A DNA stretch of 23,430 bases, from the IMG/VR virus record IMGVR_UViG_2675903330_000005, positions 1 through 23,430 of that record; one strand, 5' to 3'. Positions 1 through 23,430 of the stretch are shown here, one piece after another. The notes beneath the pieces were generated by a model, which worked only from the letters and a program-made list of their open reading frames with translations, did not search any database and was not told the origin of the DNA. The translations under genes were made by a program, and so were the position numbers. Each line of letters starts with the position of its first letter. Positions within the stretch are counted from its first letter, which is position 1. The stretch comes from a virus. Lineage: Duplodnaviria; Heunggongvirae; Uroviricota; Caudoviricetes.

Positions 1-1017
1 TCACACTTCTAGCGTTGCGAGGGGGTTGAATCTCAGAGCCGTCTCAAGATGATCGGGTGCTAAATGGGCATAGCGCATAGTCATTTTTATATCGTGATGT
101 CCGAGGATTTTTTGCAAAGCAAGGATATTTCCACCCGACATCATGAAGTGCGCCGCAAACGTATGGCGCAGAACGTGTGTCAGTTGACCGCGAGGGAGCA
201 CGATAGACGTTTTTTCCATCACGGATAAAAATTGAAAATAGCAGTCTGTAAAGAAATTGAACCCATCAAGCGCCATGATCTCTTCGTAAAGCTCTTTACT
301 GATAGGGATGCTTCTGTTTTTCTTCCCCTTCGTTCTTACAAAGGTAATTCGGTATTTGGTCACTTGCGAGCGGGTAAGATTTATTGCTTCTCGCCAGCGT
401 GCGCCTGTGCTTAGGCATATCTTGACTACCAGTGCCAGAATTGGGTCCTGACGTTTGCAATCAGCCAGCAGTTCAACAATCTGCTCATGGGTAAGCCATG
501 CCATCTCTTTTTCTGCGATGGTGAATTTTCGCATGTTCTCCAGTGGGTTCGGATACGACCATTCGCCCAGGCGGGATAGTTCGCTAAAAACACTACTTAG
601 ATAGCTTTGCTCCAGGTTAATGGTGACCGGGCTTGCTCCTTTCTTCCATTTCTCGCTGAAGTAGATCTCACCTGTCAGGCGTTTATCTCGATAGTGGGCA
701 AACATTTTAGAGGTTAGATCAGTTGCAAGGGGATTGCCCAGAGCGTCAACCATCAACAGCAGTTTGTCATAGACATGCTGCCCAGCTGTCAGAGATTTAC
801 CATGTAGTTTGAACCATAGCTCAATCACGTCTTTCAATGTCCGACGATCCACTGATTCGCCCAGCCAGGGCTTTGCTTCGGTTTCTTCCATCGTGTGACG
901 CTCAAAAGCCAGAGCTTCGCCTTTGGTGGCGAATTGTTTACGCACACGACGTCCACTACGTCCGGCGGGGTAACATTCGCAAAGCCATTTTCCTGTGGTG
1001 AGTTTTCGTACTGCCAT
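1..1017 (-). CDS. int: Phage integrase, tyrosine recombinase (P2 Int-like); likely start at the internal ATG (Met27 of the track ORF), about 338 aa
   Basis: Translated ORF has the P2-integrase-like C-terminal catalytic region (..LSTGARWREA.., ..HVLRHTFAAHFMMSGGNILALQKILGH.., ..MTMRYAHL..); N-terminus MAVRKLTTGKW matches the P2 Int start pattern; stop codon at window position 1-3. Confidence 0.9.
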   Translation of the reverse strand: MAVRKLTTGKWLCECYPAGRSGRRVRKQFATKGEALAFERHTMEETEAKPWLGESVDRRTLKDVIELWFKLHGKSLTAGQHVYDKLLLMVDALGNPLATDLTSKMFAHYRDKRLTGEIYFSEKWKKGASPVTINLEQSYLSSVFSELSRLGEWSYPNPLENMRKFTIAEKEMAWLTHEQIVELLADCKRQDPILALVVKICLSTGARWREAINLTRSQVTKYRITFVRTKGKKNRSIPISKELYEEIMALDGFNFFTDCYFQFLSVMEKTSIVLPRGQLTHVLRHTFAAHFMMSGGNILALQKILGHHDIKMTMRYAHLAPDHLETALRFNPLATLEV

Positions 1018-1203
1018 AAAAAATGCCCTCCAGTAGAGAGCATTTTTACTGTATGTATAACCAGTGTCAATGTATGAAATCCTGCGACCATACATCTCAC
1101 TGAAGCCATAATGAAGTTAGCTATTTTTTGCTATGTGAGTATGTGACTTTTGCGGTTAGCCTGCGGCTCATTGTTATATTAGGCGCAGATATAAAAGCAA
1201 AAT

Positions 1204-1395
1204 TTATCGCGAGTTTTTAGTACAGATTTTTTTTGATTTACTAATAGTTCCATCATTGCAAACGAACTTTCCATCGGAGGTACAGTGAGAGACACCTCCC
1301 TTTTTCCCAGAACAAGGATAATTTTTAGCATAGGTAGTTAGTGGGTTTAATAACAAAGAGCATGATAAAACCACAAAAAATACCTTACCAAGCAT
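1204..1395 (-). CDS. Small secreted cysteine-rich peptide (63 aa, predicted signal peptide, 4 Cys in mature part); function unknown, moron-like
   Basis: Hydrophobic N-terminus [23 protein letters not shown] followed by a Lys/Cys-rich approx 40-aa region; strong SD GGGAGGA 5 nt upstream of ATG; sits 16 bp downstream of cI on the same strand. Confidence 0.45.
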
Positions 1396-1410
1396 AGTTT
1401 CCTCCCGGTA

Positions 1411-1986
1411 TTACCTAACGTACTTAATTGTTAAACTTATAATTTTCCCAATTATTTCAACATCTTCTATCTTGCACTCGAAGGCTCTGTTTCCACCCTC
1501 GACGAAGATTCTTCCACCGGGTAAACGAGTAATGTCACGGATCGTTATTTCGCCATCAATACTTATTACCCATTTACCATCACGTATATCATCAAATTCC
1601 TTATCACAAATAAATTCAGAATTATTATCTGTGATTACAAAAAGATTCTTGAATGCCGACGGTAGAAATTCTCTATCGAAAATATAAAAACCGTCTTCAC
1701 ACAAGGCCCCATCAGATAATACATATTTAGCAACTTCCATAGTATTTGTATTACCTGAAGTTTGCTTTGAACCATGCCCGGTTGTGAGCCAATTAAGCGA
1801 GGTGCCTGTTTCAAGGGCGCACTGGATTACCCATTCTGCTGGGAATGAGTCACGCATGTAGCGTGTGGCGAGTGTACTTTTAGAGATTCCTAAATGATCG
1901 CACAACGCCTGTCGAGTCTTGAATCCATAAGCTTCTACCATGCGCTCTATAGCGCCTCGTCCGCCTTTCTCCAAATTCATGGTCAC
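1411..1986 (-). CDS. cI: Immunity repressor, phage 186 CI-type
   Basis: N-terminal region ..IERMVEAYGF..HLGISKSTLATRYMR..CALETGTSLNWLTTGHG matches the 186 CI HTH-domain pattern as I recall it; about 190 aa; located between int and divergently transcribed apl/cII. Confidence 0.85.
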   Translation of the reverse strand: MTMNLEKGGRGAIERMVEAYGFKTRQALCDHLGISKSTLATRYMRDSFPAEWVIQCALETGTSLNWLTTGHGSKQTSGNTNTMEVAKYVLSDGALCEDGFYIFDREFLPSAFKNLFVITDNNSEFICDKEFDDIRDGKWVISIDGEITIRDITRLPGGRIFVEGGNRAFECKIEDVEIIGKIISLTIKYVR

Positions 1987-2004
1987 TCCAAGTGAACTTT
2001 TATC

Positions 2005-2033
2005 TTGACGATTTCACTGTGCGATCGTATGTT
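2005..2033 (+). promoter_or_regulatory. Candidate rightward lytic promoter (pR-like): -35 TTGACG, 17-bp spacer, -10 TATGTT
   Basis: Sigma70-like hexamers with optimal spacing in the cI/apl intergenic switch region, about 70 bp upstream of the apl ATG. Confidence 0.4.
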
Positions 2034-2105
2034 TATGGTGTTCACAAAATACAAACGATCCGTATTCGTCCTGATTAATCATCATTAAACGAGGAATGTT
2101 GCATC

Positions 2106-2327
2106 ATGAGACCTAACATTTCAATCACTCTTACCACCCCTCATGTGACTATTGAACGCTATAGCGAGCTGACAGGGCTATCCATCGATACCATCAATGA
2201 CATGTTGGCTGATGGACGCCTTATCCGTCACCGACTGCGCAAAGATAAAAAACGCGAAAAAGTGATGATCAACATAGCAGCAATGACCGTTGATGCGCTT
2301 TCAGAATGCAATCTAAACCTTAATTAG
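2106..2327 (+). CDS. apl: Apl/Cox-type excisionase and transcriptional regulator (small HTH protein)
   Basis: 73-aa protein, first gene of the rightward operon opposite cI; HTH-like segment [23 protein letters not shown]; positional equivalent of 186 apl / P2 cox. Confidence 0.6.
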
Positions 2328-2359
2328 TTCGATTCTGAAATACATCAGAGGCATTGACC

Positions 2360-2869
2360 ATGTTTGATTACCAAGTTTCCAAACATCCACATTTTGATGA
2401 AGCCTGTCGTGCATTCGCATTGCGCCACAACCTGGTGCAACTGGCAGAACGTGCTGGCATGAATGTGCAGATTCTGCGGAACAAGTTGAACCCAGCGCAA
2501 CCTCATTTATTAACCGCACCAGAAATCTGGCTGCTTACCGATCTGACTGAAGATTCAACGCTGGTAGATGGTTTTCTGGCTCAGATTCACTGCCTGCCAT
2601 GCGTACCGATTAATGAGGTGGCAAAAGAGAAACTGCCACATTACGTCATGAGTGCAACCGCAGAGATCGGGCGTGTTGCTGCAGGTGCGGTATCTGGCGA
2701 TGTAAAAACCAGTGCAGGTCGTCGTGATGCTATCAGCAGCATTAACTCTGTAACACGACTGATGGCGTTGGCTGCTGTTTCATTGCAGGCCCGTTTACAG
2801 GCTAACCCTGCGATGGCGAGTGCAGTTGATACCGTGACTGGCCTCGGTGCTTCATTCGGTTTGCTGTGA
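2360..2869 (+). CDS. cII: CII-type lysogeny establishment activator (phage 186 CII-like)
   Basis: Sequence [72 protein letters not shown] closely matches the 186 CII protein as I recall it; ATG at 2360 preceded by an AGAGG SD. Confidence 0.85.
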
Positions 2870-2876
2870 GGTGCTT

Positions 2877-3077
2877 ATGCTGACGAAAGAACCATCATTT
2901 GCATCGCTGCTGGTAAAGCAAAGCCCGGCAATGCACTACGGTCACGGCTGGATCATGGGTGAGGATGGAAAACGCTGGCATCCGTGCCGTTCACAAGATG
3001 AATTGCTGGCAGAACTATCTACGAAAAAACGGGGGAACAAATGGCTATTGAAGGCGCTGCGGCGACTGTTCCATTAA
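2877..3077 (+). CDS. Small early protein (positional equivalent of 186 fil); function not assignable
   Basis: ATG at 2877 with GAGGTG SD immediately after the cII stop; 66 aa. Confidence 0.4.
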   Translation: MLTKEPSFASLLVKQSPAMHYGHGWIMGEDGKRWHPCRSQDELLAELSTKKRGNKWLLKALRRLFH

Positions 3078-3382
3078 GACCCGGTGAACGCCTGAATGGA
3101 CTTAATCATATTGCGGAGTTAAGGGCGAAAGTTTTTGGTTTGAATATTGAGTCAGAGCTTGAGCGGTTTATTAAAGATATGCGTGATCCACGGGATATCA
3201 ATAATGAACAAAATAAACGGGCACTGGCTGCCATATTCTTTATGGCAAAAATTCCAGCTGAACGTCATAGCATCAGCATTAATGAGCTGACCACTGACGA
3301 AAAGCGGGAGTTGATTAAAGCAATGAATCATTTTCGTGCAGTGGTGAGCTTATTTCCCAGACGGCTAACCATGCCGAACTAA
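3041..3382 (+). CDS. Hypothetical early-region protein, 113 aa
   Basis: ORF with a GGGGGA SD-like sequence upstream; overlaps the 3' end of the preceding ORF; no recognisable motif. Confidence 0.4.
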   Translation: MAIEGAAATVPLRPGERLNGLNHIAELRAKVFGLNIESELERFIKDMRDPRDINNEQNKRALAAIFFMAKIPAERHSISINELTTDEKRELIKAMNHFRAVVSLFPRRLTMPN

Positions 3383-3449
3383 CCAACTAATGAAATTAAT
3401 GGCGTAAACCCGCCGGGCATCCCTTTATCTAAATTCAGGAGAATTGCTT

Positions 3450-3683
3450 ATGCGTAATATTGAAACCCTCACGACCAAAACCGGACCGGATGATGCAGGT
3501 CTTAATCTTTTACTGACAGAGGCTCGTCTGGAAGAACGCCGGGCAAGGGCTGAAGCAATGGCTGCTCGCCTCGATAGCCTGGCGTGTCATATCACCTCCC
3601 GCCAGCTAAACCACGTCGAAGCGGCAGAACTGCTGCGTGTGACTGCTGAAGCAATCCAGAACGAAGCGCAGGAGATCCACTGA
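3450..3683 (+). CDS. Hypothetical early-region protein, 77 aa, predicted coiled-coil/helical
   Basis: ATG at 3450 with AGGAGA SD 7 nt upstream; its stop overlaps the next gene's start (TGATG). Confidence 0.45.
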   Translation: MRNIETLTTKTGPDDAGLNLLLTEARLEERRARAEAMAARLDSLACHITSRQLNHVEAAELLRVTAEAIQNEAQEIH

Positions 3684-3910
3684 TGGCTGATGCAATGGAT
3701 CTCGTACAGCAGCGCGTTGAAGAAGAACGCCAACGCCATATCCGTGCTGCCCGTGCCAAAACGCCGGGCGTGTCCCGCGTGCTTTGCGTTGAGTGTGAAG
3801 CGCCAATTCCGCCAGCACGCCGCCGTGCCATTCCTGGAGTGCAGCTTTGCATTACCTGCCAGGAAATCGCAGAGCTGAAAGGCAAACATTACAACGGAGG
3901 TGCTGTATGA
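3683..3910 (+). CDS. TraR/DksA-family C4 zinc-finger protein (P2 orf82-like)
   Basis: CxxC...CxxC arrangement (..LCVECEAPIP..LCITCQE..) in a 75-aa protein; typical position in the P2-like early operon. Confidence 0.7.
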   Translation: MADAMDLVQQRVEEERQRHIRAARAKTPGVSRVLCVECEAPIPPARRRAIPGVQLCITCQEIAELKGKHYNGGAV

Positions 3911-4764
3911 GCACCATCCTGAAATGGGCGGGTAATAAAACCGCCATTATGTCCGAACTGAAAAAATACCTTCCTGCTGGCCCGCGACTGGTTGAACCTT
4001 TCGCGGGTTCTTGTGCTGTGATGATGGCGACGGATTACCCCAGCTATCTGGTTGCGGATATTAATCCTGATTTAATCAACCTCTATAAAAAGATTGCCGC
4101 TGATTGCGAAGCGTTTATATCTCGTGCCAAAGTTTTATTTGAGGAAGCAAACAGTGAGCTGGCTTATTACAACATAAGACAGGAGTTTAATTACTCAACT
4201 GAAATTACTGATTTCATGAAGGCGATATATTTCCTGTATCTCAATCGTCACGGTTACCGTGGTTTATGTCGCTATAACAAGAGCGGGTATTTCAACATTC
4301 CCTACGGTAATTATAAAAATCCGTATTTCCCTGAAAAAGAAATTCGCGCATTTGCAGAGAAAGCCCAGCGGGCAACGTTTATCTGCGCGAGCTTTGATGA
4401 AACGCTGGCGATGCTGCAGGTGGGGGATGTGGTGTATTGCGATCCGCCGTATGACGGTACGTTTTCCGGCTATCACACTGATGGTTTCACTGAAGATGAC
4501 CAGTATCACCTGGCATCCATTCTTGAACATCGGTCATCAGAAGGACATCCGGTCATTGTTTCTAACAATGACACATCCCTGATTCGTTCGCTGTATCGCA
4601 ATTTTACTCACCACTATATCAAGGCAAAACGCAGCATCGGCGTGTCAGCTGGCGAGGGTAAATCTGCAACAGAAATCATTGCTGTTTCCGGGCCGAGCTG
4701 CTGGTTGGGATTTGATCCTTCGCGTGGCGTGGATAGTTCTGCCGTGTACGGAGTGTGTGTATGA
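3907..4764 (+). CDS. dam: DNA adenine methyltransferase (Dam-like, GATC N6-adenine MTase)
   Basis: N-terminal LKWAGNK and FAGSCAV (AdoMet-binding) motifs plus catalytic DPPY motif (..[11 protein letters not shown]..); start ATGA-overlaps the upstream stop. Confidence 0.9.
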
Positions 4765-7175
4765 GTCATGACGATATGAACAATTGCAGCGGCTTTAACG
4801 AGGCCGCCGCAGCATTTTCATGGAACGGCTCGAAAAAGGCCATTAACCCTTATCTGGACCCGGCGGAAGTTGCGCCGGAGTCTGCACTTTCAAACCTGAT
4901 CACTCTGTACGCTGCCGATAACGAGCAGGAACAACTGCGCCGCGAGGCACTGAGTGAGCAGGTCTGGGAGCGTTATTTCTTTAATGAATCCCGTGATCCT
5001 GTCCAGCGCGAAATGGAGCAGGATAAGCTCATTAGCCGGGCAAAGCTGGCGCATGAGCAGCAGCGTTTTAATCCGGACATGGTCATTCTGGCGGACGTAA
5101 ACGCCCAGCCTTCCCATATCAGCAAGCCGCTGATGCAACGTATTGAATACTTCAGCAGCCTGGGCAGGCCAAAGGCTTATTCCCGCTATTTGCGTGAGAC
5201 GATTAAGCCATGTCTGGAGCGACTGGATTGTGTACGTGACAGTCAGCTATCTGTTTCTTTCCGTTTTATGGCAAGCCATCAAGGGCTGGAGGGTCTGCTG
5301 ATCCTGCCTGAAATGAGCCAGGATCAGGTGAAACGCCTGTCCACCCTGGTAGCAGCGCATATGAGCATGTGTCTTGAGGACGCTTGTGGTGATTTGTATG
5401 CCACCGATGACGTTAAGCCAGAAGAAATCCGCAAGACATGGGAAAAGGTGGCAGCGGAAACCCTGCGTCTGGATGTTATCCCGCCTGCGTTTGAGAAACT
5501 TCGTCGGAAAAGAAACCGCCGCAAACCAGTGCCCTATGAACTCATCCCGGGTTCGCTGGCGCGTATGTTGTGTGCCGACTGGTGGTATCGGAAATTATGG
5601 AAGATGCGTTGCGAATGGCGGGAAGAGCAGTTGCGTGCTGTCTGCCTGGTCAGCAAAAAAGCATCCCCCTATGTCAGCTATGAAGCCGTGATGCATAAAC
5701 GTGAGCAGCGCCGTAAGTCGCTGGAGTTTTTTCGTTCTCATGAACTGGTGAACGAAGACGGCGACACGCTGGATATGGAAGATGTGGTAAACGCCAGCAG
5801 CAGCAACCCGGCGCATCGCCGCAATGAGATGATGGCCTGTGTTAAAGGTCTGGAGCTTATCGCGGAAATGCGCAGTGACTGTGCCGTTTTCTACACTATC
5901 ACCTGTCCGTCGCGTTTCCATTCCACGCTCAATAACGGCAGACCAAACCCGACCTGGACAAACGCGACGGTAAGACAAAGTAGCGATTATCTGGTCGGCA
6001 TGTTTGCTGCATTTCGTAAGGCTATGCATAAAGCCGAGTTGCGCTGGTATGGCGTGCGGGTAGCTGAGCCGCATCATGACGGTACTGTGCACTGGCATCT
6101 CATGTGTTTCATGCGTAAAAAAGACCGCCGCGCCATCACTGCATTACTGCGTAAGTTTGCCATCCGTGAAGACCGCGAGGAGCTGGGCAATAACACGGGA
6201 CCACGCTTTAAGTCTGAGCTGATAAACCCGCGCAAAGGTACGCCAACAAGCTATATCGCGAAATACATCAGTAAGAACATTGACGGGCGTGGTCTGGCTG
6301 GGGAGATCAGCAAGGAAACGGGTAAATCCCTGCGTGATAACGCTGAATACGTTAATGCCTGGGCGTCTCTGCATCGTGTTCAGCAATTCCGCTTCTTTGG
6401 CATTCCGGGGCGTCAGGCTTACCGTGAACTGCGATTGCTGGCTGGTCAGGCGGCAAGGCAACAGGGTGACAAAAAAGCAGGTGCGCCGGTACTGGATAAC
6501 CCGCGCCTTGATGCAATCCTGGCTGCTGCTGATGCTGGTTGTTTTGCCACCTACATCATGAAGCAGGGCGGCGTACTGGTTCCCCGCAAATATCACCTCA
6601 TCAGAACTGCTTATGAAATCAACGAAGAACCGACCGCATATGGCGATCACGGTATTCGTATTTATGGCATCTGGTCACCCATTGCAGAGGGCAAGATCTG
6701 CACTCATGCGGTGAAGTGGAAAATGGTTCGTAAGGCCGTTGACGTTCAGGAGGCGGCAGCCGACCAGGGCGCTTGCGCCCCTTGGACTCGTGGCAATAAC
6801 TGTCCCCTTGCTGAAAATTTGAACCAACAGGAGAAAGATAAATCAACAGATGGGGATCCCAGAACTGACATTACCTGTATGGATGACAAGGAGTTGCACG
6901 ATTACCTGCACAGTATGAGCAAAAAAGAGCGCCAGGAACTGGCAGCAAGATTACGCCTGATGAAACCGAAACGGCGTAAAGACTACAAACAGCGAATTAC
7001 AGAGTATCAGCGTCAGCAGCTCGTCTATGAACTGAAGTCAAGAGGATTTGATGGCAGCGAGAAAGAGGTCGATTTGCTCCTTCGCGGTGGCAGTATTCCG
7101 TCAGGAGCAGGCCTGCGTATCTTCTATCGGAACCAGCGTTTGCAGGAAGATGATAAGTGGCGGAACCTGTATTAA
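4761..7175 (+). CDS. A: Replication initiation endonuclease gpA (HUH rolling-circle initiator)
   Basis: About 804 aa; HUH motif ..[10 protein letters not shown].. and tyrosine pair ..[10 protein letters not shown].. characteristic of P2 gpA; start overlaps dam stop (ATGA). Confidence 0.9.
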
Positions 7176-7266
7176 TCACGTGGGTTAACAATTCGTGCTC
7201 TTAATAATACCAGGCATATCAGGCTGATGAACGTAAAAAACGTTTTACATCAGTAAGATTATTATA

Positions 7267-7286
7267 TACTGTAAATATAAACAGTG
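7267..7286. promoter_or_regulatory. Candidate LexA (SOS) box: TACTGTAAATATAAACAGTG (CTGT-N8-ACAG)
   Basis: Match to the LexA consensus TACTGT(AT)4ACAGTA core, overlapping a -10-like TATAAA/TATACT region about 45 bp upstream of a small ORF with a consensus SD. Confidence 0.55.
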
Positions 7287-7327
7287 GTTGTGCATACAGT
7301 GTTGCTTGTGGTGTCATAGGAGGAAAG

Positions 7328-7498
7328 ATGCAGGACTATTTTTTGGAGTCTTTGAAGCTCCAGCGCATTGATTTTTTTCTTAAGCTTGTGGCGGCTAGTG
7401 AGTGTAGTGATGAAGAGAAGGGGCTGGCTCTGCAGTGGGTTTCTGAGTTGACTGATGAGCTGATGGCGAGAATTCGCGCTCATGAATACAACCACTAG
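7328..7498 (+). CDS. Small 56-aa ORF downstream of the LexA box; candidate SOS-inducible Tum-like antirepressor or small regulator
   Basis: ATG preceded by a perfect AGGAGG SD at optimal spacing; not in the supplied ORF track (under 60 aa); translates to MQDYFLESLKLQRIDFFLKLVAASECSDEEKGLALQWVSELTDELMARIRAHEYNH. Confidence 0.35.
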   Translation: MQDYFLESLKLQRIDFFLKLVAASECSDEEKGLALQWVSELTDELMARIRAHEYNH

Positions 7499-7671
7499 AT
7501 GGATCTTCCCAGTAGTTTTTCGAAACTGAAAACAACCGAGTGAAAGTTACGACACTTGAGATTTTCACTTGGGTTATAATCAGAATACTTGTTTTCGTCC
7601 ACAAATGTACATGCCATGCATTAATGTGGTGATAGCTTTCAATTTTTACTAAATGGTTTCAATTGCTTCTT

Positions 7672-8217
7672 ATGAATCATGTAATGTTAGATATAGAAAC
7701 ATTGGATGTTGAAAAAACAGCTTATATCCTTTCAGTTGGTGCGGCTTTTTTCGTGCCGGAGACTGGCGAGATTGGTCCGGGTTTCTATCAAGTTATTTCG
7801 CTTGATCATGAACAAGCAGGCAGAACCATTGCCCCCTCTACTGTAAAGTGGTGGATGAATCAAAGTACTGAAGCTAAAAACGAAAATTTTGATGGCACTA
7901 AGGACCTTTTAGAGGTTCTGAATGAATTTGTGGCATTTATTCTTCATAATCGTACTGGCCGAGTAAAAGTGTGGGGAAACGGGAAAGAGTTTGACTGCAC
8001 GATCATGCATCATGCCCTGTTACAGGCGGGTCTGGATTGCCCATGGTCATTCAGAGATACTCTTGACGTTAGAACCATCTTAGCACTTGGTGAAAGCAAA
8101 GGAATTTTTTCTCATGCTGATAAAAATTTCACTGGCATTAGGCACACAGCATTCGATGATGTTTTATTTCAGATCGCACAGGTTTCTCACATCTATATGA
8201 ATTTAAATAAAAAATAA
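7672..8217 (+). CDS. DEDDh-type 3'-5' exonuclease (DnaQ-like fold), about 181 aa
   Basis: Exo I motif VMLDIETLD, Exo II-like ..VWGNGKEFDCTIM.., Exo III motif ..HTAFDDVLFQI..; first gene of the AT-rich cargo cassette; start codon uncertain (7663 TTG / 7672 ATG / 7684 ATG). Confidence 0.7.
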   Translation: MNHVMLDIETLDVEKTAYILSVGAAFFVPETGEIGPGFYQVISLDHEQAGRTIAPSTVKWWMNQSTEAKNENFDGTKDLLEVLNEFVAFILHNRTGRVKVWGNGKEFDCTIMHHALLQAGLDCPWSFRDTLDVRTILALGESKGIFSHADKNFTGIRHTAFDDVLFQIAQVSHIYMNLNKK

Positions 8218-8232
8218 ATATAGGACTTAGCT

Positions 8233-9144
8233 ATGGATTGCTTAGATGTAACCTATTGGACTGAGCTAGATGTTTTCGCACAGTATCCTGTTGGTGCTCG
8301 CTCTAAGGCATTGGTTATTTCCCCTGATGTTGCCCCCCATGGTATCAAAGCATCGTGGCCGTATCTTTTTAAGAGAAGCATTAAAAAATACCCAGATCAA
8401 TTTTGGTGTGAGATCGTTGCCTACAGGATTGGATTGCAGCTTGGTTTTAATGTCCCCAAAGCAGTTCCTTCGTTAAAGACTAATGATTTGGGGCATACGT
8501 TTTGCGGGGCCCTCATTGAGTGGTTTCATCATAAAGATTATGAGAAATTTGCTCCCGCTGGTGATTACTTTGTTCGAAGAGATCCAAATTTTGATCGTGA
8601 GAAAGGAGCTAAGCATTCCATTGAAGGGCTGAGGATTATCGCGAAAGCTCTTAAAGTTGACTATGTTGAGTGGTTGGAGAATATGGCTCTCTTTGACGCA
8701 GTAATAGGTAATACAGATAGACATCAAGAAAACTGGGGGTTTATCTTCTCACCTTTAACCAGCGAGTGTCAGCTTGCACCATTTTTCGATAATGGTACGA
8801 GCTTATGCTACGAACGTTTTCCGGAACATGTTGCTGATTGGACCGATCATAGACTCAGGGAGCATGTTAGCCGGGGAAAGCATCATTTGCGTAAGACTCT
8901 GGGCAAAGATGAGTATCAGAGATTAGGTCATTTAGAGTTAATCAAAGAACTTTGTGATAAAAAAGAAGAATTAAAACAGCGGGTAGCTGAAAGACTGGCT
9001 CGTTTGAACCATGACTTTTGGGACTCAACTTTTGCGGAGTTGACGGAAATAAACTGCCCTGTTCCGCTGACTAGAGAACGTGCTGCATGGATTGTTCGTG
9101 TAACAAACATGCGTATTGAACTGATTAAAGGTGTTACTTCATGA
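8233..9144 (+). CDS. HipA-family serine/threonine kinase, short HipT-like form lacking the HipA N-terminal subdomain
   Basis: P-loop-like ..VGARSKALVIS.. (cf. HipA VAGAQEKTAL), ..WCEIVAYRIGLQLGFNVP.. (cf. HipA YCLLLAKELGLNVP), catalytic loop ..VIGNTDRHQENWGF.. (cf. HipA IGATDGHAKNFS) and Mg-binding ..LAPFFDNGTS.. (cf. HipA LTPFYDIIS); 303 aa. Confidence 0.8.
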   Translation: MDCLDVTYWTELDVFAQYPVGARSKALVISPDVAPHGIKASWPYLFKRSIKKYPDQFWCEIVAYRIGLQLGFNVPKAVPSLKTNDLGHTFCGALIEWFHHKDYEKFAPAGDYFVRRDPNFDREKGAKHSIEGLRIIAKALKVDYVEWLENMALFDAVIGNTDRHQENWGFIFSPLTSECQLAPFFDNGTSLCYERFPEHVADWTDHRLREHVSRGKHHLRKTLGKDEYQRLGHLELIKELCDKKEELKQRVAERLARLNHDFWDSTFAELTEINCPVPLTRERAAWIVRVTNMRIELIKGVTS

Positions 9145-9845
9145 CTATCTTAATAGAAAAAATTCCCATGCCAAGTAGGCTCTTACTGACATGGCAACCG
9201 ACCGACGGCGGCTCTCGCTATGTCGTTGGTGAACTTCTTCAAGATGAGTCTGAAGGCTACGAGTTTAATTATCTTACGGATAGCAAAGATTTTGCTAAAG
9301 CTGTGGATAAAGGCTTTCACGGTTTTCCTGCTTTTGACATAAAAGTTACGACTCATCGCAAAGACGTTATGCAAACCTTTTCAAGAAGGTTACCCTCTAG
9401 GAAAAGAGAAGATTTTGCCGATTACTTGCTGACGTTTCGTCTTCCTGCTGATTTTAGAGAGAATGACTTCGTTTTGCTCGCTTGTACTGGCGGAAAAGTG
9501 GCTAGTGATGGTTTTTATTTTGTCCCAGACTTGTCTTCTATTCGGCCACCTTTTGATTATGTCATGGAGGTCGCCGGAACGAGACACATGATTAAGGAAG
9601 GGCGTCTAGCTCTTGACGAGATATCAATTGGTGATGAAGTCATATTGCGCAATGAAGATACCAATACTGTTGATCCGCTGGCCATATTAGTAACGAAAAA
9701 CGACAATCATCTAGGATATGTCAACAAGGCATTGTGCGCCGCATTACGAGATCTTGGTAAAAACCATGATATCAGTGGAGTGGTCGTACGTAAAAATGGC
9801 TCTTCGGATAGGCCTTTGATTTATGCAAAAGTATCTGTTAGATGA
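9141..9845 (+). CDS. Two-domain protein: N-terminal HipA-N-subdomain-like (HipS-like) region fused to a C-terminal HIRAN-like domain
   Basis: N-term ..LLLTWQPTDGGSRYVVGELLQDESEGYEFNY.. resembles the HipA N-terminus (..LVTWMNNQRVGELTKLANGAHTFKY..); C-term ..DEVILRNEDTNTVDPLAILVTKNDNHLGYVNKALCAAL.. fits the HIRAN pattern; start ATGA-overlaps the kinase stop. Confidence 0.55.
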   Translation: MTILIEKIPMPSRLLLTWQPTDGGSRYVVGELLQDESEGYEFNYLTDSKDFAKAVDKGFHGFPAFDIKVTTHRKDVMQTFSRRLPSRKREDFADYLLTFRLPADFRENDFVLLACTGGKVASDGFYFVPDLSSIRPPFDYVMEVAGTRHMIKEGRLALDEISIGDEVILRNEDTNTVDPLAILVTKNDNHLGYVNKALCAALRDLGKNHDISGVVVRKNGSSDRPLIYAKVSVR

Positions 9846-10013
9846 TGCATGTTTATTCATGCTTGCTAGTGATACTGCATTTATAGAGTCTGTCAACTAT
9901 GGAGATTTTTTCGTCTCATGCAACTACATTAAATTACCATTAAGTGGGTTGACGTTGCGGGGGAAGCATTACACGTCAGTATTGGTGCGTCTGAAGTGTC
10001 ATGCCGAAAAGGT

Positions 10014-10121
10014 ATGAAAAAGCCGCTTGGTAACATAACTATTCGCAATGATGTTGTAGGAAGCGAACTGGAAATGATAGCAATGGATGCTGTTGATGTA
10101 GTGTATGTCTATGCTGCATGA
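10014..10121 (+). CDS. Possible 35-aa micro-ORF (MKKPLGNITIRNDVVGSELEMIAMDAVDVVYVYAA) at the 3' end of the cassette
   Basis: ATG with an AAAGG SD-like sequence upstream; ends about 35 bp before the intrinsic terminator; weak support. Confidence 0.2.
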   Translation: MKKPLGNITIRNDVVGSELEMIAMDAVDVVYVYAA

Positions 10122-10155
10122 GTTTGCATGAACGTTTGAGGCTCGTTTTTGTTAA

Positions 10156-10181
10156 GGCCCGCCAGAACTGGCGGGCTTTTG
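10156..10181 (+). terminator. Rho-independent terminator closing the cargo cassette
   Basis: GC-rich inverted repeat GCCCGCC-agaact-GGCGGGC followed by TTTTG. Confidence 0.6.
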
Positions 10182-10225
10182 CTCATGTCATGCAGGTGCA
10201 TGAAAACCACTACATAAAGCGGGCA

Positions 10226-10244
10226 GGCGTGGCGGGGATACGAG
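10226..10244. other. Candidate cos site (19-nt cohesive end): GGCGTGGCGGGGATACGAG followed by CGCGCGC
   Basis: Matches the P2 cohesive end GGCGAGGCGGGGAAAGCAC at 14 of 19 positions and the 186 sequence as I recall it at about 15 of 19; lies between the post-gpA cargo region and gene Q, where cos sits in P2. Confidence 0.6.
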
Positions 10245-10305
10245 CGCGCGCAAACATGTTTACTTGCAATTAATGTAGATATATTCTGAAATTGATAACT
10301 TACAC

Positions 10306-10515
10306 ATGAAAGGAGACGTGAGAGTGGCAAAATATACACCGGGCCAGAAAGTAAAACATGCAACAGGACATGGTCCAATCATGGTAATTGATCACTACCA
10401 ATCGGCTACAATGGCAGTTTGTACGTGGTTTATTGGTGCTAAGAACCAGCGCGGAGTTTTTCATGAAGATACTCTAGTTTTATTTGTTCCAAAAGCTGAG
10501 AGTGATGATGAATGA
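10306..10515 (+). CDS. YodC/DUF2158-like small protein; start may be GTG at 10324 (63 aa)
   Basis: ..KYTPGQKVKHATGHGPIMVI....GVFHEDTLV.. resembles E. coli YodC (..GGPRMIV....EAFHETELV..); AGGAG SD 8 nt upstream of GTG 10324. Confidence 0.55.
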   Translation: MKGDVRVAKYTPGQKVKHATGHGPIMVIDHYQSATMAVCTWFIGAKNQRGVFHEDTLVLFVPKAESDDE

Positions 10516-10774
10516 TTCTCTGATAAAAATAGTTGACTGGATGGTTAATACCACTCGTTCTAATGGTGTGTTGTATCAGTCCGAGGTTGTTGAATTTCTA
10601 ATCAATGACTTTGGGGACGAGTTCATCAAAACTAATGAGAATGGTAATTACGCTATAAGCAGTACTGTGCTAGCAAATTTTAGAAAGGCTAGCAAAGACG
10701 ATATAGTTTGGGATCGTGAACAGTTAGCTTGGCGTTTACGCAATGAAAGCGATTTACCCGGACGGATGCAGTAG
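10508..10774 (+). CDS. Hypothetical 89-aa protein, overlapping the upstream small gene's stop
   Basis: ORF whose ATG (10505/10508) overlaps the stop of the YodC-like gene; no recognisable motif. Confidence 0.4.
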   Translation: MNDSLIKIVDWMVNTTRSNGVLYQSEVVEFLINDFGDEFIKTNENGNYAISSTVLANFRKASKDDIVWDREQLAWRLRNESDLPGRMQ

Positions 10775-10790
10775 AGATAATACAGAGAAT

Positions 10791-10831
10791 AGTGAACAAG
10801 CTGATAATTTCAACTTGTTCACTTCTTTTTT
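10791..10831. terminator. Hairpin terminator between the convergent small-gene pair and gene Q (possibly bidirectional)
   Basis: Perfect 10-bp inverted repeat AGTGAACAAG...CTTGTTCACT with 13-nt loop, followed by TCTTTTTT on the + strand. Confidence 0.5.
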
Positions 10832-11873
10832 ATGACTGATTATTTTCTAAGCCATAATATTCAAATTTGACTACCTCTTCATCTAACCATTCATTAATTT
10901 CGGCAATGCGTTTTTGTAAAGGCATCAGTTCATTCCGAACAAATACCCGGCTGGCTTTCTCCACATCCCCAAACCCCCCTACATTATTAGGCATAATCCC
11001 CATCATCTGCGGCGGCACTCGGTGTGCTGCCATCATGTCGTCCCGGCTCACGTTCTTGATATTCAGAAACTCATCCTTCGCCGCGACTTCTGACAACGGG
11101 ATGATCTGAAGCCCGTCCTTTTTGCCGTTAGGCGAGTACATAAACAGATTGCGGAAGTTACCTGGTCCTTTGGCGCTTTTCATCGCATTGCGGAGGTTGT
11201 TCACATCCTCCTGGTTTTGCGCGGCATCGGTCATGTACATGATGAAGCCTGCATGACTGCCGTTAATGTAATACTTTCGACGGAACAGCGTGGCGGACTC
11301 GTTGAGCAGGGCAGACGGAATGGCAGAAAGATAACCGGGCAGGCCGTAGATCTCCTGATTAATATCCGGTTCCATTAGATGAAAAATGCTGCCTTTCGTG
11401 AACTGATACGGCTGGGTTGTCATACCGTATTGCACAAACCAGTAGGTATCCAGGTCTAACCCGCGTCGGGTGTATTTTGCCAGCGCAGGCTCAAGGGCGA
11501 TAACTTCACCGAATCGGTTCGTGCGTTTCTCCAGGTAGGCGTTACCAAATACCAGATAGTCCTGCACAAAACGCGAAAAAGCCTGCTGGCTGAGCAGCGG
11601 GTGAGGGATATAGGTGCTGGTCAGAATGTTGCACTTTACTGCAATCGGTGAGCTGTGGTGAACGGCGGCGCGGAATGTTCGCGCCAGTCCGTCAAAACTT
11701 ACGGGTGGCTCATACCAGCGATCCGTCTGTACGCATTCCACATAGTCCAGCAGTTCGCGGCGGTCAAGTACTGGAATGGGATCACCGAAGCTGAATGCTT
11801 CGGCTGAAGTTTGGCTTTTATGCTTGAGCTGATTCGTCGCCGCAGCGCGGTTTTTCTTACTCTTTCCCATCAA
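10830..11873 (-). CDS. Q: Capsid portal protein gpQ
   Basis: 347 aa, leftward, ATGA-coupled to P; position and size match P2 Q. Confidence 0.9.
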   Translation of the reverse strand: MMGKSKKNRAAATNQLKHKSQTSAEAFSFGDPIPVLDRRELLDYVECVQTDRWYEPPVSFDGLARTFRAAVHHSSPIAVKCNILTSTYIPHPLLSQQAFSRFVQDYLVFGNAYLEKRTNRFGEVIALEPALAKYTRRGLDLDTYWFVQYGMTTQPYQFTKGSIFHLMEPDINQEIYGLPGYLSAIPSALLNESATLFRRKYYINGSHAGFIMYMTDAAQNQEDVNNLRNAMKSAKGPGNFRNLFMYSPNGKKDGLQIIPLSEVAAKDEFLNIKNVSRDDMMAAHRVPPQMMGIMPNNVGGFGDVEKASRVFVRNELMPLQKRIAEINEWLDEEVVKFEYYGLENNQS

Positions 11874-13636
11874 AAAATCTCCACAATATTGCTGGTATTG
11901 GCGGACTCGCCCTGCAGCGGTTCGTTAAACAGTGCGTGCATCGTTGCCCAGGCCAGATCGGCGTGGCTGGCTTCTTCGCTGCGGCTGGCTTCATAGGTCG
12001 GGCGGTTGCCACTGGCGGTGGTGGCGCGACGGATTGCCATAAATGACTGCGCTATGTCGGTGTGTCCGGCGTCAAACTCCAGACGACGGTGACTGATAAT
12101 GTCGTAGGCTTTGAGTACCAGGGCGTTTTTAACGTTGGGGTTGTAGACAAACTCCCGGACGGCAGGAAAGAACGCTTTCACGTTCTCGTAAACCCCGTGA
12201 CCGACACCTGTCGAGTCGATGCCGATATAGGTCACGTTGTACTGTTCGGTCAGTTTTTTGATGGCGTCAGCCTGGGCGCGGAAGTCCATCCCGCGCCACT
12301 GGTGACGCTCAAGAATGCGAAACTTACCGCCTGGCACGGCTGGCGGTGCCACCACCACGCATCCGGCGCTGTCGCCGTTCTGCGTACCTTTTGCCGGGTC
12401 ATAACCGATCCACACCTCGCGCCAGCCAAACGGGCGCAGGGCCAGTGCATGAAAGTCGGTCCAGACTTCCCAACTGTCCACCATGCACGCCTGCAGTTCG
12501 CTGAGCGGGAACACGGACGCGAGATCGTCCACGAACTCGCACATCAGCAGGTTCTGGTATTCGTCCGGGCTGTACTCCATGCGTAGCTGGTCGAGGTCGA
12601 ACAGGTTACAGCCGCCGCGCACCGCATCTTCCACGGTGACTATCTGGCGGTATTGCCCGTCTGCGCACAGCAGGCCGGGGGCCAGATTGCTGTGGGACAG
12701 GTCGATGTCCACCTTGTCGGCTTTGTTGCGTCCACGGTTGAACAGCGCACCGGACCAGAACGGATAAGCACTGTGTGTCAGGCTGGATGGCGTGGAAAAA
12801 TAGGTTTGTCGCCATTTTTTGTGAATAGCCATACCGGAAGCCACTTTGCGCAGCTCCTGAAATTTCGGTATCCAGAAATATTCATCCAGATACAGGTTGC
12901 CGTGATAACTCTGGGCAGTGCGGGCATTGGTGCCGAGGAAGTAAAGCGTGGCACCGTTAGGAAGCACCATCGGATCACCTTTCAGCTCCACCTCCACTTC
13001 TTTGGCGAAGTCGATGATGTACTGCTTAAAGACGTGGGCCTGTGCCTTGCTGGCGGAAAGGAAAATCTGGTTACGTCCGGTCAGCAGGGCGTCAATCAGG
13101 GCTTCACGGGCAAAATAGAAGGTTGCGCCGATCTGGCGTGACTTCAGCAGGTTGCGGATGCGGTTGGTTTTTCCGGCTTCCCACCAGTGGCGCTGGTAGT
13201 TGAACATGGAGGAATGGAAGATTTCTTCCAGCTTCTCAATCTGTTCATCGGTGAAAACATTCTTTTCCGGCTGACGGCGTGGGCCTTTGTTGCGGTTGGC
13301 GACGTTAGGGTTTAAGTCGGCTTCGTTGCCGCCATTGTTAAACTTGCCGATCCGCGCGTGGCGCTCCGACTGGCGCGCCAGCAGGTCAATCTCTTTGAAA
13401 TCTTTCCCTTCTTTGTGCTCCTTCATAATGAGCTGGCAGTAGCGTGCGGCGGTGGTGAGCTGCATCTGATCCAGCGGCCCATAGTCACCCCACTTGTCGC
13501 GTTTTTTCCAGCTGTGAACGGTTGCAACTTTCTCGCCCAGCATTTCAGCAATGCGGGCGACGCGGTATCCCTGAAAGTACAGCAGCATGGCCTGCCGACG
13601 GGGATCGAGATCTGCGGGTGTCAGTGTGGTGTTCAT
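11870..13636 (-). CDS. P: Terminase large (ATPase) subunit gpP
   Basis: 588 aa (P2 P is about 590 aa); divergent from the O-N-M-L operon as in P2. Confidence 0.9.
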   Translation of the reverse strand: MNTTLTPADLDPRRQAMLLYFQGYRVARIAEMLGEKVATVHSWKKRDKWGDYGPLDQMQLTTAARYCQLIMKEHKEGKDFKEIDLLARQSERHARIGKFNNGGNEADLNPNVANRNKGPRRQPEKNVFTDEQIEKLEEIFHSSMFNYQRHWWEAGKTNRIRNLLKSRQIGATFYFAREALIDALLTGRNQIFLSASKAQAHVFKQYIIDFAKEVEVELKGDPMVLPNGATLYFLGTNARTAQSYHGNLYLDEYFWIPKFQELRKVASGMAIHKKWRQTYFSTPSSLTHSAYPFWSGALFNRGRNKADKVDIDLSHSNLAPGLLCADGQYRQIVTVEDAVRGGCNLFDLDQLRMEYSPDEYQNLLMCEFVDDLASVFPLSELQACMVDSWEVWTDFHALALRPFGWREVWIGYDPAKGTQNGDSAGCVVVAPPAVPGGKFRILERHQWRGMDFRAQADAIKKLTEQYNVTYIGIDSTGVGHGVYENVKAFFPAVREFVYNPNVKNALVLKAYDIISHRRLEFDAGHTDIAQSFMAIRRATTASGNRPTYEASRSEEASHADLAWATMHALFNEPLQGESANTSNIVEIF

Positions 13637-13682
13637 GGCACAAACCTACAGCCTTGAATGAAGGCTTTCCCCGCCTGCGGTT

Positions 13683-13700
13683 TGTGTGGTTGTCGGTACA
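13683..13700. promoter_or_regulatory. Candidate Ogr-dependent late promoter element (TGT-N12-ACA) in the P/O divergent region
   Basis: TGTGTGGTTGTCGGTACA fits the TGT-N12-ACA dyad bound by Ogr/Delta-type activators, about 80-95 bp upstream of the O start. Confidence 0.45.
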
Positions 13701-13778
13701 AATACCGCGCATTGTTTCACTGCCCCCATCACCGCAACCATAAGGCTCCAGTAAGTTTTTTCTAACGGAGCACGGCTC

Positions 13779-14612
13779 ATGACAGTGAAAGCAAAGCGTT
13801 TTCGCATCGGGGTGGAAGGTGCCACCACCGACGGACGCGAAATCCAGCGTGAATGGCTGGAACAGATGGCAGCCAGCTACAACCCGGCGGTGTATACCGC
13901 GCTGATTAACCTTGAGCACATCAAGTCTTATCTGCCGGACAGCACCTTTAACCGCTACGGCAAGGTGACGGCGCTGTTTGCTGAAGAAATCACGGAAGGT
14001 CCGTTGGCAGGCAAGATGGCGCTGTATGCCGACGTTGAGCCAACGGAATCCCTGGTGGAACTGGTGAAAAAAGGCCAGAAATTATTCACCTCTATGGAAG
14101 TCAGCCCGAAGTTTGCTGATACGGGCAAAGCCTACCTGGTCGGCCTGGCTGCCACTGATGACCCTGCCAGTCTGGGCACTGAAATGCTGACATTCAGCGC
14201 CAGTGCAGCCCATAACCCGCTGGCAAACCGCAAGCAGAATCCCGCCAATCTCTTTACCGCCGCAGAGGAAACGGTGATCGAACTGGAAGAAATCCAGGAG
14301 GACAAGCCGTCCCTGTTTGCCCGCGTCACGGCGCTGTTCACCAAAAAAGAGCAGTCCGACGATGCCCGGTTCTCTGATGTGCATAAGGCCGTGGAGCTGG
14401 TCGCCACTGAGCAGCAAAACCTGAGCGCACGCACCGAAAAATCCCTGTCTGAGCAGGAAGAACGTCTGTCTGAGCTGGAGACTGCCCTGCAGGCACAGCA
14501 GACCGCCTTTAACGAACTGGTGAATAAGCTGAGTCATGAAGACAGCCGCCAGGACTACCGCCAGCGTGCAACAGGCGGTAACGCCCCCGCTGACACTCTG
14601 ACCAATTGCTGA
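13779..14612 (+). CDS. O: Capsid scaffolding protein gpO
   Basis: 277 aa; ..FRIGVEGATTDGREI..INLEHI..YLVGLAATDDPASLGTE.. matches the P2 O pattern. Confidence 0.85.
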   Translation: MTVKAKRFRIGVEGATTDGREIQREWLEQMAASYNPAVYTALINLEHIKSYLPDSTFNRYGKVTALFAEEITEGPLAGKMALYADVEPTESLVELVKKGQKLFTSMEVSPKFADTGKAYLVGLAATDDPASLGTEMLTFSASAAHNPLANRKQNPANLFTAAEETVIELEEIQEDKPSLFARVTALFTKKEQSDDARFSDVHKAVELVATEQQNLSARTEKSLSEQEERLSELETALQAQQTAFNELVNKLSHEDSRQDYRQRATGGNAPADTLTNC

Positions 14613-14628
14613 TGGAGCACAAAACCCG

Positions 14629-15687
14629 ATGAAGAAGAATACCCGCTTTGCTTTTAACGCTTACCTGCAGCAGCTGGCGCGTCTGAACGGTGTGGCCGTT
14701 GAAGAACTGTCCAGCAAGTTCACTGTAGAGCCGTCTGTGCAGCAGACGCTGGAAGATCAGATCCAGCAGTCCGCCGCATTCCTGACGCTGATTAACGTCA
14801 CGCCAGTGACTGAGCAGTCTGGTCAGTTGCTGGGGCTGGGTGTTGGCAGCACCATTGCCGGAACCACTGATACCACAGCTAAAGAGCGTGAGCCTGTCGA
14901 TCCGACGCTGATGGTCGATGTGGAATATAAATGCGAGCAGACTAACTTTGACACGGTGCTGACCTACGCGAAGCTGGACCTGTGGGCGAAGTTTCAGGAT
15001 TTCCAGGTGCGTATCCGTGACGCCATCGTAAAACGTCAGGCACTGGACCGCATCATGATCGGCTTTAACGGCGTGAAGCGTGCGAAAACCTCCAACCGTA
15101 GCGAAAGCCCGCTGCTGCAGGATGTGAACAAAGGCTGGCTGCAGAAAATCCGTGAAGATGCACCGGATCACGTCATGGGCAGCACCACCACGGGCGGTGA
15201 AACCACACCGGGTGCGGTGAAAGTCGGTAAAGGTGGCGAATATGCCAACCTGGACGCCGTGGTGATGGATGCCGTCAATGAGCTTATCGACGTGGTCTAC
15301 CAGGACGATGACGATCTGGTGGTGATTTGCGGTCGTGAACTGCTGTCTGACAAGTATTTCCCACTGGTCAACAAAGAGCAGGAAAACAGTGAAAAACTGG
15401 CTGCCGATATGATCATCAGCCAGAAACGCATGGGTGGCCTGCAGGCCGTGCGTGCGCCGTTCTTCCCGCCGAATGCGCTGCTGATCACCCGTCTGGATAA
15501 CCTGTCCATCTACTGGCAGGAAGACACCCGCCGCCGTTCAGTTATCGACAACCCGAAACGTGACCGGATTGAAAACTTTGAATCCGTTAACGAAGCCTAT
15601 GTGGTTGAGGATTACCGCTGCGCCGCACTGGTGGAAAACATCCAGATTGGCGATTTCAGCGCCGCTGCAGCAGAAGCCGGAGCGTAA
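14629..15687 (+). CDS. N: Major capsid protein gpN
   Basis: 352 aa; N-terminus ..TRFAFNAYLQQLARLNGV.. matches the P2 N start pattern; follows O. Confidence 0.9.
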   Translation: MKKNTRFAFNAYLQQLARLNGVAVEELSSKFTVEPSVQQTLEDQIQQSAAFLTLINVTPVTEQSGQLLGLGVGSTIAGTTDTTAKEREPVDPTLMVDVEYKCEQTNFDTVLTYAKLDLWAKFQDFQVRIRDAIVKRQALDRIMIGFNGVKRAKTSNRSESPLLQDVNKGWLQKIREDAPDHVMGSTTTGGETTPGAVKVGKGGEYANLDAVVMDAVNELIDVVYQDDDDLVVICGRELLSDKYFPLVNKEQENSEKLAADMIISQKRMGGLQAVRAPFFPPNALLITRLDNLSIYWQEDTRRRSVIDNPKRDRIENFESVNEAYVVEDYRCAALVENIQIGDFSAAAAEAGA

Positions 15688-15690
15688 CCC

Positions 15691-16341
15691 ATGAGCCTGA
15701 GTCCCGCACGGCAGCATCGCCTGCGCGTTCAGGCTGAACAGGCCGCCCGCGAGGGCGGCAGCGTTCGCCACGCGTCGGGCTATGACCTGATGCTGCTGCA
15801 ACTGGCGGAAGACCGCCGCCGTCTCAAGGGCGTTCAGTCCACGGTCAAAAAAGCGGAAATTAAGGTGGAACTGCTGCCGAAGTACGCCGCCTGGGCAGAG
15901 GGTGTCCTGACTGCCGGAGGCGCACAGCAGGATGACGTGCTGATGTACGTGATGCTGTGGCGCATTGATGCCGGAGATTATGCCGGGGCGCTGGAGATCG
16001 GGCGTCACGCCCTGCGTCATGGCTGGGTGATGCCGTTGGGTAACCGCAACGTGCAGACCGTGCTGGCAGAGGAAATGGCAGATGCAGCCCAGAGCGCAAT
16101 GCTTGCCGCCACCGGCTTTGATGCCGATCTGTTGCTGCAGACGCTGGAGCTGACAGACGGTATGGATATGCCGGACCAGTCACGGGCGCGTCTGCATAAA
16201 GCGATTGGCGCTGTTCTGAGTGAAAACAATCCGGCGTTCGCCCTTAATCATCTCAACCATGCGCTACAGCTCGATCCCCGCTGTGGCGTGAAAAAAGACA
16301 AACAGCAGCTGGAGCGCAGACTGCGCAATGACAGCCGCTGA
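15691..16341 (+). CDS. M: Terminase small (endonuclease) subunit gpM
   Basis: 216 aa, immediately after N as in P2. Confidence 0.8.
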   Translation: MSLSPARQHRLRVQAEQAAREGGSVRHASGYDLMLLQLAEDRRRLKGVQSTVKKAEIKVELLPKYAAWAEGVLTAGGAQQDDVLMYVMLWRIDAGDYAGALEIGRHALRHGWVMPLGNRNVQTVLAEEMADAAQSAMLAATGFDADLLLQTLELTDGMDMPDQSRARLHKAIGAVLSENNPAFALNHLNHALQLDPRCGVKKDKQQLERRLRNDSR

Positions 16342-16436
16342 CAGAACGTGCCCCCGCGCACGGGCGGCACGGGGTGGCGAAAGGCACTGCCACATCAAAA
16401 CCCCGTCCACCGCCCTCTATTTCAGGAGAAAGCAGC

Positions 16437-16901
16437 ATGAAGTTTGTTGCGCCAGAACAGGCACCGGAACAGGCGGAAATCATCAGGAATACGCCGTTCT
16501 GGCCTGATGTGGACCTGTCGGAGTTTCGCAGTGTCATGCGCACTGACGGCACGGTGACGCAGCCGCGTTTAAAGCAGGTTGCGCTGTCGGCAATTTCGGA
16601 GGTCAACGCAGAGCTGTATGAGTTTCGCAGACGTCAGCAGATGCTGGGGTATGCGTCGCTGGCTGAGATTCCGGCGGAACATCTGGACGGGAAAAGTGAG
16701 CGCATTCAGCACTATTTCAACGCGGTTTACTGCTGGGCACGCGCCATGCTCAACGAACGATACCAGGACTATGACGCCACGGCATCCGGTGTGAAGCGAG
16801 GCGAGGAACTGGCGGAATCCAGCGGTGATTTGTGGCGTGACGCCCGCTGGGCCATCAGCCGGGTGCAGGATGCGCCGCACTGCACAGTGGAGCTTATCTG
16901 A
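16437..16901 (+). CDS. L: Head completion/stabilisation protein gpL (start at internal ATG with CAGGAG SD)
   Basis: Position after M; stop overlaps X start; the track ORF's N-terminal extension lacks an SD. Confidence 0.75.
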   Translation: MKFVAPEQAPEQAEIIRNTPFWPDVDLSEFRSVMRTDGTVTQPRLKQVALSAISEVNAELYEFRRRQQMLGYASLAEIPAEHLDGKSERIQHYFNAVYCWARAMLNERYQDYDATASGVKRGEELAESSGDLWRDARWAISRVQDAPHCTVELI

Positions 16902-17104
16902 TGAAAGTGCGTGCGCATCAGTATGACACGGTGGACGCGCTTTGCTGGCGTCATTACGGGCGCACGCAGGGTGTCACGGAGCAGGTACTGAAGGCAAATC
17001 CGGGGCTTGCCGAATATGGCCCCTTTTTACCTCACGGGCTGCAGGTGGAGCTGCCGGACATTCCGACCACCACCACCGTGCAGACCGTCCAGCTATGGGA
17101 CTGA
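16901..17104 (+). CDS. X: Tail protein gpX (LysM-like)
   Basis: 67 aa, same length as P2 X; ..VDALCWRHYG.. motif. Confidence 0.85.
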   Translation: MKVRAHQYDTVDALCWRHYGRTQGVTEQVLKANPGLAEYGPFLPHGLQVELPDIPTTTTVQTVQLWD

Positions 17105-17107
17105 ATT

Positions 17108-17323
17108 ATGACGCTTGAGCGAATCAGCGCCTTTATCACGTACTGCATCGCCGTTGTGCTGGCCTGGCTGGGCGATTTGTCCATCAAGGATGCCTCAACG
17201 CTGGGCGGCCTGATGATTGGTGTGCTGATGCTGGCTATCAACTGGTACTACAAACACAAAGCCTACCAGCTTCTGCGCGACGGGCAGATCTCGCGGGAGG
17301 ACTATGAATCCATCAATCGTTAA
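17108..17323 (+). CDS. Y: Holin (P2 gpY position), 71 aa with two hydrophobic segments
   Basis: Membrane-spanning segments ..ISAFITYCIAVVLAWLG.. and ..LGGLMIGVLMLAINWYY.. and a charged C-terminus, directly upstream of the lysozyme. Confidence 0.65.
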   Translation: MTLERISAFITYCIAVVLAWLGDLSIKDASTLGGLMIGVLMLAINWYYKHKAYQLLRDGQISREDYESINR

Positions 17324-17930
17324 ACGCTGCCTTGTCGGGGCCGTGCTGGCTATTGCTGCCACGCTGCCGGGTTTTCAGCAGCTTCACACCTCCGTGGAGG
17401 GGCTGAAACTGATTGCCGATTACGAAGGCTGTCGTCTGCAGCCGTATCAGTGCAGCGCGGGTGTCTGGACCGACGGCATTGGTAATACATCTGGCGTCAT
17501 TCCAGGCAAAACCATTACGGAACGACAGGCAGCGGAAGGGCTGATCTCCAACGTGCTACGTGTGGAGCGGGCGCTGGAAAGATGTGTGAAGCAACAGCCG
17601 CCACAAAAGGTGTATGACTCGGTGGTGTCGTTTGCCTTCAACGTGGGAACGGGCAATGCCTGCAGTTCCACGCTGGTGAAATTACTCAATCAGCGGCGCT
17701 GGGCGGATGCGTGCCGACAGTTGCCGCGCTGGGTTTATGTAAAAGGTGTGTTTAATCAGGGGCTGGATAGGTGCTCTGCTCAGTCCGATAGGTCTTGTGG
17801 TTACTGCACTGGCGGGCGTGGCGCTGGTTGTCTGGAAATACTGGCAACCCATCACCGCATTTCTCGGTGGCGTGGTGGAAGGATTCAAAGCGGCGGCAGG
17901 TCCCATCAGTGCAGCGTTCGAACCGCTTAA
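17304..17930 (+). pseudogene. K: Endolysin gpK (lysozyme family), 3'-truncated at a deletion junction near 17760; ORF continues out of register into tape-measure DNA
   Basis: N-terminal roughly 150 aa look like a phage lysozyme (..EGLKLIADYEGCRLQPYQCSAGVWTDGIGNT..); the distal roughly 55 aa are low-complexity read-through overlapping the T fragment in another frame. Confidence 0.7.
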
Positions 17931-18687
17931 GCCCGTGTTCCAGTGGATTGGCGACAAAGTGCAGGCGCTGTGGGGCTGGTTTACTGATCTGCTGACGCCC
18001 GTTAAGTCGACCTCTGCCGAACTGCAGAGCGCAGCGGCAATGGGGCGGCGATTCGGGGAGGCACTGGCGGAAGGGCTGAATATGGTCATGCATCCGCTGG
18101 ACTCCCTGAAATCCGGCGTTTCCTGGTTGCTGGAGAAGCTCGGCATTGTCAGTAAAGAGGCCGCAAAGGCAAAACTGCCGGAAAGCGTGACGCGTCAGCA
18201 ACCTGCGACGGTGAATGCAGACGGTAAAGTGATGATGCCATCGGGTGGTTTTCCATCATGGGGATATGGCTTTGCGGGGATGTATGACAGCGGCGGGTAT
18301 ATCCCGCGCGGGCAGTTTGGCATCGTCGGTGAAAACGGGCCGGAAATTGTTAACGGCCCGGCAAATGTGACCAGCCGGAGAAATACAGCTGCACTGGCTG
18401 CCGTTGTTGCCGGAATGATGGGCGTTGCTGCCGCGCCAGCAGAGCTTCCACCGTTGCACCCTTTGGCACTTCCCGCGAAAGGTGGAGAAGCAATTGTGAG
18501 TCGCGCAGCCACTGTGCCGCTCGTTCAACGGATTGAGGCACCGACGCAGATCATCATTCAGACGCAGCCAGGACAAAGTGCGCAGGATATTGCGCGGGAG
18601 GTGGCACGCCAGCTTGATGAACGTGAACGCAGGCTGAAGGCAAAAGCCAGGAGTAACTACAGCGATCAGGGGGGATACGACGCATGA
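17746..18687 (+). pseudogene. T: Tape-measure protein gpT, C-terminal fragment only (about 310 of about 800 aa); 5' part removed by the deletion
   Basis: Hydrophobic TMP-like segment GWIGALLSPIGLVVTALAGVALVVW and C-terminal ..GGYIPRGQFGIVGENGPEIVNGP..; stop overlaps the U start; no credible start or SD. Confidence 0.8.
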
Positions 18688-19169
18688 TGATGGTGCTGGG
18701 ATTGTACGTGTTTATGCTGCGCACCGTTCCGTATCAGGAACTGCAGTATCAACGCAGCTGGCGACATGCGGCAAACAGTCGGGTAAACCGACGTCCGTCC
18801 ACGCAGTTTCTGGGACCGGAAAACGACATGCTGACGCTTTCCGGTGTTCTTATGCCGGAAATAACAGGCGGCAGGCTGTCGTTGCTGGCACTGGAGCAGA
18901 TGGCAGAACAGGGGAAAGCATGGCCCCTGATTGAAGGCAGCGGCACGATTTACGGCATGTATGTGATTGAGGGACTGAATCAGACTAAAACGGAGTTTTT
19001 CCGCGATGGTATGCCGCGCCGGATTGAGTTCACCCTGTCGCTCAAACGGGTGGATGAATCCCTGTCCGATATGTTCGGTGATCTCAGTGCGCAGCTGAAT
19101 AATTTGCAGGATACGACAACGTCTGCCTTAAGCGATATCAGTAAAACGGTGGGAGGGCTGCTGTCGTGA
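18684..19169 (+). CDS. U: Tail protein gpU
   Basis: 161 aa (P2 U is about 159 aa), between T and D. Confidence 0.85.
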   Translation: MMMVLGLYVFMLRTVPYQELQYQRSWRHAANSRVNRRPSTQFLGPENDMLTLSGVLMPEITGGRLSLLALEQMAEQGKAWPLIEGSGTIYGMYVIEGLNQTKTEFFRDGMPRRIEFTLSLKRVDESLSDMFGDLSAQLNNLQDTTTSALSDISKTVGGLLS

Positions 19170-20266
19170 ATTTCAGCTCTGAACTGCTTAACAAAGGCAA
19201 CAAAACTCCGGCATTCAGCATCAGTATTGAGGGTAAGGATATCACCACTGTGCTGGATAACCGCCTGATGAGTCTGACGCTGACGGACAATCGGGGCTTT
19301 GAAGCGGACCAGCTTGATCTGGAGCTGGATGACGCCGACGGAAAAATCGTGCTGCCGCGCCGTGGTGCGGTCATTACGCTGGCGTTGGGCTGGAAGGGGC
19401 AGTCGCTTTTCCCGAAAGGAGCATTCACGGTGGACGAGATTGAACACACTGGCGCACCGGACCGCCTGACTATCCGGGCGCGAAGTGCTGATTTTCGTGA
19501 AACCCTGAATACCCGCCGTGAAAAATCGTGGCACAAGACCACCGTTGGGGAAGTGGTGAAGGAAATAGCTGCGCGGCACAAACTGAAGATGGCATTGGGT
19601 GAAGACCTGTCGGATAAACCTGTGGAGCATATAGACCAGACCAATGAGAGTGACGGCAGTTTTCTGATGCGGCTGGCGCGCCAGTACGGTGCTATTGCGT
19701 CGGTGAAAAATGGCAATCTGTTATTCATCCGGCAGGGACAGGGTAAAAGCGCCAGCGGTAAACCACTACCGGTTATCACTATCACACGTAAGGACGGCGA
19801 CAGTCACCGCTTTACCCTGGCAGATCGCGGAGCCTACACGGGCGTAATTGCCAGCTGGTTGCATACCCGCGAACCCGCGAAGAAAGAAAGCACCACGGTG
19901 AAGCGTAAGCGCAGGACTAAGAAGCAGAAGAAAGAGCCGGAAGCGAAGCAGGGCGATTACCTGGTGGGTACAGATGAAAACGTGCTGGTACTTAATCGCA
20001 CCTATGCCAACCGGAGCAACGCCGAACGGGCGGCGAAAATGCAGTGGGAACGCCTGCAACGTGGCGTTGCGTCATTCTCGCTACAACTGGCAGAAGGTCG
20101 GGCGGATCTCTACACGGAAATGCCAGTGAAAGTCAGAGGCTTTAAACAGCCGATAGATGATGCGGAATGGACTATTACCACCCTGACGCATACTGTCAAT
20201 CCGGATAACGGTTTTACGACCAGTCTGGAGCTTGAAGTGAAGATTAATGATTTCGAAATGGAATGA
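19166..20266 (+). CDS. D: Tail protein gpD (late control gene D)
   Basis: 366 aa; GTG start with GGGAGGG SD; follows U and precedes ogr as in P2. Confidence 0.85.
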   Translation: MNFSSELLNKGNKTPAFSISIEGKDITTVLDNRLMSLTLTDNRGFEADQLDLELDDADGKIVLPRRGAVITLALGWKGQSLFPKGAFTVDEIEHTGAPDRLTIRARSADFRETLNTRREKSWHKTTVGEVVKEIAARHKLKMALGEDLSDKPVEHIDQTNESDGSFLMRLARQYGAIASVKNGNLLFIRQGQGKSASGKPLPVITITRKDGDSHRFTLADRGAYTGVIASWLHTREPAKKESTTVKRKRRTKKQKKEPEAKQGDYLVGTDENVLVLNRTYANRSNAERAAKMQWERLQRGVASFSLQLAEGRADLYTEMPVKVRGFKQPIDDAEWTITTLTHTVNPDNGFTTSLELEVKINDFEME

Positions 20267-20356
20267 TTCTTCGTAATAGAGAACTTTTAAGTTTTCAAAA
20301 TGGAATAATGCGGTATCATTATTGTGAATTTAGCAAAAATGGGGAGAACTCGAAAA

Positions 20357-20575
20357 ATGATGATTTGCCCACTGTGTGGAAGTGCCGCCCATACTCGCAG
20401 CAGTTTTCAGGTATCTTCATTGACCAAAGAGCGTTACAACCAGTGCCAGAACATTAACTGCAGCCATACTTTTGTTACCCATGAAACTTTTGTTCGTTCG
20501 ATTGCAACGCCAAAAGAGTCAAATCCGGTTCAGCCGCATCCAATGAAATCAGGACAGGTGGCGCTCTCTCTTTGA
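20357..20575 (+). CDS. ogr: Ogr/Delta-family zinc-finger late-gene transcription activator
   Basis: ..MICPLCGSAAHTRSS....KERYNQCQNINCSHTF.. matches the P2 Ogr CxxC-N22-CxxxxC zinc-finger pattern. Confidence 0.85.
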   Translation: MMICPLCGSAAHTRSSFQVSSLTKERYNQCQNINCSHTFVTHETFVRSIATPKESNPVQPHPMKSGQVALSL

Positions 20576-20652
20576 CTCTGCCGCCAATTTGTCGCCATCG
20601 TTAAAAAAAAGTGCTTCTAACATCATGATTTTAAACGGCATAAATTTCAGGC

Positions 20653-20698
20653 AACAAAAAACCCATCAACCTTGAACCGAAATGGCGGGGTTGATGGG
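20653..20698 (-). terminator. Rho-independent terminator read on the minus strand (likely the ybjL terminator)
   Basis: Perfect 10-bp inverted repeat CCCATCAACC / GGTTGATGGG with 17-nt loop, preceded on + by AACAAAAAA (a U-run on the minus strand). Confidence 0.5.
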
Positions 20699-20810
20699 CT
20701 CCACAAAATGGGGACATCAAAGAAAAGCAGTGGCACTAATTAAGACTGATGCCCTGCGGAAAAGTTCTGCGGTTGTGCAAAAAAATTTCATTTTCAGGGC
20801 AACTTCAGTT

Positions 20811-22496
20811 TTATCCTAATCCTGGCCATACCATGACGATGATTGTCCCTGCCAGCGTCAGCAGGACGTTGGCGATTGCATAGGTGCCCGCATAGCCCAG
20901 CGCCGGGATGTTACTGCGAGCTGTATCACTGATGATCTCCATTGCCGGCGCGCAGGTACGTGCGCCCATCATTGCGCCGAACAACAGCGCGCGGTTCATT
21001 CGCAATACATAAGCACCGAACAAGAAACAGATAACCACGGGCACCAGACTGACAATCAATCCGGCAATCAACATCTGACCGCCAATCGCGCCCAGGCCGT
21101 TATTAATACCGCTACCGGCGCTCAGACCAACGCCTGCCATAAACACCATCAAGCCGAACTCTTTCACCATGCTTAATGCACCCTGCGGAATGTAACCGAA
21201 GGTCGGGTGGTTAGCACGCATAAAGCCCAGCATAATTCCGGCGAATAACAACCCGGCAGCGTTCCCCATGCCGAAACTGAATGTGCTGAACTGGAAGGTG
21301 ATCATCCCGATCATCAGCCCAATAACAAAGAAGGCGCAGAATGCCAGCAGGTCAGTGACCTGGCTGTGAATCGAGATAAAGCCGATGCGATCGGCGATGG
21401 TTTTTACGCGGCGGGCATCGCCGCTGACTTGTAAAACGTCACCTTTGTTAAGCACGACGTTGTCATCTATCGGCATCTCAATCTGGCTACGAATGACGCG
21501 GTTAAGGAAGCAACCGTGATCGGTCAACTTCAGTTGTGCGAGACGTTTACCTACAGCGTTATGGTTTTTAACGACCACTTCTTCAGTGACGATACGCATG
21601 TCGAGAAGGTCACGATCGAAAACTTCTTTACCGTTACGGAAGCTGGGATCGAGTCGGGCATGGGCGTCGGGATAGCCTACCAACGCTATTTCATCGCCCA
21701 TTTGTAGCACGGCATCACCGTCTGGATTTGCCAGAATCCCGTTACGTCGAATACGTTCAATGTAGCAGCCGGTTTGTCGATAAATACCCAGTTCACGCAG
21801 ATTTTTGCCGTCGGTCCAGGCCACCAGTTCCGGGCCGACGCGATAGGCGCGGATCACCGGTAAATAAACCTTACGGTTGGCATCAGTGTCCAGGCCACGT
21901 TCGCGGGCGATTTGCTGGGCGCTGGTCTGTAAGTCCTGATGCTGCAATTTCGGCAAGTAACGCGCACCAACAATCAAACTCACCAGACCGATTAAATAGG
22001 TTAAGGCATACCCGAGGCTCAGATTATCCAGTGCCAGTGAGAGCTGCCTGCTTTCCATGCCGGAATGACGCAGTGTATCGCCAGCACCGACCAGAACCGG
22101 TGTCGACGTCATAGAGCCTGCTAACATACCGGCCGTCAGGCCAATATCCCAGCCAAACAGCTTACCTAACCCTAAGGCGATCACCAGCGCACTGCCAACC
22201 ATCACCAGTGCTAACATTAGGTAATTTTTCCCATCGCGAAAAAAAATGGAAAAAAAGTTCGGTCCGGCTTCGACCCCGACGCAGAAAATAAACAGCATAA
22301 AGCCAAGATTAAGCGCATCGGTGTTAATGCTGAAATGTTGTTGGCCTAATAACAGCGATACGACTAAAACGCCAATGGAATTACCCAGTTGGATCGAACC
22401 AAGTCGTAACTTTCCGAGACATAGCCCAAGCGCGAGGACCACAAATAATAACAGAATGTAATTCCCATTTAACAATTCGGCGACGTTTATATTCAC
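20811..22496 (-). CDS. ybjL: Putative transport protein YbjL (AAE-family transporter with central TrkA-C/RCK_C-like domains)
   Basis: 561-aa polytopic membrane protein with the duplicated-transporter architecture of E. coli YbjL; conserved neighbourhood with ybjM and grxA. Confidence 0.9.
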
Positions 22497-22765
22497 GGAG
22501 GCTAACTTCTTGTTTACTAGTAAGCTGTTGAAAGAAATGGTAATTTACGATAATGTTTTTTACCAGAATTCAGGGCGCAGATTCATTCAGCGCACCTAAA
22601 CGATAGTAAAGCAACAATATATTTTACTAGTGTAATCACATTAGGTATCAACGGCTATATGAATTGCGTTGGCCTATATTAGCATGGAATGCGAAGCGGC
22701 TTTATCTTACTGAACGCCACACTGGCGAAAAATGTGTTCGATAGACGCAGTGTCAGGAGGAACGA

Positions 22766-23143
22766 GTGAAACATAAACAACGTTGGGCGGGGGCAATCTG
22801 CTGTTTTGTCCTCTTCATTGTGGTGTGCCTTTTTCTGGCGACGCACATGAAAGGCGCTTTTCGGGCTGCCGGGCATCCTGAAATCGGCTTGCTATTTTTC
22901 ATTCTTCCTGGAGCAGTCGCCAGCTTCTTTTCACAGCGTAGAGAAGTCCTGAAACCTCTGTTTGGCGCAATGCTGGCGGCACCCTGTTCGATGCTCATTA
23001 TGCGGCTGTTTTTTTCACCGACGCGCTCATTCTGGCAAGAGCTGGCATGGTTACTAAGCGCGGTGTTCTGGTGTGCGCTGGGGGCACTGTGTTTCTTATT
23101 TATCAGTAGTTTGTTTAAACCACAGCACAGAAAAAATCAGTAA
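22766..23143 (+). CDS. ybjM: Inner membrane protein YbjM
   Basis: 125-aa hydrophobic protein between ybjL and grxA, as in E. coli K-12. Confidence 0.85.
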   Translation: MKHKQRWAGAICCFVLFIVVCLFLATHMKGAFRAAGHPEIGLLFFILPGAVASFFSQRREVLKPLFGAMLAAPCSMLIMRLFFSPTRSFWQELAWLLSAVFWCALGALCFLFISSLFKPQHRKNQ

Positions 23144-23172
23144 AGCCCTCAACGCGAGGGCTTGTCAGACGA

Positions 23173-23430
23173 TCAGGCGTCCAGATTTTCTTTCACCCAT
23201 GCAGCAAAATCGGTATAGCCGCCGATATGTTGCTGATCGACAAAAATCTGCGGCACGGTTTCTACGGGTTTACCTGCCTTTTGTTGTAGATCTTCTTTAG
23301 TGATCCCTTCCGCACGAATATCTACATACTGATACTGAAAATCATCGCGTTCATTGCTCAATTTCTCAGCCAGATCTTTTGCACGCACACAGTAAGGGCA
23401 ACCCGAACGACCAAAAATAACGGTTTGCAT
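23173..23430 (-). CDS. grxA: Glutaredoxin 1
   Basis: 85 aa with CPYC active site (MQTVIFGRSGCPYCVRAK..); start codon is the last three bases of the window. Confidence 0.95.
   Translation of the reverse strand: MQTVIFGRSGCPYCVRAKDLAEKLSNERDDFQYQYVDIRAEGITKEDLQQKAGKPVETVPQIFVDQQHIGGYTDFAAWVKENLDA

What the first reader, a model, noticed from the sequence alone, without database searches (positions are those of the whole stretch)
1204..1395. Small secreted cysteine-rich peptide between cI and int
A 63-aa ORF with a signal-peptide-like N-terminus and a roughly 40-aa Lys/Cys-rich mature region has a strong SD and lies on the cI-int transcript, so it would be expressed from the lysogen. This is typical of lysogenic-conversion morons. 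Four cysteines suggest a disulfide-stabilised periplasmic or exported peptide.
Basis: seen in the sequence. Interest (0 to 1): 0.45.

Follow-up and report, generated by a model that had tools for sequence, protein, structure and literature searches.

The report
Prophage YdcA-family small periplasmic protein

Summary
The 63-codon ORF at 1204-1395 (minus strand) is real. It starts 15 nt after the cI stop, behind a GGGAGG Shine-Dalgarno. It encodes a 23-residue signal peptide and a 40-residue mature peptide with four Cys and pI 9.6. It passes the NCBIfam YdcA model (116 bits against a cut-off of 93) and matches PHROG 6000 and Pfam PF27300. RefSeq already labels identical copies 'YdcA family protein'.

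Divergent alleles show saturated synonymous change (pS about 0.8) but pN of 0.03-0.05 in the mature part. The signal peptide is almost free to vary.

Phage 186 has no gene here. Sister E. coli and Klebsiella prophages have cI-YdcA-KAP NTPase-int, and Haemophilus phage HP2 has an unannotated copy overlapping its cI stop.

Two points were absent from the papers I read. First, the domain resembles each lobe of Legionella Dis2, a protein of the type IV secretion cap that faces the outer membrane (hhalign 93.8%). Second, the same domain heads secreted nucleases of three unrelated families, two of the four examined in context lying in P2-like phages.

Function is untested. My best guess is a binding module under the outer membrane that acts on incoming DNA or its entry route. 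Novelty is low for the gene and moderate for these links.

The parts
1204..1395 (-). YdcA-family gene: 63 codons plus TAA stop
   Evidence: ORF list. NCBIfam NF007463 scores 116.1 bits against a cut-off of 93. phrog_6000 E = 4.6e-34. The cluster representative at 97% identity carries PF27300 'YdcA'. Identical copies are annotated 'YdcA family protein' in RefSeq.
1327..1395 (-). Signal peptide coding part (residues 1-23, predicted signal peptidase I cleavage after T-Y-A)
   Evidence: Hydrophobic core with mean KD 2.86, Thr at -3 and Ala at -1. The -1 Ala is invariant and the rest is variable in 28 homologues. pN is about 0.5 between alleles. 139 of 142 family representatives have a hydrophobic stretch before the domain. 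SignalP was not available.
1207..1326 (-). Mature 40-residue four-Cys basic domain (YdcA domain, resembling a Dis2 lobe)
   Evidence: Invariant P, C, S, K, GG, C, F, C, DG, S, S, K, C columns. pN 0.03-0.05 against pS 0.78-0.85. AlphaFold2 pLDDT is about 90 over this part. hhalign against Dis2 lobes gives 93.8%.
1401..1406 (-). Shine-Dalgarno GGGAGG, 5 nt before the ATG
   Evidence: Read from the sequence.
1411..1986 (-). 186-type cI repressor gene, immediately upstream on the same strand
   Evidence: Pfam Phage_CI_repr 2.8e-33 and Phage_CI_C 8.7e-27. cI plus ydcA align as one block of about 71% identity with sister prophages.
1107..1211 (-). 105-nt spacer (its last 8 nt, 1204-1211, are the 3' end of the ORF) occupying the place where sister prophages carry a 443-aa KAP NTPase (PADLOC candidate PDC-S20)
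   Evidence: blastn break points. KAP NTPase context. PADLOC E = 1.3e-171. This spacer type occurs in 257 of 5426 E. coli genomes.
1018..1047 (-). 13-bp hairpin (5' arm 1047-1035, loop 1034-1032, 3' arm 1031-1019) running into a U-run (1023-1018) that abuts the int ATG. It sequesters the int Shine-Dalgarno GGAGGG (1031-1026). Candidate terminator or translational gate.
   Evidence: RNA fold of 1010-1215, z = -3.76. Hairpins of different sequence sit at the same place in L088 and L097, with compensatory changes. The simple terminator scan did not report it.
1..1017 (-). P2/186-type tyrosine integrase gene (start taken as ATG 1017, MAVRKL...)
   Evidence: Pfam Int_N 2.6e-32 and Phage_integrase 8e-22. 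RefSeq annotation of the identical locus.

Best explanation
Shown. The ORF is a genuine gene of the YdcA family (Pfam PF27300, NCBIfam PRK10040.1-2, PHROG 6000). It lies in the lysogeny module of a 186-like E. coli prophage.

Inferred from sequence rules. The pre-protein is exported by Sec. Signal peptidase I cuts it after T-Y-A23. The 40-residue, +7 mature peptide is oxidised in the periplasm to a two-disulfide mini-domain.

Inferred from gene order. It is translated from the lysogenic (cI) transcript as second cistron, so every lysogen makes it. A hairpin plus U-run just before int probably ends or gates that transcript.

Inferred from relatives. The mini-domain is the same module as one lobe of Legionella Dis2. 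Dis2 sits on the outer-membrane-facing surface of the Dot/Icm cap and contacts DotC, DotD and DotK. In other genomes, two of them P2-like phages, the domain is the N-terminal module of secreted nucleases of three unrelated families.

Proposed mechanism. The domain is a compact periplasmic binding module that works just under the outer membrane. In the lysogen the free domain binds incoming nucleic acid or the entry site it uses. That would give the prophage a mild exclusion function against superinfecting phage or other foreign DNA.

Rough likelihoods. Gene, family and export: about 0.9. Co-expression with cI: about 0.75. The DNA or entry-site mechanism: about 0.3.
For: Family: NF007463 at 116.1 bits against a cut-off of 93; phrog_6000; PF27300 'YdcA' on near-identical and diverged homologues.

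Export: variable hydrophobic N-terminus with an invariant -1 Ala. 139 of 142 representatives have a leader and 152 of 154 domains have exactly 4 Cys.

Selection: mature pN 0.03-0.05 against pS 0.78-0.85; signal peptide pN about 0.5.

Operon position: 15-nt gap and a strong SD. The same first-after-cI position occurs in E. coli and Klebsiella sister prophages. In Haemophilus HP2 the ATG overlaps the cI stop. The scan found no terminator-like site on the coding strand between cI and the ORF.

Dis2 link: phmmer E = 3.1e-5. Foldseek top hit 7muc_AN, probability 0.99, 39% identity over 38 columns, with nothing else above noise. BLASTP to both lobes, 5e-6 and 9e-6. hhalign 93.8%, E = 1.7e-7. Dis2 location and contacts are from PMC8486379 and PMC12716638.

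Nuclease fusions: YdcA+SNase (P0137, P0212/P0229, P0337), YdcA+Endonuclease_NS (P0224), YdcA+PLDc_2 (P0211). Two of these lie in P2-like phage contigs.

Charge: family domains are mostly basic, median net charge +3; this one is +7.

Precedent: periplasmic DNases carried by mobile elements block DNA uptake (PMC12378983).
Against: No experiment bears on this protein's function.

The nuclease fusions are few: four 50%-identity representatives among the best 150 of 334, with 1-3 members per 90% cluster, plus P0337 found separately. All come from metagenomes. They fit an anchoring or metal-binding role as well as DNA binding.

Net charge in the family ranges from -1 to +8.

PADLOC has no model matching it.

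The only phenotype reported for a family member is sensitivity of an E. coli W ydcA deletion to 300 mM 3-hydroxypropionate. That paper also cites up-regulation at pH 5 (PMC7642389). This points to envelope or acid stress, not DNA.

Most chromosomal copies sit among housekeeping genes.
Confidence: 0.45

Rival explanations
1. Envelope or acid-stress fitness factor. The prophage copy does what the chromosomal ydcA is hinted to do: it protects the envelope under organic-acid or low-pH stress. It benefits the lysogen directly and has nothing to do with foreign DNA.
For: An E. coli W ydcA deletion is severely impaired at 300 mM 3-hydroxypropionate. The same paper cites earlier work that ydcA is induced at pH 5 under YdcI (PMC7642389). 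Many family members are chromosomal single genes among housekeeping loci. A Legionella dis2 deletion has a growth defect on medium with 100 mM NaCl (PMC12716638).
Against: It does not explain the repeated fusion to nucleases. It also does not explain the recurrent placement in phage lysogeny or tail modules. The 3-HP phenotype disappeared completely in a yieP deletion background, and no mechanism was given. The window protein belongs to a different sub-model (PRK10040.1-2) from the 57-residue PRK10040.1-1 model, against which it scores 68 bits for a cut-off of 118. I take that model, from memory, to be the K-12 YdcA type.
Confidence: 0.25
2. Protein-binding 'staple' under the outer membrane that blocks a host envelope machine. 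Like a Dis2 lobe, it clamps onto outer-membrane lipoproteins or the periplasmic face of an outer-membrane protein. That would mask a receptor or conduit used by competing phages, an exclusion of the Cor/Llp type but by a soluble protein.
For: The homologous Dis2 sits on the outer-membrane-facing surface and buries 350-837 A2 with each of DotC, DotD and DotK (PMC12716638). In nuclease fusions such a module would position the enzyme at the entry site. The gene is expressed with the repressor, as exclusion genes typically are (established knowledge of prophage exclusion genes).
Against: No partner is known or predicted. The very high conservation of the mature domain across gamma-, beta- and alpha-proteobacteria argues for a universal ligand rather than a variable protein partner. 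There is no lipid anchor: the Cys in the leader is neither conserved nor in a lipobox.
Confidence: 0.15
3. Metal-binding (for example Ca2+) accessory module, functionally analogous to the Excalibur domain. As a free protein it would buffer or deliver a cation in the periplasm.
For: In the same SNase subfamily the N-terminal extension is either the YdcA domain (P0137, P0337) or Excalibur PF05901 (P0412, P0423). Staphylococcal-type nucleases need Ca2+ (established knowledge). The domain has invariant Asp, Ser and His positions.
Against: There is no Excalibur or EF-hand match. PLD-type nucleases need no metal (established knowledge), yet they are fused too. The four Cys are best explained as disulfides, as in Dis2 (PMC8486379). 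The domain is strongly basic, unlike acidic Ca2+ sites.
Confidence: 0.07
4. Protease inhibitor or cationic antimicrobial peptide, suggested by the cysteine pattern and charge.
For: Weak phmmer matches to potato type II (Pin-II) proteinase inhibitors, E = 0.24-2.2. The peptide is cationic, 4.3 kDa and Cys-rich.
Against: The E-values are not significant and rest on Cys/Gly spacing alone. Pfam shows no such family. A Sec leader alone delivers only to the periplasm in a Gram-negative cell (established knowledge).
Confidence: 0.03
5. Chance ORF or decaying remnant with no function.
For: The ORF is short, AT-rich (34.9% GC) and unannotated in several phage records.
Against: The curated HMM cut-off is passed. 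There are 880 clusters at 90% identity and 334 representatives at 50%. Purifying selection is extreme. The gene is intact even in the defective E. coli B prophage, where cII and the replication gene are pseudogenes.
Confidence: 0.01

Closest known systems
YdcA family (E. coli K-12 YdcA/b1419; Pfam PF27300; NCBIfam PRK10040 models; PHROG 6000)
   Same: Signal peptide followed directly by a domain of about 36 residues with four Cys and the motif PCSG.KGG[VI].HC...F[VI]C.DG..S.SK..C. The protein passes the curated NCBIfam cut-off for sub-model PRK10040.1-2.
   Different: It belongs to a different sub-model from the 57-residue PRK10040.1-1 model, which I take from memory to be the K-12 chromosomal type (68 bits against a cut-off of 118). 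It is encoded as second cistron of a prophage cI operon rather than as a chromosomal singleton. The family itself has no established function.
[quoted passage not shown]
   Same: Each Dis2 lobe shares the core C-x(2-3)-K/Q-x-GG-[IV]...G-x-[FL]-VCN-[DN]-G-x-x-S with disulfide-forming Cys. Measures: BLASTP 5e-6 and 9e-6, hhalign 93.8%, and it is the only Foldseek hit above noise. Both proteins are Sec-exported and periplasmic.
   Different: Dis2 has two lobes pinned by five disulfides and is part of a T4SS cap. It contacts DotC, DotD and DotK (PMC8486379, PMC12716638). The window protein is a single free domain with four Cys in a prophage with no T4SS. By my count, Dis2 lobes are not basic. The Dis2 papers I read call it Legionella-specific and do not mention YdcA.
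Secreted or periplasmic nucleases of mobile elements (for example Campylobacter CJIE1 Dns, Vibrio ICE IdeA/SxnA) that block DNA uptake
   Same: Prophage- or ICE-borne, exported and expressed in the carrier cell. The YdcA domain is found fused to SNase, Endonuclease_NS and PLD-type nuclease domains, two of these in P2-like phages (precedent in PMC12378983).
   Different: The window protein has no catalytic domain at all. Any action on DNA would have to be by binding, and that is untested.
Prophage superinfection-exclusion proteins acting in the envelope (T5 Llp, phi80/N15 Cor, T4 Sp/Imm, P22 SieA, HK97 gp15)
   Same: Small, exported, produced from a prophage or early transcript, and acting in the periplasm or membrane (recalled from the literature, not tested here).
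   Different: Those are lipoproteins or inner-membrane proteins. This one is predicted soluble, shows no sequence similarity to them, and has no PADLOC match.

Membership tests
YdcA family (PF27300 / NCBIfam NF007463 PRK10040.1-2 / PHROG 6000) | Score above the curated family cut-off | tested here: met
   NF007463 scores 116.1 bits against a cut-off of 93 over residues 5-63. phrog_6000 E = 4.6e-34. The local Pfam copy lacks PF27300, but precomputed PF27300 is on the 97%-identical cluster representative P0001.
YdcA family (PF27300 / NCBIfam NF007463 PRK10040.1-2 / PHROG 6000) | N-terminal signal peptide directly followed by the domain | tested here: met
   Alignment of 28 members: variable hydrophobic leader and invariant Ala at -1. 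139 of 142 representatives have a hydrophobic leader, and the first domain starts at residues 20-39 in 117 of 148. No SignalP run was possible.
YdcA family (PF27300 / NCBIfam NF007463 PRK10040.1-2 / PHROG 6000) | Four conserved cysteines and the PCSG.KGG / C.DG..S.SK motifs | tested here: met
   Invariant columns are listed. 152 of 154 domains have exactly 4 Cys.
Dis2 (Lpg0823) of the Dot/Icm T4SS | Sequence or profile similarity to a Dis2 lobe | tested here: met
   phmmer E = 3.1e-5. BLASTP 5e-6 and 9e-6 to lobes 1 and 2. hhalign 93.8%, E = 1.7e-7 over 26 columns. The mature-only profile against PDB reaches only E = 0.12.
Dis2 (Lpg0823) of the Dot/Icm T4SS | Same three-dimensional fold | tested here: inconclusive
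   [not shown]
Dis2 (Lpg0823) of the Dot/Icm T4SS | Two tandem lobes with five disulfides | tested here: not met
   The window protein has one domain and four Cys. Dis2 homologues have two lobes (PMC8486379).
Dis2 (Lpg0823) of the Dot/Icm T4SS | Part of, or encoded with, a type IVB secretion system | tested here: not met
   The locus is a 186/P2-like prophage: cI, int, apl/cII-like genes, and replication genes in the sister loci. No T4SS genes were seen.
Prophage moron / lysogenic-conversion gene (functional class) | Present in some and absent from other closely related phages at the same site | tested here: met
   Phage 186 has cI and int abutting. HP1 has orf1-4 where HP2 has the ydcA-like gene plus orf1. 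Klebsiella 4LV2017 has a 349-aa ORF.
Prophage moron / lysogenic-conversion gene (functional class) | Deviant base composition, own promoter and terminator | tested here: inconclusive
   The ORF is 34.9% GC against 50.2% for the window, but the low-GC tract also covers the 3' half of cI. No own promoter is evident, because the gene is coupled to cI. A hairpin plus U-run lies about 157 nt downstream, not directly after the stop.
Prophage moron / lysogenic-conversion gene (functional class) | Expressed in the lysogen and changes host phenotype | not testable with these tools
   No expression data or phenotype for this gene was found.
Bacterial lipoproteins (Lgt/Lsp substrates) | Lipobox [LVI][ASTVI][GAS]C with a conserved Cys at +1 | tested here: not met
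   V-L-S-C12 is a poor lipobox after only 11 residues. The Cys is absent from, or in a non-lipobox context in, most homologues.
Known anti-phage defence proteins (PADLOC-DB 2.0) | Match to a defence-system model | tested here: not met
   No family at E <= 0.01 for the window protein. The neighbouring KAP NTPase of the sister prophages does match PDC-S20 at 1.3e-171.
Pin-II (potato type II) proteinase inhibitors | Significant sequence similarity | tested here: not met
   E = 0.24-2.2, with Cys/Gly spacing only.

The most novel reading that the evidence does not exclude
The YdcA/Dis2-lobe mini-domain is a previously unrecognised periplasmic module. It binds nucleic acid, or the site where nucleic acid crosses the outer membrane. 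Free copies placed right after cI in P2/186-like and Haemophilus prophages would then be a new, soluble, non-enzymatic type of exclusion factor against superinfecting phage DNA, transforming DNA or conjugative DNA. Fused copies would arm the same module with a nuclease. This would also give Legionella Dis2, now called species-specific and of unknown role, a family and a testable function.
Probability: 0.2. Interest if true: 0.65.

Novelty: already known. Interest (0 to 1): 0.33.

Why it matters
On its own this is a named, catalogued conserved hypothetical, so confirming it adds little. About 11% of complete E. coli genomes (592 of 5426), including the laboratory B, BL21 and C strains, hold at least 80% of the 1.1-kb stretch around it (end of cI, ORF, start of int).

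Three things make it a reasonable small target.

1. It sits in the one operon a prophage must express. It is under very strong constraint, and it has kept the same first-after-cI position from E. coli to Haemophilus.

2. It appears to be the free-standing form of the lobes of Dis2, a type IV secretion cap protein whose fold had no known relatives in the papers I read.

3. The same domain has been joined repeatedly to secreted nucleases, some inside P2-like phages. That gives the whole family a concrete, cheap-to-test hypothesis: DNA or entry-site binding in the periplasm.

Next to it, the slot before int carries a candidate defence gene (KAP NTPase, PDC-S20) in sister prophages. The cI-int interval of P2/186-like phages may therefore be a cargo hotspot worth mining.

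Tried and rejected
Searches that gave nothing useful
- Local Pfam gave only a sub-threshold GULLO2-like hit, because PF27300 is newer than the local copy.
- PADLOC: no match for the ORF, HP2 orf1 or the Klebsiella 349-aa cargo.
- Rfam on 800-2400: nothing.
- Literature: 28 papers mention 'ydcA'. Several of those concern unrelated genes of that name (for example Bacillus or Neisseria), and the one I read with functional data on the E. coli gene is the 3-HP paper. 'PF27300' appears in no paper.

Leads that did not hold up
- The UniRef name 'Conjugal transfer protein' for identical sequences has no support in gene context, which is always the prophage.
- Plasmid hits in Acinetobacter, Rhizobium and others had uninformative neighbours.
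- The lipoprotein reading was rejected: poor, unconserved lipobox.
- The Pin-II inhibitor and lpg1681-family hints were rejected as non-significant.
- The + strand terminator-like site at 1150-1166 depends on G-T pairs that become C-A mismatches on the coding strand, so it is not a terminator for this gene.

Searches that were less informative than hoped
- The viral-contig scan returned 479 relatives, but the 80 kept were all the same prophage type and added no new contexts.
- The second database search (880 clusters) listed only single-domain proteins among its best 120, so it did not extend the fusion census.
- The profile of the mature domain against PDB gave only E = 0.12 for Dis2. I therefore fetched full Dis2 homologues and tested lobe by lobe.
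Full report
**1. The observation**

The cI stop codon is at 1413-1411. After it comes TACCGGGAGGAAACT and then the ATG, so a GGGAGG Shine-Dalgarno lies 5 nt before the start and only 15 nt separate the two genes.

The product is [23 protein letters not shown]|[40 protein letters not shown]. The leader has a basic n-region and a 12-residue hydrophobic core (mean Kyte-Doolittle 2.86). It has Pro at -6, Thr at -3 and Ala at -1. This is the classical signal peptidase I pattern (the -3/-1 rule is established knowledge; SignalP was not available).

The mature part is 40 residues, 4265 Da and pI 9.64, with 8 Lys, 1 Arg, 2 Asp and 4 Cys.

An ORF of this length is not remarkable in itself. The window contains 61 ATG-ORFs of at least 63 codons. 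The evidence has to come from elsewhere.

**2. It is a real gene in a named family**

The protein passes the curated cut-off of NCBIfam NF007463 (PRK10040.1-2): 116.1 bits against 93. It matches PHROG 6000 at 4.6e-34. The local Pfam copy has no model for it. The precomputed annotation of its cluster representative (97% identical) and of diverged homologues is PF27300, named 'YdcA'.

The 1.1-kb stretch 1000-2100 (end of cI, the ORF, start of int) is 100% identical in several E. coli chromosomes and 99.9% identical in E. coli C and B/BL21-type strains. At 80% coverage or more it occurs in 592 of 5426 complete E. coli genomes. PGAP labels the gene either 'hypothetical protein' or 'YdcA family protein'.

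A profile search of 1.84 billion representatives found 334 clusters at 50% identity. A second search found 880 clusters at 90%.

Among the 148 representatives analysed, 139 of 142 have a hydrophobic leader before the domain. Of 154 domains, 152 have exactly four Cys. Median net charge is +3, with a range of -1 to +8.

In an alignment of 28 members the leader is unconserved except for an invariant Ala at -1. The mature domain is nearly invariant: [12 protein letters not shown]...[15 protein letters not shown].

**3. Selection**

I compared the window gene with the alleles of two sister prophages, L088 (E. coli) and L097 (Klebsiella).

| Region | pS | pN |
|---|---|---|
| Mature domain | 0.78-0.85 (saturated) | 0.03-0.05 |
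| Signal peptide | 0.72-0.83 (saturated) | about 0.5 |

Against Haemophilus phage HP2 the core still shows pN 0.13 with saturated pS. This is the signature of an old, translated gene with a strongly constrained mature part. The leader is constrained only in its physical character. This refutes the 'chance ORF' reading.

**4. Genomic setting**

The window is a 186/P2-like prophage (cI and integrase domains; annotations). The cI-int interval differs between related phages.

| Phage or prophage | What lies between cI and int |
|---|---|
| Phage 186 | Nothing; cI and int abut |
| Haemophilus HP1 | orf1-4 |
| Haemophilus HP2 (also matched at the same coordinates in the S2 record) | Unannotated 60-aa YdcA homologue whose ATG overlaps the cI stop, then a secreted 254-aa ORF |
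| Klebsiella phage 4LV2017 | A 349-aa ORF |
| E. coli and Klebsiella sister prophages | YdcA, then a 443-aa KAP NTPase |

The KAP NTPase matches the PADLOC candidate PDC-S20 at 1.3e-171.

blastn shows that cI plus ydcA form one contiguous block of about 71% identity with these sister prophages. int and 89 nt upstream of it form a second block of 91%. The KAP gene is replaced in the window by a 105-nt spacer at 1107-1211. That spacer occurs in 257 genomes.

So the gene is cargo relative to 186, but in this lineage it belongs to the immunity module. The hot slot lies between it and int.

The ORF is AT-rich (34.9% GC against 50.2% for the window). The low-GC tract also covers the 3' half of cI.

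In Moraxella and Acinetobacter siphoviruses the homologue sits among structural-module genes, upstream of tail genes. It also occurs on plasmids of Acinetobacter, Rhizobium and others. It is therefore a mobile single-gene unit.

**5. Transcript context**

The simple scan finds no terminator-like site on the coding strand between cI and the ORF or directly after the ORF.

Folding the coding-strand RNA of 1010-1215 gives a 13-bp hairpin, AAAAAUGCUCUCU-ACU-GGAGGGCAUUUUU. Its 3' arm contains the int Shine-Dalgarno. It runs into a U-run that abuts the int AUG (z = -3.76 for the whole segment).

Sister prophages have a hairpin of different sequence at the same spot: AGUCCUCA-GACA-UGAGGACU-UUUUU-AUG and AGCCCUCA-GACA-UGAGGGCU-UUUUU-AUG. 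These include a compensatory U-A to C-G change.

I read this as a terminator and/or translational gate in front of int. Expression itself was not measured.

**6. What the domain resembles**

Against all PDB sequences the only significant hit is chain AN of 7MUC (E = 3.1e-5). Part of that score comes from the leaders. With the mature-only profile it drops to E = 0.12.

I recovered full Dis2 homologues from two Legionella genomes. The lobes read CCSKMGGINYCDSSAGRLVCNNGFYS and CCLWQGGVSPDYTASGLVVCNDGSISEEC. The window protein reads [32 protein letters not shown].

BLASTP matches both lobes (5e-6 and 9e-6). Profile-profile comparison gives 93.8% probability and E = 1.7e-7 over 26 columns.

I conclude that the YdcA domain is probably the free-standing form of a Dis2 lobe. 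It is not a Dis2 orthologue: it has one lobe and four Cys, and there is no T4SS nearby.

**7. Domain fusions**

Most family members are the bare domain, sometimes in two or three tandem copies. I scanned 20 of the longer representatives against Pfam. Five had a second domain above its curated cut-off, and four of those are nucleases from three unrelated families.

| Protein | Second domain | Context |
|---|---|---|
| P0137 | SNase | Next to gpD, gpU and the tape measure of a P2-like contig |
| P0212/P0229 | SNase | Between the tape-measure gene and gpU/gpD of another P2-like phage |
| P0224 | Endonuclease_NS | Region resembling a mobile element |
| P0211 | PLD-type (PLDc_2) | 8-kb metagenomic contig next to ABC-transporter genes |

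The fifth is a VasL C-terminal fragment. A further SNase fusion (P0337) turned up separately. Sister SNases carry an Excalibur domain in the same N-terminal position.

These fusions are rare and come from metagenomes, so they are a lead and not proof. Even so, three unrelated nuclease folds sharing the same leader domain is unlikely to be accidental. The domain either binds the substrate or places the enzyme where the substrate arrives.

**8. Mechanism**

*Shown.* Family membership, leader and four-Cys architecture, strong constraint, and position after cI.

*Inferred from rules and analogy.* Sec export, cleavage after A23, two disulfides, and co-expression with cI in lysogens.

*Proposed (about 0.3).* A periplasmic binding module under the outer membrane that acts on incoming DNA or its entry route. 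It would give mild exclusion. The nuclease-armed versions would be the stronger form of the same strategy. Periplasmic DNases carried by prophages and ICEs that block DNA uptake are a documented precedent (PMC12378983).

*Main rival (about 0.25).* An envelope or acid-stress factor. This rests on the only phenotype in the literature I searched: an E. coli W ydcA deletion is sensitive to 300 mM 3-hydroxypropionate, and the paper cites induction at pH 5 (PMC7642389).

*Other rivals.* A Dis2-like protein 'staple' that masks an envelope machine (about 0.15). A metal-binding module analogous to Excalibur (about 0.07). Protease-inhibitor or antimicrobial-peptide readings rest on non-significant Cys-pattern matches.

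**9. Novelty and verdict**

The gene is already catalogued: RefSeq 'YdcA family protein', PF27300, PHROG 6000. I rate it 'already known' as an object.

Three points appear new relative to the papers I could read:
- the Dis2-lobe relationship;
- the recurrent nuclease fusions in P2-like phages;
- the conserved first-after-cI placement from Enterobacteriaceae to Haemophilus, next to a cargo slot that can hold a candidate defence gene.

Interest is modest (0.33). It would rise to about 0.65 if the domain proves to be a periplasmic module that binds DNA or its entry site and is used for exclusion.

Noticed in passing
window 1018-1047 (minus strand); L088 about 6577-6611; L097 about 6578-6611: A 13-bp hairpin plus U-run abuts the int ATG and sequesters the int Shine-Dalgarno. 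Sister prophages have a hairpin of different sequence at the same spot, with compensatory changes. It is a likely terminator or translational gate separating cI-ydcA from int. The simple terminator scan missed it.
   Followed up: partly
window 1042-1070 (minus strand): A promoter-like TTGACA-17-AAAAAT (10 of 12 matches) lies just upstream of, and overlaps, the hairpin. L088 has a similar TTGACC...TTAAAT at the same place by eye. It may be a separate int promoter.
   Followed up: no
window 1107-1211, compared with L088 5198-6529 and L097 5198-6529: Sister E. coli and Klebsiella 186-like prophages carry a 443-aa KAP-family NTPase between ydcA and int. It matches the PADLOC candidate PDC-S20 at E = 1.3e-171 and more weakly PifA and QatA. 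The window has only a 105-nt spacer there. The interval between ydcA and int looks like a cargo or defence slot.
   Followed up: partly
[not shown]
   Followed up: yes
L106 1459-1785 (Legionella quateirensis); L107 260-586 (L. bononiensis); PDB 7MUC chain AN: Dis2 of the Dot/Icm secretion system is described in the papers I read as Legionella-specific with no structural relatives. It appears to be a tandem duplication of the YdcA domain, which is widespread in proteobacteria and their phages.
   Followed up: yes
L109 6001-6630; L103 5001-5669; L108 6001-6663; L111 6001-6648: Secreted nucleases (SNase twice, Endonuclease_NS, PLD-type) carry an N-terminal YdcA domain. Two sit in P2-like phage contigs, one of them between the tape-measure gene and gpU/gpD in the tail operon. 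Closely related SNases carry an Excalibur domain in that position instead.
   Followed up: partly
L007 (E. coli BLR(DE3), NZ_CP020368) 2861-4101: In E. coli B-lineage strains the prophage is defective: cII and the replication endonuclease are annotated as truncated pseudogenes. cI, the ydcA-like gene and int remain intact.
   Followed up: no
window 1400-1800: The low-GC tract (34-39%) is not confined to the small ORF. It extends over the 3' half of cI, which encodes the C-terminal domain of the repressor. The 5' half of cI is about 45-50% GC.
   Followed up: no
proteins P0056, P0057, P0060, P0062: Forms of 101-105 residues (P0056 is from Herbaspirillum; the other three are unnamed metagenomic sequences) have a second Cys-rich C-terminal module (C.C.....C.GPRGG.YC....G...Y) after the YdcA domain. 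It is a possible second, more diverged lobe, as in Dis2.
   Followed up: no
cluster of the window protein: UniRef names some identical sequences 'Conjugal transfer protein'. Nothing in the gene's context supports that name.
   Followed up: partly

Follow-up and report, generated by a model that had tools for sequence, protein, structure and literature searches.

Why temperate phages of Dam-positive hosts carry a Dam methyltransferase of their own is a general question, for which the locus described here offers a convenient and genetically tractable setting; the locus raises no new question beyond it. The stretch of viral DNA that was analysed, hereafter the window, is 23,430 nucleotides long (IMG/VR record IMGVR_UViG_2675903330_000005). 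A sequence-only reading of the window had proposed that a Dam-like gene is translationally coupled on one side to a TraR-like gene and on the other to the gene for the replication initiator gpA. We found an ordinary annotated Dam gene upstream of A; numerous P2/186-like prophages carry one there, whether in E. coli, Salmonella or Klebsiella. Its coupling to its neighbours we infer from the anatomy of the junctions, with precedent and some support.

The early operon and its orphan methyltransferase

The region very probably belongs to a 186-like E. coli prophage of the P2 family (Peduoviridae) and makes up the distal part of its early lytic operon, in which an orphan Dam gene lies between a TraR/DksA zinc-finger gene and gpA. 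The features that bear on this assignment, and on the arguments below, are as follows:

1411-1986, - strand: CI repressor gene (PF07022, PF16452)
2005..2033, + strand: promoter-like site TTGACG-17-TATGTT, in the gap separating the CI repressor gene from the early genes (consensus pattern scan only)
3450..3683, + strand: DUF2732 gene, 77 aa, opening the chain (PF10809, 4.1e-29)
3683..3910, + strand: TraR/DksA-family C4 zinc-finger gene, 75 aa (PF01258, 4.4e-11; TIGR02419)
3896..3919, + strand: predicted mRNA hairpin, its 5′ arm being the dam Shine-Dalgarno sequence (GGAGGUGCU) and its 3′ arm dam codons 2-5
3907..4764, + strand: orphan Dam-family N6-adenine DNA methyltransferase gene, 285 aa (PF02086, 2.4e-75; TIGR00571, 1.2e-94)
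4761..7175, + strand: gpA, rolling-circle replication initiator endonuclease, 804 aa (PF05840, 1.5e-127)
6766..6803, + strand: homology to the P2/186 origin nick region, inside gpA (local alignment to the P2 nick site and the 186 rep_origin)

Indeed, the arrangement of a 186-like early operon is present, with CI divergent from CII, Fil, DUF5347, DUF2732, the zinc-finger gene and A (Pfam matches PF07022/PF16452, PF06892, PF10893, PF17282 and PF10809), with about 95% DNA identity to Elveevirus phages. The promoter-like site, whose location agrees with that of pR in the 186 record, is likely the counterpart of 186 pR and driver of the entire early operon including dam and gpA; a pattern scan of positions 1900-7700 returned no further promoter-like site on the + strand. 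By homology with 186, the operon would be transcribed from a CI-repressed early promoter, and Dam would be made during lytic growth only, alongside gpA. The distal genes run on the + strand in the order DUF2732, TraR/DksA zinc finger, Dam and gpA, their frames chained by stop/start overlaps of 1 or 4 nt.

The Dam-like methyltransferase of the sequence-only reading was borne out at the family level. The protein scored 254 bits against PF02086 (cutoff 22), with residues 7-244 aligned to profile positions 1-253 of 253, and 317 bits against TIGR00571 (cutoff 114.85), and it matched the E. coli Dam structures in the PDB at 5.3e-73. The AdoMet-binding motif I (FxGxG; here F32-A-G34-S-C36) is followed by the catalytic motif IV, DPPY (D179-Y182), which is the alpha-class order; the third glycine of motif I is replaced by cysteine, a substitution shared by three of four more distant Dam proteins of Peduoviridae in the comparison. 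The best PADLOC model was that for an orphan methyltransferase (oMTase, 1e-109), and no restriction endonuclease gene is adjacent, the neighbours of dam being the TraR-like gene and gpA. The E. coli host Dam (PDB 2G1P and 4GOL) shares the alpha-class D12 fold over its full length and is about 47% identical, whereas the window Dam has a C-terminal extension of ~20 residues and its gene is carried by a phage, within a lytic operon. Against the host-Dam equivalog NF008152 (PRK10904) it scored 284.1 bits, below the cutoff of 441, and to judge from its sequence matches the protein is a member of the Dam family and not an orthologue of chromosomal Dam.

The neighbouring genes were likewise correctly named. 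The TraR-like protein scored 67.1 bits against TIGR02419 (cutoff 59.7) and carries a CxxC...CxxC arrangement (C35, C38, C56 and C59). Similarly, gpA scored 425.5 bits against PF05840, is 96% identical to Cartapus gpA and contains HWH at aa 444-446 and YIAKY (YxxxY) at aa 498-502, which from established knowledge of P2 A we take to be the catalytic motifs. The listing of open reading frames includes an alternative upstream start for gpA, a GTG at 4755, and the homologues are annotated from the ATG. The DUF2732 gene has homologues in 186 (orf79) and P2 (orf80).

The locus is already known: RefSeq/GenBank entries for many phages and for more than 1000 E. coli genomes record the gene, its placement beside gpA and its overlaps. 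Of 5426 complete E. coli genomes, 1241 have a match to the stretch containing the TraR-like gene and dam, B REL606 and C among them; the identical Dam protein occurs on at least 1000 contigs, and Dam homologues with 71-100% identity are found throughout the Enterobacterales. In a search of 5.8 billion proteins no source used the name 'retron EC67', all of them giving 'DNA adenine methylase'. The four-gene block is annotated with the same overlaps in Cartapus, Fels-2, Klebsiella ST258-KPC3phi16.1 and E. coli CFSAN061762. The 'DNA adenine methylase' proteins of Elveevirus, Felsduovirus and Gegevirus (Fels-2 STM2730, Cartapus gp42 and WP_000104175.1) are 73-100% identical to the window Dam, and prophages of the Fels-2/Cartapus type have an identical gene order, with nothing materially different except a GTGA in Fels-2 and the Klebsiella phage. 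The related prophage in E. coli adjoins rcdA (~19% of the chromosome).

Elements of this type were described between 1990 and 1996. The retron-Ec67 element belongs to this type: it is a 34-kb prophage related to 186, with a Dam methylase ORF, and its relationship to 186 was reportedly recognized by Dodd and Egan in 1996. The window has no retron; its variable region 3′ of gpA is occupied by an exonuclease gene together with a PDC-M03-like gene pair. In the Fels-2 record the Dam homologue is noted to resemble 'retron EC67 DNA adenine methylase', and PMC7826664 equates the Ec67 element with a prophage of Klebsiella that has the same list of genes. Other Peduoviridae genera have Dam, alone or paired with Dcm, directly upstream of gpA; in Quadragintavirus and Senquatrovirus, for example, the Dcm gene lies in between. 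The Dam enzymes of these two genera and Dam/Dmt of P1/P7 are orphan Dam-family enzymes of temperate phages as well, at 35-49% identity, although P7 Dam forms the C-terminal domain of a larger protein and is under late promoters. The significance of the window gene is little beyond correct annotation.

Junctions and proposed translational coupling

The sequence-only reading had described the TraR-like, dam and gpA genes as one coupled unit of three, held together by an overlap at either end of dam. Both overlaps are present: dam begins within the TraR-like stop (ATG 3907-3909, TGA 3908-3910, giving ATGA at 3907-3910), and gpA begins within that of dam (ATG 4761-4763, TGA 4762-4764, giving ATGA at 4761-4764). 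The unit, however, has four members, as the DUF2732 gene had been missed; its stop and the TraR-like start have one base in common (TGA 3681-3683, ATG 3683-3685, giving TGATG at 3681-3685). The dam/gpA ATGA is kept in 81 of 83 related loci, all of which encode a Dam that is 73-100% identical. The two exceptions, Fels-2 and Klebsiella ST258-KPC3phi16.1, have GTGA at the dam stop; in the Klebsiella ST258 record this GTG is the gpA start and the 4-nt overlap is preserved, and in the Fels-2 record gpA is annotated as starting 10 nt into dam. Overlaps of 4 nt (five cases) and 1 nt (four cases) are frequent among the ~27 same-strand junctions of a related prophage. Therefore the dam/gpA overlap is not distinctive, and is normal packing for a P2-like operon.

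Coupling would mean that a ribosome ending one gene restarts on the next. At the TraR-like/dam junction, the loop of the predicted hairpin (GUAUG) includes the start codon of dam (AUG) and some of the TraR-like stop (UGA). A 50-mer spanning this junction folded with a minimum free energy of -17.4 kcal/mol (z = -2.95), and 3 of 200 shuffled sequences were equally stable. The hairpin is conserved across 11 distinct junction variants, Fels-2 included; three single changes still pair as G-U, one variant loses a pair, and no compensatory double changes occur among the variants compared. Because the ribosome-binding site of dam is predicted to be locked in this hairpin, which the ribosome of the upstream reading frame would open, coupling is most plausible from the TraR-like gene to dam. 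Folding was less marked at the DUF2732/TraR junction (z = -1.37).

At the dam/gpA junction, predicted folding is no more stable than that of shuffled sequence (z = +0.77). Since this junction has no occluding structure and gpA has a Shine-Dalgarno sequence of its own, gpA could initiate independently, and junction folding lends no support to obligate coupling at this site. What speaks for coupling from dam to gpA, and makes it plausible by analogy, is phage 186, whose record states that translation through the end of orf84, which overlaps A by 4 nt, appears to be needed for A protein; this statement is thus a direct precedent for coupling. The same record places a terminator just inside A that acts if A is untranslated. 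In the window, the only candidate for a counterpart of the 186 tM1 terminator was a weak GCGGC/GCCGC hairpin without a proper T-tail, which was not flagged by a terminator scan. Literature searches on coupling at 186 orf84 and on STM2730 yielded nothing useful, and the DuoHS papers are silent on the methylase.

It is possible, though in our view doubtful, that the overlaps reflect genome compaction only, each gene initiating separately at its own Shine-Dalgarno sequence with no functional coupling, at least between dam and gpA. Good Shine-Dalgarno sequences at normal spacing precede all four starts (CAGGAG, AGGAG, GGAGG and GGAG), which would suit such a reading, as would the shuffled-like folding at dam/gpA and the frequency of 1-nt and 4-nt overlaps in P2-like operons. 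Against it, the 186 record ties translation of A to the end of the upstream reading frame and puts a terminator inside untranslated A, the Shine-Dalgarno sequence of dam is predicted to be sequestered by a conserved hairpin, and the Klebsiella ST258 phage has an altered start codon and yet keeps the 4-nt overlap.

Coupling of dam to its neighbours, the reading that we prefer, may be viewed alongside the other genes that occupy this position. In 186 (orf84 and A) and in P2 (orf83 and A), a non-essential gene in the slot between the zinc-finger gene and A overlaps A. The slot holds exonuclease-like, DUF5405 and PAPS-reductase-like genes in 186 and a DUF5405 gene in P2, with a methylase in neither; dam is an accessory cassette, and P2 and 186 fill the same slot with other genes. 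A similar hairpin is found in 186 at the zinc-finger/orf81 junction; the same hairpin and first codons (ATGAGCA...) precede the exonuclease-like gene in 186 and dam in the window. A more ambitious reading, which we regard as unlikely, is that this slot is an exchangeable cassette site gated by a conserved hairpin that occludes the Shine-Dalgarno sequence and persists when one cassette replaces another, and that the Dam clade found here (N120R, shortened post-DPPY loop) has in addition a phage-specific property with which host Dam could not provide the phage. Its specificity might be relaxed or extended, for instance, or it might prefer substrates that are rolling-circle, single-stranded or hemimethylated. 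If real, it would explain why dam is under purifying selection (dN/dS 0.14-0.31) in phages of Dam-positive hosts.

Specificity of the methyltransferase

Adenine within GATC is most likely the base that this enzyme methylates, because its predicted DNA-contact residues are conserved and because of a 1990 report on the Dam of the retron-Ec67 element. That report, by Hsu, Inouye and Inouye (PNAS 87:9454), names a 'Dam methylase function' in its title, and the enzyme reportedly complemented a dam mutant. Six of the seven GATC-contact residues of E. coli Dam (EcoDam) are kept in the window protein, namely K9, Y119, L122, R124, P134 and Y138 (here K6, Y117, L120, R122, P132 and Y136). The roles of these residues have been described for EcoDam, in which N120 contacts a base (PMC4417163). 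This asparagine is replaced by R118 in the window Dam, R137 is replaced by N135, and five residues are missing after DPPY relative to EcoDam. Among the Dam sequences compared, the N120R and R137N changes and the shortened post-DPPY loop are found in this clade only; all the others, P7 Dam included, retain N120 and the loop.

These clade-restricted changes, among them the loss of a base-contacting residue, and the score under the host-Dam equivalog cutoff would be in keeping with a Dam-fold enzyme whose specificity has drifted off GATC, becoming relaxed or different through N120R and the deleted loop. We consider such drift quite improbable in view of the six retained contact residues, the ~47% identity to EcoDam over the entire fold, and the Dam methylase function reportedly attached to the retron-Ec67 element, a prophage of the same kind.

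GATC sites and the proposed role of Dam

With GATC as its probable target, the phage Dam would keep rapidly replicating rolling-circle progeny fully methylated at GATC when host Dam is limiting. Full methylation would shield packaged genomes from GATC-cutting, methylation-sensitive restriction in the next host, and would avoid MutH-type processing. The sequence-only reading had likewise put forward protection against restriction and, as another candidate role, the tuning of replication and late expression. The window shows neither avoidance nor enrichment of GATC, with 88 sites observed and 91 and 111 expected from base composition and from a Markov model, respectively; the observed/expected ratio of 0.79 is within the range of other 4-base palindromes. 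The nick-homologous stretch at 6766-6803 contains no GATC, the nearest sites being at 6695 and 6855, and direct control at the origin by GATC methylation therefore gains no support from the origin nick homology. Neither the GATC counts in the window nor the nick homology yielded a cis-target for methylation-based regulation.

It is very improbable that the methylase instead serves lysogenic conversion, with expression from the prophage changing the epigenetics of the host or supplementing its Dam. The gene is very widespread among E. coli genomes, and an action on the host has at times been suggested for prophage methylases (in general terms, PMC4659465), but dam sits in the middle of a CI-repressed early operon, overlap-chained on both sides, with no + strand promoter-like site between 2033 and 7700, and the corresponding 186 operon is annotated in the 186 record as silent in lysogens.

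RT-PCR has shown that a prophage 'Dam homolog' of E. coli EC958, M.EcoMIV, is silent in the lysogen (PMC4659465). In the stretch of the EC958 chromosome analysed, around the place where EC958_1101 would be expected, a single prophage 'DNA adenine methylase' occurs, a gene of ~254 aa in a Mu-like transposable prophage. That gene is of a different lineage and context, and we rejected M.EcoMIV as expression evidence for the window dam.

A four-gene chain and its products

The dam-like gene lies in a chain of overlapping genes that the sequence-only reading had described as one unit of three (TraR-like, dam and gpA). The overlaps held, with an ATGA formed by a stop and a start at each end of dam, while the gene number did not: the stop of an overlooked DUF2732 gene overlaps the TraR-like ATG by one base, and the chain therefore comprises four genes.

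Genes of the overlapping chain
3450-3683, + strand, DUF2732 gene; stop TGA 3681-3683, last base shared with the TraR-like ATG
3683-3910, + strand, TraR-like ORF; stop TGA 3908-3910
3907-4764, + strand, dam ORF; start ATG 3907-3909, stop TGA 4762-4764
4761-7175, + strand, gpA ORF; start ATG 4761-4763

Each of the four starts has its own Shine-Dalgarno sequence, read directly as CAGGAG, AGGAG, GGAGG and GGAG. The dam/gpA ATGA was found in 81 of 83 loci encoding Dam at 73-100% identity; in the remaining two, Fels-2 and Klebsiella phage ST258-KPC3phi16.1, the dam stop reads GTGA, and gpA is annotated to start at that GTG in the Klebsiella phage and 10 nt into dam in Fels-2. An 8-bp inverted repeat at 3671-3705 (GAGATCCA...TGGATCTC), with arms formed by GATC sites 3674 and 3698, covers both the DUF2732 stop and the start of the TraR-like gene and takes part of that gene's Shine-Dalgarno into its pairing; the fold of this stretch was not significant (z = -1.37).

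The proposed protein identities were borne out. The 285-aa dam product matched Pfam MethyltransfD12 end to end (2.4e-75), the NCBIfam 'Dam family' model TIGR00571 (317 bits, cutoff 114.85) and structures determined for E. coli Dam (5.3e-73). A MAFFT alignment gave 46.5% identity with E. coli Dam, and against NF008152, the equivalog model for host Dam, the protein scores below threshold (284 vs 441 bits); judged by sequence, it is a Dam-family enzyme and not the chromosomal orthologue. Its top PADLOC model was 'orphan methyltransferase' (1e-109), and no nuclease gene adjoins dam. The TraR-like protein is a 75-aa TraR/DksA C4 zinc finger (TIGR02419, 67.1 bits vs 59.7; cysteines 35, 38, 56 and 59), and gpA is an 804-aa replication initiator endonuclease (PF05840, 1.5e-127) with HWH and YIAKY motifs. 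The dN/dS of dam, 0.14-0.31 vs 0.08-0.09 for gpA, indicates purifying selection.

Target specificity of the methyltransferase

In the Fels-2 record the homologue is labelled similar to 'retron EC67 DNA adenine methylase'. The Dam of the retron-Ec67 element was described in 1990. Reportedly, the enzyme had 285 residues and complemented a dam mutant. The element that harbours retron Ec67 is 34 kb long, has 26-bp direct repeats and a Dam methylase ORF, and was later recognised as a 186-related prophage; a Klebsiella prophage with the same gene series is also listed (PMC7826664).

The cognate contacts of E. coli Dam comprise R124 at the guanine, L122 and P134 at the adjacent base pair, and K9 and Y138 at the first base pair; Y119 acts by intercalation, and N120 forms a hydrogen bond with a base (PMC4417163). 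The window Dam keeps K6, Y117, L120, R122, P132 and Y136 among the contact residues, with N120 replaced by R118, R137 by N135, and the five residues directly after DPPY missing. These three differences are common to the Cartapus, Fels-2 and Klebsiella phage enzymes; four other Peduoviridae Dam sequences, like P7 Dam, show none of them. Weighing the kept contacts with the differences, and with the 1990 Ec67 report, GATC specificity is therefore likely.

Possible translational coupling at the two dam junctions

Stop/start overlaps permit termination-reinitiation but do not prove it. At the TraR/dam junction, the dam ribosome-binding site lies in a predicted 9-bp hairpin (3896-3919) whose 5′ arm is the Shine-Dalgarno, whose loop carries the AUG and whose 3′ arm is dam codons 2-5. 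For the 50-nt junction the predicted folding energy is -17.4 kcal/mol (z = -2.95), a stability reached by 3 of 200 shuffled sequences. All 11 distinct junction variants among 84 loci, Fels-2 included, retain the hairpin; they hold three single substitutions from G-C to G-U and one broken pair, and since none carries a compensatory double change this is conservation and not covariation. The claimed coupling is likely from TraR to dam, given the predicted hairpin over the Shine-Dalgarno.

From dam to gpA, coupling is only plausible. In phage 186, the non-essential orf84 occupies the position of dam and overlaps A by 4 nt; the curated record states that 'translation to end of orf84 appears necessary for translation of A protein', and places a terminator just within A that is active when A is untranslated. 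The retention of the dam/gpA overlap across the loci compared also bears on coupling here. Against obligate coupling, the dam/gpA junction has no stable structure (z = +0.77) and a normal Shine-Dalgarno. The frequency of overlaps in the related prophage of E. coli CFSAN061762 also counts against it (by annotated coordinates, 4-nt overlaps account for about 5 of its 27 same-strand junctions, and 1-nt overlaps for four).

A similar hairpin with the same first codons (ATGAGCA...) occurs at the zinc-finger/orf81 junction of 186 (around 2870-2915), though the next gene there is exonuclease-like; the cassette boundary may thus be situated a short way into the gene downstream of the zinc-finger gene.

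Prophage setting, expression and role

Upstream of the TraR-like gene, the order is a divergently oriented CI repressor gene, CII, Fil, DUF5347 and DUF2732; downstream of gpA come the portal and terminase ORFs and those for a P2-type capsid and tail, matched to the related prophage annotation; the prophage is a 186-like Peduoviridae member. A 3.9-kb stretch shares ~95% identity with Klebsiella phage 4LV2017 and Escherichia phage Cartapus, and ~84% with Fels-2. The same order and overlaps of the four genes are annotated in Cartapus, Fels-2, ST258-KPC3phi16.1 and one E. coli chromosome, under the names 'DNA adenine methylase' and 'replication endonuclease'; the feature is already known. The original observation is confirmed and its reading supported. 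Among complete E. coli genomes, 1241 of 5426 contain a match to the TraR-like/dam stretch, B REL606 and strain C among them; an identical Dam occurs on at least 1000 contigs, and homologues at 71-100% identity occur in Escherichia, Salmonella, Klebsiella, Enterobacter, Citrobacter, Cronobacter and Edwardsiella.

Yersinia phage vB_YenM_42.18 (OM046624.1) has at 3465-4304 an intact, unannotated 279-aa ORF of the Dam family that shares 52% identity with the Dam of the window; small hypothetical ORFs are listed there and the annotated gpA start falls within it, probably a mis-annotation. The 90%-identity gpA cluster of a protein collection also contains 285-aa Dam proteins, and a few database proteins join Dam to gpD or gpA domains; these are most likely clustering artefacts or frameshifted or rearranged prophage copies, not true fusions.

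dam is an accessory gene: P2 and 186 carry other non-essential genes between the zinc-finger gene and A, and in other Peduoviridae genera the position just upstream of gpA is taken by a divergent Dam (40-52% identity), in some cases together with a Dcm gene. A promoter scan found no plus-strand promoter-like site between the pR-like site (2005-2033) and 7700; dam would therefore be expected to be expressed from the CI-repressed early promoter alone, only in lytic growth and alongside the replication initiator. Going by what is generally known of Dam enzymes in phages, the best-supported role would be full GATC methylation of fast-replicating progeny DNA. For the regulatory role also considered in the sequence-only reading, neither GATC counts (88 observed vs 91-111 expected; ratio 0.79, unremarkable) nor the origin homologue revealed a cis-target. 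The latter, 6766-6803 within gpA (AGGGCGCTTGCGCCCCTTGGACTCGTGGCAATAACTGT), aligned to the annotated P2 nick site and 186 origin, is probably the prophage origin and contains no GATC.

Between gpA and portal is a variable region of three genes.

Genes of the gpA-portal region (7663-9845, + strand)
7663-8217, + strand, Rv2179c-like 3′-5′ exonuclease gene (PF16473, 5e-50)
8233-9144, + strand, HipA_C-like kinase gene (PADLOC PDC-M03A, 4e-36)
9141-9845, + strand, HIRAN-domain protein gene (PADLOC PDC-M03B, 1e-36)

The kinase and HIRAN genes overlap by 4 nt, and the pair matches the PADLOC candidate defence system PDC-M03. Relatives carry other genes here, for example DinI-like, ParA and RelA/SpoT-domain genes, and retron Ec67 is likewise carried by an element of the same kind. 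Counts of 4-base palindromes over the window show the strongest depletion for GGCC (54 observed vs 104 expected; ratio 0.52), with CTAG next (0.63). Finally, the pR-like match (TTGACG-17-TATGTT) has a GATC at 2023 within its spacer, and a second GATC, at 2057, lies in the stretch corresponding to the CI and Apl operators of 186.

Follow-up and report, generated by a model that had tools for sequence, protein, structure and literature searches.

In phage 186, the LexA-regulated promoter p95 drives production of Tum, which inhibits or sequesters the immunity repressor CI (PMC7708051). Tum binds CI and reversibly blocks its binding to the operators, a result of Shearwin 1998 as cited in PMC3121763 and PMC7708051. 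The protein comprises 146 aa, of which residues 87-145 form a DinI-like domain (PF06183) fused at the C-terminal end, and is encoded by a gene with nested internal starts; in the 186 record the full-length product 'inhibits CI DNA binding', while the shorter products are annotated only as modulators. In Fels-2 and PSP3 tum is described as split in two, with the antirepressor activity of PSP3 carried by the upstream gene (Lemire 2011, citing Bunny 2002 for the split; PMC3121763). The PSP3 annotation names these genes tumA ('UV induction of prophage') and, following it, the DinI-like tumB, and Fels-2 has the same pair. For E. coli HS, PMC12055606 reports that an in-frame deletion of tum (ECHS_RS04495) abolishes mitomycin C-induced lysis by prophage DuoHS and that lexA(Ind-) likewise abolishes mitomycin C induction of this prophage; the experiment gives a requirement for tum, and the mechanism lies beyond its reach. 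The same logic, in which a LexA-repressed small antirepressor binds a non-cleavable repressor, is followed by the Gifsy/Fels-1 antirepressors (GfoA, GftA and FsoA) and by AntC of N15. As described in PMC3121763, a DinI homologue is often encoded in the same operon in the Gifsy/Fels-1 type and some of the antirepressors act in trans on other prophages; by that description these systems differ from the locus analyzed here in their repressor family (gfoR/gtgR, with relatives DicA and RacR) and in the reverse gene order with dinI first.

The arrangement in the window, as we call the whole stretch of 23,430 nt that was analyzed, is already known from the PSP3 tumA/tumB annotation, the literature on split tum genes and the genetically tested HS orthologue with 95% identity. 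We read the locus, with a probability of about 0.87, as the SOS trigger of a Fels-2/DuoHS-type (186-like) P2-family prophage that acts through LexA, tumA and CI. In the lysogen, LexA on a box covering the -10 hexamer and the transcription start would keep the small gene silent. Upon DNA damage, RecA-stimulated self-cleavage of LexA would free the promoter, and the 56-aa two-helix protein TumA would be made; its homology to the N-terminus of 186 Tum implies that it would bind the 186-type CI and stop operator binding. With CI inactivated the early lytic promoter would fire and lytic growth would follow. That the predicted box, promoter and ribosome binding site as well as the ORF are present and under selection is shown here by sequence comparison. 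The elements are as follows.

7244-7249, plus strand: -35 hexamer TTTACA of the predicted SOS promoter, read from the sequence, counterpart of 186 p95
7267-7272, plus strand: -10 hexamer TACTGT, read from the sequence, identical with the left arm of the LexA box
7267-7286, no strand assigned: primary LexA (SOS) box TACTGTAAATATAAACAGTG, 23.1 bits by position weight matrix (PWM)
7282-7301, no strand assigned: degenerate second LexA box CAGTGGTTGTGCATACAGTG, offset by 15 nt and overlapping the first as in a colicin-like double operator
7318-7323, plus strand: Shine-Dalgarno sequence AGGAGG, 4 nt ahead of the ATG at 7328
7328-7498, plus strand: tumA-type ORF (56 codons and a stop), homologous as a stand-alone protein to the N-terminal (anti-CI) region of 186 Tum
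7496-7519, plus strand: premature stop TAG, where relatives have Ser57 (TCG), then what is left of the last ancestral codons (ATG GAT CTT CCC AGT), from alignments

The preliminary description of this DNA had reported an SOS box over promoter-like hexamers followed by an ORF with AGGAGG, and all of these elements were found in place. It had also considered the position equivalent to that of 186 tum, which the gene order bears out: the ORF is located directly downstream of replication gene A (4755-7175, plus strand) on the same strand and opens the variable region ahead of the portal gene (10830-11873, minus strand), and the order of gene A followed by a tum-type gene is common to 186, PSP3, Fels-2 and HS. 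For comparison we used a set of 41 species-level loci from different Enterobacterales species, in every one of which the AGGAGG-ATG start recurs and the protein begins with MQDY. With dN/dS values of 0.04-0.20 in the sense frame, the ORF is, as judged from substitution patterns, a real coding sequence under purifying selection. An antisense ORF (7262-7495, 77 aa) was rejected, since stops interrupt its frame in 27 of 39 relatives, as were the longer starts (84-98 aa) given in some database entries and in phage 500465-1, which begin upstream of the SOS box.

The PHROG profile search assigned the ORF to phrog_698 (E 1.6e-33), to which 186 Tum also matched (2.4e-5); reciprocally, the ORF matched two families of the Tum N-terminus, phrog_8554 (2.1e-8) and phrog_1993 (0.0029). 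In hhalign, residues 5-42 of the ORF product aligned to residues 5-42 of 186 Tum (92%, E 6.3e-7), while BLASTP gave no pairwise alignment between the two proteins, whose identity is about 21%; the relationship is one that only profile methods and intermediates recover, with the window protein corresponding to the N-terminal module alone. PSP3 TumA (60 aa, 'similar to 5' end 186 tum', likewise with a LexA box and downstream of A) is also related to it at the profile level only, with about 15% identity in the multiple alignment; PSP3 differs from the window in that it has kept the DinI-like tumB. The closest orthologues are ECHS_RS04495 of E. coli HS (95% protein identity over residues 1-55) and Fels-2 STM2728 (95%, annotated only as hypothetical protein). 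AlphaFold2 modelled the ORF product as a two-helix hairpin (pLDDT 89.8) in which helix 2 ends at residue 55; a Foldseek search of this generic hairpin against BFVD returned nothing below E 0.001, and the fold is uninformative. Neither the Pfam and NCBIfam scans of the ORF nor a PDB sequence search with the family profile returned a match.

These results bear on what kind of gene the ORF is. The suggestion of a minimal antirepressor proved right, in that the ORF encodes a stand-alone Tum N-terminal domain. Of the two alignments proposed at that stage, the one to the N-terminal region of 186 Tum was obtained with hhalign, and for DinI the profile scans were negative: an identity as DinI was rejected, with no match of the ORF to PF06183 (Pfam) or NF007893 (NCBIfam), while the C-terminal half of 186 Tum, run as a control, matched the DinI family at 1.8e-17. 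An unrelated SOS-inducible moron, such as a DinI-like modulator or a small toxin that came to lie downstream of gene A by chance, would fit the missing Pfam/NCBIfam family and the database entries, which read 'hypothetical protein' and in one record 'levan regulatory domain protein', a label treated here as spurious. This explanation is highly improbable and effectively refuted by the profile homology to the Tum N-terminus, by the abolished induction upon deletion of the orthologue (PMC12055606) and by the lack of a DinI domain and of any PADLOC match for the ORF. The same homology and deletion phenotype speak against the preliminary alternative of a different SOS-regulated gene.

Recognition of the predicted promoter was based on comparison with 186 p95 and on conservation. 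The annotated p95 has an identical TACTGT -10 hexamer that coincides with the start of its LexA site, and in the window a spacer of 17 nt, read from the sequence, separates TTTACA from TACTGT. A generic scan of 7000-7800 found neither promoter nor terminator; the tumA promoter was overlooked because TACTGT agrees with TATAAT at only three of six positions. The LexA box was scored with a PWM made from 16 E. coli LexA sites (PMC3009722, Table 4), since the bare core CTGT-N8-ACAG was not significant alone (one match observed versus 0.38 expected). Its 23.1 bits compare with an average of 20.6 bits for real sites (leave-one-out) and, in 200 shuffles of the window, with best scores per shuffle that averaged 10.4 and reached a maximum of 17.0 bits, which upholds the SOS box of the earlier description; within the 23.4-kb window only 1047-1066 scores comparably.

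Conservation is a stronger argument for the predicted box than its score. In 39 of the 41 loci the corresponding position carries a LexA box that scores 17 bits or more, preceded at a distance of exactly 17 nt by TTTACA or TTCACA; the sequence between the two is free to vary. Of the remaining two loci, one is on a contig that breaks off 53 nt upstream of the ORF, and the other, the one with a disrupted ORF, has lost both box and -35 hexamer. The primary box is identical in E. coli HS, Fels-2, phage 500465-1 and DS26-1, and AGGAGG is invariant across the five close relatives aligned. The putative promoter is of the p95 type, with the predicted LexA operator overlapping the -10 hexamer and the start site, and we infer that LexA would occupy 7267-7286 in the window. 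The module of box, promoter and ORF was found in 1101 of 5426 complete E. coli genomes.

The second, overlapping box is less well preserved in the window, where it scores 8.5 bits and lies inside the chance range of the PWM. The corresponding site reaches 17.5 bits in E. coli HS and 15.0 bits in Fels-2, and in 22-23 of the 41 loci its score is 12-21 bits; the arms GTGG and ACAG are invariant and the variation is confined to the spacer. A single box is the natural state in 16-18 of the 41 loci, and PSP3 also has only one. The tumA box sequences presumably resemble those of ColE1. Double SOS boxes with the 15-nt offset seen at the tumA promoter of these 22-23 relatives likewise occur in colicin operons, and in colicin genes two LexA dimers on overlapping boxes keep a lethal function very tightly repressed (PMC2994835). 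Compared with this double operator the second box of the window is weak, and it is only a conjecture that two LexA dimers would bind cooperatively at tumA.

DuoHS and Fels-2 have the -35 hexamer, LexA box 1, Shine-Dalgarno sequence and start codon identical to those of the window, at the same place after gene A, and differ in encoding a 62-aa product and in having, about 10 nt further on, a DinI-like gene. Alignments with E. coli HS, Fels-2 and three further relatives (L010, L049 and L024) attribute the shorter product in the window to a single nonsense change relative to the usual 62-aa stand-alone form, by which six poorly conserved residues are lost. Homology to the relatives ends just past the remnant codons, and the megablast match to phages stops at 7504. 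The possibility of a truncated tum, raised in the preliminary description, applies only in this minor sense. A DinI-like sequence (tumB) was absent from the whole window in a tblastn search with the HS DinI-like protein as query. Such a gene is also missing in 20 of the 41 related loci and is therefore not essential to the stand-alone tumA class.

A switch in decay, with tumA crippled, the second operator eroded and tumB gone, would make the prophage a poorly inducible or non-inducible relic. This is unlikely, although the TCG to TAG change at codon 57 relative to L049-type alleles, the low score of box 2 beside its relatives and the rarity of the variant (at least 99% identity in 5 of 1105 E. 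coli records) are all consistent with it. The lost residues lie outside the region 5-42 shared with 186 Tum, no alignment column past R50 is invariant, the predicted helix 2 is complete at residue 55, and a 56-aa truncation at the same codon arose independently in Candidatus Pantoea rara (L035). Furthermore, box 1, the -35 hexamer, the Shine-Dalgarno sequence and the start codon are intact, loci with a single box or without DinI are common, and the other genes of the prophage that lie in the window have kept their full length. The 56-aa nonsense allele probably retains activity, and its regulation or activity could differ from that of the tested orthologue given the nonsense change and the degenerate box 2.

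In the SOS-trigger reading the protein on which TumA would act is encoded near the left end of the window.

1411-1980, minus strand: CI immunity repressor of the 186 type, assigned by Pfam, presumed target of TumA

Its assignment as a 186-type CI, made previously from the sequence, agrees with the matches to Phage_CI_repr (2.8e-33) and Phage_CI_C (8.5e-27) and with 32% identity to 186 CI (E 1e-37), a repressor that RecA leaves uncleaved; identity to DuoHS CI is 98% and to Fels-2 CI only 40%. Against Peptidase_S24 the protein scores 16.7 bits, under the gathering cut-off of 23.3. As CI has no self-cleaving peptidase domain, TumA would be the route to its inactivation. Across the relatives, TumA and CI identities are uncoupled (Spearman -0.13), and pairs in which TumA is at least 85% identical have a median CI identity of 41%, a divergence pattern not to be expected of proteins that bind each other specifically, except where the surface of contact is itself conserved.

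This pattern is also what lends some credit to the idea that TumA is needed for induction without sequestering CI and acts instead on CII, Apl, a host protease, or through modulation of RecA/LexA. Direct CI binding is known solely for full-length 186 Tum, and the Phollow figure legend says of tum only that it 'inhibits pro-lysogenic regulators' (PMC12055606). We nevertheless regard such a target as quite unlikely. The homologous segment is the part missing from the shorter modulator products of 186 Tum and present in the full-length CI inhibitor, PSP3 tumA is reported with antirepressor activity in PMC3121763, TumA has no similarity to DinI or any RecA-binding family, and the N-terminal domain of CI, with a mean column conservation of 0.74 among these prophages, is well conserved and offers a common target surface. 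By analogy with 186, stand-alone TumA proteins would bind CI directly.

Downstream of the ORF the gene content departs from that of 186, PSP3, HS and Fels-2: where 186 has orf97 after tum and the others tumB, the window has cargo consisting of a 3'-5' exonuclease followed by HipA-like and HIRAN proteins, which together correspond to the PADLOC candidate defence system PDC-M03. Compatible with the SOS-trigger reading, the LexA-controlled transcript might read into this cargo and render it SOS-inducible, which appears rather doubtful. A pattern scan of 7000-7800 detected no intrinsic terminator, the hairpin in the spacer has no U-run, every cargo gene is on the tumA strand, and the p95 transcript of 186 passes a partial terminator into orf97. 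Against read-through, the spacer of 164-186 nt has both a strong hairpin of 13 bp and, at 7575-7580, a perfect TATAAT, which leaves room for a separate promoter or RNA processing, and the break in homology just past the ORF marks the cargo as an independent insertion module. Defence-system cargo downstream of an SOS promoter could merit a small experiment.

A separate observation, outside the finding of the preliminary description, concerns the one comparably scoring LexA box in the window, which lies near int.

1042-1070, minus strand: candidate second SOS promoter upstream of int, TTGACA-17-AAAAAT, with the LexA box CACTGGTTATACATACAGTA (1066-1047) filling the spacer

This box scores 23.5 bits by PWM, and the promoter is the best promoter-like site in 900-2400, with 10 of 12 matches. 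The block is conserved in three of the relatives (L010, L049 and L039), while sequence further upstream is unalignable, and the box travels with this Int type only. A literature search for LexA-controlled int in P2-like phages found nothing.

The pairing of near-identical TumA proteins with CIs that are about 40% identical and show no co-variation suggests a generalist TumA, which would recognise the conserved N-terminal DNA-binding domain of 186-type CI. A joint reading, in which TumA is a generalist antirepressor, int has its own LexA box and tumA transcription continues into the defence cargo, is tentative and at present less than probable. If true, a generalist TumA could cross-induce heteroimmune P2-like prophages in the same cell, and LexA would have derepression, the supply of integrase and the expression of the cargo under direct, coordinated control. 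The uncoupling of TumA and CI and the LexA box at the int promoter are side observations that are possibly worth a small experiment.

The SOS trigger itself opens no new question, because both the switch logic of 186 Tum and the requirement for the short gene in DuoHS have been published. Its relevance is that about 1100 complete E. coli genomes carry, under the label 'hypothetical protein', a gene that very probably serves a very common family of prophages as SOS trigger; this helps in annotating it and in foreseeing which prophages DNA-damaging antibiotics will induce.

The window comes from a P2-family prophage, of which it covers the early half and a portion of the late region; in it, a 56-aa tumA-type ORF (the window ORF, its product being TumA) follows replication gene A:

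1-1017, minus strand: int
1204-1395, minus strand: 63-aa ORF
1411-1980, minus strand: cI
2106-2327, plus strand: apl-like gene
about 2360-2869, plus strand: cII
4755-7175, plus strand: replication gene A
7328-7498, plus strand: window ORF (tumA-type)
about 7660-10770, plus strand: cargo block
10830-11873, minus strand: portal gene Q
11870-13636, minus strand: terminase gene P

The 63-aa ORF between cI and int has a signal-peptide-like N-terminus and several cysteines and matches no Pfam family; the annotations of E. coli HS and DS26-1 call it 'hypothetical'. 186 and Fels-2 lack this ORF and have cI directly next to int. Directly ahead of the portal gene lies a gene for a DUF6953 protein (10484-10774; Pfam 5.9e-24), which in E. 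coli DS26-1 occupies the equivalent position with an IS66-family element inserted upstream.

A preliminary description had proposed that a LexA box and the short ORF behind it constitute an SOS induction switch resembling Tum of phage 186. The box, the promoter hexamers, the AGGAGG motif and the ORF were all present as described and were read from the sequence as follows:

7244-7249, plus strand: -35 hexamer TTTACA, followed by a 17-nt spacer
7267-7272, plus strand: -10 hexamer TACTGT, which opens the LexA 20-mer
7267-7286: LexA box 1, TACTGTAAATATAAACAGTG, also identified by matrix score
7318-7323, plus strand: Shine-Dalgarno sequence AGGAGG
7328 (ATG) to 7496-7498 (stop), plus strand: 56 codons

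Since the bare core CTGT-N8-ACAG was not significant in the window (one match vs 0.38 expected), we built a symmetrised position weight matrix (PWM) from 16 E. coli LexA sites (PMC3009722, Table 4). With this matrix, the proposed scoring of the site gave 23.1 bits for box 1, compared with a leave-one-out mean of 20.6 bits (range 7.6-27.6) for real LexA sites and a per-shuffle best that averaged 10.4 bits and reached a maximum of 17.0 in 200 window shuffles. Only one further comparable site was observed in the window, at 1047-1066. A generic promoter scan reported nothing at the tumA promoter because TACTGT agrees with TATAAT at only three of six positions. The annotated p95 promoter of 186 (TTCACA, 18-nt spacer, TACTGT) follows the same design, its LexA site likewise beginning at the first base of the -10 hexamer.

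Comparison of the window ORF with 16 relatives yielded sense-frame dN/dS values of 0.04-0.20 where dS was unsaturated, while four of the five other frames gave at least 0.6. The antisense frame that shares the wobble positions ranged from 0.14 to 0.45 and exceeded the sense frame in all 13 calculable comparisons. Judged by these substitution patterns, the window ORF is a real gene. A 77-aa antisense ORF (7262-7495) was considered and rejected, because stop codons break its frame in 27 of 39 relatives. AlphaFold2, run with 26 sequences, predicted a two-helix hairpin (helices 2-23 and 28-55; mean pLDDT 89.8).

Pairwise BLASTP of the window ORF against 186 Tum returned no alignment, and Pfam and NCBIfam contained no family for it. 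Profile methods, the route by which the proposed alignment with the Tum N-terminus was obtained, revealed homology over residues 5-42. The window ORF matched phrog_698 (E 1.6e-33), phrog_8554 (E 2.1e-8) and phrog_1993 (E 0.0029), and the same three families were matched by 186 Tum (phrog_1993 with residues 1-61, E 1e-22; phrog_8554, E 1.4e-11; phrog_698 with residues 7-44, E 2.4e-5). Alignment by hhalign of 18 TumA sequences with the N-termini of 186 Tum, PSP3 TumA and YenM Tum placed residues 5-42 on residues 5-42 with 92% probability (E 6.3e-7). 186 Tum has a DinI domain as its C-terminal half (PF06183, residues 87-145). A relationship to DinI had also been raised for the short ORF, and it was discounted when PF06183 proved absent. 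The profile homology together with the missing DinI domain thus identifies the window ORF, at the level of sequence, as the N-terminal anti-CI module of Tum in the form of a separate protein.

Related split genes are known. PSP3 carries tumA (60 aa, annotated as 'similar to 5' end 186 tum; UV induction of prophage') followed by the DinI-like tumB, and in Fels-2 a DinI-family gene comes after STM2728 (62 aa), which shares 95-96% identity with the window ORF. A passage in Lemire et al. 2011 (PMC3121763), citing Bunny et al. 2002, describes tum as split into two halves in both phages. In 186, the LexA-regulated p95 drives Tum, which reversibly inhibits or sequesters CI (186 record notes; PMC7708051). 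For prophage DuoHS of E. coli HS, an in-frame deletion of tum was reported to abolish both lysis and the formation of viral foci after mitomycin C treatment, as did a lexA(Ind-) background (PMC12055606). The deleted gene, ECHS_RS04495 according to the supplement of that paper, is a 62-aa ORF directly after gene A and matches the window ORF at 95% identity over residues 1-55. HS and the window have the same -35 hexamer, box 1, Shine-Dalgarno sequence and start codon, and their CI proteins are 98% identical. The proposed SOS switch is supported by the Tum N-terminal homology, the 186-type CI and the tested HS orthologue. What the window carries is a slightly shorter allele of a gene that has already been published and tested genetically, within a switch that is well understood.

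Relatives are 62 aa long; the shortening results from a TAG at codon 57 of the window ORF, where L049-type alleles have TCG (Ser). The codons after the stop (ATG GAT CTT CCC AGT) still reveal the ancestral ...SMDLPG tail. Because the six residues removed are not part of the segment common to 186 Tum and come after both the last invariant column (R50) and the predicted helix 2, and because another locus (L035) was independently truncated at the same codon to 56 aa, the truncation is probably harmless.

Scanning one genome per species identified 41 related loci in Escherichia, Citrobacter, Klebsiella, Enterobacter, Serratia, Pantoea, Erwinia, Tatumella and others, with encoded relatives 67-96% identical. 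In 39 of them the best PWM score within 130 nt ahead of the ORF was at least 17 bits, and TTTACA or TTCACA precedes the box by 17 nt that vary freely. Nearly all matches of at least 17 bits per locus of roughly 20 kb were in front of the tumA ORF; the others were a box upstream of int in L009, L010 and L049 and an 18.2-bit site in L018, about 380 nt beyond the ORF. Such a box ahead of the ORF was missing from two loci: L014, a contig with only 53 nt upstream, and L048 (Siccibacter turicensis, match 10001-10167; box 7.1 bits), the sole locus with a disrupted tumA ORF (stop after 20 codons), where decay of the gene seems to have gone along with decay of the operator. The same box precedes tum/tumA in the distant phages 186, PSP3 and Yersinia phage YenM 06.16-2, whose flanks are unalignable. 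Of 5426 complete E. coli genomes, 1101 contain the module 7180-7510, in every case under the label 'hypothetical protein'; it was also found in 48 phage records (Klebsiella, Escherichia, Salmonella). Homology of the window to HS, Fels-2 and phage records ends at about 7504-7519. Unlike PSP3 and Fels-2, the window has no tumB, and DinI-like sequence was found nowhere in it; this is not unusual, as tumA is not followed by a DinI gene in 20 of the 41 loci.

Only the operator doubling, the int-upstream box, the uncoupling of TumA and CI, and the cargo observations go beyond the accessible literature. A second LexA box overlapping the first at a 15-nt offset and scoring 12-21 bits was present in 22-23 of the 41 loci (typically CAGTGGATATATATACAGTT, 19.6 bits), while Pantoea and Erwinia-type loci have a single box about 25 nt nearer the ATG. 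Two overlapping boxes are a hallmark of colicin operons, where they keep a lethal function very tightly repressed (PMC2994835). Box 2 of the window (7282-7301) has conserved arms, yet it is degenerate, scoring 8.5 bits vs 17.5 in HS and 15.0 in Fels-2.

The other high-scoring site lies upstream of int:

1047-1066, read on the minus strand: LexA box CACTGGTTATACATACAGTA, PWM score 23.5 bits

It exactly occupies the 17-nt spacer between TTGACA (1070-1065) and AAAAAT (1047-1042) on the minus strand, the best promoter-like site in 900-2400 (10 of 12 matches), 25 nt upstream of the int start (ATG 1017). The block CATACATTGAC..CACTG..ACAGT is kept in three prophages, with sequence further upstream unalignable; in Klebsiella phages homology breaks directly upstream of the -35 hexamer. 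The block occurs with the Int type of the window only and is present in 663 E. coli genomes. This arrangement suggests that LexA may also gate integrase supply; no description of LexA-controlled int in P2-like phages was found in the literature. Between the int -10 hexamer and ATG, a minus-strand hairpin (1018-1041; GCTCTC-tactg-GAGGGC, then A and TTTTTT) was noted, whose 3' arm contains the int Shine-Dalgarno sequence GGAGGG. Relatives have a cleaner version (GCCCTCA-gaca-TGAGGGC-TTTTTT), and the hairpin could serve in attenuation or in the control of translation.

Downstream of tumA, the first cargo gene is on the same strand:

7663-8217 (start 7684 annotated in E. coli DS26-1), plus strand: Rv2179c-like 3'-5' exoribonuclease, Pfam 5e-50

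Two overlapping ORFs (8233-9845) in the variable stretch that separates tumA from the portal gene encode a HipA_C-like protein (303 aa; PADLOC PDC-M03A, 4e-36) and a HIRAN protein (234 aa; PDC-M03B, 9.5e-37), both components of the candidate defence system PDC-M03. As no canonical terminator was found between tumA and the cargo, SOS-driven read-through into these genes is possible. The spacer between tumA and the exonuclease gene also contains a strong A/U-rich hairpin (7536-7573; 13-bp stem plus a small internal stem-loop), followed by no U-run and directly by a perfect TATAAT (7575-7580).

The CI of the window was confirmed as 186-type, with Phage_CI_repr and Phage_CI_C domains and 32% identity to 186 CI (E 1e-37); Peptidase_S24 reached 16.7 bits, under the 23.3-bit cut-off. 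Among 36 prophages, median pairwise identity was 82% for TumA and 42% for CI, its presumed target, with no positive correlation between the two (Spearman -0.13). Even where TumA identity was 85% or more (264 pairs), median CI identity was 41%, and Fels-2 combines a TumA 96% identical to that of the window with a CI of 40% identity. Mean column conservation of CI was 0.74 in the N-terminal domain, its best conserved part, vs 0.53 in the C-terminal domain, which makes the N-terminal domain a plausible common contact surface for TumA. If TumA contacts this domain, cross-induction between heteroimmune relatives would be possible.

Follow-up and report, generated by a model that had tools for sequence, protein, structure and literature searches.

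The hipIN modules pair a kinase, HipI, with a partner protein, HipN, and their fused form is named HipL (Gerdes, Baerentsen & Brodersen, mBio 2021; PMC8262856). HipI is a short core kinase with a Gly-rich loop close to its N-terminus. Its gene comes first in a bicistronic arrangement; the second gene encodes a HipS-like domain and HIRAN, and neither HipB nor any other HTH antitoxin gene is present. In the kinase phylogeny, HipI subclades belong to main clade XI. For hipIN and HipL, it was proposed that HIRAN recognises the ends of invading phage DNA, upon which the kinase becomes active and infection is aborted (PMC8262856). The published set comprises 14 modules and makes no mention of prophages or of an exonuclease. 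In PADLOC-DB v2, the candidate system PDC-M03 is defined by adjacent genes matching the models PDC-M03A and PDC-M03B. No experimental work on hipIN, HipN or PDC-M03 members was found in the literature.

HipBST, described in E. coli O127 and Legionella (7ab3, 7vkb), is also a split HipA, made of a core kinase and a separate protein with the fold of N-subdomain-1. It is tricistronic (hipB-hipS-hipT), includes the HTH protein HipB and has hipS upstream of hipT. HipS, the N-subdomain-1-fold protein, neutralises HipT at the Gly-rich loop by wedging Trp65 beside it (PMC10627512). The target of HipT is TrpS. In the validated HipAD/DS-6 system, a HipA-family kinase acts with a different partner, which is not HipB, and phage defence depends on the kinase and requires its catalytic residue (PMC13092281). 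In Gram-positives, DEDD nuclease genes have been reported next to HipA and HIRAN genes (PMC11706625), and the diDNase-HipA-HIRAN clusters (Mortensen et al., NAR 2025) are found in mobile or defence islands. Finally, the old/tin hotspot of phage P2 has been described as a reservoir of anti-phage systems (PMC9122126). The genes old and tin are prophage-borne exclusion functions located between gpA and the packaging genes, and old encodes an exonuclease. The papers on the P2 and P4 hotspots do not mention HipA or HIRAN.

A low-GC cassette between gpA and the portal gene

The window, that is the whole stretch of 23,430 nucleotides that was analysed, is a tail-deleted, defective P2/186-like prophage of E. 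coli. The ORF list shows three co-directional ORFs on the plus strand, at 7672-8217, 8233-9144 and 9141-9845, encoding an exonuclease of 181 residues, a kinase of 303 residues and a protein of 234 residues, hereafter HipN (Table 1). The stop codon of the kinase gene and the start codon of the HipN gene share an ATGA at 9141-9144. This layout, in which a 15-bp gap precedes the overlap, is the one given in an earlier sequence-only reading of the window. The end that it set for the cassette, position 10181, takes in 336 bp of non-coding DNA beyond the last stop codon.

Table 1 Features of the cassette and its slot
Feature	Position	Strand	Evidence or remark
gpA replication endonuclease; left boundary of the variable slot	4755..7175	+	Phage_GPA, E 1.5e-127
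AT-rich upstream intergenic region	7499..7671	+	Candidate promoter of the cassette, with a perfect TATAAT at 7575-7580 but without a canonical -35; read from sequence
DEDDh 3'-5' exonuclease, Rv2179c-like family, 181 aa	7672..8217	+	Pfam PF16473, E 4.8e-50; PHROG 255 'exonuclease', E 3e-60
Intergenic spacer exonuclease/kinase	8218..8232	+	15 bp; Shine-Dalgarno-like AGGA at 8222-8225, 7 nt 5' of the kinase ATG; read from sequence
HipI-type small HipA-superfamily Ser/Thr kinase, 303 aa, putative toxin	8233..9144	+	Core only, without N-subdomain-1
HipN N-terminal HipS-like domain, about residues 1-135; putative kinase-neutralising module	9141..9545	+	Start overlaps kinase stop (ATGA)
HipN C-terminal HIRAN domain, about residues 136-234, with stop codon; putative DNA 3'-end sensor	9546..9845	+	
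Small backbone ORFs	10306-10515 and 10484-10774		10484-10774: DUF6953, E 5.9e-24; both just inside the right slot boundary
Portal (Q) gene; right boundary of the slot	10830..11873	-	Annotated 'phage portal protein' in near-identical DS26-1 and one same-backbone prophage

The cassette is cargo of low GC content in the P2 old/tin hotspot, between gpA and the portal gene. GC content is 0.39-0.43 over positions 7500-10500; the gpA and portal/terminase genes on either side have 0.51-0.59. Upstream, a Dam gene accompanies gpA. The portal and terminase genes downstream were identified from the annotation of E. coli prophages that are near-identical or share the backbone. In E. coli prophages with this backbone, different cargo fills the stretch from gpA/DinI to DUF6953/portal. 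The flanks of the slot are conserved in 1281 genomes, and the full cassette was found in 5 of the 5426 complete genomes. Thus, as in the definition of the hotspot (Rousset 2022), the content between gene A and the portal gene varies in otherwise conserved P2-like prophages. The sequence-only reading had located the cassette between gpA and cos; gene order upholds the cargo slot, but the P2 cos sequence was not found in the window with up to 3 mismatches allowed. With old and tin, the cassette shares the position. No sequence relationship to either was detected, however, and neither includes a kinase.

A consensus scan for promoters gave none at 7499..7671 and none in the region above chance. 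The terminator scan returned terminator-like matches inside genes only, and no operon boundaries were drawn from it. An NCBIfam search of the three proteins gave nothing useful. In Pfam, all three domain calls are far above chance: the searches returned Rv2179c-like, HipA_C and HIRAN, in agreement with the domains first read from the sequence.

The kinase and HipN compared with described Hip systems

The 303-residue protein is a catalytically complete core of a HipA-superfamily kinase; as had been read from the sequence, it lacks N-subdomain-1. It matches HipA_C with an E-value of 3.6e-10 (40.3 bits, cut-off 30.5; Pfam). Residues 21-212 are aligned to profile positions 5-174, which places the Gly-rich loop about 20 residues from the N-terminus. 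Among solved structures, it is closest in fold to CtkA, an effector-type kinase from H. pylori, and not to the tRNA-synthetase kinases.

HipN is a HipS-fold domain fused to HIRAN and is translationally coupled downstream of the kinase. The HIRAN domain (E 2.3e-7, residues 140-218; Pfam) is conserved and retains its DNA-binding motifs. A HipN profile searched against all PDB sequences matched HIRAN only, with neither HipS nor a HipA N-domain among the matches; the HipS fold of the N-terminal domain was settled by structure comparison. The idea of a split HipA, in which the partner supplies the N-terminal domain missing from the kinase core, therefore holds. So do two comparisons made in the same reading: the gene order is reversed relative to hipBST, with the kinase gene first and the HipS-like gene second, and the slot contains no HipB HTH gene.

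Both proteins match PDC-M03 models of PADLOC-DB v2 over essentially their full length. The kinase matches PDLC04340 (PDC-M03A) with an E-value of 4.1e-36, residues 1-298 being aligned to positions 1-272 of the 280 of the profile. HipN matches PDLC04352 (PDC-M03B) with an E-value of 9.5e-37, residues 11-220 being aligned to positions 5-213 of 250. The two genes are adjacent, as PDC-M03 demands, and like hipIN they form a bicistronic unit that begins with the kinase gene and lacks an HTH antitoxin gene; about 90 loci show this gene order. From this architecture and from the PADLOC models, we infer that the pair is of the hipIN type, equivalent to PDC-M03. The sequence-only reading had not recognised the combination as a described system and had suggested sensing of phage DNA ends by HIRAN. 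Given the hypothesis of Gerdes et al. 2021 and the PDC-M03 listing, the novelty of the pair and of the sensing idea falls. Instead of calling the three genes a new system, we propose to annotate them as a hipIN/PDC-M03 candidate and an Rv2179c-like exonuclease. The pair differs from the published hipIN set in that it occupies the P2 post-gpA hotspot and follows a DEDDh exonuclease gene.

HipL contains the same three domains in the same order, but as a single polypeptide, whereas the window has two separate, translationally coupled genes. In contrast with HipBST, the cassette is not a hipB-hipS-hipT operon, its HipS-like part carries an additional HIRAN domain, and its kinase is nearer to CtkA than to HipT. 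The DUF3037/DUF1829 partner of HipAD/DS-6 is unrelated to HipN and contains neither a HipS nor a HIRAN domain.

Distribution of the pair and a possible switch mechanism

The kinase-HipN family comprises 240 clusters at 50% identity (E<=1e-30). In nearly all of 72 genome and 23 viral loci, the kinase gene lies directly 5' of the HipN gene, commonly with a 4-bp overlap. The pair is conserved in this order across many bacterial phyla, often in mobile or defence contexts. The gene 5' of the kinase encodes a type I R-M S subunit in 7 of 33 loci and an integrase in 3-4 of the 33. In an Aliivibrio P2-like prophage, the pair is found between integrase and CI. It also adjoins a filamentous phage in Vibrio and, in the C. 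difficile phage phiCDKH02, the integrase. A universal third gene beside the pair was considered and rejected, neighbours in other lineages being heterogeneous (HsdS, integrases, housekeeping genes).

Kinase, HipS-like domain and HIRAN also occur as a single ORF of 519-549 residues, in Escherichia phage 899, Yersinia phage GMG73 and Serratia-type loci. This fused sister lineage occupies the same phage slot as the cassette. In the tree, the kinase domain of the fused enterobacterial proteins is sister to the split cassette kinases. The existence of natural fusions favours an allosteric switch over control by antitoxin degradation.

We lean slightly towards the view that the hipIN-type module in the post-gpA slot is a toxin-antitoxin-like switch for abortive infection, carried as prophage cargo. 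The kinase would be toxic, HipN would neutralise it and bind DNA, and the outcome would be defence. By analogy with HipBST, the HipS-like domain would dock on the kinase and hold its Gly-rich loop inactive. HIRAN would bind free DNA 3' ends, such as those of phage genomes, replication intermediates or DNA breakdown products, and the block would be relieved. The freed kinase may then phosphorylate an essential factor of translation; analogy points to an aminoacyl-tRNA synthetase. Growth would stop, the superinfecting phage would be aborted and the lysogen population would be protected. By degrading 3' ends, the exonuclease may modulate this signal, without being a general component.

Since some hipIN loci lie in plain chromosomal sites, a selfish toxin-antitoxin module fits these as well as a defence system does. 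The pair could be a classical addiction module that stabilises the prophage or island by post-segregational killing, with neither defence nor sensing of DNA ends. Its toxin-antitoxin architecture is related to HipBA and HipBST, it is present on many mobile elements as well as in ordinary chromosomal sites, and it has been retained here in a defective prophage. Natural fusions, however, cannot act through differential antitoxin decay, and the pair has no HTH autoregulator. Addiction also leaves a conserved HIRAN domain with its DNA-binding motifs to be explained, and the P2 defence hotspot and type I R-M loci, as locations, point to defence. We consider addiction unlikely.

The similarity to CtkA raises another explanation, in which the kinase is not a self-toxin but an effector working to the advantage of the prophage, with host or phage proteins as its substrates, for example to control replication or induction. 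HIRAN would tether the kinase to replication intermediates, and the exonuclease would take part in the same DNA transaction after nicking by gpA. Consistent with this, the cassette directly follows the gene of gpA, a rolling-circle initiator whose action leaves 3'-OH ends, and the exonuclease family is routine in phage replication modules. Yet the pair is common outside phages, away from replication genes, and in P2-like phages it is dispensable cargo, present in 5 of 5426 genomes. In addition, a HipS-type partner suggests inhibition of the kinase and not its targeting. Such an effector role appears very improbable.

Spread over many phyla and many phages, hipIN/PDC-M03 is a widespread family of candidate anti-phage toxin-antitoxin systems. 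The instance described here offers a convenient experimental entry point: it is native to E. coli, lies in the well-studied P2 hotspot, has natural counterparts in split as well as fused form, and comes with an exonuclease that is optional. It raises the question of whether HIRAN can sense DNA ends in an immune role and so control a HipA-type kinase.

The exonuclease, component or passenger

The exonuclease gene is intact and of the DEDDh type. Residues D7, E9, D108, H158 and D163 are invariant in the family and fit the DEDDh catalytic pattern; together with the Pfam match (Table 1), they bear out the original call of a DEDDh 3'-5' exonuclease. When a profile of its homologues was searched against the PDB, the nearest solved relative was 8kel ('Exodeoxyribonuclease'; E 1e-18). 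The search also returned DnaQ and Cas2-DEDDh, and no NrnC/diDNase entry was among the matches. Membership of the published diDNase family was rejected on this result and on Pfam, which gave Rv2179c-like and a weak RNase_T only. The diDNase-HipA-HIRAN clusters share with the cassette a DEDD-superfamily 3'-5' nuclease adjoining HipA and HIRAN genes. Their enzyme, however, is an NrnC-like deoxydinucleotidase, and their hosts (Actinomycetes and Clostridia) and element types differ.

The sequence-only reading had treated the trio as one three-gene system. This is not established, as nearly all other hipIN loci lack the exonuclease. The trio is kept in enterobacterial P2-like phages, the only ones where the exonuclease stands beside the pair; elsewhere, the kinase/HipN pair alone is conserved. 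We rate it fairly probable that only the pair is functional as a system and that the exonuclease is an ordinary phage gene of DNA metabolism, carried along during recombination in the slot. The next-closest kinases, from Aliivibrio, Vibrio and Thiomicrorhabdus (43% identity), have no adjoining exonuclease. The Rv2179c-like family occurs in 605 phage records. Without the pair, its members are found 5' of Dam and gpA in the early operons of P2-like phages and beside ERF/SSB in a lambdoid phage; a chromosomal gene is found near dadX in Serratia and Gibbsiella. No PADLOC model matched the exonuclease.

Several observations argue against a mere passenger. Every member of the enterobacterial phage clade, in split and fused form alike, has the exonuclease gene and then the kinase gene, with a gap of 9-19 bp equivalent to that of the window even in diverged relatives. 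This order is kept despite divergence to 41% identity for the exonuclease, 42% for the kinase and 47% for HipN. Same-backbone prophages without the pair are also without the exonuclease, and in strain EC101 the exonuclease and kinase genes are decaying together. In the trees, the cassette exonucleases come from two sub-lineages, as compared with a single clade of kinases. Finally, in Actinomycetes and Clostridia, NrnC-like diDNases lie beside HipA/HIRAN genes in about a third of cases (PMC11706625). These loci raise the question of a functional role for the recurrent pairing with DEDD nucleases.

That the exonuclease belongs to the kinase/HipN system at all is possible, but we see it as falling clearly short of an even chance. 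Its more specific version appears doubtful. Here, the exonuclease would be a true third component: HipI-HipN would sense DNA 3' ends or short fragments, and the nuclease would set or reset the trigger level by destroying this ligand. If so, the triad would have been assembled repeatedly, from two Rv2179c-like sub-lineages in P2-like phages and from diDNases in Gram-positives. It would then represent a three-part 'nuclease-buffered kinase switch' without prior description.

A single origin of the cassette exonucleases was rejected, the neighbour-joining bootstrap for their monophyly being 0/100. Two gains and two losses are equally parsimonious, so that a double recruitment is one of two equally good readings of the tree. 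As for the start of the exonuclease gene, ATG 7672 gives an N-terminus, MNHVMLDIET, that is conserved among homologues; RefSeq places the start 12 nt further downstream.

Identity of the kinase and HipN

The cassette was read from sequence alone as three co-directional genes with a 15-bp gap between the exonuclease and kinase genes and an ATGA overlap between the kinase stop and the HipN start. ORF calls agree on all these points. An AGGA motif is read in the sequence 7 nt upstream of the kinase ATG. The extent proposed in this sequence-only reading, 7672-10181, holds for its start but not for its end, 10181 being located in non-coding DNA, 336 bp beyond the final stop codon. The GC content of the three-gene block (39-43%) forms a trough compared with gpA (51-54%) and the portal/terminase genes (52-59%).

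Coordinates of the cassette genes and of other features of the window
Feature	Position	Strand	Length
Integrase (cut off by left end of window)	1-1095	-	
ORF upstream of the cassette	7328-7498		56 aa
DEDDh exonuclease	7672-8217	+	181 aa
HipA-type kinase	8233-9144	+	303 aa
HipN (HipS-like + HIRAN)	9141-9845	+	234 aa
Small pre-portal ORF	10306-10515		
Small pre-portal ORF	10484-10774		
Truncated endolysin ORF	17304-17930		
Tape-measure-like ORF	17746-18687		
Host genes	20811-23143		

The kinase scores above the HipA_C cut-off of Pfam (E 3.6e-10, 40.3 bits versus 30.5). No variation is seen among 41 homologues in the Gly-rich loop (G21, R23, K25), in K47, in the catalytic D162-R-H..N167 or in the Mg-binding D186-N-G. 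Because these catalytic residues are invariant and residue 21 is aligned to position 5 of the profile, the protein is an intact kinase core devoid of N-subdomain-1, as first proposed. Its nearest structural neighbor is CtkA, not HipA or HipT. A sequence-level search with the N-terminal half of HipN gave no match. Structure comparison revealed a HipS fold in this half, followed by a HIRAN domain, so that the predicted HipS-like-HIRAN fusion is borne out. In the HIRAN domain, conserved N..D..A and G-Y motifs are retained and align with the DNA-binding motifs of HLTF.

The pair corresponds to the published hipIN module

Both proteins match, essentially over their full length, two models of the PADLOC candidate PDC-M03 (E 4e-36 and 1e-36). 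The pair is hipIN, a module defined by a short HipI kinase with HipN encoded downstream, HipN being a HipS-like domain plus HIRAN (Gerdes, Baerentsen and Brodersen, mBio 2021, PMC8262856). HipL was defined in the same study as a monocistronic kinase-HipS-like-HIRAN fusion. The pair is therefore a described and catalogued system, contrary to the initial reading. The idea of abortive infection triggered by DNA ends is not new either: the same study hypothesized that HIRAN senses DNA ends of invading phages or replication intermediates, thereby activating the kinase. The original observation is correct, and its interpretation re-derives a published hypothesis. hipIN and the window pair are alike in gene content, order and proposed mechanism; the published set of 14 hipIN and 14 hipL genes came with mention of neither prophages nor an exonuclease. 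In RefSeq, the E. coli genes are only named ‘3'-5' exonuclease’, ‘HipA domain-containing protein’ and ‘HIRAN domain-containing protein’. Our literature search found no experimental work on any hipIN/PDC-M03 member. Among validated systems, HipAD/DS-6 is the nearest relative; the catalytic residue of its HipA-family kinase is required for defence (PMC13092281), and the partner of this kinase is unrelated to HipN.

HipN-like proteins form 240 clusters (50% identity, E<=1e-30). Species-representative genomes provided 72 loci and viral contigs 23, retrieved with an alignment of HipN homologues. Where the sequence was long enough, the kinase gene is almost always immediately upstream of HipN, commonly with a 4-bp overlap. 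Further upstream are type I R-M specificity subunits (7 of 33 loci), integrases (3-4 of 33) or unrelated genes. The pair is also found with other phages: an Aliivibrio P2-like prophage has it between integrase and CI, a Vibrio filamentous phage is its neighbor, and in C. difficile phage phiCDKH02 it adjoins the integrase. Since the two genes stay together among heterogeneous neighbors, the pair is a mobile unit of two genes, complete in itself, with the flavour of defence islands and mobile elements. In several beta- and gammaproteobacterial genomes (L006, L009, L012, L015, L018, L027, L030, L069), hipIN directly follows an HsdS gene on the upstream side of the kinase, with gaps of 3-10 bp, as if within the R-M operon.

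The novelty is modest. hipIN resides here in the P2 post-gpA hotspot, where split and fused forms coexist, and its pairing with an Rv2179c-like exonuclease, although restricted in lineage, is persistent and echoes a Gram-positive diDNase association. The cassette is well suited to experiments, but is no categorically new system.

The exonuclease and a possible mechanism

The DEDDh assignment of the exonuclease is confirmed by its match to Pfam Rv2179c-like (E 4.8e-50) and by family-invariant D7, E9, D108, H158 and D163, consistent with the DEDDh catalytic pattern. The protein also matches PHROG family 255 ‘exonuclease’ (E 3e-60), and a profile of its homologues matches the solved 227-aa ‘Exodeoxyribonuclease’ 8kel (E 1e-18). 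The ATG at 7672 is favoured over the RefSeq start 12 nt downstream because the N-terminus MNHVMLDIET is conserved.

Whether the three genes form one functional unit, as initially claimed, was considered from the fetched loci. The pair is kept almost everywhere, but the exonuclease accompanies it only in enterobacterial P2-like phages. Three types bear it: that of the window, that of Yersinia ruckeri (L081) and a Serratia/E. coli type (including Escherichia phage 899 and Yersinia phage GMG73) in which kinase and HipN are fused in one ORF of 519-549 aa. Exonuclease, kinase and HipN are respectively 53%, 52% and 64% identical to those of the window in the Y. ruckeri type and 41%, 42% and 47% in the fused type (L082). 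The three proteins diverge roughly in step, and the exonuclease-kinase gap is kept at 9-19 bp. The exonuclease is also absent from same-backbone prophages devoid of the pair. A functional link is further favoured by a parallel in Actinomycetes and Clostridia, where about one third of NrnC-like DEDD deoxydinucleotidases directly adjoin HipA-domain and HIRAN-domain genes (Mortensen et al., NAR 2025, PMC11706625); these nucleases belong to a DEDD subfamily different from that of the Rv2179c-like enzyme. Against such a link, the exonuclease family is a common stand-alone gene (605 phage records). Its members are located upstream of Dam and gpA in the early operons of P2-like phages, adjoin ERF/SSB in a lambdoid phage and are chromosomal genes close to dadX in Serratia and Gibbsiella. 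In neighbour-joining trees, the cassette kinases form one clade in 96/100 bootstraps and HipN in 62/100; the cassette exonucleases do so in 0/100. Split-type exonucleases cluster with chromosomal Serratia and Gibbsiella genes (87/100), and fused-type ones with exonucleases of P2-like early operons (80/100). This tree would fit two recruitments or two escapes alike. A working role of the exonuclease in the system is possible but rather doubtful.

A mechanism can be proposed from the intact HipA-type kinase core, the HipS-fold/HIRAN partner, translational coupling and the natural fusion in a sister lineage. HipS contacts the active site of HipT and thereby neutralises it, with Trp65 wedged beside the Gly-rich loop, which is held in an inactive outward state (PMC10627512). 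According to literature cited in PMC8262856, HIRAN domains bind 3' ends of DNA. HipN would keep the kinase inactive until free 3' ends produced by infection bind HIRAN and release or reorient the HipS-like domain. The kinase would then phosphorylate an essential factor, halting growth of the infected cell. The simplest role for the exonuclease, if it is involved, would be removal of 3' ends or short DNA, which might define the threshold for triggering or reset the system. Because natural fusion proteins exist, an antitoxin acting through degradation is unlikely and an allosteric switch is favoured.

Prophage backbone and cargo slot

The backbone is that of a P2/186-like prophage, with integrase, CI repressor, CII/CP76, Dam and gpA. 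Portal and terminase genes (annotated from near-identical prophages) follow the slot, then scaffold, capsid, small terminase and adaptor. The cassette had been placed between gpA and cos. Its position, from gpA to portal, is that of old and tin in P2; the P2 cos sequence was not found in the window. Matches to the slot flanks are present in 1281 of 5426 complete E. coli genomes, only 5 of the 5426 carrying the cassette (99.5-99.9% identity). A sixth genome has a decayed copy, and other prophages have unrelated cargo in the slot. The site between gpA and the DUF6953/portal genes is thus variable. This P2 hotspot was described as a reservoir of anti-phage systems (Rousset et al. 2022).

Several minor features surround the slot. 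The 56-aa ORF upstream of the cassette has no family match, is a hypothetical protein in RefSeq relatives and occupies the position of a DinI-like gene in same-backbone prophages. The two small overlapping ORFs directly preceding the portal gene, one with a weak DUF2158 match (PHROG 3261) and the other a DUF6953 protein (E 6e-24), are kept in P2-like prophages regardless of slot cargo. In E. coli DS26-1, an IS66-family ISEc47, absent from the window, interrupts the non-coding DNA that separates the HIRAN gene from these ORFs (L001 7173-9598, corresponding to about 10290 in the window). Close cassette relatives (exonuclease 84-94% identical) have an extra unannotated gene of 233-357 aa, also absent from the window, between the HIRAN and portal genes (L107 3785-4858; L079/L080, about 2960-3661), which may be a second cargo of the same slot. 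In E. coli EC101 (start of record L003), a copy 93-95% identical is in decay. Its exonuclease gene carries a frameshift and an internal stop, and gpA also has a frameshift; the kinase is cut short at a junction that bears a tail fibre gene annotation.

The window prophage is defective. The truncated endolysin ORF runs into the tape-measure-like ORF, which matches only the last third of the tape-measure protein (PHROG positions 575-907 of 907), and gpU-like then gpD genes follow this remnant (region 16900-19170). The tail genes (sheath, tube, baseplate, fibres) are almost all absent, which leaves a prophage of only about 20 kb. Directly after gpD, host genes encoding an Asp-Al_Ex/TrkA_C transporter (YbjL-like, - strand) and YbjM mark the right end of the prophage.

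Follow-up and report, generated by a model that had tools for sequence, protein, structure and literature searches.

The exonuclease gene that leads a three-gene cassette in the phage DNA analysed here (a stretch of 23,430 nucleotides, hereafter the window) is probably a clade-specific accessory that is inherited along with the other two genes, a third component of one phage-borne branch of the hipIN/hipL kinase-HIRAN modules (PADLOC PDC-M03). As judged from comparison of the loci, this gene has kept its place directly upstream of the kinase for as long as that branch has been diverging. hipIN/PDC-M03, a candidate defence or TA module built on a kinase, is widespread, and the defence-finder models of PDC-M03 would miss one of its components in enterobacterial prophages.

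The exonuclease gene and its product

The exonuclease ORF spans 7663/7672-8217 on the + strand, and its 181-aa translation from the ATG at 7672 is matched by the Pfam family PF16473 ('Rv2179c-like 3'-5' exoribonuclease') with E=4.8e-50 and 170.1 bits against a cut-off of 27, the match being full length (profile positions 1-176 of 177). The same ORF is matched by PHROG 255 ('exonuclease') at 3e-60. PF16473 was accompanied in the Pfam search only by a sub-threshold RNase_T match, and no match of the NrnC/DNA_pol_A_exo1 type was obtained. The motifs D7-x-E9 (Exo I), D108 (Exo II) and H158-x4-D163 (Exo III) are invariant in an 18-sequence alignment with identities down to 31%, and the original description of a DEDDh exonuclease with all Exo motifs and the catalytic His was borne out at D7, E9, D108, H158 and D163.

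An AlphaFold2 model of the protein (mean pLDDT 92.2) gave T4 DexA (8KEL) as the top PDB structural match in Foldseek (E=3e-11, TM 0.80) and RNase T as the next one (TM 0.73-0.77), and a profile search against the PDB also led to 8KEL, at 3e-18. According to the model, the protein has an RNase H-like alpha/beta exonuclease fold, and by family and motifs the ORF at 7672 reads as a genuine and intact DEDDh 3'-5' exonuclease. Moreover, dN/dS values of 0.11-0.24 show purifying selection on the gene. Since homologues start with M-N/H-H/N-L/V-M and good SDs lie ahead of that first Met, a start at 7672 is favoured. The start given by PGAP is 7684, which leads to a protein of 177 aa.

Layout of the cassette

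Table 1. Features of the exonuclease-kinase-HipN cassette and its borders in the window.
Feature	Positions	Strand	Basis
Cassette-specific upstream intergenic region; candidate operon promoter/5' UTR; TATAAT 7575-7580	7513..7671	+	limits of 85% match to L002
DEDDh 3'-5' exonuclease gene (Rv2179c/DexA-like), 181 aa, cassette gene 1	7672..8217	+	PF16473, catalytic residues, AF2
Spacer, 15 bp, with AGGA ribosome-binding site for the kinase	8218..8232	+	sequence reading
HipI-type short HipA-like Ser/Thr kinase (PADLOC PDC-M03A)	8233..9144	+	Pfam, PADLOC
HipN, HipS-like N-terminal + C-terminal HIRAN (PADLOC PDC-M03B); putative antitoxin, DNA 3'-end sensor	9141..9845	+	Pfam, PADLOC
3' tail of the mobile block	9846..9970	+	within 85%-identity match to L002
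Conserved hotspot boundary element; hairpin + T-run 10154-10183; probable terminator	10097..10253	+	conservation, folding

Between the end of the exonuclease stop codon (8217) and the kinase ATG (8233) there are exactly the 15 bp that the sequence-only reading had counted, with an AGGA Shine-Dalgarno inside; the same gap measures 3-19 bp in all 55 cassette loci. The kinase and HipN genes overlap by 4 bp and follow the hipIN order. The kinase is matched by Pfam HipA_C (3.6e-10) and PADLOC PDC-M03A (4.1e-36), its translation showing the GNTDRHQENWGF and FFDNG motifs, and HipN by Pfam HIRAN (2.3e-7, residues 140-218) and PADLOC PDC-M03B (9.5e-37), its domain assignment being taken from Gerdes et al. 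2021 (PMC8262856).

The exonuclease had also been called promoter-proximal, and it does come first behind an intergenic gap of 173 bp, but the promoter scan called no consensus sigma-70 promoter ahead of it. The perfect TATAAT of this region has no properly spaced -35, and the -10-like hexamer is conserved as TACAAT in L004. At the other end of the cassette, the boundary element is 87-92% identical in Fels-2, phage 500465-1 and L021, where it always comes right after the first cargo slot, and its hairpin folds with -22.6 kcal/mol (z=-2.9). This hairpin was missed by the promoter/terminator scan, and was spotted by eye and by folding. A search of positions 7000-11000 against Rfam gave no match above chance. 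Co-transcription of the three genes seems plausible, given the 15-bp gap with its SD, the lack of a convincing terminator from the exonuclease to the hairpin and an upstream region that travels with the genes.

A mobile block in the P2 hotspot

The mobile block that opens with the exonuclease gene (about 7513-9970) is low in GC (about 0.40 vs 0.52-0.55 in the backbone) and occupies the hotspot between gpA and the portal gene in a Fels-2/P2-like prophage. The conserved phage backbone, 93% identical to phage 500465-1, reaches as far as 7504, and from 7513 to 9970 the window shows 85% identity to the cassette-bearing contig L002, where the flanking backbone is only 68% identical. The nearest backbones, those of Fels-2 and 500465-1, have neither the block nor any exonuclease. 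On these comparisons, the three-gene block is transferred horizontally as one unit. A Dam methylase precedes gpA in the window and the exonuclease lies downstream of gpA, in the variable block, so its position is not the early-operon one of P2-like exonucleases, directly upstream of gpA.

Linkage of the exonuclease with the kinase-HipN pair

The cassettes include two clades, A and B; clade B, to which the isolated Escherichia phage 899 belongs, has a single fusion protein of roughly 548 aa in place of separate kinase and HipN. Across phages, the co-occurrence of the exonuclease with the kinase/HIRAN pair turned out to be strict in both directions at the level of clades. On the HipN side, 115 loci were retrieved with a HipN profile and counted as 90%-identity groups: in one HipN clade, 11 of the 13 groups, all of them from P2-like phages, have the exonuclease 3-19 bp upstream of the kinase, and none of the 47 assessable groups outside that clade has it. 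Even at relaxed thresholds, no exonuclease remnants were found in hipIN loci without the gene. The two members of the clade that have no exonuclease are marine contigs (L023 and L032). A scan of genome contigs with a single HipN protein as query gave one locus, truncated just upstream. On the exonuclease side, the kinase was present in all 18 IMG/VR loci with at least 51% identity to the clade-B exonuclease and in none of the 61 with 50% or less, a clean gradient that came only from the clade-B-specific alignment; in the general scan of the family, kinase was beside 0/80 loci among the matches listed, which were dominated by lambdoid homologues.

The close homologues of the window exonuclease that were checked (81-94% identity) all lie in the same cassette, and the same three-gene arrangement is found in Yersinia ruckeri, with a HipN 64% and an exonuclease 53% identical. 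Cassette prophages occur on hundreds of contigs from E. coli, Klebsiella, Salmonella, Enterobacter, Serratia and Cronobacter. No exonuclease of the cassette clades was seen without the kinase, or with other cargo, in the sampled loci. A candidate for an exonuclease without kinase, in E. coli EC101 (H36), was rejected: the prophage there is degraded and interrupted by the origin of the record, and both its gpA and its exonuclease are frameshifted.

A wide occurrence of the exonuclease in P2-like phages without the kinase pair, which the sequence-only reading had weighed, holds at the level of the family but not at that of the cassette clades. Rv2179c-like exonucleases are present in 605 phage records, solo genes of the family abound in phages and chromosomes, and some P2-like phages have one directly upstream of gpA with the kinase absent. 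Most hipIN modules, often located within type I R-M operons, stand without an exonuclease or any other partner that recurs, and the core hipIN mechanism should therefore be independent of the exonuclease. Moreover, all cassette loci but one lie in the same hotspot of a single phage family, so that the linkage may partly correspond to simple co-inheritance of neighbouring cargo.

Co-divergence of the three genes

Pairwise identities among exonucleases, among kinases and among HipN proteins form matrices that correlate with r=0.95-0.96 (Mantel p=2e-4), and dS of the three genes is equal in three comparisons (0.11/0.11/0.19, 0.58/0.66/0.55 and 0.95/0.89/0.97). In L011, the trio adjoins the integrase, outside the gpA-portal hotspot. 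As read from these loci, the trio persists through the fusion of kinase and HipN and through a move to another prophage site. Altogether, the common mobile block, the co-divergence and the two-way linkage at clade level oppose the initial suggestion of an unrelated phage exonuclease that is merely adjacent.

The cassette exonucleases have signature residues (R128, V13, K143 and F/Y166) that other members of the family seldom show. R128 is found in 100% of them vs 15% of the others, which mostly have Trp, and the position of F/Y166 is mostly His in other members. The closest non-cassette relatives of the window exonuclease are stand-alone chromosomal genes of Serratia/Gibbsiella (45-49% identity), and it is because these solo genes cluster with clade A that strict monophyly of all cassette exonucleases received 0/100 support in NJ trees computed with numpy. 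Cassette clades A and B are not grouped in the NJ exonuclease tree, yet they have the signature residues in common.

Proposed mechanism and alternative explanations

A 3'-5' exonuclease removes 3' single-stranded tails and does not create them, which speaks against the earlier idea of a processing factor generating the 3' ends seen by HIRAN. In the mechanism that we propose, HipN's HipS-like domain would keep the HipI kinase inactive until free 3'-OH ends of DNA, or short fragments of it, accumulate in infection and are sensed by the HIRAN domain; HipI would then be released, leading to translation arrest in a form of abortive infection. HIRAN domains are known for DNA 3'-end binding, and most of their DNA-contact motifs are kept in proteobacterial HipN (PMC8262856). 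Since exonuclease and HIRAN would share a target feature, single-stranded 3'-OH ends, the exonuclease most likely controls the pool of ligand available to HIRAN. It may clear background 3' ends or oligonucleotides and thereby restrict firing to signals above a threshold, or it may reset the system.

A different explanation is that the exonuclease works as an independent DexA-like defence gene of the 'HREX' type, degrading modified or incoming phage DNA, and that hipIN is a separate system, the two defences being stacked as several systems often are in P2 hotspots (PMC9122126). The E. coli homologue of DexA, EcD, protected against T4 when present alone on a plasmid, and it cut 5hmC-DNA and spared unmodified DNA (PMC12153337); T4 DexA tops the PDB structural and sequence matches of the window exonuclease, and hipIN is self-sufficient as a two-gene module in most lineages. 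We consider this explanation unlikely, since independent cargo of a hotspot would be expected to shuffle, against the exclusive pairing and equal dS described above. In addition, residue W152 of DexA, with a reported role in 5hmC stacking, is Arg in 17 of 17 representatives of the cassette exonucleases (34 of 72 other members have Trp), and the hallmark Ala that EcD has for DexA D90 is absent, E81 being the aligned residue.

The exonuclease could also be a phage housekeeping enzyme, a relocated replication or recombination copy for phage DNA metabolism whose adjacency to hipIN is only historical. The nearest non-cassette relatives of clade B (43-50% identity) are P2-like genes directly upstream of gpA (L231-L236, L249), the PF16473 domain makes up the C-terminus of lambdoid early proteins of roughly 820 aa, and none of the 24 cassette loci with a visible pre-gpA region has a second exonuclease. 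Read-through from the early operon would be possible too, as the scan found no terminator between gpA and the exonuclease. What makes such a role quite improbable is the position of the gene outside the conserved backbone, in a low-GC variable block absent from Fels-2 and 500465-1, together with its relocation in the company of the kinase pair to the integrase-proximal site of L011 and the signature residues particular to cassette exonucleases. Finally, an effector nuclease that the kinase-HIRAN pair activates on sensing infection (e.g., by phosphorylation) to degrade phage or host nucleic acid is highly improbable, even if the exonuclease is first in the operon and DEDDh exonucleases exist in defence systems (CBASS Cap18, 7T2S; Cas2-DEDDh, 8FYC), because characterised HipA-family kinases are the toxic effector themselves, phosphorylating aminoacyl-tRNA synthetases (PMC8262856), the module in most lineages is kinase + HipN without a nuclease, and a small processive-less DEDDh exonuclease with no endonuclease partner would be a weak killing device.

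Comparison with known systems

The second and third cassette genes correspond to PDC-M03, that is, hipIN (HipI kinase + HipN; Gerdes, Baerentsen & Brodersen 2021), and the clade-B relatives have the same kinase-HipS-HIRAN fusion as HipL, the fused form of hipIN. The published PDC-M03/hipIN systems consist of two genes and HipL of one, none of them with an exonuclease, whereas here the exonuclease is fixed upstream across the phage-borne clade. The exonuclease itself had no match among the PADLOC models, and the literature searched gave no report in which PDC-M03/hipIN had been validated by experiment as a defence or TA system. The slot of the cassette, between gene A and the portal gene Q, is common to P2 cargo such as old, tin, PARIS and others (Rousset et al. 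2022), and the cassette is, like this cargo, low in GC and exchanged horizontally between phages; the P2-hotspot literature searched (including PMC9122126) has no mention of a cargo of exonuclease + hipIN.

T4 DexA and EcD ('HREX', Kang et al., NAR 2025) share with the window exonuclease the Pfam family, the fold and the DEDDh catalytic residues. DexA is longer, with 227 aa and extra loops (181 aa in the window exonuclease); its W152 becomes Arg128 and the equivalent of its D169 falls beside an alignment gap, with E141 adjacent. DexA and EcD are solo genes, whereas the window exonuclease is tied to a kinase-HIRAN pair. The identification of the window exonuclease with EcD was considered and rejected: the Ala aligned with DexA D90 is residue 78 in EcD, and residue 78 of the window exonuclease is Asp. 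The family owes its name to Rv2179c of M. tuberculosis, labelled by Pfam as an exoribonuclease, whereas DexA and EcD are deoxyribonucleases, and the window exonuclease may prefer either DNA or RNA. CBASS Cap18 and the Cas2-DEDDh/DnaQ prespacer trimmers are likewise small DEDDh exonucleases within immune operons, and matches of the window exonuclease include 7T2S (structural) as well as 8FYC and 8H18 (profile vs PDB); their partners, however, are a CD-NTase or Cas1-Cas2, and the sequence relationship is not close.

A similar arrangement is found in the diDNase clusters (Mortensen et al., NAR 2025), where a small 3'-5' nuclease of the DEDD superfamily also lies directly beside genes for HipA and HIRAN domains. 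About one third of these NrnC-like 'diDNase' nucleases from Actinomycetes and Clostridia adjoin HipA + HIRAN genes, on mobile elements and in defence islands (PMC11706625). The two cases differ in the nuclease, NrnC-like there and an Rv2179c/DexA-like DEDDh enzyme (PF16473) here, and in the hosts, Gram-positive bacteria there and enterobacterial P2-like phages here. Moreover, diDNases cut only DNA dinucleotides. None of four actinobacterial hipIN loci looked up had a DEDD neighbour, so that the nuclease would be an occasional accessory there too, with PMC11706625 as the single source of the Gram-positive triad precedent. A phage-borne branch with a dedicated exonuclease, together with an unrelated DEDD nuclease in Gram-positives, suggests that the relevant ligand of these modules would be oligonucleotides or the 3' ends of nucleic acids.

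Beyond the accessory role that we favour, a broader reading, possible though on balance doubtful, is that different families of DEDD exonucleases were repeatedly recruited to HipA-kinase/HIRAN modules, with short 3'-OH DNA as the infection signal read by HIRAN and the exonuclease as a signal clearer that sets the threshold. The recruits would be NrnC-like diDNases in Gram-positives and Rv2179c/DexA-like enzymes in P2-like phages, in the latter possibly twice (clades A and B). A signal-clearing exonuclease of this kind, if true, would resemble the ring nucleases and phosphodiesterases of cyclic-nucleotide immune systems, acting on DNA-breakdown products.

Exonuclease gene and cassette

The sequence-only reading had placed at the head of the cassette a DEDDh 3′-5′ exonuclease with all Exo motifs, including the catalytic His, an identification that has been confirmed by profile matches, invariant catalytic residues and structural likeness to DexA and RNase T. 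The Pfam profile PF16473 (Rv2179c-like 3′-5′ exoribonuclease) covers the whole ORF with E=4.8e-50, PHROG 255 'exonuclease' is also matched, and residues D7, E9, D108, H158 and D163 are unchanged across 18 aligned sequences, down to 31% identity. The AlphaFold2 model is confident (pLDDT 92.2), its nearest solved structures being T4 DexA (8KEL, TM 0.80) and RNase T, and a profile search of PDB sequences puts DexA on top as well (3e-18). The PGAP annotation starts the gene at ATG 7684, but the M-N-H-x-M N-terminus kept by the homologues and the clear Shine-Dalgarno site ahead of the first Met support a start at 7672.

As the earlier reading stated, the exonuclease comes first and the kinase begins 15 bp past its end, behind an AGGA ribosome-binding site; the kinase and HipN genes in turn overlap by 4 bp. 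These two genes are both matched by the PADLOC candidate system PDC-M03, while no PADLOC model matched the exonuclease. The hipIN module was defined bioinformatically by Gerdes et al., with HipI as a short kinase and HipN as a HipS-like putative antitoxin domain joined to a HIRAN domain predicted to bind DNA 3′ ends (PMC8262856). Co-transcription of the three genes is plausible given the tight junctions and a first convincing + strand terminator only at the hairpin and T-run of 10154-10183 (-22.6 kcal/mol). The description of the exonuclease as promoter-proximal was not confirmed, as a promoter scan of the 173-bp gap 5′ of the gene gave no consensus promoter; a perfect TATAAT (7575-7580) lacks a -35 at a suitable distance. 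The cassette may be transcribed by read-through from the gpA operon.

Features of the gpA-Q interval and its borders
Feature	Position	Strand	Basis or remark
gpA	4755-7175	+	
DEDDh 3′-5′ exonuclease	7672-8217	+	PF16473, PHROG 255, catalytic residues, AlphaFold2 model
HipA-like kinase HipI, 303 aa	8233-9144	+	PDC-M03A, 4.1e-36
HipN, 234 aa, HIRAN domain C-terminal	9141-9845	+	PDC-M03B, 9.5e-37
Conserved element, 157 bp	10097-10253	+	87-92% in Fels-2, 500465-1 and other P2-like contigs
DUF2158-like small ORF	10306-10515		
DUF6953 ORF	10484-10774		Overlaps DUF2158-like ORF
Portal Q	10830-11873	-	

A mobile block in the P2 cargo hotspot

The window is a prophage of the Fels-2/P2 type that encodes an integrase, CI repressor, CII, Dam methylase, gpA, portal Q and terminase P, and its gpA-Q interval is the classical P2 cargo hotspot, with a GC content of ~0.40 versus 0.52-0.55 in the backbone. 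The closest backbones (Escherichia phage 500465-1, Fels-2 and many Klebsiella prophages) match the window up to 7504 and resume at 10097; the stretch that they have in between lacks an exonuclease and holds DinI along with other cargo. The opposite pattern is seen in a metagenomic P2-like contig (L002), 85% identical over 7513-9970 yet only 68% in the backbone. From these match patterns, the unit moving between phages is the upstream region together with the exonuclease, kinase and HipN genes. The block 7513-9970 is found at ≥99.6% identity in 5 of 5426 complete E. coli genomes, and exact copies of the cassette proteins occur in hundreds of contigs (E. coli, Klebsiella, Salmonella, Enterobacter, Serratia and Cronobacter). 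In the P2-like phages compared, the conserved 157-bp element, which contains the terminator hairpin, always lies immediately 3′ of the first cargo slot; it probably ends transcription of the unit and/or serves as a recombination anchor for cargo swapping.

In Fels-2 and phage 500465-1, a DinI/TumB-like gene lies 3′ of a small phrog_698 ORF (loci L325 2843-3160 and L326 2828-3061); it is missing from 7505-10096 of the window, its place being taken by the exonuclease-hipIN block. A second cargo slot (10254-10830), ahead of the portal gene, holds two small overlapping ORFs, which an insertion of IS66 separates from HipN in E. coli DS26-1. The prophage copy of E. coli EC101 (L333, NZ_CP196707.1 1-5568) is degraded, with a frameshifted gpA, a kinase cut by the record origin and an exonuclease carrying a frameshift and an internal stop.

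Distribution of the exonuclease and of hipIN

A tblastn search found the exonuclease family in 605 phage records, every one below 60% identity. In a separate general family scan of IMG/VR, neither kinase nor HipN was found in any of 80 loci among the matches listed, most of which correspond to the C-terminal domain of ~820-aa lambdoid proteins. A scan specific to clade B, the branch with a kinase-HipN fusion, found the kinase directly 3′ in all 18 IMG/VR loci whose exonuclease is ≥51% identical to that of clade B, and in none of 61 at ≤50%. The earlier concern that the exonuclease might be widespread without the kinase thus holds for the family but not for the clade. Just under this boundary come P2-like phages with the exonuclease directly 5′ of gpA and without the kinase (L231-L236, L249). 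No second exonuclease occurs in the 24 cassette loci with a visible pre-gpA region, so that, as far as this small sample goes, a gene at one position seems to preclude one at the other.

In clade A, the cassette branch of the window exonuclease, all looked-up relatives at 81-94% identity lie inside the cassette, as does a 53% identical exonuclease of Yersinia ruckeri. At 45-49% identity follow stand-alone genes beside dadAX in the chromosomes of Serratia and Gibbsiella, which may be domesticated copies; a neighbour-joining tree groups the solo Serratia genes with clade A at 93-96% bootstrap. At these loci (L005 5494-6561; L006 592-768 and 6001-6561), the solo exonuclease is preceded by a gene for a small GhoT/OrtT-like toxin, ~330 bp upstream in Serratia (L005) and ~5 kb upstream in Gibbsiella (L006).

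Sampling was also done from HipN. A profile of 32 sequences brought up 80 loci from metagenomes and 35 from IMG/VR, and the ORFs called in them were searched with the HipN profile, the kinase and an HMM of the exonuclease. Within one portion of the HipN tree, 11 of 13 groups at 90% identity have an Rv2179c-like exonuclease 3-19 bp 5′ of the kinase, the other two being marine contigs (L023, L032). Elsewhere in the tree it occurs in none of 47 groups in which 650 bp or more can be seen 5′ of the kinase, and relaxed searches of the loci outside the cassette part found no exonuclease remnants. The neighbours of exonuclease-less hipIN are heterogeneous, with type I R-M specificity subunits in 8 of 35 upstream genes, several integrases, and no recurring family downstream. 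In most lineages, then, hipIN is complete with its two genes, and the exonuclease belongs to one clade only. Exonuclease-less hipIN is repeatedly found inside type I R-M operons (L324 1631-6257, L327 1764-6250 and metagenome loci L039, L046, L054, L057, L079 and others), and it lies between hsdS and hsdM on a plasmid of Rhodococcus and in the chromosome of a Mycolicibacter. Such defence-island surroundings favour an immune role for the pair.

Several metagenome assemblies made independently for a single hipIN locus (L012-L014, L038) all end 66-83 bp 5′ of the kinase, as a repeat there, or a junction that varies between strains, might explain; a convergent Fic-domain gene lies downstream.

Co-divergence of the three genes

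All cassette loci occupy the gpA-Q interval of P2-like phages except L011, where the three genes stay together beside an integrase. In clade B, kinase and HipN form one HipL-like protein of ~548 aa, with the exonuclease still 3-12 bp upstream; two isolated phages, Escherichia phage 899 and Yersinia phage GMG73, have this fused form. In the P2-like phage 899 (L323 2983-5187, PV533660.1), the exonuclease is followed by a fused kinase-HipS-HIRAN ORF, labelled hypothetical in the deposited annotation and started there ~85 bp after the longest-ORF start.

Across 19 non-redundant cassettes, the pairwise identity matrices of exonuclease, kinase and HipN are correlated with r=0.95-0.96 (Mantel p=2e-4), largely through the two-clade structure, and show no swapping of the three genes among cassettes. 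HipN and exonuclease trees agree in their internal branching, (window, L002/L004, Yersinia) and (L011, fused forms). In three comparisons, synonymous divergence is equal among exonuclease, kinase and HipN, and a dN/dS of 0.11-0.24 for the exonuclease (0.07-0.22 for kinase/HipN) denotes purifying selection on what is an intact predicted DEDDh exonuclease. Its fixed position at the cassette head and its co-inheritance with the kinase and HIRAN genes hold throughout. Clade A and clade B exonucleases are only ~40% identical and no closer mutually than to lambdoid homologues; all cassette exonucleases nevertheless share residues that are rare elsewhere, namely V13, K143, R128 where other members mostly have Trp, and F/Y166 where they mostly have His. 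One ancient recruitment, or two with convergence, would either way speak for a functional link.

Possible role and relation to known systems

That the exonuclease is a third component, as first asked, is the best-supported reading, although as an accessory of one phage-borne clade co-inherited with the pair and not as part of the core system; we regard a functionally linked accessory as rather probable. HipA-type kinases phosphorylate aminoacyl-tRNA synthetases and arrest translation, short Hip kinases are neutralised by HipS-like domains, and HIRAN domains bind DNA 3′-OH ends (PMC8262856). HipN might hold HipI off while its HIRAN domain is unoccupied, and 3′ ends or fragments born of infection would fill that domain and release the kinase. 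By taking away single-stranded 3′-OH termini, the exonuclease could tune or reset this signal, a role that we put forward tentatively. The initial suggestion that it generates the ends seen by HIRAN fares worse than clearing them, since a 3′-5′ exonuclease shortens 3′ tails.

The main rival, an independent HREX-like defence gene, draws on the E. coli DexA homologue EcD, which expressed alone protects against T4 through digestion of 5hmC-DNA (Kang et al., PMC12153337); we hold it unlikely, as all cassette exonucleases have Arg128 in place of the Trp that those authors implicate in 5hmC recognition, and none of EcD's D90-to-Ala replacement is seen here, the aligned position being E81. A relocated phage housekeeping exonuclease seems more doubtful still, and an effector nuclease controlled by the kinase is very improbable.

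The accessory reading makes the cassette a new form of the known candidate system PDC-M03/hipIN. Our literature search found no experimental papers on hipIN, HipL or PDC-M03, and a text search of two P2-hotspot surveys found no mention of HipA, HIRAN or the cassette exonuclease. The closest parallel comes from Mortensen et al., who found that, in Actinomycetes and Clostridia, NrnC-like 'diDNases' lie directly beside HipA-domain and HIRAN-domain genes in about one case out of three, and who did not commit themselves on a functional connection (PMC11706625). The arrangement was not reproduced in four sampled actinobacterial loci. It is the same triad as the cassette, but with a nuclease of another DEDD family; should this repeated pairing of a DEDD exonuclease with a kinase-HIRAN pair turn out to stem from the sensing of DNA-breakdown products, the finding would gain weight.

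What the first reader, a model, noticed from the sequence alone, without database searches (positions are those of the whole stretch)
8233..9144. Short HipA-family kinase with intact catalytic motifs but no N-terminal subdomain
The protein aligns by eye to E. coli HipA from the P-loop onward (VGARSKALV vs VAGAQEKTAL; GLQLGFNVP vs ELGLNVP; GNTDRHQENWGF vs GATDGHAKNFS; LAPFFD vs LTPFYD). The region HipA has upstream of the P-loop is absent, as in HipT-type kinases. The GNTDRHxxN loop is also the form seen in PI3/4-kinase-like folds. Catalytic residues look intact, so it is probably an active kinase and potentially toxic if unrestrained.
Basis: partly seen in the sequence, partly recalled or inferred. 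Interest (0 to 1): 0.75.

Follow-up and report, generated by a model that had tools for sequence, protein, structure and literature searches.

The report
HipA-like kinase module in P2 prophage
The gene is a real, probably active short HipA-family protein kinase. It belongs to an already described but experimentally untested kinase/antidote pair (hipIN, PADLOC candidate PDC-M03), here carried as swappable cargo in the anti-phage hotspot of a P2-like E. coli prophage together with a 3'-5' exonuclease gene.

Summary
Window 8233..9144(+) encodes a 303-aa protein that passes Pfam's HipA_C threshold. It keeps the Gly-rich loop (G21/R23/K25), K47, the catalytic loop D162-R-H-Q-x-N167 and D186-N-G, and it starts directly at the Gly-rich loop, so HipA's N-subdomain-1 is missing. 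The AF2 model (pLDDT 91) matches CtkA best, then HipA and HipT.

The missing subdomain is encoded by the next gene. That gene (9141..9845) overlaps the kinase stop by ATGA and has a HipS-like N-terminal half plus a C-terminal HIRAN domain. This is the hipIN architecture of Gerdes et al. 2021 and the PADLOC candidate PDC-M03A/B (E about 1e-36 each). The pairing is strict: 78 of 78 evaluable chromosomal loci and 61 of 62 viral loci.

The module lies between gpA and the portal gene of a P2-like prophage, the known defence hotspot. It is rare, in 5 of 5426 E. coli genomes.

The new point is the upstream Rv2179c-like 3'-5' exonuclease. Across 17 distinct P2 cassettes (3 split, 14 kinase-HipS-HIRAN fusions) it co-diverges with the kinase (r=0.96) but not with gpA or portal (r=0.18). 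It is absent from 80 chromosomal loci.

No experimental work on this module was found. Most likely it is a toxin-antitoxin-like abortive-infection module triggered through DNA 3'-end sensing. It is a new member of a known kind.

The parts
8233..9144 (+). HipI-type short HipA-family Ser/Thr kinase, 303 aa (RefSeq WP_021523856.1 'HipA domain-containing protein'; PADLOC PDC-M03A)
   Evidence: ORF. Pfam HipA_C is above the gathering score. PDC-M03A E=4e-36. AF2 pLDDT 91. Foldseek hits CtkA, HipA and HipT. RefSeq name.
8287..8307 (+). Gly-rich (P-) loop, residues P19-V-G-A-R-S-K25
   Evidence: P19, G21, R23 and K25 are invariant in 34 homologues. They map to HipA G153..K157 through the Pfam profile coordinates.
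8371..8373 (+). K47, the presumed ATP-binding lysine in 'YLFK'
   Evidence: Invariant. Aligns with 'YILK' of HipT(Lp) in the profile alignment.
8716..8733 (+). Catalytic loop D162-R-H-Q-E-N167
   Evidence: Invariant D, R, H, Q and N. Aligns with HipA D309..N314 and with CtkA DRHNGN.
8788..8796 (+). D186-N-G, the Mg-binding Asp (equivalent of the DFG motif)
   Evidence: Invariant. Aligns with HipA D332.
9141..9845 (+). HipN-type putative antitoxin/sensor, 234 aa. Its ATG overlaps the kinase TGA (ATGA).
   Evidence: ORF and overlap. PDC-M03B E=1e-36. AF2 pLDDT 93.9. Immediately downstream on the same strand in 78 of 78 evaluable genome loci.
9165..9530 (+). HipS-like domain of HipN (about residues 9-130), the counterpart of HipA N-subdomain-1
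   Evidence: Foldseek hit to HipS(Lp) 8ezr_A: prob 0.99, TM(target) 0.68, E=0.05. The 47%-identical region of the fused phage-899 protein passes Pfam Couple_hipA (E=8e-6, 26.7 bits against a cut-off of 22.5). The window protein itself has no Pfam hit here.
9558..9794 (+). HIRAN domain of HipN (residues 140-218)
   Evidence: Pfam HIRAN E=2.3e-7, above the gathering score. Foldseek hit to HLTF HIRAN E=3e-5. The GxR[H/Y], NxxDxxA and G[Y/H] motifs align with HLTF and lp_0118.
7663..8217 (+). Rv2179c-like DEDDh 3'-5' exonuclease (RefSeq start at 7684), 15 nt upstream of the kinase gene. It is linked to the cassette in P2-like phages.
   Evidence: Pfam PF16473 E=5e-50. In E. coli it is found only together with the kinase cassette. 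It co-diverges with the kinase (r=0.96) but not with gpA or portal.
4755..7175 (+). P2 gpA-like replication endonuclease, the left border of the hotspot
   Evidence: ORF. RefSeq annotation of the identical locus.
10830..11873 (-). P2 Q-like portal protein, the right border of the hotspot
   Evidence: ORF. RefSeq annotation.

Best explanation
The gene encodes the kinase of a hipIN-type module (HipI kinase plus HipN, which is a HipS-like domain fused to HIRAN; PADLOC candidate PDC-M03). The module is carried as exchangeable cargo in the gpA-portal defence hotspot of a P2-like prophage.

Shown:
- It is a HipA-superfamily kinase fold with every catalytic residue conserved and no N-subdomain-1.
- That subdomain's homologue sits at the N-terminus of the translationally coupled downstream gene, fused to a HIRAN domain.
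- The two genes are always adjacent and are often fused into one polypeptide.
- In P2-like phages a DEDDh 3'-5' exonuclease gene is inherited with them as one cassette.

Inferred mechanism:
- The HIRAN domain binds free DNA 3' ends that appear when another phage replicates, packages or degrades DNA.
- This binding relieves the inhibition.
- The freed kinase phosphorylates an essential translation factor. By analogy with HipA (GltX) and HipT (TrpS) this would be an aminoacyl-tRNA synthetase.
- Growth stops and the infection is aborted, which protects the lysogen population.
- The linked exonuclease probably tunes the nucleic-acid signal, for example by trimming 3' ends made by the prophage or the host so that the system does not fire on self.
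For: - Kinase identity: Pfam HipA_C above threshold; invariant motif residues; alignments to HipA, HipT and CtkA; model pLDDT 91 with CtkA, HipA and HipT as top folds.
- Partner: HIRAN by Pfam, profile and fold. HipS-like half by fold, and by Couple_hipA in a 47%-identical fused homologue.
- Coupling: ATGA overlap. HipN-like ORF directly downstream on the same strand in 78/80 genome loci, the other 2 being cut by the contig end, and in 61/62 viral loci.
- Fusions: kinase-HipS-HIRAN fusions in 14 of 17 distinct P2 cassettes, a Rosetta-stone argument for physical interaction.
- Defence context: both PADLOC PDC-M03 models hit. The module lies in the P2 gpA-portal hotspot described by Rousset 2022 (PMC9122126). 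GC is low (0.41 against 0.53-0.58). It is present in only 5 of 5426 E. coli genomes, while 1281 share only the flanks.
- Exonuclease linkage: found only with the cassette in E. coli. Pairwise identities of kinase and exonuclease correlate at r=0.96, against r=0.18 for kinase and gpA.
- Literature: the HipS/HIRAN antitoxin idea and the DNA-end-sensing abortive-infection hypothesis are those of Gerdes et al. 2021 (PMC8262856). Actinobacterial HipA+HIRAN genes also sit next to a DEDD nuclease (PMC11706625).
Against: - No experiment on any hipIN, hipL or PDC-M03 module was found. Toxicity, neutralisation, the trigger, the target and the anti-phage activity are all inferred.
- The HipS-like assignment for the window protein rests on one Foldseek hit at E=0.05 and on homology to a fused relative. 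It has no direct Pfam hit.
- No Ser/Thr is conserved in the Gly-rich loop. S24 is variable, so HipA/HipT-style autophosphorylation control cannot be assumed.
- The closest solved relative is CtkA, which is not known as a toxin-antitoxin toxin.
- Only a minority of chromosomal hipIN loci have recognisable defence genes as neighbours.
- The exonuclease is absent from 80/80 chromosomal loci, so it is not required by the core module.
- The same exonuclease family occurs alone in other phages.
Confidence: 0.55

Rival explanations
1. It is a plain addiction (post-segregational killing) toxin-antitoxin pair. It stabilises the prophage or the hotspot cargo and has no role in phage defence. On this reading HIRAN only provides DNA binding for autoregulation, in place of HipB.
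For: The toxin-antitoxin-like architecture and translational coupling. There is no HTH regulator in the cassette. Many chromosomal homologues lie among housekeeping genes.
Against: The cassette sits in a hotspot whose known cargo is anti-phage systems (PMC9122126). It matches PADLOC defence-candidate models. HIRAN is known as a DNA-end binder, not a sequence-specific operator binder (literature cited). The fused single-polypeptide forms are hard to reconcile with a labile antitoxin and a stable toxin.
Confidence: 0.15
2. It is a phage-benefit replication or host-takeover module. The exonuclease and the HIRAN protein would act on 3' ends created by gpA during P2 rolling-circle replication, and the kinase would remodel host physiology during lytic growth, as the T7 gp0.7 kinase does.
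For: The cassette lies directly downstream of gpA on the same strand, with no convincing terminator in between. Exonuclease and HIRAN both act on nucleic-acid 3' ends. Related exonucleases occur in the early operons of other P2/186-like and lambdoid phages.
Against: The kinase-HipN pair occurs in 78 non-phage chromosomal loci across many phyla without gpA, portal or exonuclease. The cassette is dispensable: it is absent from nearly all P2-like prophages with the same flanks. It swaps between backbones independently of gpA.
Confidence: 0.12
3. It is a CtkA-like kinase with a different, non-toxin substrate logic, for example an autophosphorylating signalling kinase or an exported effector. The resemblance to HipA toxins would then be only at the level of fold.
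For: CtkA is the best sequence and structure match.
Against: Identity to CtkA is only 15-17%. The obligatory HipS-like partner is the hallmark of Hip toxin control. No secretion signal or secretion-system context was seen in the prophage.
Confidence: 0.08

Closest known systems
hipIN modules (HipI kinase + HipN, a HipS-like domain fused to HIRAN), Gerdes, Baerentsen & Brodersen 2021, mBio (PMC8262856); the same as PADLOC candidate PDC-M03A/B
   Same: Short core kinase: 303 aa here, against the family range of 279-321 aa. The Gly-rich loop is near the N-terminus and the four Hip motifs are present. The downstream gene has a HipS-like domain plus HIRAN. Both PDC-M03 HMMs hit at about 1e-36.
   Different: Only 14 hipIN modules were in the 2021 data set, and none was described in an E. 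coli P2-like prophage hotspot or with a linked exonuclease. Placement in clade XI by phylogeny was not done here, because the stored Table S1 is truncated before those rows.
HipL kinases (single polypeptide: kinase + HipS-like + HIRAN), same paper
   Same: The same three domains in the same order. The window's two proteins are 42% and 47% identical to the two halves of the 547-aa fused protein of Escherichia phage 899 / Yersinia phage GMG73, which sits in the same hotspot.
   Different: The window version is split into two overlapping genes. In P2-like phages the fused form is the commoner: 14 of 17 distinct cassettes, and 61 against 5 E. coli genomes.
HipBST (HipT kinase, HipS, HipB) of E. 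coli O127 and HipS-HipT of Legionella
   Same: The kinase lacks N-subdomain-1, and that subdomain is supplied in trans by a HipS-type protein. The fold is similar: TM about 0.5, profile E=4e-5 to HipT(Lp).
   Different: There is no HipB. The HipS-like domain is encoded downstream, not upstream, and is fused to HIRAN. Sequence similarity is weaker than to CtkA. The Ser residues of the HipT loop are not conserved.
E. coli HipA (HipBA)
   Same: The HipA_C domain, the catalytic loop D..N, the Mg-binding Asp and the GAxxK loop.
   Different: About 137 aa shorter, with no Couple_hipA domain and no HipB. Only 34 residues align significantly in a pairwise comparison.
CtkA (JHP0940) of Helicobacter pylori, PDB 3AKJ
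   Same: The best solved match in sequence (profile E=6.5e-13 over 218 positions) and in fold (TM 0.65-0.74). It is of similar size and has no N-subdomain.
   Different: 15-17% identity. CtkA is described as a proinflammatory, cell-translocating kinase (PDB title and my own recollection). No HipS-HIRAN partner is known to me.
diDNase + HipA + HIRAN gene clusters of Actinomycetes (Mortensen et al. 2025, NAR, PMC11706625)
   Same: A DEDD-superfamily 3'-5' exonuclease gene lies directly next to HipA-domain and HIRAN-domain genes. Those authors also left the functional link open.
   Different: The actinobacterial nuclease is an NrnC-like dinuclease. The window's is Rv2179c-like (PF16473). These are different DEDD branches, so the association looks convergent rather than inherited.

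Membership tests
HipA superfamily (Pfam HipA_C, PF07804) | HipA_C domain scoring above Pfam's gathering threshold | tested here: met
   40.3 bits against a cut-off of 30.5, E=3.6e-10, residues 21-212.
HipA superfamily (Pfam HipA_C, PF07804) | Conserved kinase motifs: Gly-rich loop, ATP-binding Lys, catalytic D-x4-N loop and Mg-binding Asp | tested here: met
   G21/R23/K25, K47, D162..N167 and D186 are invariant in 34 homologues and align with HipA, HipT and CtkA.
HipA superfamily (Pfam HipA_C, PF07804) | HipA/CtkA-type kinase fold | tested here: met
   AF2 pLDDT 91, pTM 0.90. Foldseek hits: CtkA E=4e-9, HipA E=3e-6, HipT E=1e-5.
HipA superfamily (Pfam HipA_C, PF07804) | Ser/Thr kinase activity and growth inhibition | not testable with these tools
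   No experiment was possible, and none was found in the literature for this clade.
HipBA (HipA sensu stricto) | N-subdomain-1 (Couple_hipA) in the same polypeptide | tested here: not met
   No Couple_hipA hit, and only 18 residues precede the loop. E. coli HipA has the domain at residues 6-103.
HipBA (HipA sensu stricto) | Upstream HTH antitoxin HipB | tested here: not met
   The upstream gene is a DEDDh exonuclease, and no HTH protein is present in the cassette.
HipBST (HipT type) | Short kinase lacking N-subdomain-1, with a separate HipS-type protein | tested here: met
   (HipS(Lp) fold hit).
HipBST (HipT type) | hipB-hipS-hipT gene order, with a stand-alone HipS and HipB | tested here: not met
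   The HipS-like domain is downstream and fused to HIRAN, and there is no HipB.
hipIN (HipI/HipN; Gerdes 2021) | Short core kinase (279-321 aa) with the Gly-rich loop near the N-terminus | tested here: met
   303 aa, loop at residues 19-25. Definition.
hipIN (HipI/HipN; Gerdes 2021) | [quoted passage not shown] | tested here: met
   HIRAN by Pfam and by fold. HipS-like by fold (E=0.05, TM 0.68) and through Couple_hipA in a fused homologue. The HipS-like half is the weaker part of this evidence.
hipIN (HipI/HipN; Gerdes 2021) | [quoted passage not shown] | not tested
   The stored copy of Table S1 lacks the clade XI rows. No tree was built.
PADLOC PDC-M03 (phage defence candidate) | Adjacent genes matching the PDC-M03A and PDC-M03B HMMs | tested here: met
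   A: E=4.1e-36. B: E=9.5e-37. The genes overlap by 4 nt.
PADLOC PDC-M03 (phage defence candidate) | Anti-phage activity | not testable with these tools
   It is only a candidate. The one paper that mentions PDC-M03 is a genome annotation.
HIRAN domain (PF08797) | Domain above the gathering score, with the DNA 3'-end-binding motifs retained | tested here: met
   31 bits against a cut-off of 24.7. G146-x-R148, N175-x-x-D178-x-x-A181 and G192-Y193 align with HLTF VVGLRYY / NPYDKNA / VGH.
HIRAN domain (PF08797) | Binding of free DNA 3' ends | not testable with these tools
   Needs EMSA or anisotropy measurements.

The most novel reading that the evidence does not exclude
In P2-like phages the functional unit is a three-part system: a DEDDh 3'-5' exonuclease, a HipA-like kinase and a HipS-HIRAN 3'-end sensor. 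The exonuclease would edit the pool of nucleic-acid 3' ends, or of short oligonucleotides, that the HIRAN domain reads. This would set the self/non-self threshold of a kinase-based immune switch. The same logic would have arisen independently in Actinobacteria with an NrnC-type diDNase. That would be a previously undescribed sensing principle for a Hip kinase: DNA-end surveillance with an exonuclease 'noise filter'.
Probability: 0.3. Interest if true: 0.7.

Novelty: new member of a known kind. Interest (0 to 1): 0.48.

Why it matters
hipIN/hipL (PDC-M03) is a widespread Hip-kinase architecture that has been predicted but never tested. Its 2021 authors explicitly proposed that it is a DNA-end-sensing abortive-infection system.

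This window supplies a native E. coli version carried by a P2-like prophage in the classic defence hotspot. The hypothesis can therefore be tested directly in the best model host, with standard coliphage panels and existing HipA/HipT tools.

The cassette-level linkage to a 3'-5' exonuclease parallels the unexplained diDNase-HipA-HIRAN clusters of Actinobacteria. It gives a concrete third component to include in, or delete from, such tests.

If confirmed, the result would extend Hip kinases from persistence toxins to nucleic-acid-triggered immune effectors. If not, this remains a routine annotation of a known family.

Tried and rejected
- Pairwise BLASTP and hhalign against E. coli HipA recover only the catalytic and Mg loops. 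The P-loop correspondence had to be inferred from Pfam profile coordinates.
- NCBIfam has no specific model. There is only a sub-threshold YjjJ hit.
- PHROGs lists the kinase and HipN families as 'unknown function'.
- I looked for experimental work under other names. The Millman 2022 preprint hit was a false match on the author name 'Hirano'. Rousset 2022 and the 2026 P2/P4 hotspot preprint do not mention HipA or HIRAN. The preprint's 'Bandua' nuclease+kinase system is Stk2-like and comes from P4, so it is not this module.
- I tried to obtain Gerdes' hipIN reference sequences for a tree, but the stored Table S1 is cut before those rows.
- I tested whether the exonuclease is a universal partner. 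It is not: 0 of 80 chromosomal loci have it, even with a three-sequence profile.
- I tested whether the exonuclease is just P2 backbone. This was rejected, because it co-varies with the kinase and not with gpA or portal. The same exonuclease family does occur alone elsewhere in 186-like early operons and in lambdoid phages.
- I tested whether it is the actinobacterial diDNase. It is not; that enzyme is NrnC-like, and the PDB search gave no informative hit for the window exonuclease.
- Defence-island context of the chromosomal homologues was ambiguous. A few neighbours are RM, MADS or Cas genes, and most are housekeeping genes.
- The promoter and terminator scans were uninformative. Promoter-like sites were at chance level.
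Full report

Window 8233..9144(+) is an uninterrupted ATG-initiated ORF of 303 codons. It lies in a low-GC stretch: about 0.41 between 7.2 and 10.8 kb, against 0.53-0.58 on both sides.

The protein passes Pfam's curated threshold for HipA_C (40.3 bits against 30.5; residues 21-212). It has 559 homologues at E<=1e-3 in the large protein collection, nearly all about 300-320 aa and named 'HipA domain-containing protein' where a source names them.

- BLASTP against E. coli K-12 HipA (taken from NC_000913) aligns residues 153-186 with HipA 300-332. This covers the catalytic loop GNTDRHQENWG / GATDGHAKNFS and LAPFFD / LTPFYD (E=0.002).
- The profile-versus-PDB alignment puts the 'GLQLGFNVP' helix against the equivalent 'TIGLEVP' of HipT(Lp).
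- The P-loop pairing follows from Pfam coordinates. HipA_C position 1 is HipA residue 149, and position 5 is query residue 21. So G21-A-R-S-K25 corresponds to HipA G153-A-Q-E-K157.

In an alignment of 34 homologues at 37-93% identity, the invariant residues include G21, R23, K25, K47, E60, D162, R163, H164, Q165, N167, D186, N187 and G188. Only 18 residues precede the loop, and there is no Couple_hipA domain. E. coli HipA has that domain at residues 6-103.

The PI3/4-kinase resemblance of the catalytic loop is real but weak and below threshold.

**2. What is the protein?**

An AlphaFold2 model built on the 34-sequence alignment is confident (pLDDT 91.1, pTM 0.90). Foldseek against the PDB ranks hits as follows:
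- H. pylori CtkA first: E=4e-9, TM 0.65-0.74.
- Then HipA (3DNT: E=3e-6).
- Then HipT from Legionella and from E. coli O127: TM about 0.5.

The family profile gives the same order by sequence: CtkA 6.5e-13, HipT(Lp) 4e-5, HipT(Ec) 0.03, HipA 0.14. So it is a HipA-superfamily kinase of the short, CtkA-like kind.

**3. The downstream gene supplies the missing subdomain.**

ORF 9141..9845(+), 234 aa, starts with an ATG that overlaps the kinase stop codon (ATGA).
- Its C-terminal part is a HIRAN domain. Pfam scores it above threshold at residues 140-218. Foldseek matches HLTF HIRAN at E=3e-5. The motifs GxR[H/Y], NxxDxxA and G[Y/H] line up with HLTF and lp_0118.
- Its N-terminal half matches the antitoxin HipS(Lp) of the Legionella HipS-HipT complex by fold (prob 0.99, TM 0.68 normalised to HipS, E=0.05).
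- The window sequence itself has no Pfam hit for that half.
- The 47%-identical region of a fused phage homologue does pass Pfam Couple_hipA, the HipA N-terminal domain (E=8e-6, 26.7 bits against 22.5).

A short kinase followed by a HipS-like+HIRAN protein is exactly the 'hipIN' organisation defined by Gerdes, Baerentsen and Brodersen in 2021 (PMC8262856). Independently, both proteins hit the two PADLOC models of the defence candidate PDC-M03 (A: 4e-36; B: 1e-36).

**4. How tight is the pairing?**

A scan of one genome per GTDB species returned 80 loci. They span Gamma-, Beta- and Alphaproteobacteria, Omnitrophica, Planctomycetota, SAR324 and others. In 78 of them a HipN-like ORF lies immediately downstream on the same strand, adjacent or overlapping. 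The other two are cut by a contig end.

In IMG/VR, 61 of 62 loci have the partner. In many viral loci the two are one polypeptide of about 550 aa. Such fusions argue that the two proteins work as a physical unit.

**5. Genomic setting.**

The window is a P2/186-like prophage: integrase, CI and CII on the left, then gpA (4755..7175), then the portal (10830..11873, minus strand), terminase and capsid genes. The kinase cassette fills the gpA-portal interval. This is the P2 'tin/old' hotspot, which Rousset et al. showed to be a reservoir of anti-phage systems (PMC9122126).

Only 5 of 5426 complete E. coli genomes carry the cassette at 99.5-99.9% identity, and one more has a decayed copy. By contrast, 1281 genomes share only the flanks. 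RefSeq calls the three genes '3'-5' exonuclease', 'HipA domain-containing protein' and 'HIRAN domain-containing protein'.

**6. The exonuclease travels with the module.**

This is the point not found in the searched literature. The ORF 15 nt upstream of the kinase (7663..8217) is an Rv2179c-like DEDDh 3'-5' exonuclease (PF16473, E=5e-50).

- In E. coli genomes it occurs only where the kinase cassette occurs.
- Escherichia phage 899 and Yersinia phage GMG73 are P2-like phages of 33.8 kb. They carry, in the same hotspot, an exonuclease 41% identical to the window's, followed 9 nt later by a 547-aa kinase-HipS-HIRAN fusion. The fusion is 42% and 47% identical to the window's two proteins. That fused cassette is present in 61 E. 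coli genomes, again always with its exonuclease.
- In IMG/VR, 25 of 62 loci have such an exonuclease immediately upstream. All 25 lie between gpA-like and portal-like genes.
- Across the 17 distinct cassettes (3 split, 14 fused), pairwise identities of kinase and exonuclease correlate at r=0.96-0.97. Kinase identity does not track the flanking gpA (r=0.18) or portal (r=0.17).
- Two examples show the decoupling. One pair has gpA 85% identical but kinase 43% and exonuclease 40%. Another has gpA 38% but kinase 95% and exonuclease 90%.

So the exonuclease belongs to the mobile cassette and not to the phage backbone.

It is nevertheless not a universal partner. None of the 80 chromosomal loci has it. 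The same exonuclease family also occurs alone in 186-like early operons and in lambdoid phages.

Mortensen et al. (NAR 2025, PMC11706625) reported that a third of actinobacterial diDNase genes sit next to HipA- and HIRAN-domain genes. Those nucleases are NrnC-like, a different DEDD branch. A DEDD exonuclease has therefore become linked to this module at least twice.

**7. Mechanism.**

Shown: a kinase fold with all catalytic residues conserved; its regulatory subdomain encoded in trans and fused to a DNA-end-binding domain; obligatory adjacency and frequent fusion; hotspot cargo behaviour; and cassette linkage to a 3'-5' exonuclease.

Inferred, by analogy with HipS/HipT and following the hypothesis of Gerdes et al.: HipN's HipS-like domain holds the kinase inactive; HIRAN binding to free DNA 3' ends generated during infection releases it; the kinase phosphorylates an essential translation factor; and growth arrest aborts the infection. 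The exonuclease may trim 3' ends made by the cell or the prophage, or degrade the ligand, and so set the threshold.

Points against:
- No member of this family has been tested, as far as the library shows.
- No Ser/Thr is conserved in the Gly-rich loop.
- The defence-island context of the chromosomal homologues is patchy.

**8. Rivals.**

The rival readings are a pure addiction module, a phage replication or host-takeover module, and a CtkA-like non-toxin kinase. None is excluded by experiment, but each is less well supported.
- The fused forms argue against a model with a labile antitoxin.
- The 78 non-phage loci and the cassette's dispensability argue against a replication role.
- The obligatory HipS-like partner argues against a free-standing effector.

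**9. Novelty and verdict.**

The precise label should be HipI/HipN (hipIN, PDC-M03) rather than the HipT type.

The family was described in 2021 and is already modelled in PADLOC. The protein is already in RefSeq under a generic name. The finding is therefore a new member of a known kind.

What is worth carrying forward:
- This is a native, tractable E. coli / P2 instance of an untested candidate immune kinase.
- In P2-like phages it forms a co-evolving cassette with a DEDDh exonuclease, in both split and fused forms.

Noticed in passing
window 7663-8217 (+): An Rv2179c-like DEDDh 3'-5' exonuclease gene lies 15 nt upstream of the kinase gene. In E. coli genomes it is found only together with the kinase cassette. 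Across 17 distinct P2-hotspot cassettes it co-diverges with the kinase (r=0.96) but not with gpA or portal (r about 0.18). It is absent from 80 chromosomal hipIN loci.
   Followed up: yes
L083:4995-6638 (Escherichia phage 899, PV533660; same sequence in Yersinia phage GMG73): A 547-aa single-polypeptide kinase + HipS-like + HIRAN protein (HipL-like) sits in the same P2 hotspot, preceded by a 41%-identical exonuclease. The record annotates it with a later start (locus 5079) as 'hypothetical protein'. This fused cassette is present in 61 of 5426 E. coli genomes, about ten times commoner than the window's split form.
   Followed up: partly
window 16900-20600 and 20653-23430: The prophage seems to be defective. 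After the capsid and head-completion genes the window goes almost directly to gpU (18684-19169), gpD (19166-20266) and ogr. Host DNA follows: RybB sRNA at 20653-20731(-) with 105 bits in Rfam, then ybjL, ybjM and grxA. The lysis, baseplate, tail-fibre and sheath genes present in the related SF-173 prophage are missing.
   Followed up: partly
window 10306-10515 (+) and 10484-10774 (+): Two small overlapping ORFs (a weak DUF2158 hit and DUF6953; PHROGs 3261 and 10782, function unknown) lie at the right edge of the hotspot next to the portal gene. This flank is conserved in more than a thousand E. coli P2-like prophages, whatever cargo they carry.
   Followed up: no
window 9846-10300: About 450 nt downstream of the HIRAN gene have no convincing ORF and no Rfam hit. 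In E. coli DS26-1 an IS66-family element (ISEc47) is inserted in the homologous stretch. The P2 cos site is expected somewhere between here and the portal gene, but it was not located.
   Followed up: no
L084 (E. coli EC101, NZ_CP196707.1 1-5403): A copy of the cassette at 93-95% identity shows decay. RefSeq annotates the exonuclease as frameshifted with an internal stop and gpA as frameshifted, and the locus is split by the start of the record.
   Followed up: no
window 7328-7498 (+): A 56-aa ORF (phrog_698, function unknown) lies just after gpA. It is part of the conserved left flank of the hotspot shared by about 1280 E. coli genomes, and some records annotate a DinI-like protein in this flank.
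   Followed up: no

What the first reader, a model, noticed from the sequence alone, without database searches (positions are those of the whole stretch)
9141..9845. HipA-N-like (HipS-like) domain fused to a HIRAN domain and translationally coupled to the kinase
The N-terminal roughly 90 aa carry the W-x(n)-VGEL ... F-x-Y ... LP signature of the HipA N-terminal subdomain. The C-terminal roughly 90 aa (DEVILRNEDTNTVDPLAILVTKNDNHLGYVNKALCAAL) fit the HIRAN pattern. I am not aware of a described HipS-like/HIRAN fusion. It would physically link kinase regulation to recognition of DNA 3' ends or stalled replication intermediates.
Basis: inference. Interest (0 to 1): 0.8.

Follow-up and report, generated by a model that had tools for sequence, protein, structure and literature searches.

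The report
Known hipIN kinase module in prophage
The gene really does encode a HipS-like domain fused to a HIRAN DNA-end-binding domain and overlaps a HipA-type kinase gene, but this pair was already described in 2021 as the "hipIN" module and is a listed candidate phage-defence system whose function has never been shown.

Summary

The novelty claim is wrong. Gerdes et al. 2021 named this architecture HipN, the putative antitoxin of hipIN modules, and proposed the same DNA-end-sensing idea. PADLOC lists the pair as candidate PDC-M03. Rousset et al. 2022 catalogued this exact cassette, with the same RefSeq proteins, in the P2-phage defence hotspot between gpA and gpQ, which is where it sits here. 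They cloned a fused sister variant and listed it only among "additional tested systems", not among validated defences.

Three smaller points are added here:
- An Rv2179c-like 3'-5' exonuclease gene directly upstream marks one well-supported clade of these modules.
- Single-chain kinase-HipS-HIRAN fusions arose once inside that clade.
- The DNA 3'-OH-binding residues of HIRAN are strongly conserved.

Function is still untested. The most likely reading is a kinase switch held off by the HipS-like domain and released when HIRAN binds DNA 3' ends.

The parts
7684..8217 (+). Rv2179c-like (formerly DUF5051) DEDDh 3'-5' exonuclease gene. It is the first gene of the cassette and a lineage-specific accessory. 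The longest ORF starts at a TTG at 7663; RefSeq uses the ATG at 7684.
   Evidence: Pfam PF16473, E 5.1e-50, full length; phrog_255 'exonuclease'. The D-x-E, D and H-x4-D motifs are visible in the sequence and in the alignment to the TA255 homologue. RefSeq names it WP_050515810 '3'-5' exonuclease'. It lies directly upstream of the kinase in 28 of 47 homologous loci, and those loci form one clade (bootstrap 100/100).
8233..9144 (+). HipI-type short HipA-family Ser/Thr kinase (303 aa), the putative toxin/effector. It lacks HipA N-subdomain-1.
   Evidence: Pfam HipA_C, E 3.6e-10, above cutoff. PADLOC PDC-M03A, E 4e-36. Best match among solved structures by sequence is CtkA, E 2.7e-6. hhalign to E. 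coli HipA aligns D162, N167 and D186 with D309, N314 and D332.
8287..8307 (+). Gly-rich (P-) loop of the kinase, residues 19-25 (P-V-G-A-R-S-K), only about 20 residues from the N terminus.
   Evidence: G21 and R23 are invariant, and P19 and K25 are conserved in at least 90% of 10 kinases taken from divergent loci. Gerdes et al. describe this N-terminal position of the loop as typical of short Hip kinases.
8716..8733 (+). Catalytic loop of the kinase, D162-R-H-Q-E-N167.
   Evidence: D162, R163, H164, Q165 and N167 are invariant. The loop aligns with HipA D309...N314.
8788..8796 (+). Mg-binding D186-N-G motif of the kinase.
   Evidence: The stretch F185-D-N-G-T-S-L191 is invariant. D186 aligns with HipA D332.
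9128..9133 (+). Shine-Dalgarno-like AAGGTG inside the 3' end of the kinase gene, 7 nt before the hipN ATG.
   Evidence: Read directly from the sequence.
9141..9144 (+). ATGA overlap: the hipN start codon and the kinase stop codon share bases, indicating translational coupling.
   Evidence: Read directly from the sequence. Overlaps are conserved in homologous loci. In 18 of 47 loci the junction has become an in-frame fusion.
9141..9845 (+). hipN: 234-aa two-domain protein, the putative antitoxin/sensor. This is the finding itself. It is identical to WP_021563624, annotated 'HIRAN domain-containing protein'.
   Evidence: PADLOC PDC-M03B, E 9.5e-37, full length. phrog_8026, E 3.6e-80. 80 full-length homologues. 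706 representatives at 50% identity among 1.84 billion proteins. AlphaFold2 pLDDT 94.5, pTM 0.90.
9168..9539 (+). HipS-like domain (about residues 10-133), with the fold of HipA N-subdomain-1 / Couple_hipA.
9546..9842 (+). HIRAN domain (about residues 136-234).

Best explanation
This is a hipIN-type module in the sense of Gerdes et al. 2021, equivalent to PADLOC candidate PDC-M03. It is carried as low-GC cargo in the anti-phage hotspot of a P2-like prophage, between the replication gene gpA and the portal gene gpQ.

Gene 8233-9144 encodes a short HipA-family kinase with all catalytic motifs intact. The overlapping gene 9141-9845 encodes HipN.

Proposed mechanism:
1. [quoted passage not shown]
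2. [quoted passage not shown] It binds free DNA 3'-OH ends or short 3'-OH DNA produced during phage infection or DNA damage.
3. That binding relieves inhibition allosterically.
4. The kinase then phosphorylates an essential host factor, by analogy an aminoacyl-tRNA synthetase, and stops growth. This is abortive infection.

In this enterobacterial clade an Rv2179c-like 3'-5' exonuclease encoded 15 nt upstream probably belongs to the same operon and acts on the same kind of substrate, 3' ends, either clearing or generating the HIRAN ligand.

Shown here: the domain identities, the gene coupling, the intact catalytic and pocket residues, the obligatory pairing, the natural fusions and the hotspot location. 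Inferred: inhibition by the HipS-like domain, DNA-end sensing, the kinase target, the defence phenotype and the role of the exonuclease.
For: - Identity of the parts.
- Obligatory pairing: a HipA-type kinase lies immediately upstream of the HipN homologue in 47 of 47 loci, with overlapping reading frames.
- Rosetta-stone evidence: in 18 of 47 loci the two genes are one ORF. phrog_26212 (547 positions) matches the kinase at positions 5-307 and HipN at 320-546. The representative search also returned fused proteins of 547 and 538 aa.
- The kinase is predicted to be active: Gly-rich loop, K47, D162/H164/N167 and D186 are invariant and align to HipA D309/N314/D332.
- Precedent for inhibition: HipS blocks HipT by inserting Glu63 and Trp65 beside the Gly-rich loop, and W65A loses antitoxin activity (PMC10627512).
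- The HIRAN pocket is constrained. The equivalent of HLTF D94, which reads the 3'-OH (PMC5773155), is D or E in 36 of 37 sequences. R71, N91, H110 and K113 equivalents are conserved in 35 to 37 of 37.
- pTM of 0.90 for the two-domain protein suggests a fixed arrangement of the domains.
- Defence context: the gpA-gpQ interval is a validated anti-phage hotspot (PMC9122126). The flanks occur in 1281 of 5426 E. coli genomes but this cargo in only 5. GC is 39-43% against 53-59% in the flanks. Distant homologues sit next to a type ISP restriction enzyme, Fic and EVE genes and satellite-like elements.
- Gerdes et al. proposed the same model.
- Exonuclease link: it is present in 28 of 47 loci, which form one clade (bootstrap 100/100) despite kinase identity as low as about 40%. 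In the stored part of Rousset's P2 table DUF5051 occurs 31 times, and every passage shown pairs it with HIRAN. In Actinomycetes and Clostridia, an unrelated NrnC-type DEDD nuclease (diDNase) sits next to HipA + HIRAN genes in about a third of cases (PMC11706625).
Against: - No experiment on any hipIN or hipL module was found.
- The closest tested relative is pFR108 'Exonuclease + HipA' from E. coli TA255. It is 41%, 42% and 51% identical in the exonuclease, kinase and HipS-like parts, and is fused. It appears only in Rousset's Table S2B of 'additional tested systems', not among the validated defences, after testing against eight phages.
- The HipS Trp65 plug could not be mapped onto HipN, and sequence similarity to HipS/HipA-N is marginal.
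- In HipA itself the homologous N-subdomain is part of an active enzyme rather than an inhibitor.
- The two tyrosines that pinch the 3' bases in HLTF are replaced: Y72 by His in 28 of 37 sequences, and Y93 by Val in 24 of 37. DNA-end binding is therefore not guaranteed.
- No promoter or terminator signal above chance defines the operon.
- The exonuclease is absent from the 19 loci outside this clade, and those loci share no third gene. It is not a core part, and its retention could be simple co-inheritance.
Confidence: 0.55

Rival explanations
1. It is a classical type II toxin-antitoxin (addiction) module that stabilises the prophage. HipN is a labile antitoxin, and its HIRAN domain serves as the DNA-binding part for operon autoregulation, replacing the HipB helix-turn-helix repressor. 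There is no phage sensing.
For: The Hip family is the archetype of kinase TA modules. The cassette has no HTH gene, so some other DNA-binding domain would be needed for autoregulation. The genes are translationally coupled, as in TA operons. The module is retained here in a prophage that has lost its tail genes. The tested sister cassette gave no validated defence.
Against: Known HIRAN domains read DNA 3' ends, not operator sequences, and it is the 3'-OH-contact residues that are conserved. In 18 of 47 loci 'toxin' and 'antitoxin' are one polypeptide. That is incompatible with differential antitoxin decay and points to an allosteric switch instead. The location is a cargo slot enriched for defence genes.
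Confidence: 0.15
2. HipN is not an inhibitor. It is the missing N-subdomain of the kinase supplied in trans, plus a targeting domain. The HipS-like domain completes the HipA fold and HIRAN recruits the active kinase to DNA 3' ends or replication forks. There it phosphorylates DNA-associated phage or host proteins, and the exonuclease works at the same ends.
Against: The only split precedent, HipS-HipT, is inhibitory. A constitutively active HipA-type kinase would be expected to be toxic, yet the cassette is carried stably. No DNA-bound kinase substrate is known for any Hip kinase.
Confidence: 0.17
3. The cassette serves the P2-like phage's own life cycle, for example processing of replication intermediates or host takeover, rather than immunity. 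The HIRAN protein and exonuclease would act on phage rolling-circle or cos-end DNA, and the kinase would modulate host physiology.
For: It lies beside the replication gene gpA and the cos-proximal region. Rv2179c-like exonucleases are common phage genes (phrog_255). No defence phenotype has been reported for the sister cassette.
Against: It is present in only 5 (split) plus 61 (fused) of about 1280 E. coli genomes with this prophage slot. It is therefore dispensable, swappable cargo rather than a life-cycle function. Homologous pairs occur outside phages in chromosomal islands. It is also retained in a prophage that can no longer make tails.
Confidence: 0.08

Closest known systems
hipIN modules: HipI kinase + HipN (Gerdes, Baerentsen & Brodersen, mBio 2021)
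   Same: Same gene order (kinase first). Short kinase lacking N-subdomain-1, with the Gly-rich loop near the N terminus. [quoted passage not shown] The hypothesis is also the same: HIRAN senses DNA ends, the kinase is activated, abortive infection follows.
   Different: Gerdes et al. analysed only 14 hipIN modules. In what was read, they did not report the P2-hotspot location or an associated exonuclease. Placement of this kinase in their HipI subclade was not tested here. The module has no experimental characterisation.
HipL, and 'Exonuclease + HipA' (pFR108) from the P2 hotspot of E. coli TA255 (Rousset et al. 2022, Table S2B)
   Same: Same hotspot and same gene order (exonuclease, kinase, HipS-like, HIRAN). 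The parts are colinear at 41%, 42% and 51% identity. The two belong to the same exonuclease-bearing clade.
   Different: There the kinase and HipN are a single polypeptide; here they are split by an ATGA overlap. The fused form is in 61 of 5426 complete E. coli genomes and the split form in 5. The fused form was cloned and tested but is listed only among non-validated systems.
HipBST of E. coli O127:H6 and Legionella (HipS antitoxin, HipT kinase, HipB)
   Different: The gene order is reversed: hipS precedes hipT, whereas here the kinase comes first. There is no HipB/HTH gene here. HipN carries an extra HIRAN domain. Sequence similarity to HipS is undetectable with HMMER. The Trp65 equivalent was not identified.
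PADLOC phage-defence candidate PDC-M03
   Same: Both proteins match its HMMs over their full length: M03A at 4e-36 and M03B at 9.5e-37. A 2026 paper describes it as a HipA-domain protein plus a HIRAN-domain protein, 2/2 genes.
   Different: PDC-M03 is a two-gene candidate without an exonuclease. It is a prediction, not a validated system.
diDNase-HipA-HIRAN gene clusters of Actinomycetes and Clostridia (Mortensen et al., NAR 2025)
   Same: A DEDD-superfamily 3'-5' nuclease gene directly beside a HipA-domain gene and a HIRAN-domain gene, on mobile elements and near defence genes.
   Different: Those nucleases are NrnC-type dimeric deoxydinucleotidases. The one here is Rv2179c-like (PF16473) with no detectable NrnC similarity. 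The hosts are Gram-positive. The association is therefore parallel, not shared by descent as far as tested.
HIRAN domains of HLTF/Rad5 and Lp_0118
   Different: The base-pinching Y72 and Y93 are His and Val here. The domain is attached to a kinase-regulating domain rather than to a SWI/SNF helicase or RING.

Membership tests
hipIN module (Gerdes et al. 2021) | Short kinase (279-321 aa) containing only the core kinase domain and lacking HipA N-subdomain-1, so that the Gly-rich loop lies near the N terminus | tested here: met
   The kinase is 303 aa. Its only Pfam hit is HipA_C. The Gly-rich loop is at residues 19-25, compared with about 150-158 in E. coli HipA.
hipIN module (Gerdes et al. 2021) | Conserved core Hip kinase motifs (Gly-rich loop, catalytic loop, Mg-binding Asp) | tested here: met
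   G21, R23, K47, D162, H164, N167 and D186 are invariant in 10 divergent kinases. D162, N167 and D186 align to HipA D309, N314 and D332. The activation-loop motif was not examined separately.
hipIN module (Gerdes et al. 2021) | [quoted passage not shown] | tested here: met
   The pairing holds in 47 of 47 homologous loci.
hipIN module (Gerdes et al. 2021) | [quoted passage not shown] | not tested
   No reference HipI sequences were available; the supplements held as text do not contain this protein. In my own tree the split and fused (HipL-like) forms of the P2 hotspot are one clade, so the HipI/HipL boundary is fluid in this lineage.
hipIN module (Gerdes et al. 2021) | The kinase is toxic and HipN neutralises it | not testable with these tools
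   This needs expression experiments. Gerdes et al. list no experimentally analysed module for clade XI.
HIRAN domain (Pfam PF08797) | Sequence match above the curated threshold | tested here: met
   31.0 bits against a cutoff of 24.7, E 2.3e-7. 37 of 37 homologues match.
HIRAN domain (Pfam PF08797) | HIRAN beta-barrel fold | tested here: met
   [not shown]
HIRAN domain (Pfam PF08797) | Residues that read the DNA 3' end (HLTF D94 for the 3'-OH; Y72 and Y93 pinching the last two bases) | tested here: inconclusive
   The D94 equivalent (D178) is D or E in 36 of 37 sequences. R71, N91, H110 and K113 equivalents are conserved. Y72 is replaced by His (28) or Tyr (8), and Y93 by Val (24), Phe (8) or Ile (2).
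HIRAN domain (Pfam PF08797) | Binds DNA 3'-OH ends | not testable with these tools
   This needs EMSA or fluorescence polarisation with purified protein.
HipS / Couple_hipA (HipA N-subdomain-1) | Sequence match to Couple_hipA (PF13657) | tested here: not met
   The window protein has no hit at E <= 1. Only 11 of 37 homologues give weak hits, best E 1.4e-3. hhalign to HipA 1-167 aligns 21 columns at probability 2%. The family profile finds no HipS or HipA sequence in the PDB.
HipS / Couple_hipA (HipA N-subdomain-1) | Same three-dimensional fold as HipS and HipA N-subdomain-1 | tested here: met
   [not shown]
HipS / Couple_hipA (HipA N-subdomain-1) | Inhibitory Glu63/Trp65 wedge that enters the kinase pocket beside the Gly-rich loop | tested here: inconclusive
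   No residue-level superposition was available, so the equivalent could not be assigned. The candidates are the invariant coil G58-F59-x-G-F-P63-A-F65 and the R83-L-P-x-R-x-R89-x-D-F92 motif.
HipBST tripartite system | A third gene encoding the HipB helix-turn-helix protein, with hipS upstream of hipT | tested here: not met
   No HTH protein is present in 7300-10800. The gene order is kinase first, then the HipS-like gene.
HipL (single-chain kinase-HipS-like-HIRAN) | All three domains in one polypeptide | tested here: not met
   A stop codon at 9142-9144 and a frame change separate the two ORFs. The fused relatives form a separate subclade (98/100).
PADLOC PDC-M03 | Adjacent genes matching the PDC-M03A and PDC-M03B HMMs | tested here: met
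   E 4.1e-36 and 9.5e-37, both full length.
Validated anti-phage defence system | Protects cells against at least one phage | not testable with these tools
   No report was found for the split form. The fused sister pFR108 appears only in the table of additional tested systems, not the validated ones.
diDNase-HipA-HIRAN cluster (Mortensen et al. 2025) | The adjacent nuclease is an NrnC-type dimeric deoxydinucleotidase | tested here: not met
   The nuclease is Rv2179c-like (PF16473, 5e-50). It has no PF01612/NrnC hit and no sequence match to NrnC or diDNase structures.

The most novel reading that the evidence does not exclude
The unit in this clade is a three-part DNA-end-sensing kinase switch, not a two-gene TA pair. 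The DEDD 3'-5' exonuclease controls the level of the HIRAN ligand, which would be free 3'-OH ends or very short 3'-OH DNA; the HIRAN pocket holds just the last two nucleotides. This sets the threshold at which the HipS-like domain releases the kinase. DEDD nucleases would then have been recruited to HipA + HIRAN pairs twice independently: Rv2179c-like enzymes in enterobacterial P2-type phages, and NrnC-type deoxydinucleotidases in Actinomycetes and Clostridia. That would point to short DNA degradation products as an infection signal.
Probability: 0.25. Interest if true: 0.65.

Novelty: already known. Interest (0 to 1): 0.3.

Why it matters
The fusion is not a discovery. It has a name (HipN), PADLOC HMMs (PDC-M03B), a RefSeq entry and a row in a published hotspot catalogue.

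What is still open is its function. No hipIN or hipL module has been characterised. The one cloned relative was not validated as a defence. It is not known what a HIRAN domain senses in bacteria.

If HIRAN does couple DNA 3'-end recognition to a HipA-type kinase, this would be a compact nucleic-acid sensor wired to a translation-arresting kinase. The recurrent DEDD exonuclease partner would suggest that DNA breakdown products act as the alarm signal.

The split and fused variants at one E. coli hotspot give a ready-made pair for testing whether regulation is allosteric or depends on antitoxin decay.

Tried and rejected
- Sequence searches for the N-terminal half led nowhere. phmmer and a family profile against all PDB sequences found only HIRAN entries. 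Pfam and NCBIfam gave nothing for the window protein. hhalign to HipA 1-167 gave only the 21-column VGEL...FxY match. The HipS-like call rests on the predicted structure.
- Literature searches for an experimental test of hipIN, HipN, HipL or PDC-M03 returned noise or only bioinformatic mentions. 'HIRAN' hits in two defence papers were the author name Hirano.
- The PADLOC web-server paper does not define the PDC labels.
- I asked whether the exonuclease is one of the published NrnC-type diDNases. It is not: the Pfam family differs and there is no PDB sequence match.
- I looked for another conserved third gene in the 19 loci without the exonuclease. Only mobile-element genes recur.
- The promoter and terminator scan of 7150-10900 gave no promoters above the shuffled expectation. 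The terminator-like sites, although more numerous than in the shuffles, do not mark the operon ends, so the operon limits are undefined.
- No Rfam family and no convincing small ORF lies in 9846-10300.
- A kinase-HipN complex could not be modelled. The structure tool predicts single chains and returns no coordinates or contacts, so I ran no further search on a fused homologue.
- A first tree script timed out. It was rerun with a faster distance calculation.
- The Kile et al. 2015 HIRAN paper is not held. A review was used for the residue roles instead.
Full report
**What is there.** ORF 9141-9845 (+, 234 aa) starts with an ATG that shares bases with the TGA stop of ORF 8233-9144 (+, 303 aa), giving an ATGA junction. 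An AAGGTG Shine-Dalgarno-like site lies 7 nt upstream. A third ORF, 7663/7684-8217, ends 15 nt before the 303-aa ORF.

Pfam assigns the three proteins as follows:
- 7684-8217: Rv2179c-like 3'-5' exonuclease, E 5e-50.
- 8233-9144: HipA_C kinase, E 3.6e-10.
- 9141-9845: HIRAN, E 2.3e-7, residues 140-218, above the gathering score.

PADLOC matches the last two over their full length to the candidate defence pair PDC-M03A and PDC-M03B, at 4e-36 and 9.5e-37.

**Checking the two domain calls.** I aligned the target with 36 homologues of 36-95% identity. An AlphaFold2 model built from that alignment is very confident (pLDDT 94.5, pTM 0.90).

By sequence the N-terminal similarity is marginal. Only 11 of 37 homologues give weak Couple_hipA hits. 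The domains are about 125 and 100 residues rather than 90 and 90.

**It is already described.** Gerdes, Baerentsen and Brodersen (mBio 2021) defined hipIN modules. [quoted passage not shown] They also defined HipL, the single-chain kinase-HipS-like-HIRAN version. They proposed that HIRAN recognises DNA ends of invading phages, which activates the kinase and triggers abortive infection. Their data set held 14 hipIN and 14 hipL modules out of 1,239, none of them studied experimentally.

Rousset et al. (Cell Host Microbe 2022) showed that the interval between gpA and gpQ of P2-like phages is an anti-phage hotspot. Their Table S5A lists 'DUF5051 + HipA_C + HIRAN' with WP_050515810, WP_021523856 and WP_021563624. 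Those are the same RefSeq proteins that annotate the 99.9%-identical locus in E. coli DS26-1.

**Context.** The window is a P2-like prophage. Its gene order is integrase, CI, gpA (4755-7175), the cassette, then portal and terminase on the minus strand (10830-13636).

The flanks of the cassette occur in 1281 of 5426 complete E. coli genomes, but the cassette itself in only 5. Other strains carry different cargo at the same place. The cargo is 39-43% GC against 53-59% in the flanks.

**How the pair behaves across relatives.** An exhaustive search finds 706 representatives at 50% identity with E <= 1e-3, and 62 with E <= 1e-30. Among the best 150, nearly all are full-length two-domain proteins of 225-255 aa.

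In 47 loci that encode a homologue (13 from assemblies and E. coli genomes, 34 from IMG/VR), a HipA-type kinase lies immediately upstream in all 47. In 18 of them kinase and HipN are one ORF. phrog_26212 is that fused form; the kinase matches its positions 5-307 and HipN matches 320-546.

The kinase family keeps the Gly-rich loop (G21, R23, K25), K47, D162-R-H-Q-x-N167 and D186-N-G invariant. These align with HipA D309, N314 and D332, so it should be an active enzyme.

In the HIRAN half, the residue equivalent to HLTF D94, which reads the 3'-OH, is D or E in 36 of 37 sequences. The equivalents of R71, N91, H110 and K113 are conserved in 35 to 37 of 37. The base-pinching Y72 and Y93 are mostly His and Val.

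**The exonuclease.** The Rv2179c-like gene is directly upstream of the kinase in 28 of the 47 loci. These comprise all 18 fused loci and 10 split loci, nearly all in gpA-portal contexts.

I built a neighbour-joining tree of concatenated kinase + HipN from 32 non-redundant loci. The exonuclease-bearing loci form one clade (bootstrap 100/100). The fused forms are a single subclade nested within it (98/100). The window's module groups with the Yersinia ruckeri one, outside the fused subclade. The exonuclease was therefore acquired once and retained while the kinase diverged to about 40% identity. With midpoint rooting, the fusion arose once from a split ancestor.

The 19 loci outside this clade have no conserved third gene.

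Independently, Mortensen et al. (NAR 2025) found that about one third of NrnC-type deoxydinucleotidase genes in Actinomycetes and Clostridia sit next to HipA-domain and HIRAN-domain genes. The enzyme here belongs to a different DEDD family. Two different 3'-5' DEDD nucleases therefore accompany HipA + HIRAN pairs in distant bacteria. Rv2179c itself is RNase T-like and trims 3' single-stranded overhangs.

**Experimental status.** Rousset et al. cloned 'Exonuclease + HipA' (pFR108, E. coli TA255) from this hotspot. Its second protein is the fused kinase-HipS-like-HIRAN form. It is 42% identical to the window's kinase and 51% to the HipS-like part, and its exonuclease is 41% identical.

pFR108 is listed in Table S2B, 'additional tested systems', while validated systems are in Table S2A. 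The three newly validated P2 systems named in the text are different ones. The construct used the native promoter on a low-copy plasmid and was tested against eight phages.

The annotated start of its second protein lacks the Gly-rich loop. In homologous fused loci the reading frame is open from the kinase N terminus, so the cloned insert probably held the whole gene.

That fused variant is in 61 of 5426 complete E. coli genomes.

[quoted passage not shown] That binding releases the kinase, which then phosphorylates an essential factor.

The natural fusions argue for an allosteric switch rather than decay of a labile antitoxin. The exonuclease may clear or create the 3'-OH ligand.

The rivals are:
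- a plain addiction module, with HIRAN acting in autoregulation;
- HipN as an activating and targeting subunit, since the same fold is part of active HipA;
- a role in the phage's own life cycle.

None of these is excluded by computation. The lack of a validated phenotype for pFR108 weighs against a simple broad-spectrum defence.

**Verdict.** The item is an already described, experimentally uncharacterised module. The only modest additions here are the monophyletic exonuclease association, the single origin of the fused forms within it, the conservation of the 3'-OH-binding pocket, and the frequency figures.

Noticed in passing
window 7663/7684-8217 (+): An Rv2179c-like (DUF5051) DEDDh 3'-5' exonuclease gene lies 15 nt upstream of the kinase. 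It accompanies the module in 28 of 47 loci, which form one clade (100/100). This parallels the published link between NrnC-type diDNases and HipA + HIRAN genes in Gram-positive bacteria, but it involves a different DEDD family.
   Followed up: yes
window 20653-20731 (-), 20811-22496 (-), 22766-23143 (+): A full-length RybB sRNA (Rfam RF00110, 105 bits) is followed by a ybjL-type transporter gene and ybjM. The prophage therefore ends at about 20.6 kb, beside the chromosomal rybB locus, which may be its attachment site.
   Followed up: partly
window 17304-20266: The prophage looks defective. After the lysozyme gene (17304-17930) comes a 313-aa ORF with no Pfam hit (17746-18687), then gpU and gpD. 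The block of tail, baseplate, fibre, sheath and tube genes expected in P2 is missing, a deletion of roughly 12 kb. IMG/VR contigs with the identical cassette are 30-38 kb and appear complete.
   Followed up: partly
window 7200-10800: The hotspot cargo is 39-43% GC against 53-59% in the flanking phage genes, consistent with horizontally acquired cargo.
   Followed up: partly
window 10306-10515 and 10484-10774 (+): Two small overlapping genes (a weak DUF2158-like match and DUF6953) lie between the cassette and the portal gene. RefSeq annotates the same pair next to unrelated cargo in other strains, so they belong to the conserved hotspot flank and not to this system.
   Followed up: partly
window 10791-10823: A strong hairpin (14-bp stem) lies between the convergent DUF6953 and portal genes. 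It is terminator-like on the minus strand.
   Followed up: no
window 7328-7498 (+): A small conserved gene (56 aa, phrog_698, WP_021523854) sits at the gpA side of the hotspot. The DinI-like gene found at this position in many other P2-like prophages is absent here.
   Followed up: no
L001 12073-14498 (E. coli DS26-1): In strain DS26-1 an IS66-family element (ISEc47) is inserted about 0.5 kb downstream of hipN. It is absent from the window.
   Followed up: no
Rousset et al. 2022, Table S5A (same gpA-gpQ hotspot in other E. coli strains): Another cargo type reads 'DarT + hypothetical + HIRAN + Macro' (HIRAN protein WP_000185757). Stand-alone HIRAN proteins therefore also accompany the DNA-ADP-ribosylating DarTG toxin-antitoxin system, which suggests HIRAN is a recurrent DNA-sensing module in hotspot cargo.
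   Followed up: no
Rousset et al. 2022, Table S2B, pFR108 protein 2; loci L021-L026: The annotated start of the fused kinase-HipS-like-HIRAN protein (MLWSPNDAPEG...) corresponds to residue 27 of the window's kinase and omits the Gly-rich loop. In the homologous loci the frame is open, and aligns, from kinase residue 1. The annotated start is probably too far downstream.
   Followed up: partly
[not shown]
   Followed up: no

What the first reader, a model, noticed from the sequence alone, without database searches (positions are those of the whole stretch)
10226..17760. Head-only P2-like element with cos retained: possible helper-dependent packaging
The prophage keeps apparently intact int, the cI/apl/cII switch, gpA, a candidate cos, portal, both terminase subunits, scaffold, major capsid, head-completion protein, holin, and ogr with a late-promoter dyad. 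It lacks every tail gene. If induced it might replicate and package DNA into tail-less heads, which could be completed by tails from a co-resident intact P2-like phage. Alternatively it is simply a decaying prophage whose cargo is under selection.
Basis: inference. Interest (0 to 1): 0.55.

Follow-up and report, generated by a model that had tools for sequence, protein, structure and literature searches.

The report
Tail-deleted defective P2-like prophage
This is an ordinary defective P2-family prophage of E. coli that lost most of its tail and lysis genes in one deletion; the deletion joins two TA dinucleotides at a spot in the tape-measure gene that many other remnants of this phage family also use, and that recurrence is unexplained.

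Summary
The window is a P2-family (Elveevirus-like) prophage of E. coli GCA_001284305.1, integrated in the 3' end of rybB next to ybjL. Int, cI/apl/cII, gpA, cos, portal, both terminase subunits, scaffold, capsid, head-completion protein, holin and ogr are full length, with no indels against intact relatives. It does not lack every tail gene: X, U and D are intact and the last 306 codons of T remain. One deletion of 11.3-12.4 kb (junction at 17768-17769) runs from endolysin codon 155 to T codon 720. It removes lysA/B/C and R, S, V, W, J, I, H, G, FI, FII, E.

The element is 21.3 kb, about 65% of its parent, cannot make tails and probably cannot lyse. The same junction occurs in two other lineages that later lost their head genes, so nothing suggests the head module is maintained. 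Helper-dependent packaging is possible in principle but unsupported. This is a decaying prophage.

Unexpectedly, 10 of 14 fully resolved junctions in remnants of this family join TA to TA. Two TA sites 12 nt apart in T, one of them this window's, recur with more than 25 different partners. I found no mechanism for this.

The parts
1..1017 (-). Integrase (338 aa as annotated in relatives; the ORF is open to 1095). The attL core lies 603 nt left of window position 1 in the source contig.
   Evidence: PHROG integrase. 100% identical to the DS26-1 protein. attL core AACAAAAAACCCAT found in L022.
1411..2869 (.). 186-type lysis/lysogeny switch: cI (1411-1986, minus strand), apl/cox (2106-2327, plus) and cII (2354-2869, plus).
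   Evidence: PHROG hits. Pfam Phage_CI_repr plus Phage_CI_C. 100% identical to DS26-1.
4761..7175 (+). Replication endonuclease gpA (804 aa). The ori nick region lies inside it at about 6775-6805 (GCGCCCCTTGGACTCGTGGCAATAAC).
   Evidence: PHROG match for nicking at the origin of replication. The ori is placed by similarity to the annotated P2 and 186 ori.
7269..7498 (+). Perfect LexA-box-like CTGT-N8-ACAG (7269-7284) followed by a 56-aa ORF (7328-7498). The DinI/Tum-like gene that follows this ORF in relatives is absent.
   Evidence: Relatives with the DinI-like gene.
7663..9845 (+). Cargo in the gpA-cos hotspot: an Rv2179c-like 3'-5' exonuclease, a HipA_C-like protein and a HIRAN protein. The last two match the PADLOC candidate defence system PDC-M03 (A and B).
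10166..10260 (+). cos region. The 19-nt cohesive-end sequence GGCGTGGCGGGGATACGAG is at 10226-10244.
   Evidence: Aligns with the annotated cos of Cartapus, P2 and 186.
10830..13636 (-). Portal Q (10830-11873) and large terminase P (11870-13636).
   Evidence: Full length with no gaps against L001 and Cartapus.
13683..13700 (.). TGT-N12-ACA dyad between the divergent P and O genes. This is the position of the Ogr-type activator site in P2.
   Evidence: P2 annotation. The assignment rests on position only.
13779..17323 (+). Late operon: scaffold O, capsid N, small terminase M, head completion L, tail protein X and holin Y.
17304..17930 (+). Truncated SAR-type endolysin K' (codons 1-155 of 170) fused out of frame to 53 codons read from T sequence.
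   Evidence: The Pfam Phage_lysozyme match ends at residue 156.
17768..17769 (.). Deletion junction: one shared TA (GGGGCTGGATA|GGTGCTCTGC). It corresponds to hotspot R2 in gene T.
17770..20266 (+). Remaining tail genes: T' (last 306 codons, to 18687), U (18684-19169) and D (19166-20266). They have lost their own F promoter and now lie downstream of the O operon.
   Evidence: P2 operon annotation.
20357..20575 (+). ogr/delta-type late activator (72 aa as annotated in relatives).
20653..20731 (-). rybB sRNA gene. Its 3' end (20653-20666) is the attR core AACAAAAAACCCAT and marks the right end of the prophage.

Best explanation
The window holds a defective prophage of the P2 family (Peduoviridae, closest to genus Elveevirus) with a 186-type switch. 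It is integrated in the 3' end of the sRNA gene rybB, between rcdA and ybjL, in E. coli.

Shown: a single illegitimate deletion between two TA dinucleotides joined endolysin codon 155 to tape-measure codon 720. It removed about 11.3-12.4 kb: the endolysin C-terminus, lysA, lysB, lysC, R, S, V, W, J, I, H, G, FI, FII, E/E' and the first 70% of T. Everything else is intact.

Inferred: the 21.3-kb element could still be repressed, excise, replicate and make heads. It cannot build tails and probably cannot lyse the cell, so it is not an autonomous phage. It is one snapshot in the stepwise decay of this prophage family, not an evolved tail-stealing satellite. Any transfer would need ordinary complementation by a related, co-induced or superinfecting phage, and would be handicapped by the short DNA.
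For: - Source and site. The window is 100% identical to GCA_001284305.1 contig CXZM01000012.1. The att cores are at window -603 and 20653, and rybB overlaps attR.
- One deletion only. There are three collinear blocks against the intact DS26-1 prophage, with zero gaps inside the blocks and a 2-nt overlap at the junction. The same result holds against PCP07083. The list of lost genes comes from the RefSeq annotation of both.
- Retained genes are intact, and cos is conserved.
- Rarity. None of 5,426 complete E. coli genomes carries the junction. There are six protein variants of the fusion on about nine contigs in the 15-billion-protein collection.
- Further decay behind the same junction. L005 carries dam|X and D-internal deletions. 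L024-L027 carry a P|Y deletion.
- Many other remnants at this site have other internal deletions.
- Size. The element is 21,256 bp against 33,035 bp for the intact PCP07083 prophage.
Against: - No inactivating mutation exists in any retained head, replication or integration gene, so partial function cannot be ruled out from sequence.
- No near-identical intact parent was found. The left arm is 99.85% identical to DS26-1, the head region at best 98.1% to any complete genome, and the right arm 99.9% to other strains. The age of the deletion is therefore unknown, and the intact state of the head genes could mean recent origin or could mean selection.
- The rest of the source genome could not be searched for a helper prophage.
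Confidence: 0.85

Rival explanations
1. A working helper-dependent element. On induction it excises, replicates, packages its own DNA from cos into its own heads, and uses the tails and lysis functions of a co-resident or superinfecting P2-family phage. This is the lifestyle of capsid-forming PICIs.
For: attL, attR, int, apl, gpA with its ori, cos, Q, P, O, N, M, L and ogr are all intact. P2-type heads and tails assemble separately, and P4 shows that heads filled with another genome can join P2 tails (PMC6893505, PMC7552001). cf-PICIs show that tail piracy exists in E. coli (10.1101/2025.02.11.637232).
Against: - The DNA is 64-65% of the parental length, with no size-redirecting gene. cos packaging requires a second cos near the terminase when the head is full, and off-size genomes package poorly (PMC6893505). 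A dimer would be about 129%.
- Two of the three lineages with this junction later lost the head genes.
- The junction is absent from 5,426 complete genomes.
- Leftover X, T', U and D and an out-of-frame K'-T' fusion look like debris, not design.
- The DinI/Tum-like gene of relatives is missing.
- Holin without a working endolysin or spanins gives no autonomous release.
Confidence: 0.1
2. A domesticated remnant kept for what it gives the host: superinfection immunity from cI, the PDC-M03-type candidate defence cargo with its exonuclease, and possibly ogr. The head genes are passengers that have not yet been deleted.
For: The cargo matches PADLOC candidate system PDC-M03 A and B. It sits in the gpA-cos hotspot, which in relatives holds other defence-like genes: KAP NTPase, Cap4 nuclease, AAA_21 with SIR2, AAA_21 with RloB or HNH. 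A LexA-like box lies upstream. Remnants at this site typically keep the regulatory arm and/or the T'-U-D-ogr end.
Against: No test of selection was possible. Cargo differs among remnants, so no single cargo explains retention. Keeping the cargo is equally expected for a recent neutral deletion.
Confidence: 0.3
3. The junction is an assembly artefact and the tail genes are really present.
For: The source is a short-read draft assembly.
Against: The identical junction is assembled independently from other read sets: ERR134555, SRR6072361, SRR25337974, SRR8313119, SRR13318464 and ERZ27246519. A 2-nt overlap cannot create a de Bruijn-graph join. Junctions at the same T site occur in a complete genome, NCTC9041.
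Confidence: 0.02

Closest known systems
Intact Elveevirus / P2-family prophages at the rybB-ybjL site (E. coli DS26-1, PCP07083; phages Cartapus, 4LV2017, KP12)
   Same: Same gene order, att site, cos, 186-type switch, gpA, head operon and ogr. Nucleotide identity is 95-99.9% over all retained DNA.
   Different: Lacks 11.3-12.4 kb carrying the lysis accessory genes and 15 tail genes. The endolysin and T are truncated.
Capsid-forming PICIs (cf-PICIs), which practise 'tail piracy'
   Different: - cf-PICIs are an evolved, widespread family with HK97-type packaging modules and small capsids matched to their genome.
- This element is a rare deletion derivative with P2-type head genes sized for about 33 kb.
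- It uses the phage's own regulators.
- It carries leftover tail genes.
- Its sister lineages lose the head genes.
Satellite P4 with helper P2
   Same: A P2-type cos, and dependence on P2-family tails and lysis functions if the element were mobilised.
   Different: P4 encodes no head genes and redirects the helper's capsid to a small size with Sid (PMC7552001). This element encodes a full head module and no size determinant.
Defective prophage pools complemented by co-resident phages (E. coli O157 Sakai)
   Same: Prophages with deletions can still excise, replicate and sometimes be packaged and transferred with help from other prophages (PMC2669165, abstract).
   Different: Those cases are lambdoid and were shown by experiment. 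Nothing has been tested here.
P2 remnant of E. coli K-12 and B (ogrK plus a gpD fragment)
   Same: A P2-family remnant that keeps the D-ogr end next to attR, as many remnants at the ybjL site do. This is from my own knowledge (Slettan et al. 1992) and was not checked here.
   Different: It is far more reduced and sits at a different att site.

Membership tests
Peduoviridae (P2-family) prophage, Elveevirus-like | Divergent Q-P and O-N-M-L-X-Y-K late gene order with P2-type portal, terminase, scaffold and capsid families | tested here: met
   PHROG hits. 45-63% amino-acid identity to P2 and 186, and 95-99.8% to Cartapus.
Peduoviridae (P2-family) prophage, Elveevirus-like | 19-nt cos with conserved flanks | tested here: met
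   Alignment with the annotated cos of Cartapus, P2 and 186.
Peduoviridae (P2-family) prophage, Elveevirus-like | gpA rolling-circle initiator with an internal ori, and an ogr/delta zinc-finger late activator | tested here: met
Peduoviridae (P2-family) prophage, Elveevirus-like | Complete contractile-tail and lysis gene set (a functional phage) | tested here: not met
   lysA, lysB, lysC, R, S, V, W, J, I, H, G, FI, FII, E and the N-terminal part of T are absent. K is truncated.
Defective (cryptic) prophage | Bounded by attL and attR, and missing essential genes compared with intact relatives at the same site | tested here: met
cf-PICI (capsid-forming satellite) | No tail genes at all | tested here: not met
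   X, U and D are intact, and a T fragment remains.
cf-PICI (capsid-forming satellite) | HK97-type packaging module that forms small capsids matched to the island's genome | tested here: not met
   The head genes are P2-type and 95-99.8% identical to those of a 33-kb phage. The element is 64-65% of that length. Capsid size itself was not measured.
cf-PICI (capsid-forming satellite) | A conserved, widely distributed family | tested here: not met
   The junction is in 0 of 5,426 complete genomes and on about nine contigs in the large collection. The sister lineages with the junction lack the head genes.
cf-PICI (capsid-forming satellite) | Release of DNA-filled tail-less capsids, and transfer that depends on tails | not testable with these tools
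   Needs induction, DNase protection and transduction assays.
P4-like satellite | sid/psu/delta/epsilon genes and alpha primase, with no structural genes | tested here: not met
   No such genes among the PHROG or Pfam hits. A full head module is present.

The most novel reading that the evidence does not exclude
The window's junction may be one product of an undescribed TA-specific cut-and-rejoin process that dismantles P2-family prophages.

- Of 14 fully resolved DNA junctions in remnants of this family, 10 join TA to TA and keep one TA. About 22 further junctions, inferred from fusion proteins, look the same.
- Two TA sites 12 nt apart in gene T (R1 CCATA|TCTGG, and R2 TGTTA|GGTGC, which is window 17768-17769) were used with more than 25 different partners, as right ends and as left ends.
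- Several partner TA sites were also used more than once.
- One junction keeps both TAs (CCTA|TAGA), as expected from filled-in 2-nt TA overhangs.

This points to a transposase-like or nuclease-like activity, or to cycles of insertion, adjacent deletion and excision by a TA-targeting insertion sequence, rather than random microhomology.
Probability: 0.3. Interest if true: 0.7.

Novelty: new member of a known kind. Interest (0 to 1): 0.35.

Why it matters
The element itself matters little. It is one more defective prophage. The attractive idea that it steals tails like a cf-PICI has no support beyond intact head genes.

What could matter is the pattern behind its junction. If prophages of this common E. 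coli family are taken apart by a TA-specific process with preferred sites, that would name a mechanism for deletional decay of prophages. It would also explain why remnants so often keep the T'-U-D-ogr end, and it would give a sequence signature for finding the enzyme responsible.

Tried and rejected
For the TA-to-TA junctions and the R1/R2 hotspots I tested and rejected these explanations:
1. gpA (HUH) nicking. The ori nick region of P2, 186 and this phage is CCT(C/T)|GGA, not TA.
2. Self-targeting CRISPR. A 75-nt query across R1/R2 found only T genes in 5,426 genomes. The weakest hit was another R2 deletion junction, and there was no 32-nt spacer-like hit.
3. A hairpin or cruciform at R1/R2. 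Folding gave z = 0.03.
4. A local sequence motif. An orientation-aware PWM of 24 used TA sites is no more informative than random TA sites (7.64 against 7.28 +/- 0.38 bits; 33 of 200 controls were as high). The apparent TA|ACC or TA|CC context is the codon boundary NNT|ACC.
5. The family's Gin-like invertase. In Cartapus its native crossover core is TT inside a gix-like 26-mer, and the closest relatives of the window have no invertase gene.
6. A selection boundary that lets only right ends accumulate at R1/R2. R1 and R2 are also used as left ends.
7. Rpn nucleases, which show no sequence specificity (PMC5350276).
8. IEE, which acts through IS3-family elements and is not TA-specific. I read only titles and abstracts from the search.

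Searches that led nowhere:
- The junction pattern in GTDB species representatives and in IMG/VR gave 0 hits.
- A protein search for T fragments ending at R1/R2 to find an inserted IS gave only 9 hits and no IS.
- Literature searches for TA-dinucleotide prophage deletions found nothing relevant.
- Rfam found only rybB.

I could not decide whether the K|T junction in the three lineages is shared by descent or arose repeatedly. The flanking haplotypes differ from 35 nt to the left and from 136-279 nt to the right.


Full report
**What the window is.** The window is 100% identical to contig CXZM01000012.1 of E. coli assembly GCA_001284305.1. It holds a P2-family prophage followed by the host genes ybjL, ybjM and grxA. 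Over the DNA they share, the closest sequenced phages are Klebsiella phages KP12 and 4LV2017 and Escherichia phage Cartapus (genus Elveevirus, family Peduoviridae), at 95-96% nucleotide identity. P2 and 186 are only 45-63% identical in the head proteins. The switch is of the 186 type: cI with Phage_CI_repr and Phage_CI_C domains, apl/cox, and cII.

**Integration site.** The 14-nt att core AACAAAAAACCCAT occurs at 20653-20666, and again 603 nt to the left of the window in the source contig. Rfam places the sRNA gene rybB at 20653-20731 on the minus strand, so the phage integrates in the 3' end of rybB. From core to core the element is 21,256 bp. The intact prophage at the same site in strain PCP07083 is 33,035 bp.

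**Checking the observation.**
- Against the intact DS26-1 prophage the window aligns in three collinear blocks with no gap inside any block. All proteins align end to end. The same is true against phage Cartapus.
- The candidate cos at 10226 is confirmed by homology. GGCGTGGCGGGGATACGAG and its flanks line up with the annotated cos of Cartapus, P2 and 186.
- The claim that the element lacks every tail gene is wrong. X, U and D are intact, and the last 306 codons of the tape-measure gene T remain. P2's annotation lists X, U and D as essential tail genes.

**The deletion.**
- The junction is at 17768-17769: GGGGCTGGATA|GGTGCTCTGC, with TA present at both parental sites.
- It joins endolysin codon 155 of 170 to T codon 720 of 1025. 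It removes 11,255 bp measured against DS26-1, or 12,417 bp measured against PCP07083.
- Lost are the endolysin C-terminus, the lysA-like gene, lysB, lysC, R, S, V, W, J, I, H, G, FI, FII, E/E' and most of T.
- The endolysin reading frame runs on out of frame for 53 codons, to 17930. The Pfam lysozyme match stops at residue 156.
- T', U and D have lost the F-operon promoter and now sit downstream of the O operon (inference from P2's operon map).

**How it would behave (inference).**
- The element should still confer immunity.
- Given an inducing signal, it should excise (int, apl and both att cores are present), replicate (gpA and its ori) and make heads. It cannot make tails. It has a holin but no intact endolysin or spanins.
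- The inducing signal is itself doubtful. A perfect CTGT-N8-ACAG box lies at 7269-7284, after gpA and in front of a 56-aa ORF. The DinI/Tum-like gene that follows that ORF in relatives is missing here and in DS26-1.
- The DNA is 64-65% of the parental length. For cos phages a second cos must be near the terminase when the head is full, and off-size genomes package poorly (PMC6893505). A dimer would be about 129% of the parental length.

**Is the head module maintained?**
- None of 5,426 complete E. coli genomes has the junction. The exact fusion protein and five variants occur on about nine contigs of the large collection.
- Three lineages carry the K|T junction. The window type has intact head genes. 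L005 has a second deletion from dam to X, which removes gpA, cos and all head genes, and a third deletion inside D. L024-L027 have a second deletion from P to Y, which removes O through most of Y.
- So two of three lineages discarded the head genes after, or independently of, the tail deletion. That is what decay predicts, and it is not what a tail-stealing satellite predicts.
- No near-identical intact parent exists among complete genomes. The left arm is 99.85% identical to DS26-1, the head region at best 98.1% to any genome, and the right arm 99.9% to other strains. The deletion cannot be dated, and the intact head genes are uninformative about selection.

**Comparison with known systems.**
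- This element fails the membership tests that could be run. It keeps tail genes. Its head genes are those of a 33-kb phage. It uses the phage's own regulators. It is rare.
- It is not P4-like either.
- It is best filed as a defective Elveevirus-like prophage. Rescue by a helper would be ordinary complementation, as documented for defective lambdoid prophages (PMC2669165).

**An unexpected pattern: how it was found.** Looking up the 270-aa T' ORF showed many other remnants at the same att site. They share the window's T'-U-D-ogr haplotype but have different upstream partners. A protein search with the peptide read from T in the frame the truncated ORFs enter returned 34 fusion ORFs. Their N-terminal parts come from O, N, M, L, K, lysA, S, V, H, FII, E, T and D.

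**An unexpected pattern: what it shows.**
- Mapped on the intact reference, the right ends pile up at two TA dinucleotides 12 nt apart. R1 is CCATA|TCTGG, with at least 11 different partners. R2 is TGTTA|GGTGC, with at least 12 partners, and is the window's own site. The other 15 TA sites in that 470-nt stretch are used rarely or never.
- Nearly all partner sites are also TA.
- At DNA level, 10 of 14 fully resolved junctions are TA-to-TA with one TA kept: K|T, two O|T at R2, T|T, O|T at R6, V|T at R1, Q|FI, P|V, cII|Q and P|Y. One more keeps both TAs. TA is only 3.5% of dinucleotides in this region.
- R1 and R2 also serve as left ends, joined to a TA site in D.
- Several partner TAs were used more than once: O-16996, O-16390, FII-29753, V-22572 and D-35012.
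- A complete genome, NCTC9041, carries an O|T junction at R2.

**What the pattern is not.**
- It is not gpA nicking.
- It does not match a CRISPR spacer.
- It is not a hairpin.
- There is no detectable motif beyond TA.
- It is not the family's invertase, whose native core is TT.
- It is not a one-sided selection boundary.

The junction that keeps both TAs would fit filled-in 2-nt TA overhangs. A TA-specific cut-and-rejoin activity, or insertion, adjacent deletion and excision by a TA-targeting insertion sequence, would fit the data. I found no direct evidence for either, so the mechanism remains open.

**Verdict.**
- The helper-dependent reading is unsupported but not excluded.
- The decay reading is supported.
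- The element is an ordinary new member of a known kind.
- The recurrent TA-to-TA junctions and the R1/R2 hotspots are what deserve follow-up.

Noticed in passing
window 17768-17769; L004 32614-32628 and other sites: Deletion junctions in remnants of this prophage family are mostly TA-to-TA. Two TA sites 12 nt apart in gene T (R1 and R2; R2 is the window's junction) recur with more than 25 different partners, as right ends and as left ends. Several partner TA sites are also reused. The mechanism is unknown.
   Followed up: partly
window 20653-20731 (minus strand): The prophage integrates in the 3' end of the sRNA gene rybB. The 14-nt att core AACAAAAAACCCAT is the end of the rybB terminator, and an intact rybB is rebuilt at attR.
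   Followed up: yes
window 7269-7498: A perfect LexA-box-like CTGT-N8-ACAG precedes a 56-aa ORF. The DinI/Tum-like gene that follows this ORF in relatives (PCP07083, Cartapus, L008) is missing here and in DS26-1. SOS induction of this lineage is therefore doubtful, and the SOS promoter may instead drive the cargo.
   Followed up: partly
window 7663-9845: The cargo between gpA and cos is an Rv2179c-like 3'-5' exonuclease, a HipA_C-like protein and a HIRAN protein. The last two match PADLOC candidate system PDC-M03 A and B. Relatives carry other defence-like genes at this spot: KAP NTPase, Cap4 nuclease, AAA_21 with SIR2, RloB or HNH.
   Followed up: partly
window 10306-10774; L001 10787-13324: A second variable islet lies between cos and the portal gene, here a DUF2158-like ORF and a DUF6953 ORF. 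In DS26-1 an IS66-family element (ISEc47) is inserted about 40 nt to the right of cos.
   Followed up: no
window 1-10286, 10276-17769 and 17770-20650: The prophage is a mosaic. The left arm is 99.85% identical to DS26-1, the head region at best 98.1% to any complete genome, and the right arm 99.9% to yet other strains. This indicates recombination among related prophages.
   Followed up: partly
L016 7193-8929; L017 7906-8929: One remnant lineage has the segment from the O 3' end through N to the M 5' end inverted, between an 8-nt inverted repeat (CAAGCCGG). It also carries an AT-rich insert with a 288-aa ORF. Decay at this site therefore includes inversions as well as deletions.
   Followed up: partly
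L028 13341-13415, 14823-14897 and 14953-15519: Phage Cartapus carries a Gin-like DNA invertase and an invertible tail-fibre segment, with gix-like sites TTCTCGCATACC-TT-GGTTTGGGAGAA. The window's closest relatives lack the invertase.
   Followed up: partly
window 17770-17930 (L004 32318-32788): A second reading frame of gene T is open for about 156 codons. Out-of-frame fusions at R1 and R2 therefore all acquire the same Cys/Arg/Gly-rich C-terminal tail of 53-57 residues.
   Followed up: no

Follow-up and report, generated by a model that had tools for sequence, protein, structure and literature searches.

A probable Fels-2-type cohesive-end site between two cargo pockets of a P2-family prophage

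Is the 19-nt sequence at positions 10226–10244 the cohesive-end site (cos) of the prophage in which it lies, and does it part the accessory DNA between genes A and Q into two pockets? Both were proposed in an original prediction made from the letters of the window, by which we mean the whole stretch of viral DNA that was analysed (23,430 nucleotides). Judging from sequence comparison, the 19-mer is very probably the cos of a Fels-2-type P2-family prophage, and we put the probability of this reading at roughly 0.88.

The cohesive-end sequence and its position

The window holds a P2-family prophage from the Fels-2 lineage. The 23 kb visible here are a part of the prophage only, and their genes run in the order int, C, cox, dam, A, cargo, cos, cargo, Q, P, O, N, M, L. 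The landmarks are as follows.

1–1095, minus strand: integrase
1411–1986, minus strand: repressor
2106–2327, plus strand: Cox-like excisionase
3847–4764, plus strand: DNA methyltransferase
4755–7175, plus strand: replication gene A, left border of the right-end pocket (Phage_GPA, E = 1.5e-127)
10226–10244, plus strand: cohesive-end 19-mer GGCGTGGCGGGGATACGAG, equivalent of cosN, read from the sequence and matching ends of the P2/186/Fels-2 type
10830–11873, minus strand: portal, Q homologue (Pfam, PHROGs)
11870–13636, minus strand: terminase large subunit, P homologue, 588 aa (Pfam, PHROGs)
13779–14612, plus strand: scaffold
14629–15687, plus strand: major capsid protein
15691–16341, plus strand: terminase small subunit, M homologue, 216 aa, the presumed cos-recognition subunit (phrog_74, E = 7e-88)
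16374–16901, plus strand: head completion protein

The portal, both terminase subunits, the scaffold and the capsid protein are encoded by full-length ORFs. Identity to Fels-2 is 93% for M, 97% for P and 90% for Q (93–97% for the terminase), whereas identity to 186 and P2 is 49% for M and 60–63% for P and Q (only 49–63% for the terminase subunits). The closest complete genome is that of E. coli DS26-1, which is 98% identical over 7000–13000. For a wider comparison, 80 loci encoding relatives of the portal were collected, one per species and taken from its representative genome, and the 54 of these in which gene A as well as the cos core could be placed were used.

Reference ends were taken from the GenBank records of P2 (cosL, 1–19, and cosR) and 186 (cos, 1–19), and the right and left ends of each phage were joined and then aligned with the window. 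The 19-mer agrees with the annotated cohesive end of 186 at 15 of 19 positions, the first 12 nucleotides being the same, and with that of P2 at 14 of 19. The flanks also align with the P2 and 186 junctions, sharing TGCAT(G/T)AAAACC..(A/G)AAG(C/T)GGGC(A/G) upstream and (C/T)GCGCGC downstream; in the window, CGCGCGC occupies 10245–10251, directly 3´ of the 19-mer. This alignment to the P2 and 186 cos regions, which had been named as the check to be made, reveals a conserved core that spans about -30 to +7 relative to the 19-mer. The resemblance to the 19-nt ends of P2 and 186 that had been predicted is thus upheld, and the homology extends to a module of 152 bp. The predicted location, between the post-gpA region and Q, is likewise borne out: the site lies between gpA (4755–7175) and the portal gene (10830–11873), and the same arrangement is found in the 54 relatives.

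With P2, 186 and the satellite P4, which have 19-nt 5´ cohesive ends, the window has in common the first 13 nucleotides of the overhang, GGCG(A/T)GGCGGGGA, the 3´ flank (T/C)GCGCGC, an upstream core of the form TGCAT..AAAACC..AAAG(C/T)GGGC(A/G), the position beside Q and a two-subunit terminase. The difference lies in the last six nucleotides of the overhang (ATACGAG in the window versus AAAGCAC or AAAGCAT in P2, 186 and P4). The 19-mer is G+C-rich and starts with the family pattern GGCG(A/T)GGCGGGG. In its full form, GGCGWGGCGGGGAWAS, the pattern has its sole exact match in the window at 10226–10244; with up to two mismatches there are two matches where 0.10 are expected, and none of 100 shuffles reached two.

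Together with the following CGCGCGC, the 19-mer recurs unchanged in Fels-2, SopEphi, SEN8, Yersinia phage MLG42 and Cartapus. It is identical in 30 of the 54 related prophages, and most of the others differ at position 13 only. This position (10238 in the window) may be A, C, G or T across loci L013–L077, the rest being nearly invariant, so that the variants can be written GGCGTGGCGGGG-N-TACGAG. Both the record of SEN8 and the paper describing it designate ggcgtggcggggatacgag as the cos site, and in the record of Cartapus the first 59 bp are labelled “putative cos site, homologous to the cos of P2 phage”; the two annotations were made by similarity. Virion-end mapping for a cos of the ATACGAG type was not found in the literature searched. 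Cartapus, whose cos has this same core, releases its genomes in encapsidated form (PMC9928086).

A conserved 152-bp module with a hairpin

In the alignment of the 54 related prophages, the only conserved DNA between gene A and Q is a 152-bp module that carries the 19-mer at its 3´ end. Its parts are the following.

10100 (approximate start)–10251, plus strand: Fels-2-type cos module, 152 bp, defined by per-column conservation over 54 loci, which drops sharply at both edges
10102–10130, plus strand: distal TGCAT(G) repeats GTGTATG (consensus GTGCATG), CTGCATG and TTGCATG, conserved in P2, 186 and the 54 loci
10154–10181, plus strand: GC-rich inverted repeat AAGGCCCGCCAG/CTGGCGGGCTTT followed by a T-run, terminator-like (repeat search, folding energy)
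10197–10251, plus strand: core, about 55 bp long and common to the window, P2 and 186, made up of TGCATGAAAACC...AAAGCGGGCA, the 19-mer and CGCGCGC (P2/186 junction alignment)

The same limits emerge from BLAST: matches in phage records and in complete E. coli genomes (1277 of 5426) start at about 10097–10105 and end at about 10251–10266. The module is asymmetric: it reaches about 126 bp from the cut on the right-end side, compared with only 7 bp on the left-end side. In Fels-2, SopEphi, SEN8, Cartapus and MLG42 it is about 88–93% identical to that of the window, and cos has the same position between A-side and Q-side cargo. From these phages the window differs in four distal substitutions that include both GATC sites, in an extra, decayed cos and in the cargo on both sides.

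Conservation is strongest next to the 19-mer. In the core, the window has the consensus base at all 54 columns that are at least 90% conserved, and a cos-core profile scores 77 bits at the site (E = 1.7e-21). The size of this core agrees with the 55-bp P2-family core of Ziermann and Calendar (1990), as quoted in PMC5694545. Over the entire module, 96 of 152 positions are at least 90% conserved across the 54 loci, and the window follows the consensus at every one of the 68 such positions that fall in the hairpin and proximal parts.

TGCAT(G) repeats start at 10102, 10115, 10125, 10190 (inverted, ATGCA) and 10197 (TGCAT), and exact copies of TGCAT or ATGCA number four in 106 bp of the module against 0.25 expected (Poisson P = 1.3e-4). 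These are candidate recognition repeats for terminase. In lambda, cos (cosQ-cosN-cosB) is cut by staggered nicks to give 5´ overhangs, and the adjacent flank has repeated terminase-binding motifs. The functional logic is the same, but the two sites have no sequence relationship, the overhang is 12 nt in lambda versus 19 nt here, and the flank in the window, where the roles of the motifs are putative, is conserved almost wholly on the right-end side of the cut, unlike the layout of lambda cos.

The distal part of the module is the main reason for caution. The window departs from the consensus at four well-conserved distal positions, 10104, 10122, 10132 and 10142, and the changes at 10132 and 10142 abolish both of the conserved GATC sites, which are kept in 50–51 of 53 relatives. 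Recognition could be weakened by these substitutions, the loss of GATC included. We do not read the four deviations as inactivation, because 12 of the 54 loci deviate more than the window, and for the same reason the idea that the window is an outlier in module decay was rejected. The window's variant of the module is rare: of the 1282 E. coli complete-genome records that match, 6 do so at ≥95% identity. In the relatives, the two GATC sites stand about 11 bp apart in the distal module (GATCGTT..GGATCGTT), where the window has GAAC (10130–10133) and GCTC (10141–10144); they have been lost although the prophage encodes its own DNA methyltransferase (3847–4764).

The hairpin has arms of 12 nt at 10154–10179 that are 92% complementary, with TTTT next. 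It folds at -22.6 kcal/mol (z = -2.9) with 11 pairs followed by UUUUGCUC, and was not listed by a simple terminator scan. In the 54-locus comparison the inner CCAG..CTGG is nearly invariant and the outer stem has some compensatory changes. Fels-2-type modules carry this terminator-like hairpin, whereas P2 is without it, and 186-like variants keep the inner inverted repeat without the T-run. A protein-binding role at the DNA level is equally possible, because the 186-like variants retain the inner repeat and lose the T-run; the element may be a terminator that shields cos from read-through, a protein-binding palindrome, or both. The kinase cassette upstream had been predicted to be terminated at 10156–10181. 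That part of the original prediction fails: the hairpin is real, but it is a component of the conserved cos module and lies beyond the end of the cassette at 9845. As the cassette's own terminator it was rejected on the ground that it is conserved with cos in phages with unrelated cargo. A search of 9700–10900 for structured RNAs (Rfam) returned one sub-threshold match, STnc100, at 18 bits versus a gathering score of 47, which we take as noise.

In the prophage of DS26-1 (locus L002), an IS66-family element, ISEc47, at 6288–8825 of that locus is inserted at the equivalent of window position 10276–10286, 32–42 bp past the 19-mer. It leaves the conserved core intact and parts it from the left-pocket genes. 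The 19-mer itself has an A-to-T change at position 18 (ATACGTG). Because DS26-1 has both the substitution and the insertion, some members of the window's lineage appear to be decaying.

Cargo on both sides of cos

The accessory DNA on the two sides of the site comprises the following features.

7663–8217, plus strand: Rv2179c-like 3´-5´ exonuclease, right-end pocket (Pfam)
8233–9144, plus strand: HipA-like kinase, right-end pocket (Pfam; PADLOC PDC-M03A, E = 4e-36)
9141–9845, plus strand: HIRAN-domain protein, right-end pocket (Pfam; PADLOC PDC-M03B, E = 1e-36)
10324–10515, plus strand: 63-aa gene, left-end pocket (phrog_3261; weak DUF2158 match)
10505–10774, plus strand: DUF6953 gene, 89 aa, left-end pocket (family match)
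10791–10823, no strand assigned: stem-loop of 14 pairs, terminator-like, between the convergent DUF6953 and portal genes

The right-pocket gene calls agree with the RefSeq annotation of the 98% identical DS26-1 prophage, which was also followed for the starts of the left-pocket genes. PDC-M03A/B is listed by PADLOC as a candidate defence pair and is not a validated system; the left-pocket genes had no defence match in the PADLOC comparison. A consensus scan found no promoter for the left-pocket genes between 10245 and 10324. The stem-loop at 10791–10823 is in the position of tQ of P2 and tW of 186, as annotated in their records. The cassette of exonuclease, kinase and HIRAN protein stands in place of the DinI/Tum gene that is usual after gene A, and was found in just 5 of 5426 complete E. 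coli genomes.

The prediction that cos divides two accessory pockets is supported by the 54 related prophages, where one canonical core is accompanied by variable distances on both sides. From the end of gene A to cos, the interval measures 238–4381 bp (median 1144), and from cos to the Q stop 163–3502 bp (median 1683). The two lengths vary independently, and 24 of the 54 loci are long on both sides (A-to-cos interval >1000 bp, cos-to-Q interval >400 bp). Breakpoints give the same picture: relatives from IMG/VR (L093–L098) that share 99.5% identity with the window from 7000 to the end of the cos module diverge exactly at 10251–10253, and similarity resumes only inside Q. Therefore cos is a mosaic boundary, and the left pocket, which begins at 10252, where similarity to these relatives stops, starts 7–9 bp after the cut. 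The cargo differs among Fels-2, SopEphi, SEN8, 500465-1 and Cartapus, and annotated phages carry unrelated genes on both sides of cos, as listed below.

Fels-2: DinI and a hypothetical protein on the A side; a 565-aa protein on the Q side
SEN8: a hypothetical protein and an HNH endonuclease on the Q side
500465-1: a TIR-domain protein on the Q side
Cartapus: a DUF4145 protein on the Q side
P2: old/tin on the A side; none on the Q side
186: tum/orf97 on the right-end side of cos

Cargo at this place is known. Rousset et al. (2022; PMC9122126) define the cos-proximal interval between gpA and gpQ as a place where P2-like phages concentrate defence genes, and the same gpA-gpQ hotspot was defined in a recent survey (NAR 2026; PMC13586616). 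According to PMC5694545, Dodd and Egan (1996) and Nakayama et al. (1999; ctx of phiCTX) put forward the region from cosL to Q as a hotspot for insertions, and the same works as cited there have the TO-region among the earlier insertion sites. Examples of left-side cargo are ctx of phiCTX and ORF1-4 of phiRSY1 (PMC5694545). The window resembles the A-Q hotspot in its variable accessory genes, which here include the PADLOC candidate pair. Rousset et al. (2022) and the NAR 2026 survey treat A-Q as one hotspot, whereas here the cos module divides it into two intervals, whose sizes were measured in 54 loci. This resolution is a refinement of known facts and not a new principle. The cos type, its position and the cargo on both sides have already been described, and current understanding is unchanged; because the A-Q and cosL-Q hotspots are in the literature, the two-pocket picture is already established, and only its quantification is new here.

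A decayed second module and competing readings

The window has one canonical cos site and, in addition, a decayed copy of the 186 type, mutated at invariant positions and presumably inactive, that was absent from the original prediction.

9842–9976, plus strand: degenerate cos module of the 186/P2 type, collinear with the real module at an offset of +269 to +275 bp

This copy lies 275 bp upstream of the real cos, between the end of the cassette (9845) and the real module. The densest TGCAT cluster of the window, at about 9823–9929, is found here and not in the real module. Local alignment to the 186 cos junction gives a score of 87 compared with 25 ± 4 for shuffled sequences (maximum 40; z = 15), and a repeat search recovered families D1–D3 as collinear between 9842–9962 and 10111–10237 with a spacing of 269–275 bp. 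With the cos-core profile, nhmmer scores the copy at 18 bits (E = 0.005) versus 77 bits for the real site. Its pseudo-19-mer, GACGTTGCGGGGGAAGCAT at 9951–9969, agrees with 186 at 16 of 19 positions; it is mutated at G2 and G6, which are invariant in the family, and the next bases are TACACGT, not TGCGCGC. The copy is thus of the 186/P2 type, whereas the resident terminase is of the Fels-2 type. A 64-aa ORF at 9823–10017 was considered as a gene and rejected as probably spurious, with no family match and an overlap with the decayed module.

In two metagenomic viral contigs with the same cassette (L099 and L100; HIRAN protein 95% identical), 9875–10087 is missing and the cassette is joined almost directly to the real module. 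Among complete E. coli genomes this 213-bp segment occurs in only five, all with the cassette. No intact donor of it was found in phage records or E. coli genomes, and in phage records there are weak matches only, to cosL-proximal DNA of PSP3, SEN1 and EtG. Similar decayed 186-type copies are found upstream of the real cos in a Franconibacter locus (L063, 2321–2365), at a distance of 480 bp, and in an Enterobacter locus (L090, 2446–2504), 5.6 kb from the real cos. The simplest reading is that the decayed copy is a fossil of recombination between P2-like phages with different cos types. It is also conceivable, though we think it quite improbable, that the copies in the window, L063 and L090 point to a recurrent replacement of cos and terminase specificity, or to a signal retained as a decoy or for hitch-hiking with terminases of the 186/P2 type. 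If either of these were true, cos modules would count as mobile units moving together with neighbouring defence cargo, and as more than fixed landmarks.

The most serious competitor of the main reading accepts that the 19-mer is a cos by descent and holds that it is no longer used, the prophage being defective or cryptic and the site a relic. The loss of both GATC sites among four substitutions at conserved distal positions speaks for this reading, as do the rarity of the module variant (6 of 1282 E. coli records at ≥95% identity), the IS66 insertion and mutated 19-mer of the sister prophage DS26-1, and the fact that just 23 kb of the prophage are visible. It sits poorly with a core and hairpin that have the consensus at every conserved column, with visible packaging and head genes that are full-length ORFs 90–97% identical to Fels-2, and with the 12 of 54 relatives whose modules deviate more. 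On balance a relic is possible but unlikely.

The 152-bp block might be mainly regulatory, a terminator or protein-binding site closing the early/right operon, with an incidental likeness to cos and the packaging site elsewhere. A strong hairpin with a T-run is present, and the strictly conserved CCAG..CTGG inverted repeat resembles a protein-binding site; however, the virion ends of P2 and 186 map exactly to the homologous 19 nt according to their records, P2 keeps the core yet has no hairpin, and the only other cos-core-like sequence in the window is the decayed copy at 9842–9976, which makes this very unlikely. Slimmer still are the chances that the upstream copy, with its pseudo-19-mer at 9951–9969, is a functional or alternative cos, for example for the 186/P2-type terminase of a co-resident phage. 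Its 16 of 19 matches to 186 and its collinearity with the whole cos module would suit that role, but it is mutated at the invariant G2 and G6 and in the GCGCGC flank, scores 18 bits against 77, is missing in relatives with the same cassette, and faces a resident terminase of the Fels-2 type. That the 19-mer is a chance GC-rich sequence had nothing more in its favour than the short length of the motif originally flagged; with 0.1 matches expected per window even when two mismatches are allowed, and with 130 bp of flanking sequence homologous across genera, the pattern statistics and the 152-bp homology leave it a negligible probability, and a chance match was rejected.

Taking 10226–10244 as the cos of this prophage, packaging may be pictured as follows. 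After induction and replication, the terminase (M, 15691–16341, and P, 11870–13636) would recognise 10100–10251, probably through contacts with the TGCAT repeats and with the core of about 55 bp. If the site is cut like those of P2 and 186, the record of the latter giving the geometry as “top strand cut at 5' end and bottom strand cut at 3' end”, the top strand would be nicked 5´ of 10226 and the bottom strand after 10244, and this stagger would yield a linear packaged genome with complementary 19-nt 5´ overhangs. The left virion end would start at 10226 and run through the small left pocket into Q; the right end, carrying gene A, the kinase cassette and almost all of the recognition module, would stop at 10225. 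Once injected, the DNA would close into a circle again by annealing of its ends. The hairpin with its T-run may stop rightward transcription from the upstream cargo before it reaches cos. As the only conserved DNA between A and Q, the module would form a fixed island between two independently replaceable pockets, and homologous exchange anchored in A, cos and Q could swap either pocket alone.

Placed in this way, cos would fix the ends of the virion chromosome and with them the true left and right arms of the prophage. Treating the accessory DNA as two separately exchangeable intervals helps to delimit candidate defence cargo such as the PDC-M03-like kinase/HIRAN pair, and the site may be of use in the design of cos-plasmid or transduction tools for Fels-2-type phages.

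Two further records deserve mention for the state of their cos. Escherichia phage 500465-1 (locus L011) has a 1-nt deletion inside the 19-mer at about 3620–3640 (GGCGT-GCGGGG); its gene A contains IS21-family insertions, and its portal and terminase genes are split. The record gives the impression of a defective prophage that was deposited as a phage. In Escherichia sp. E1V33, two short contigs (L014 and L025) both begin 40 bp before the 19-mer, which probably reflects an assembly break at a cos module common to two P2-like prophages of a single genome and not a real DNA end.
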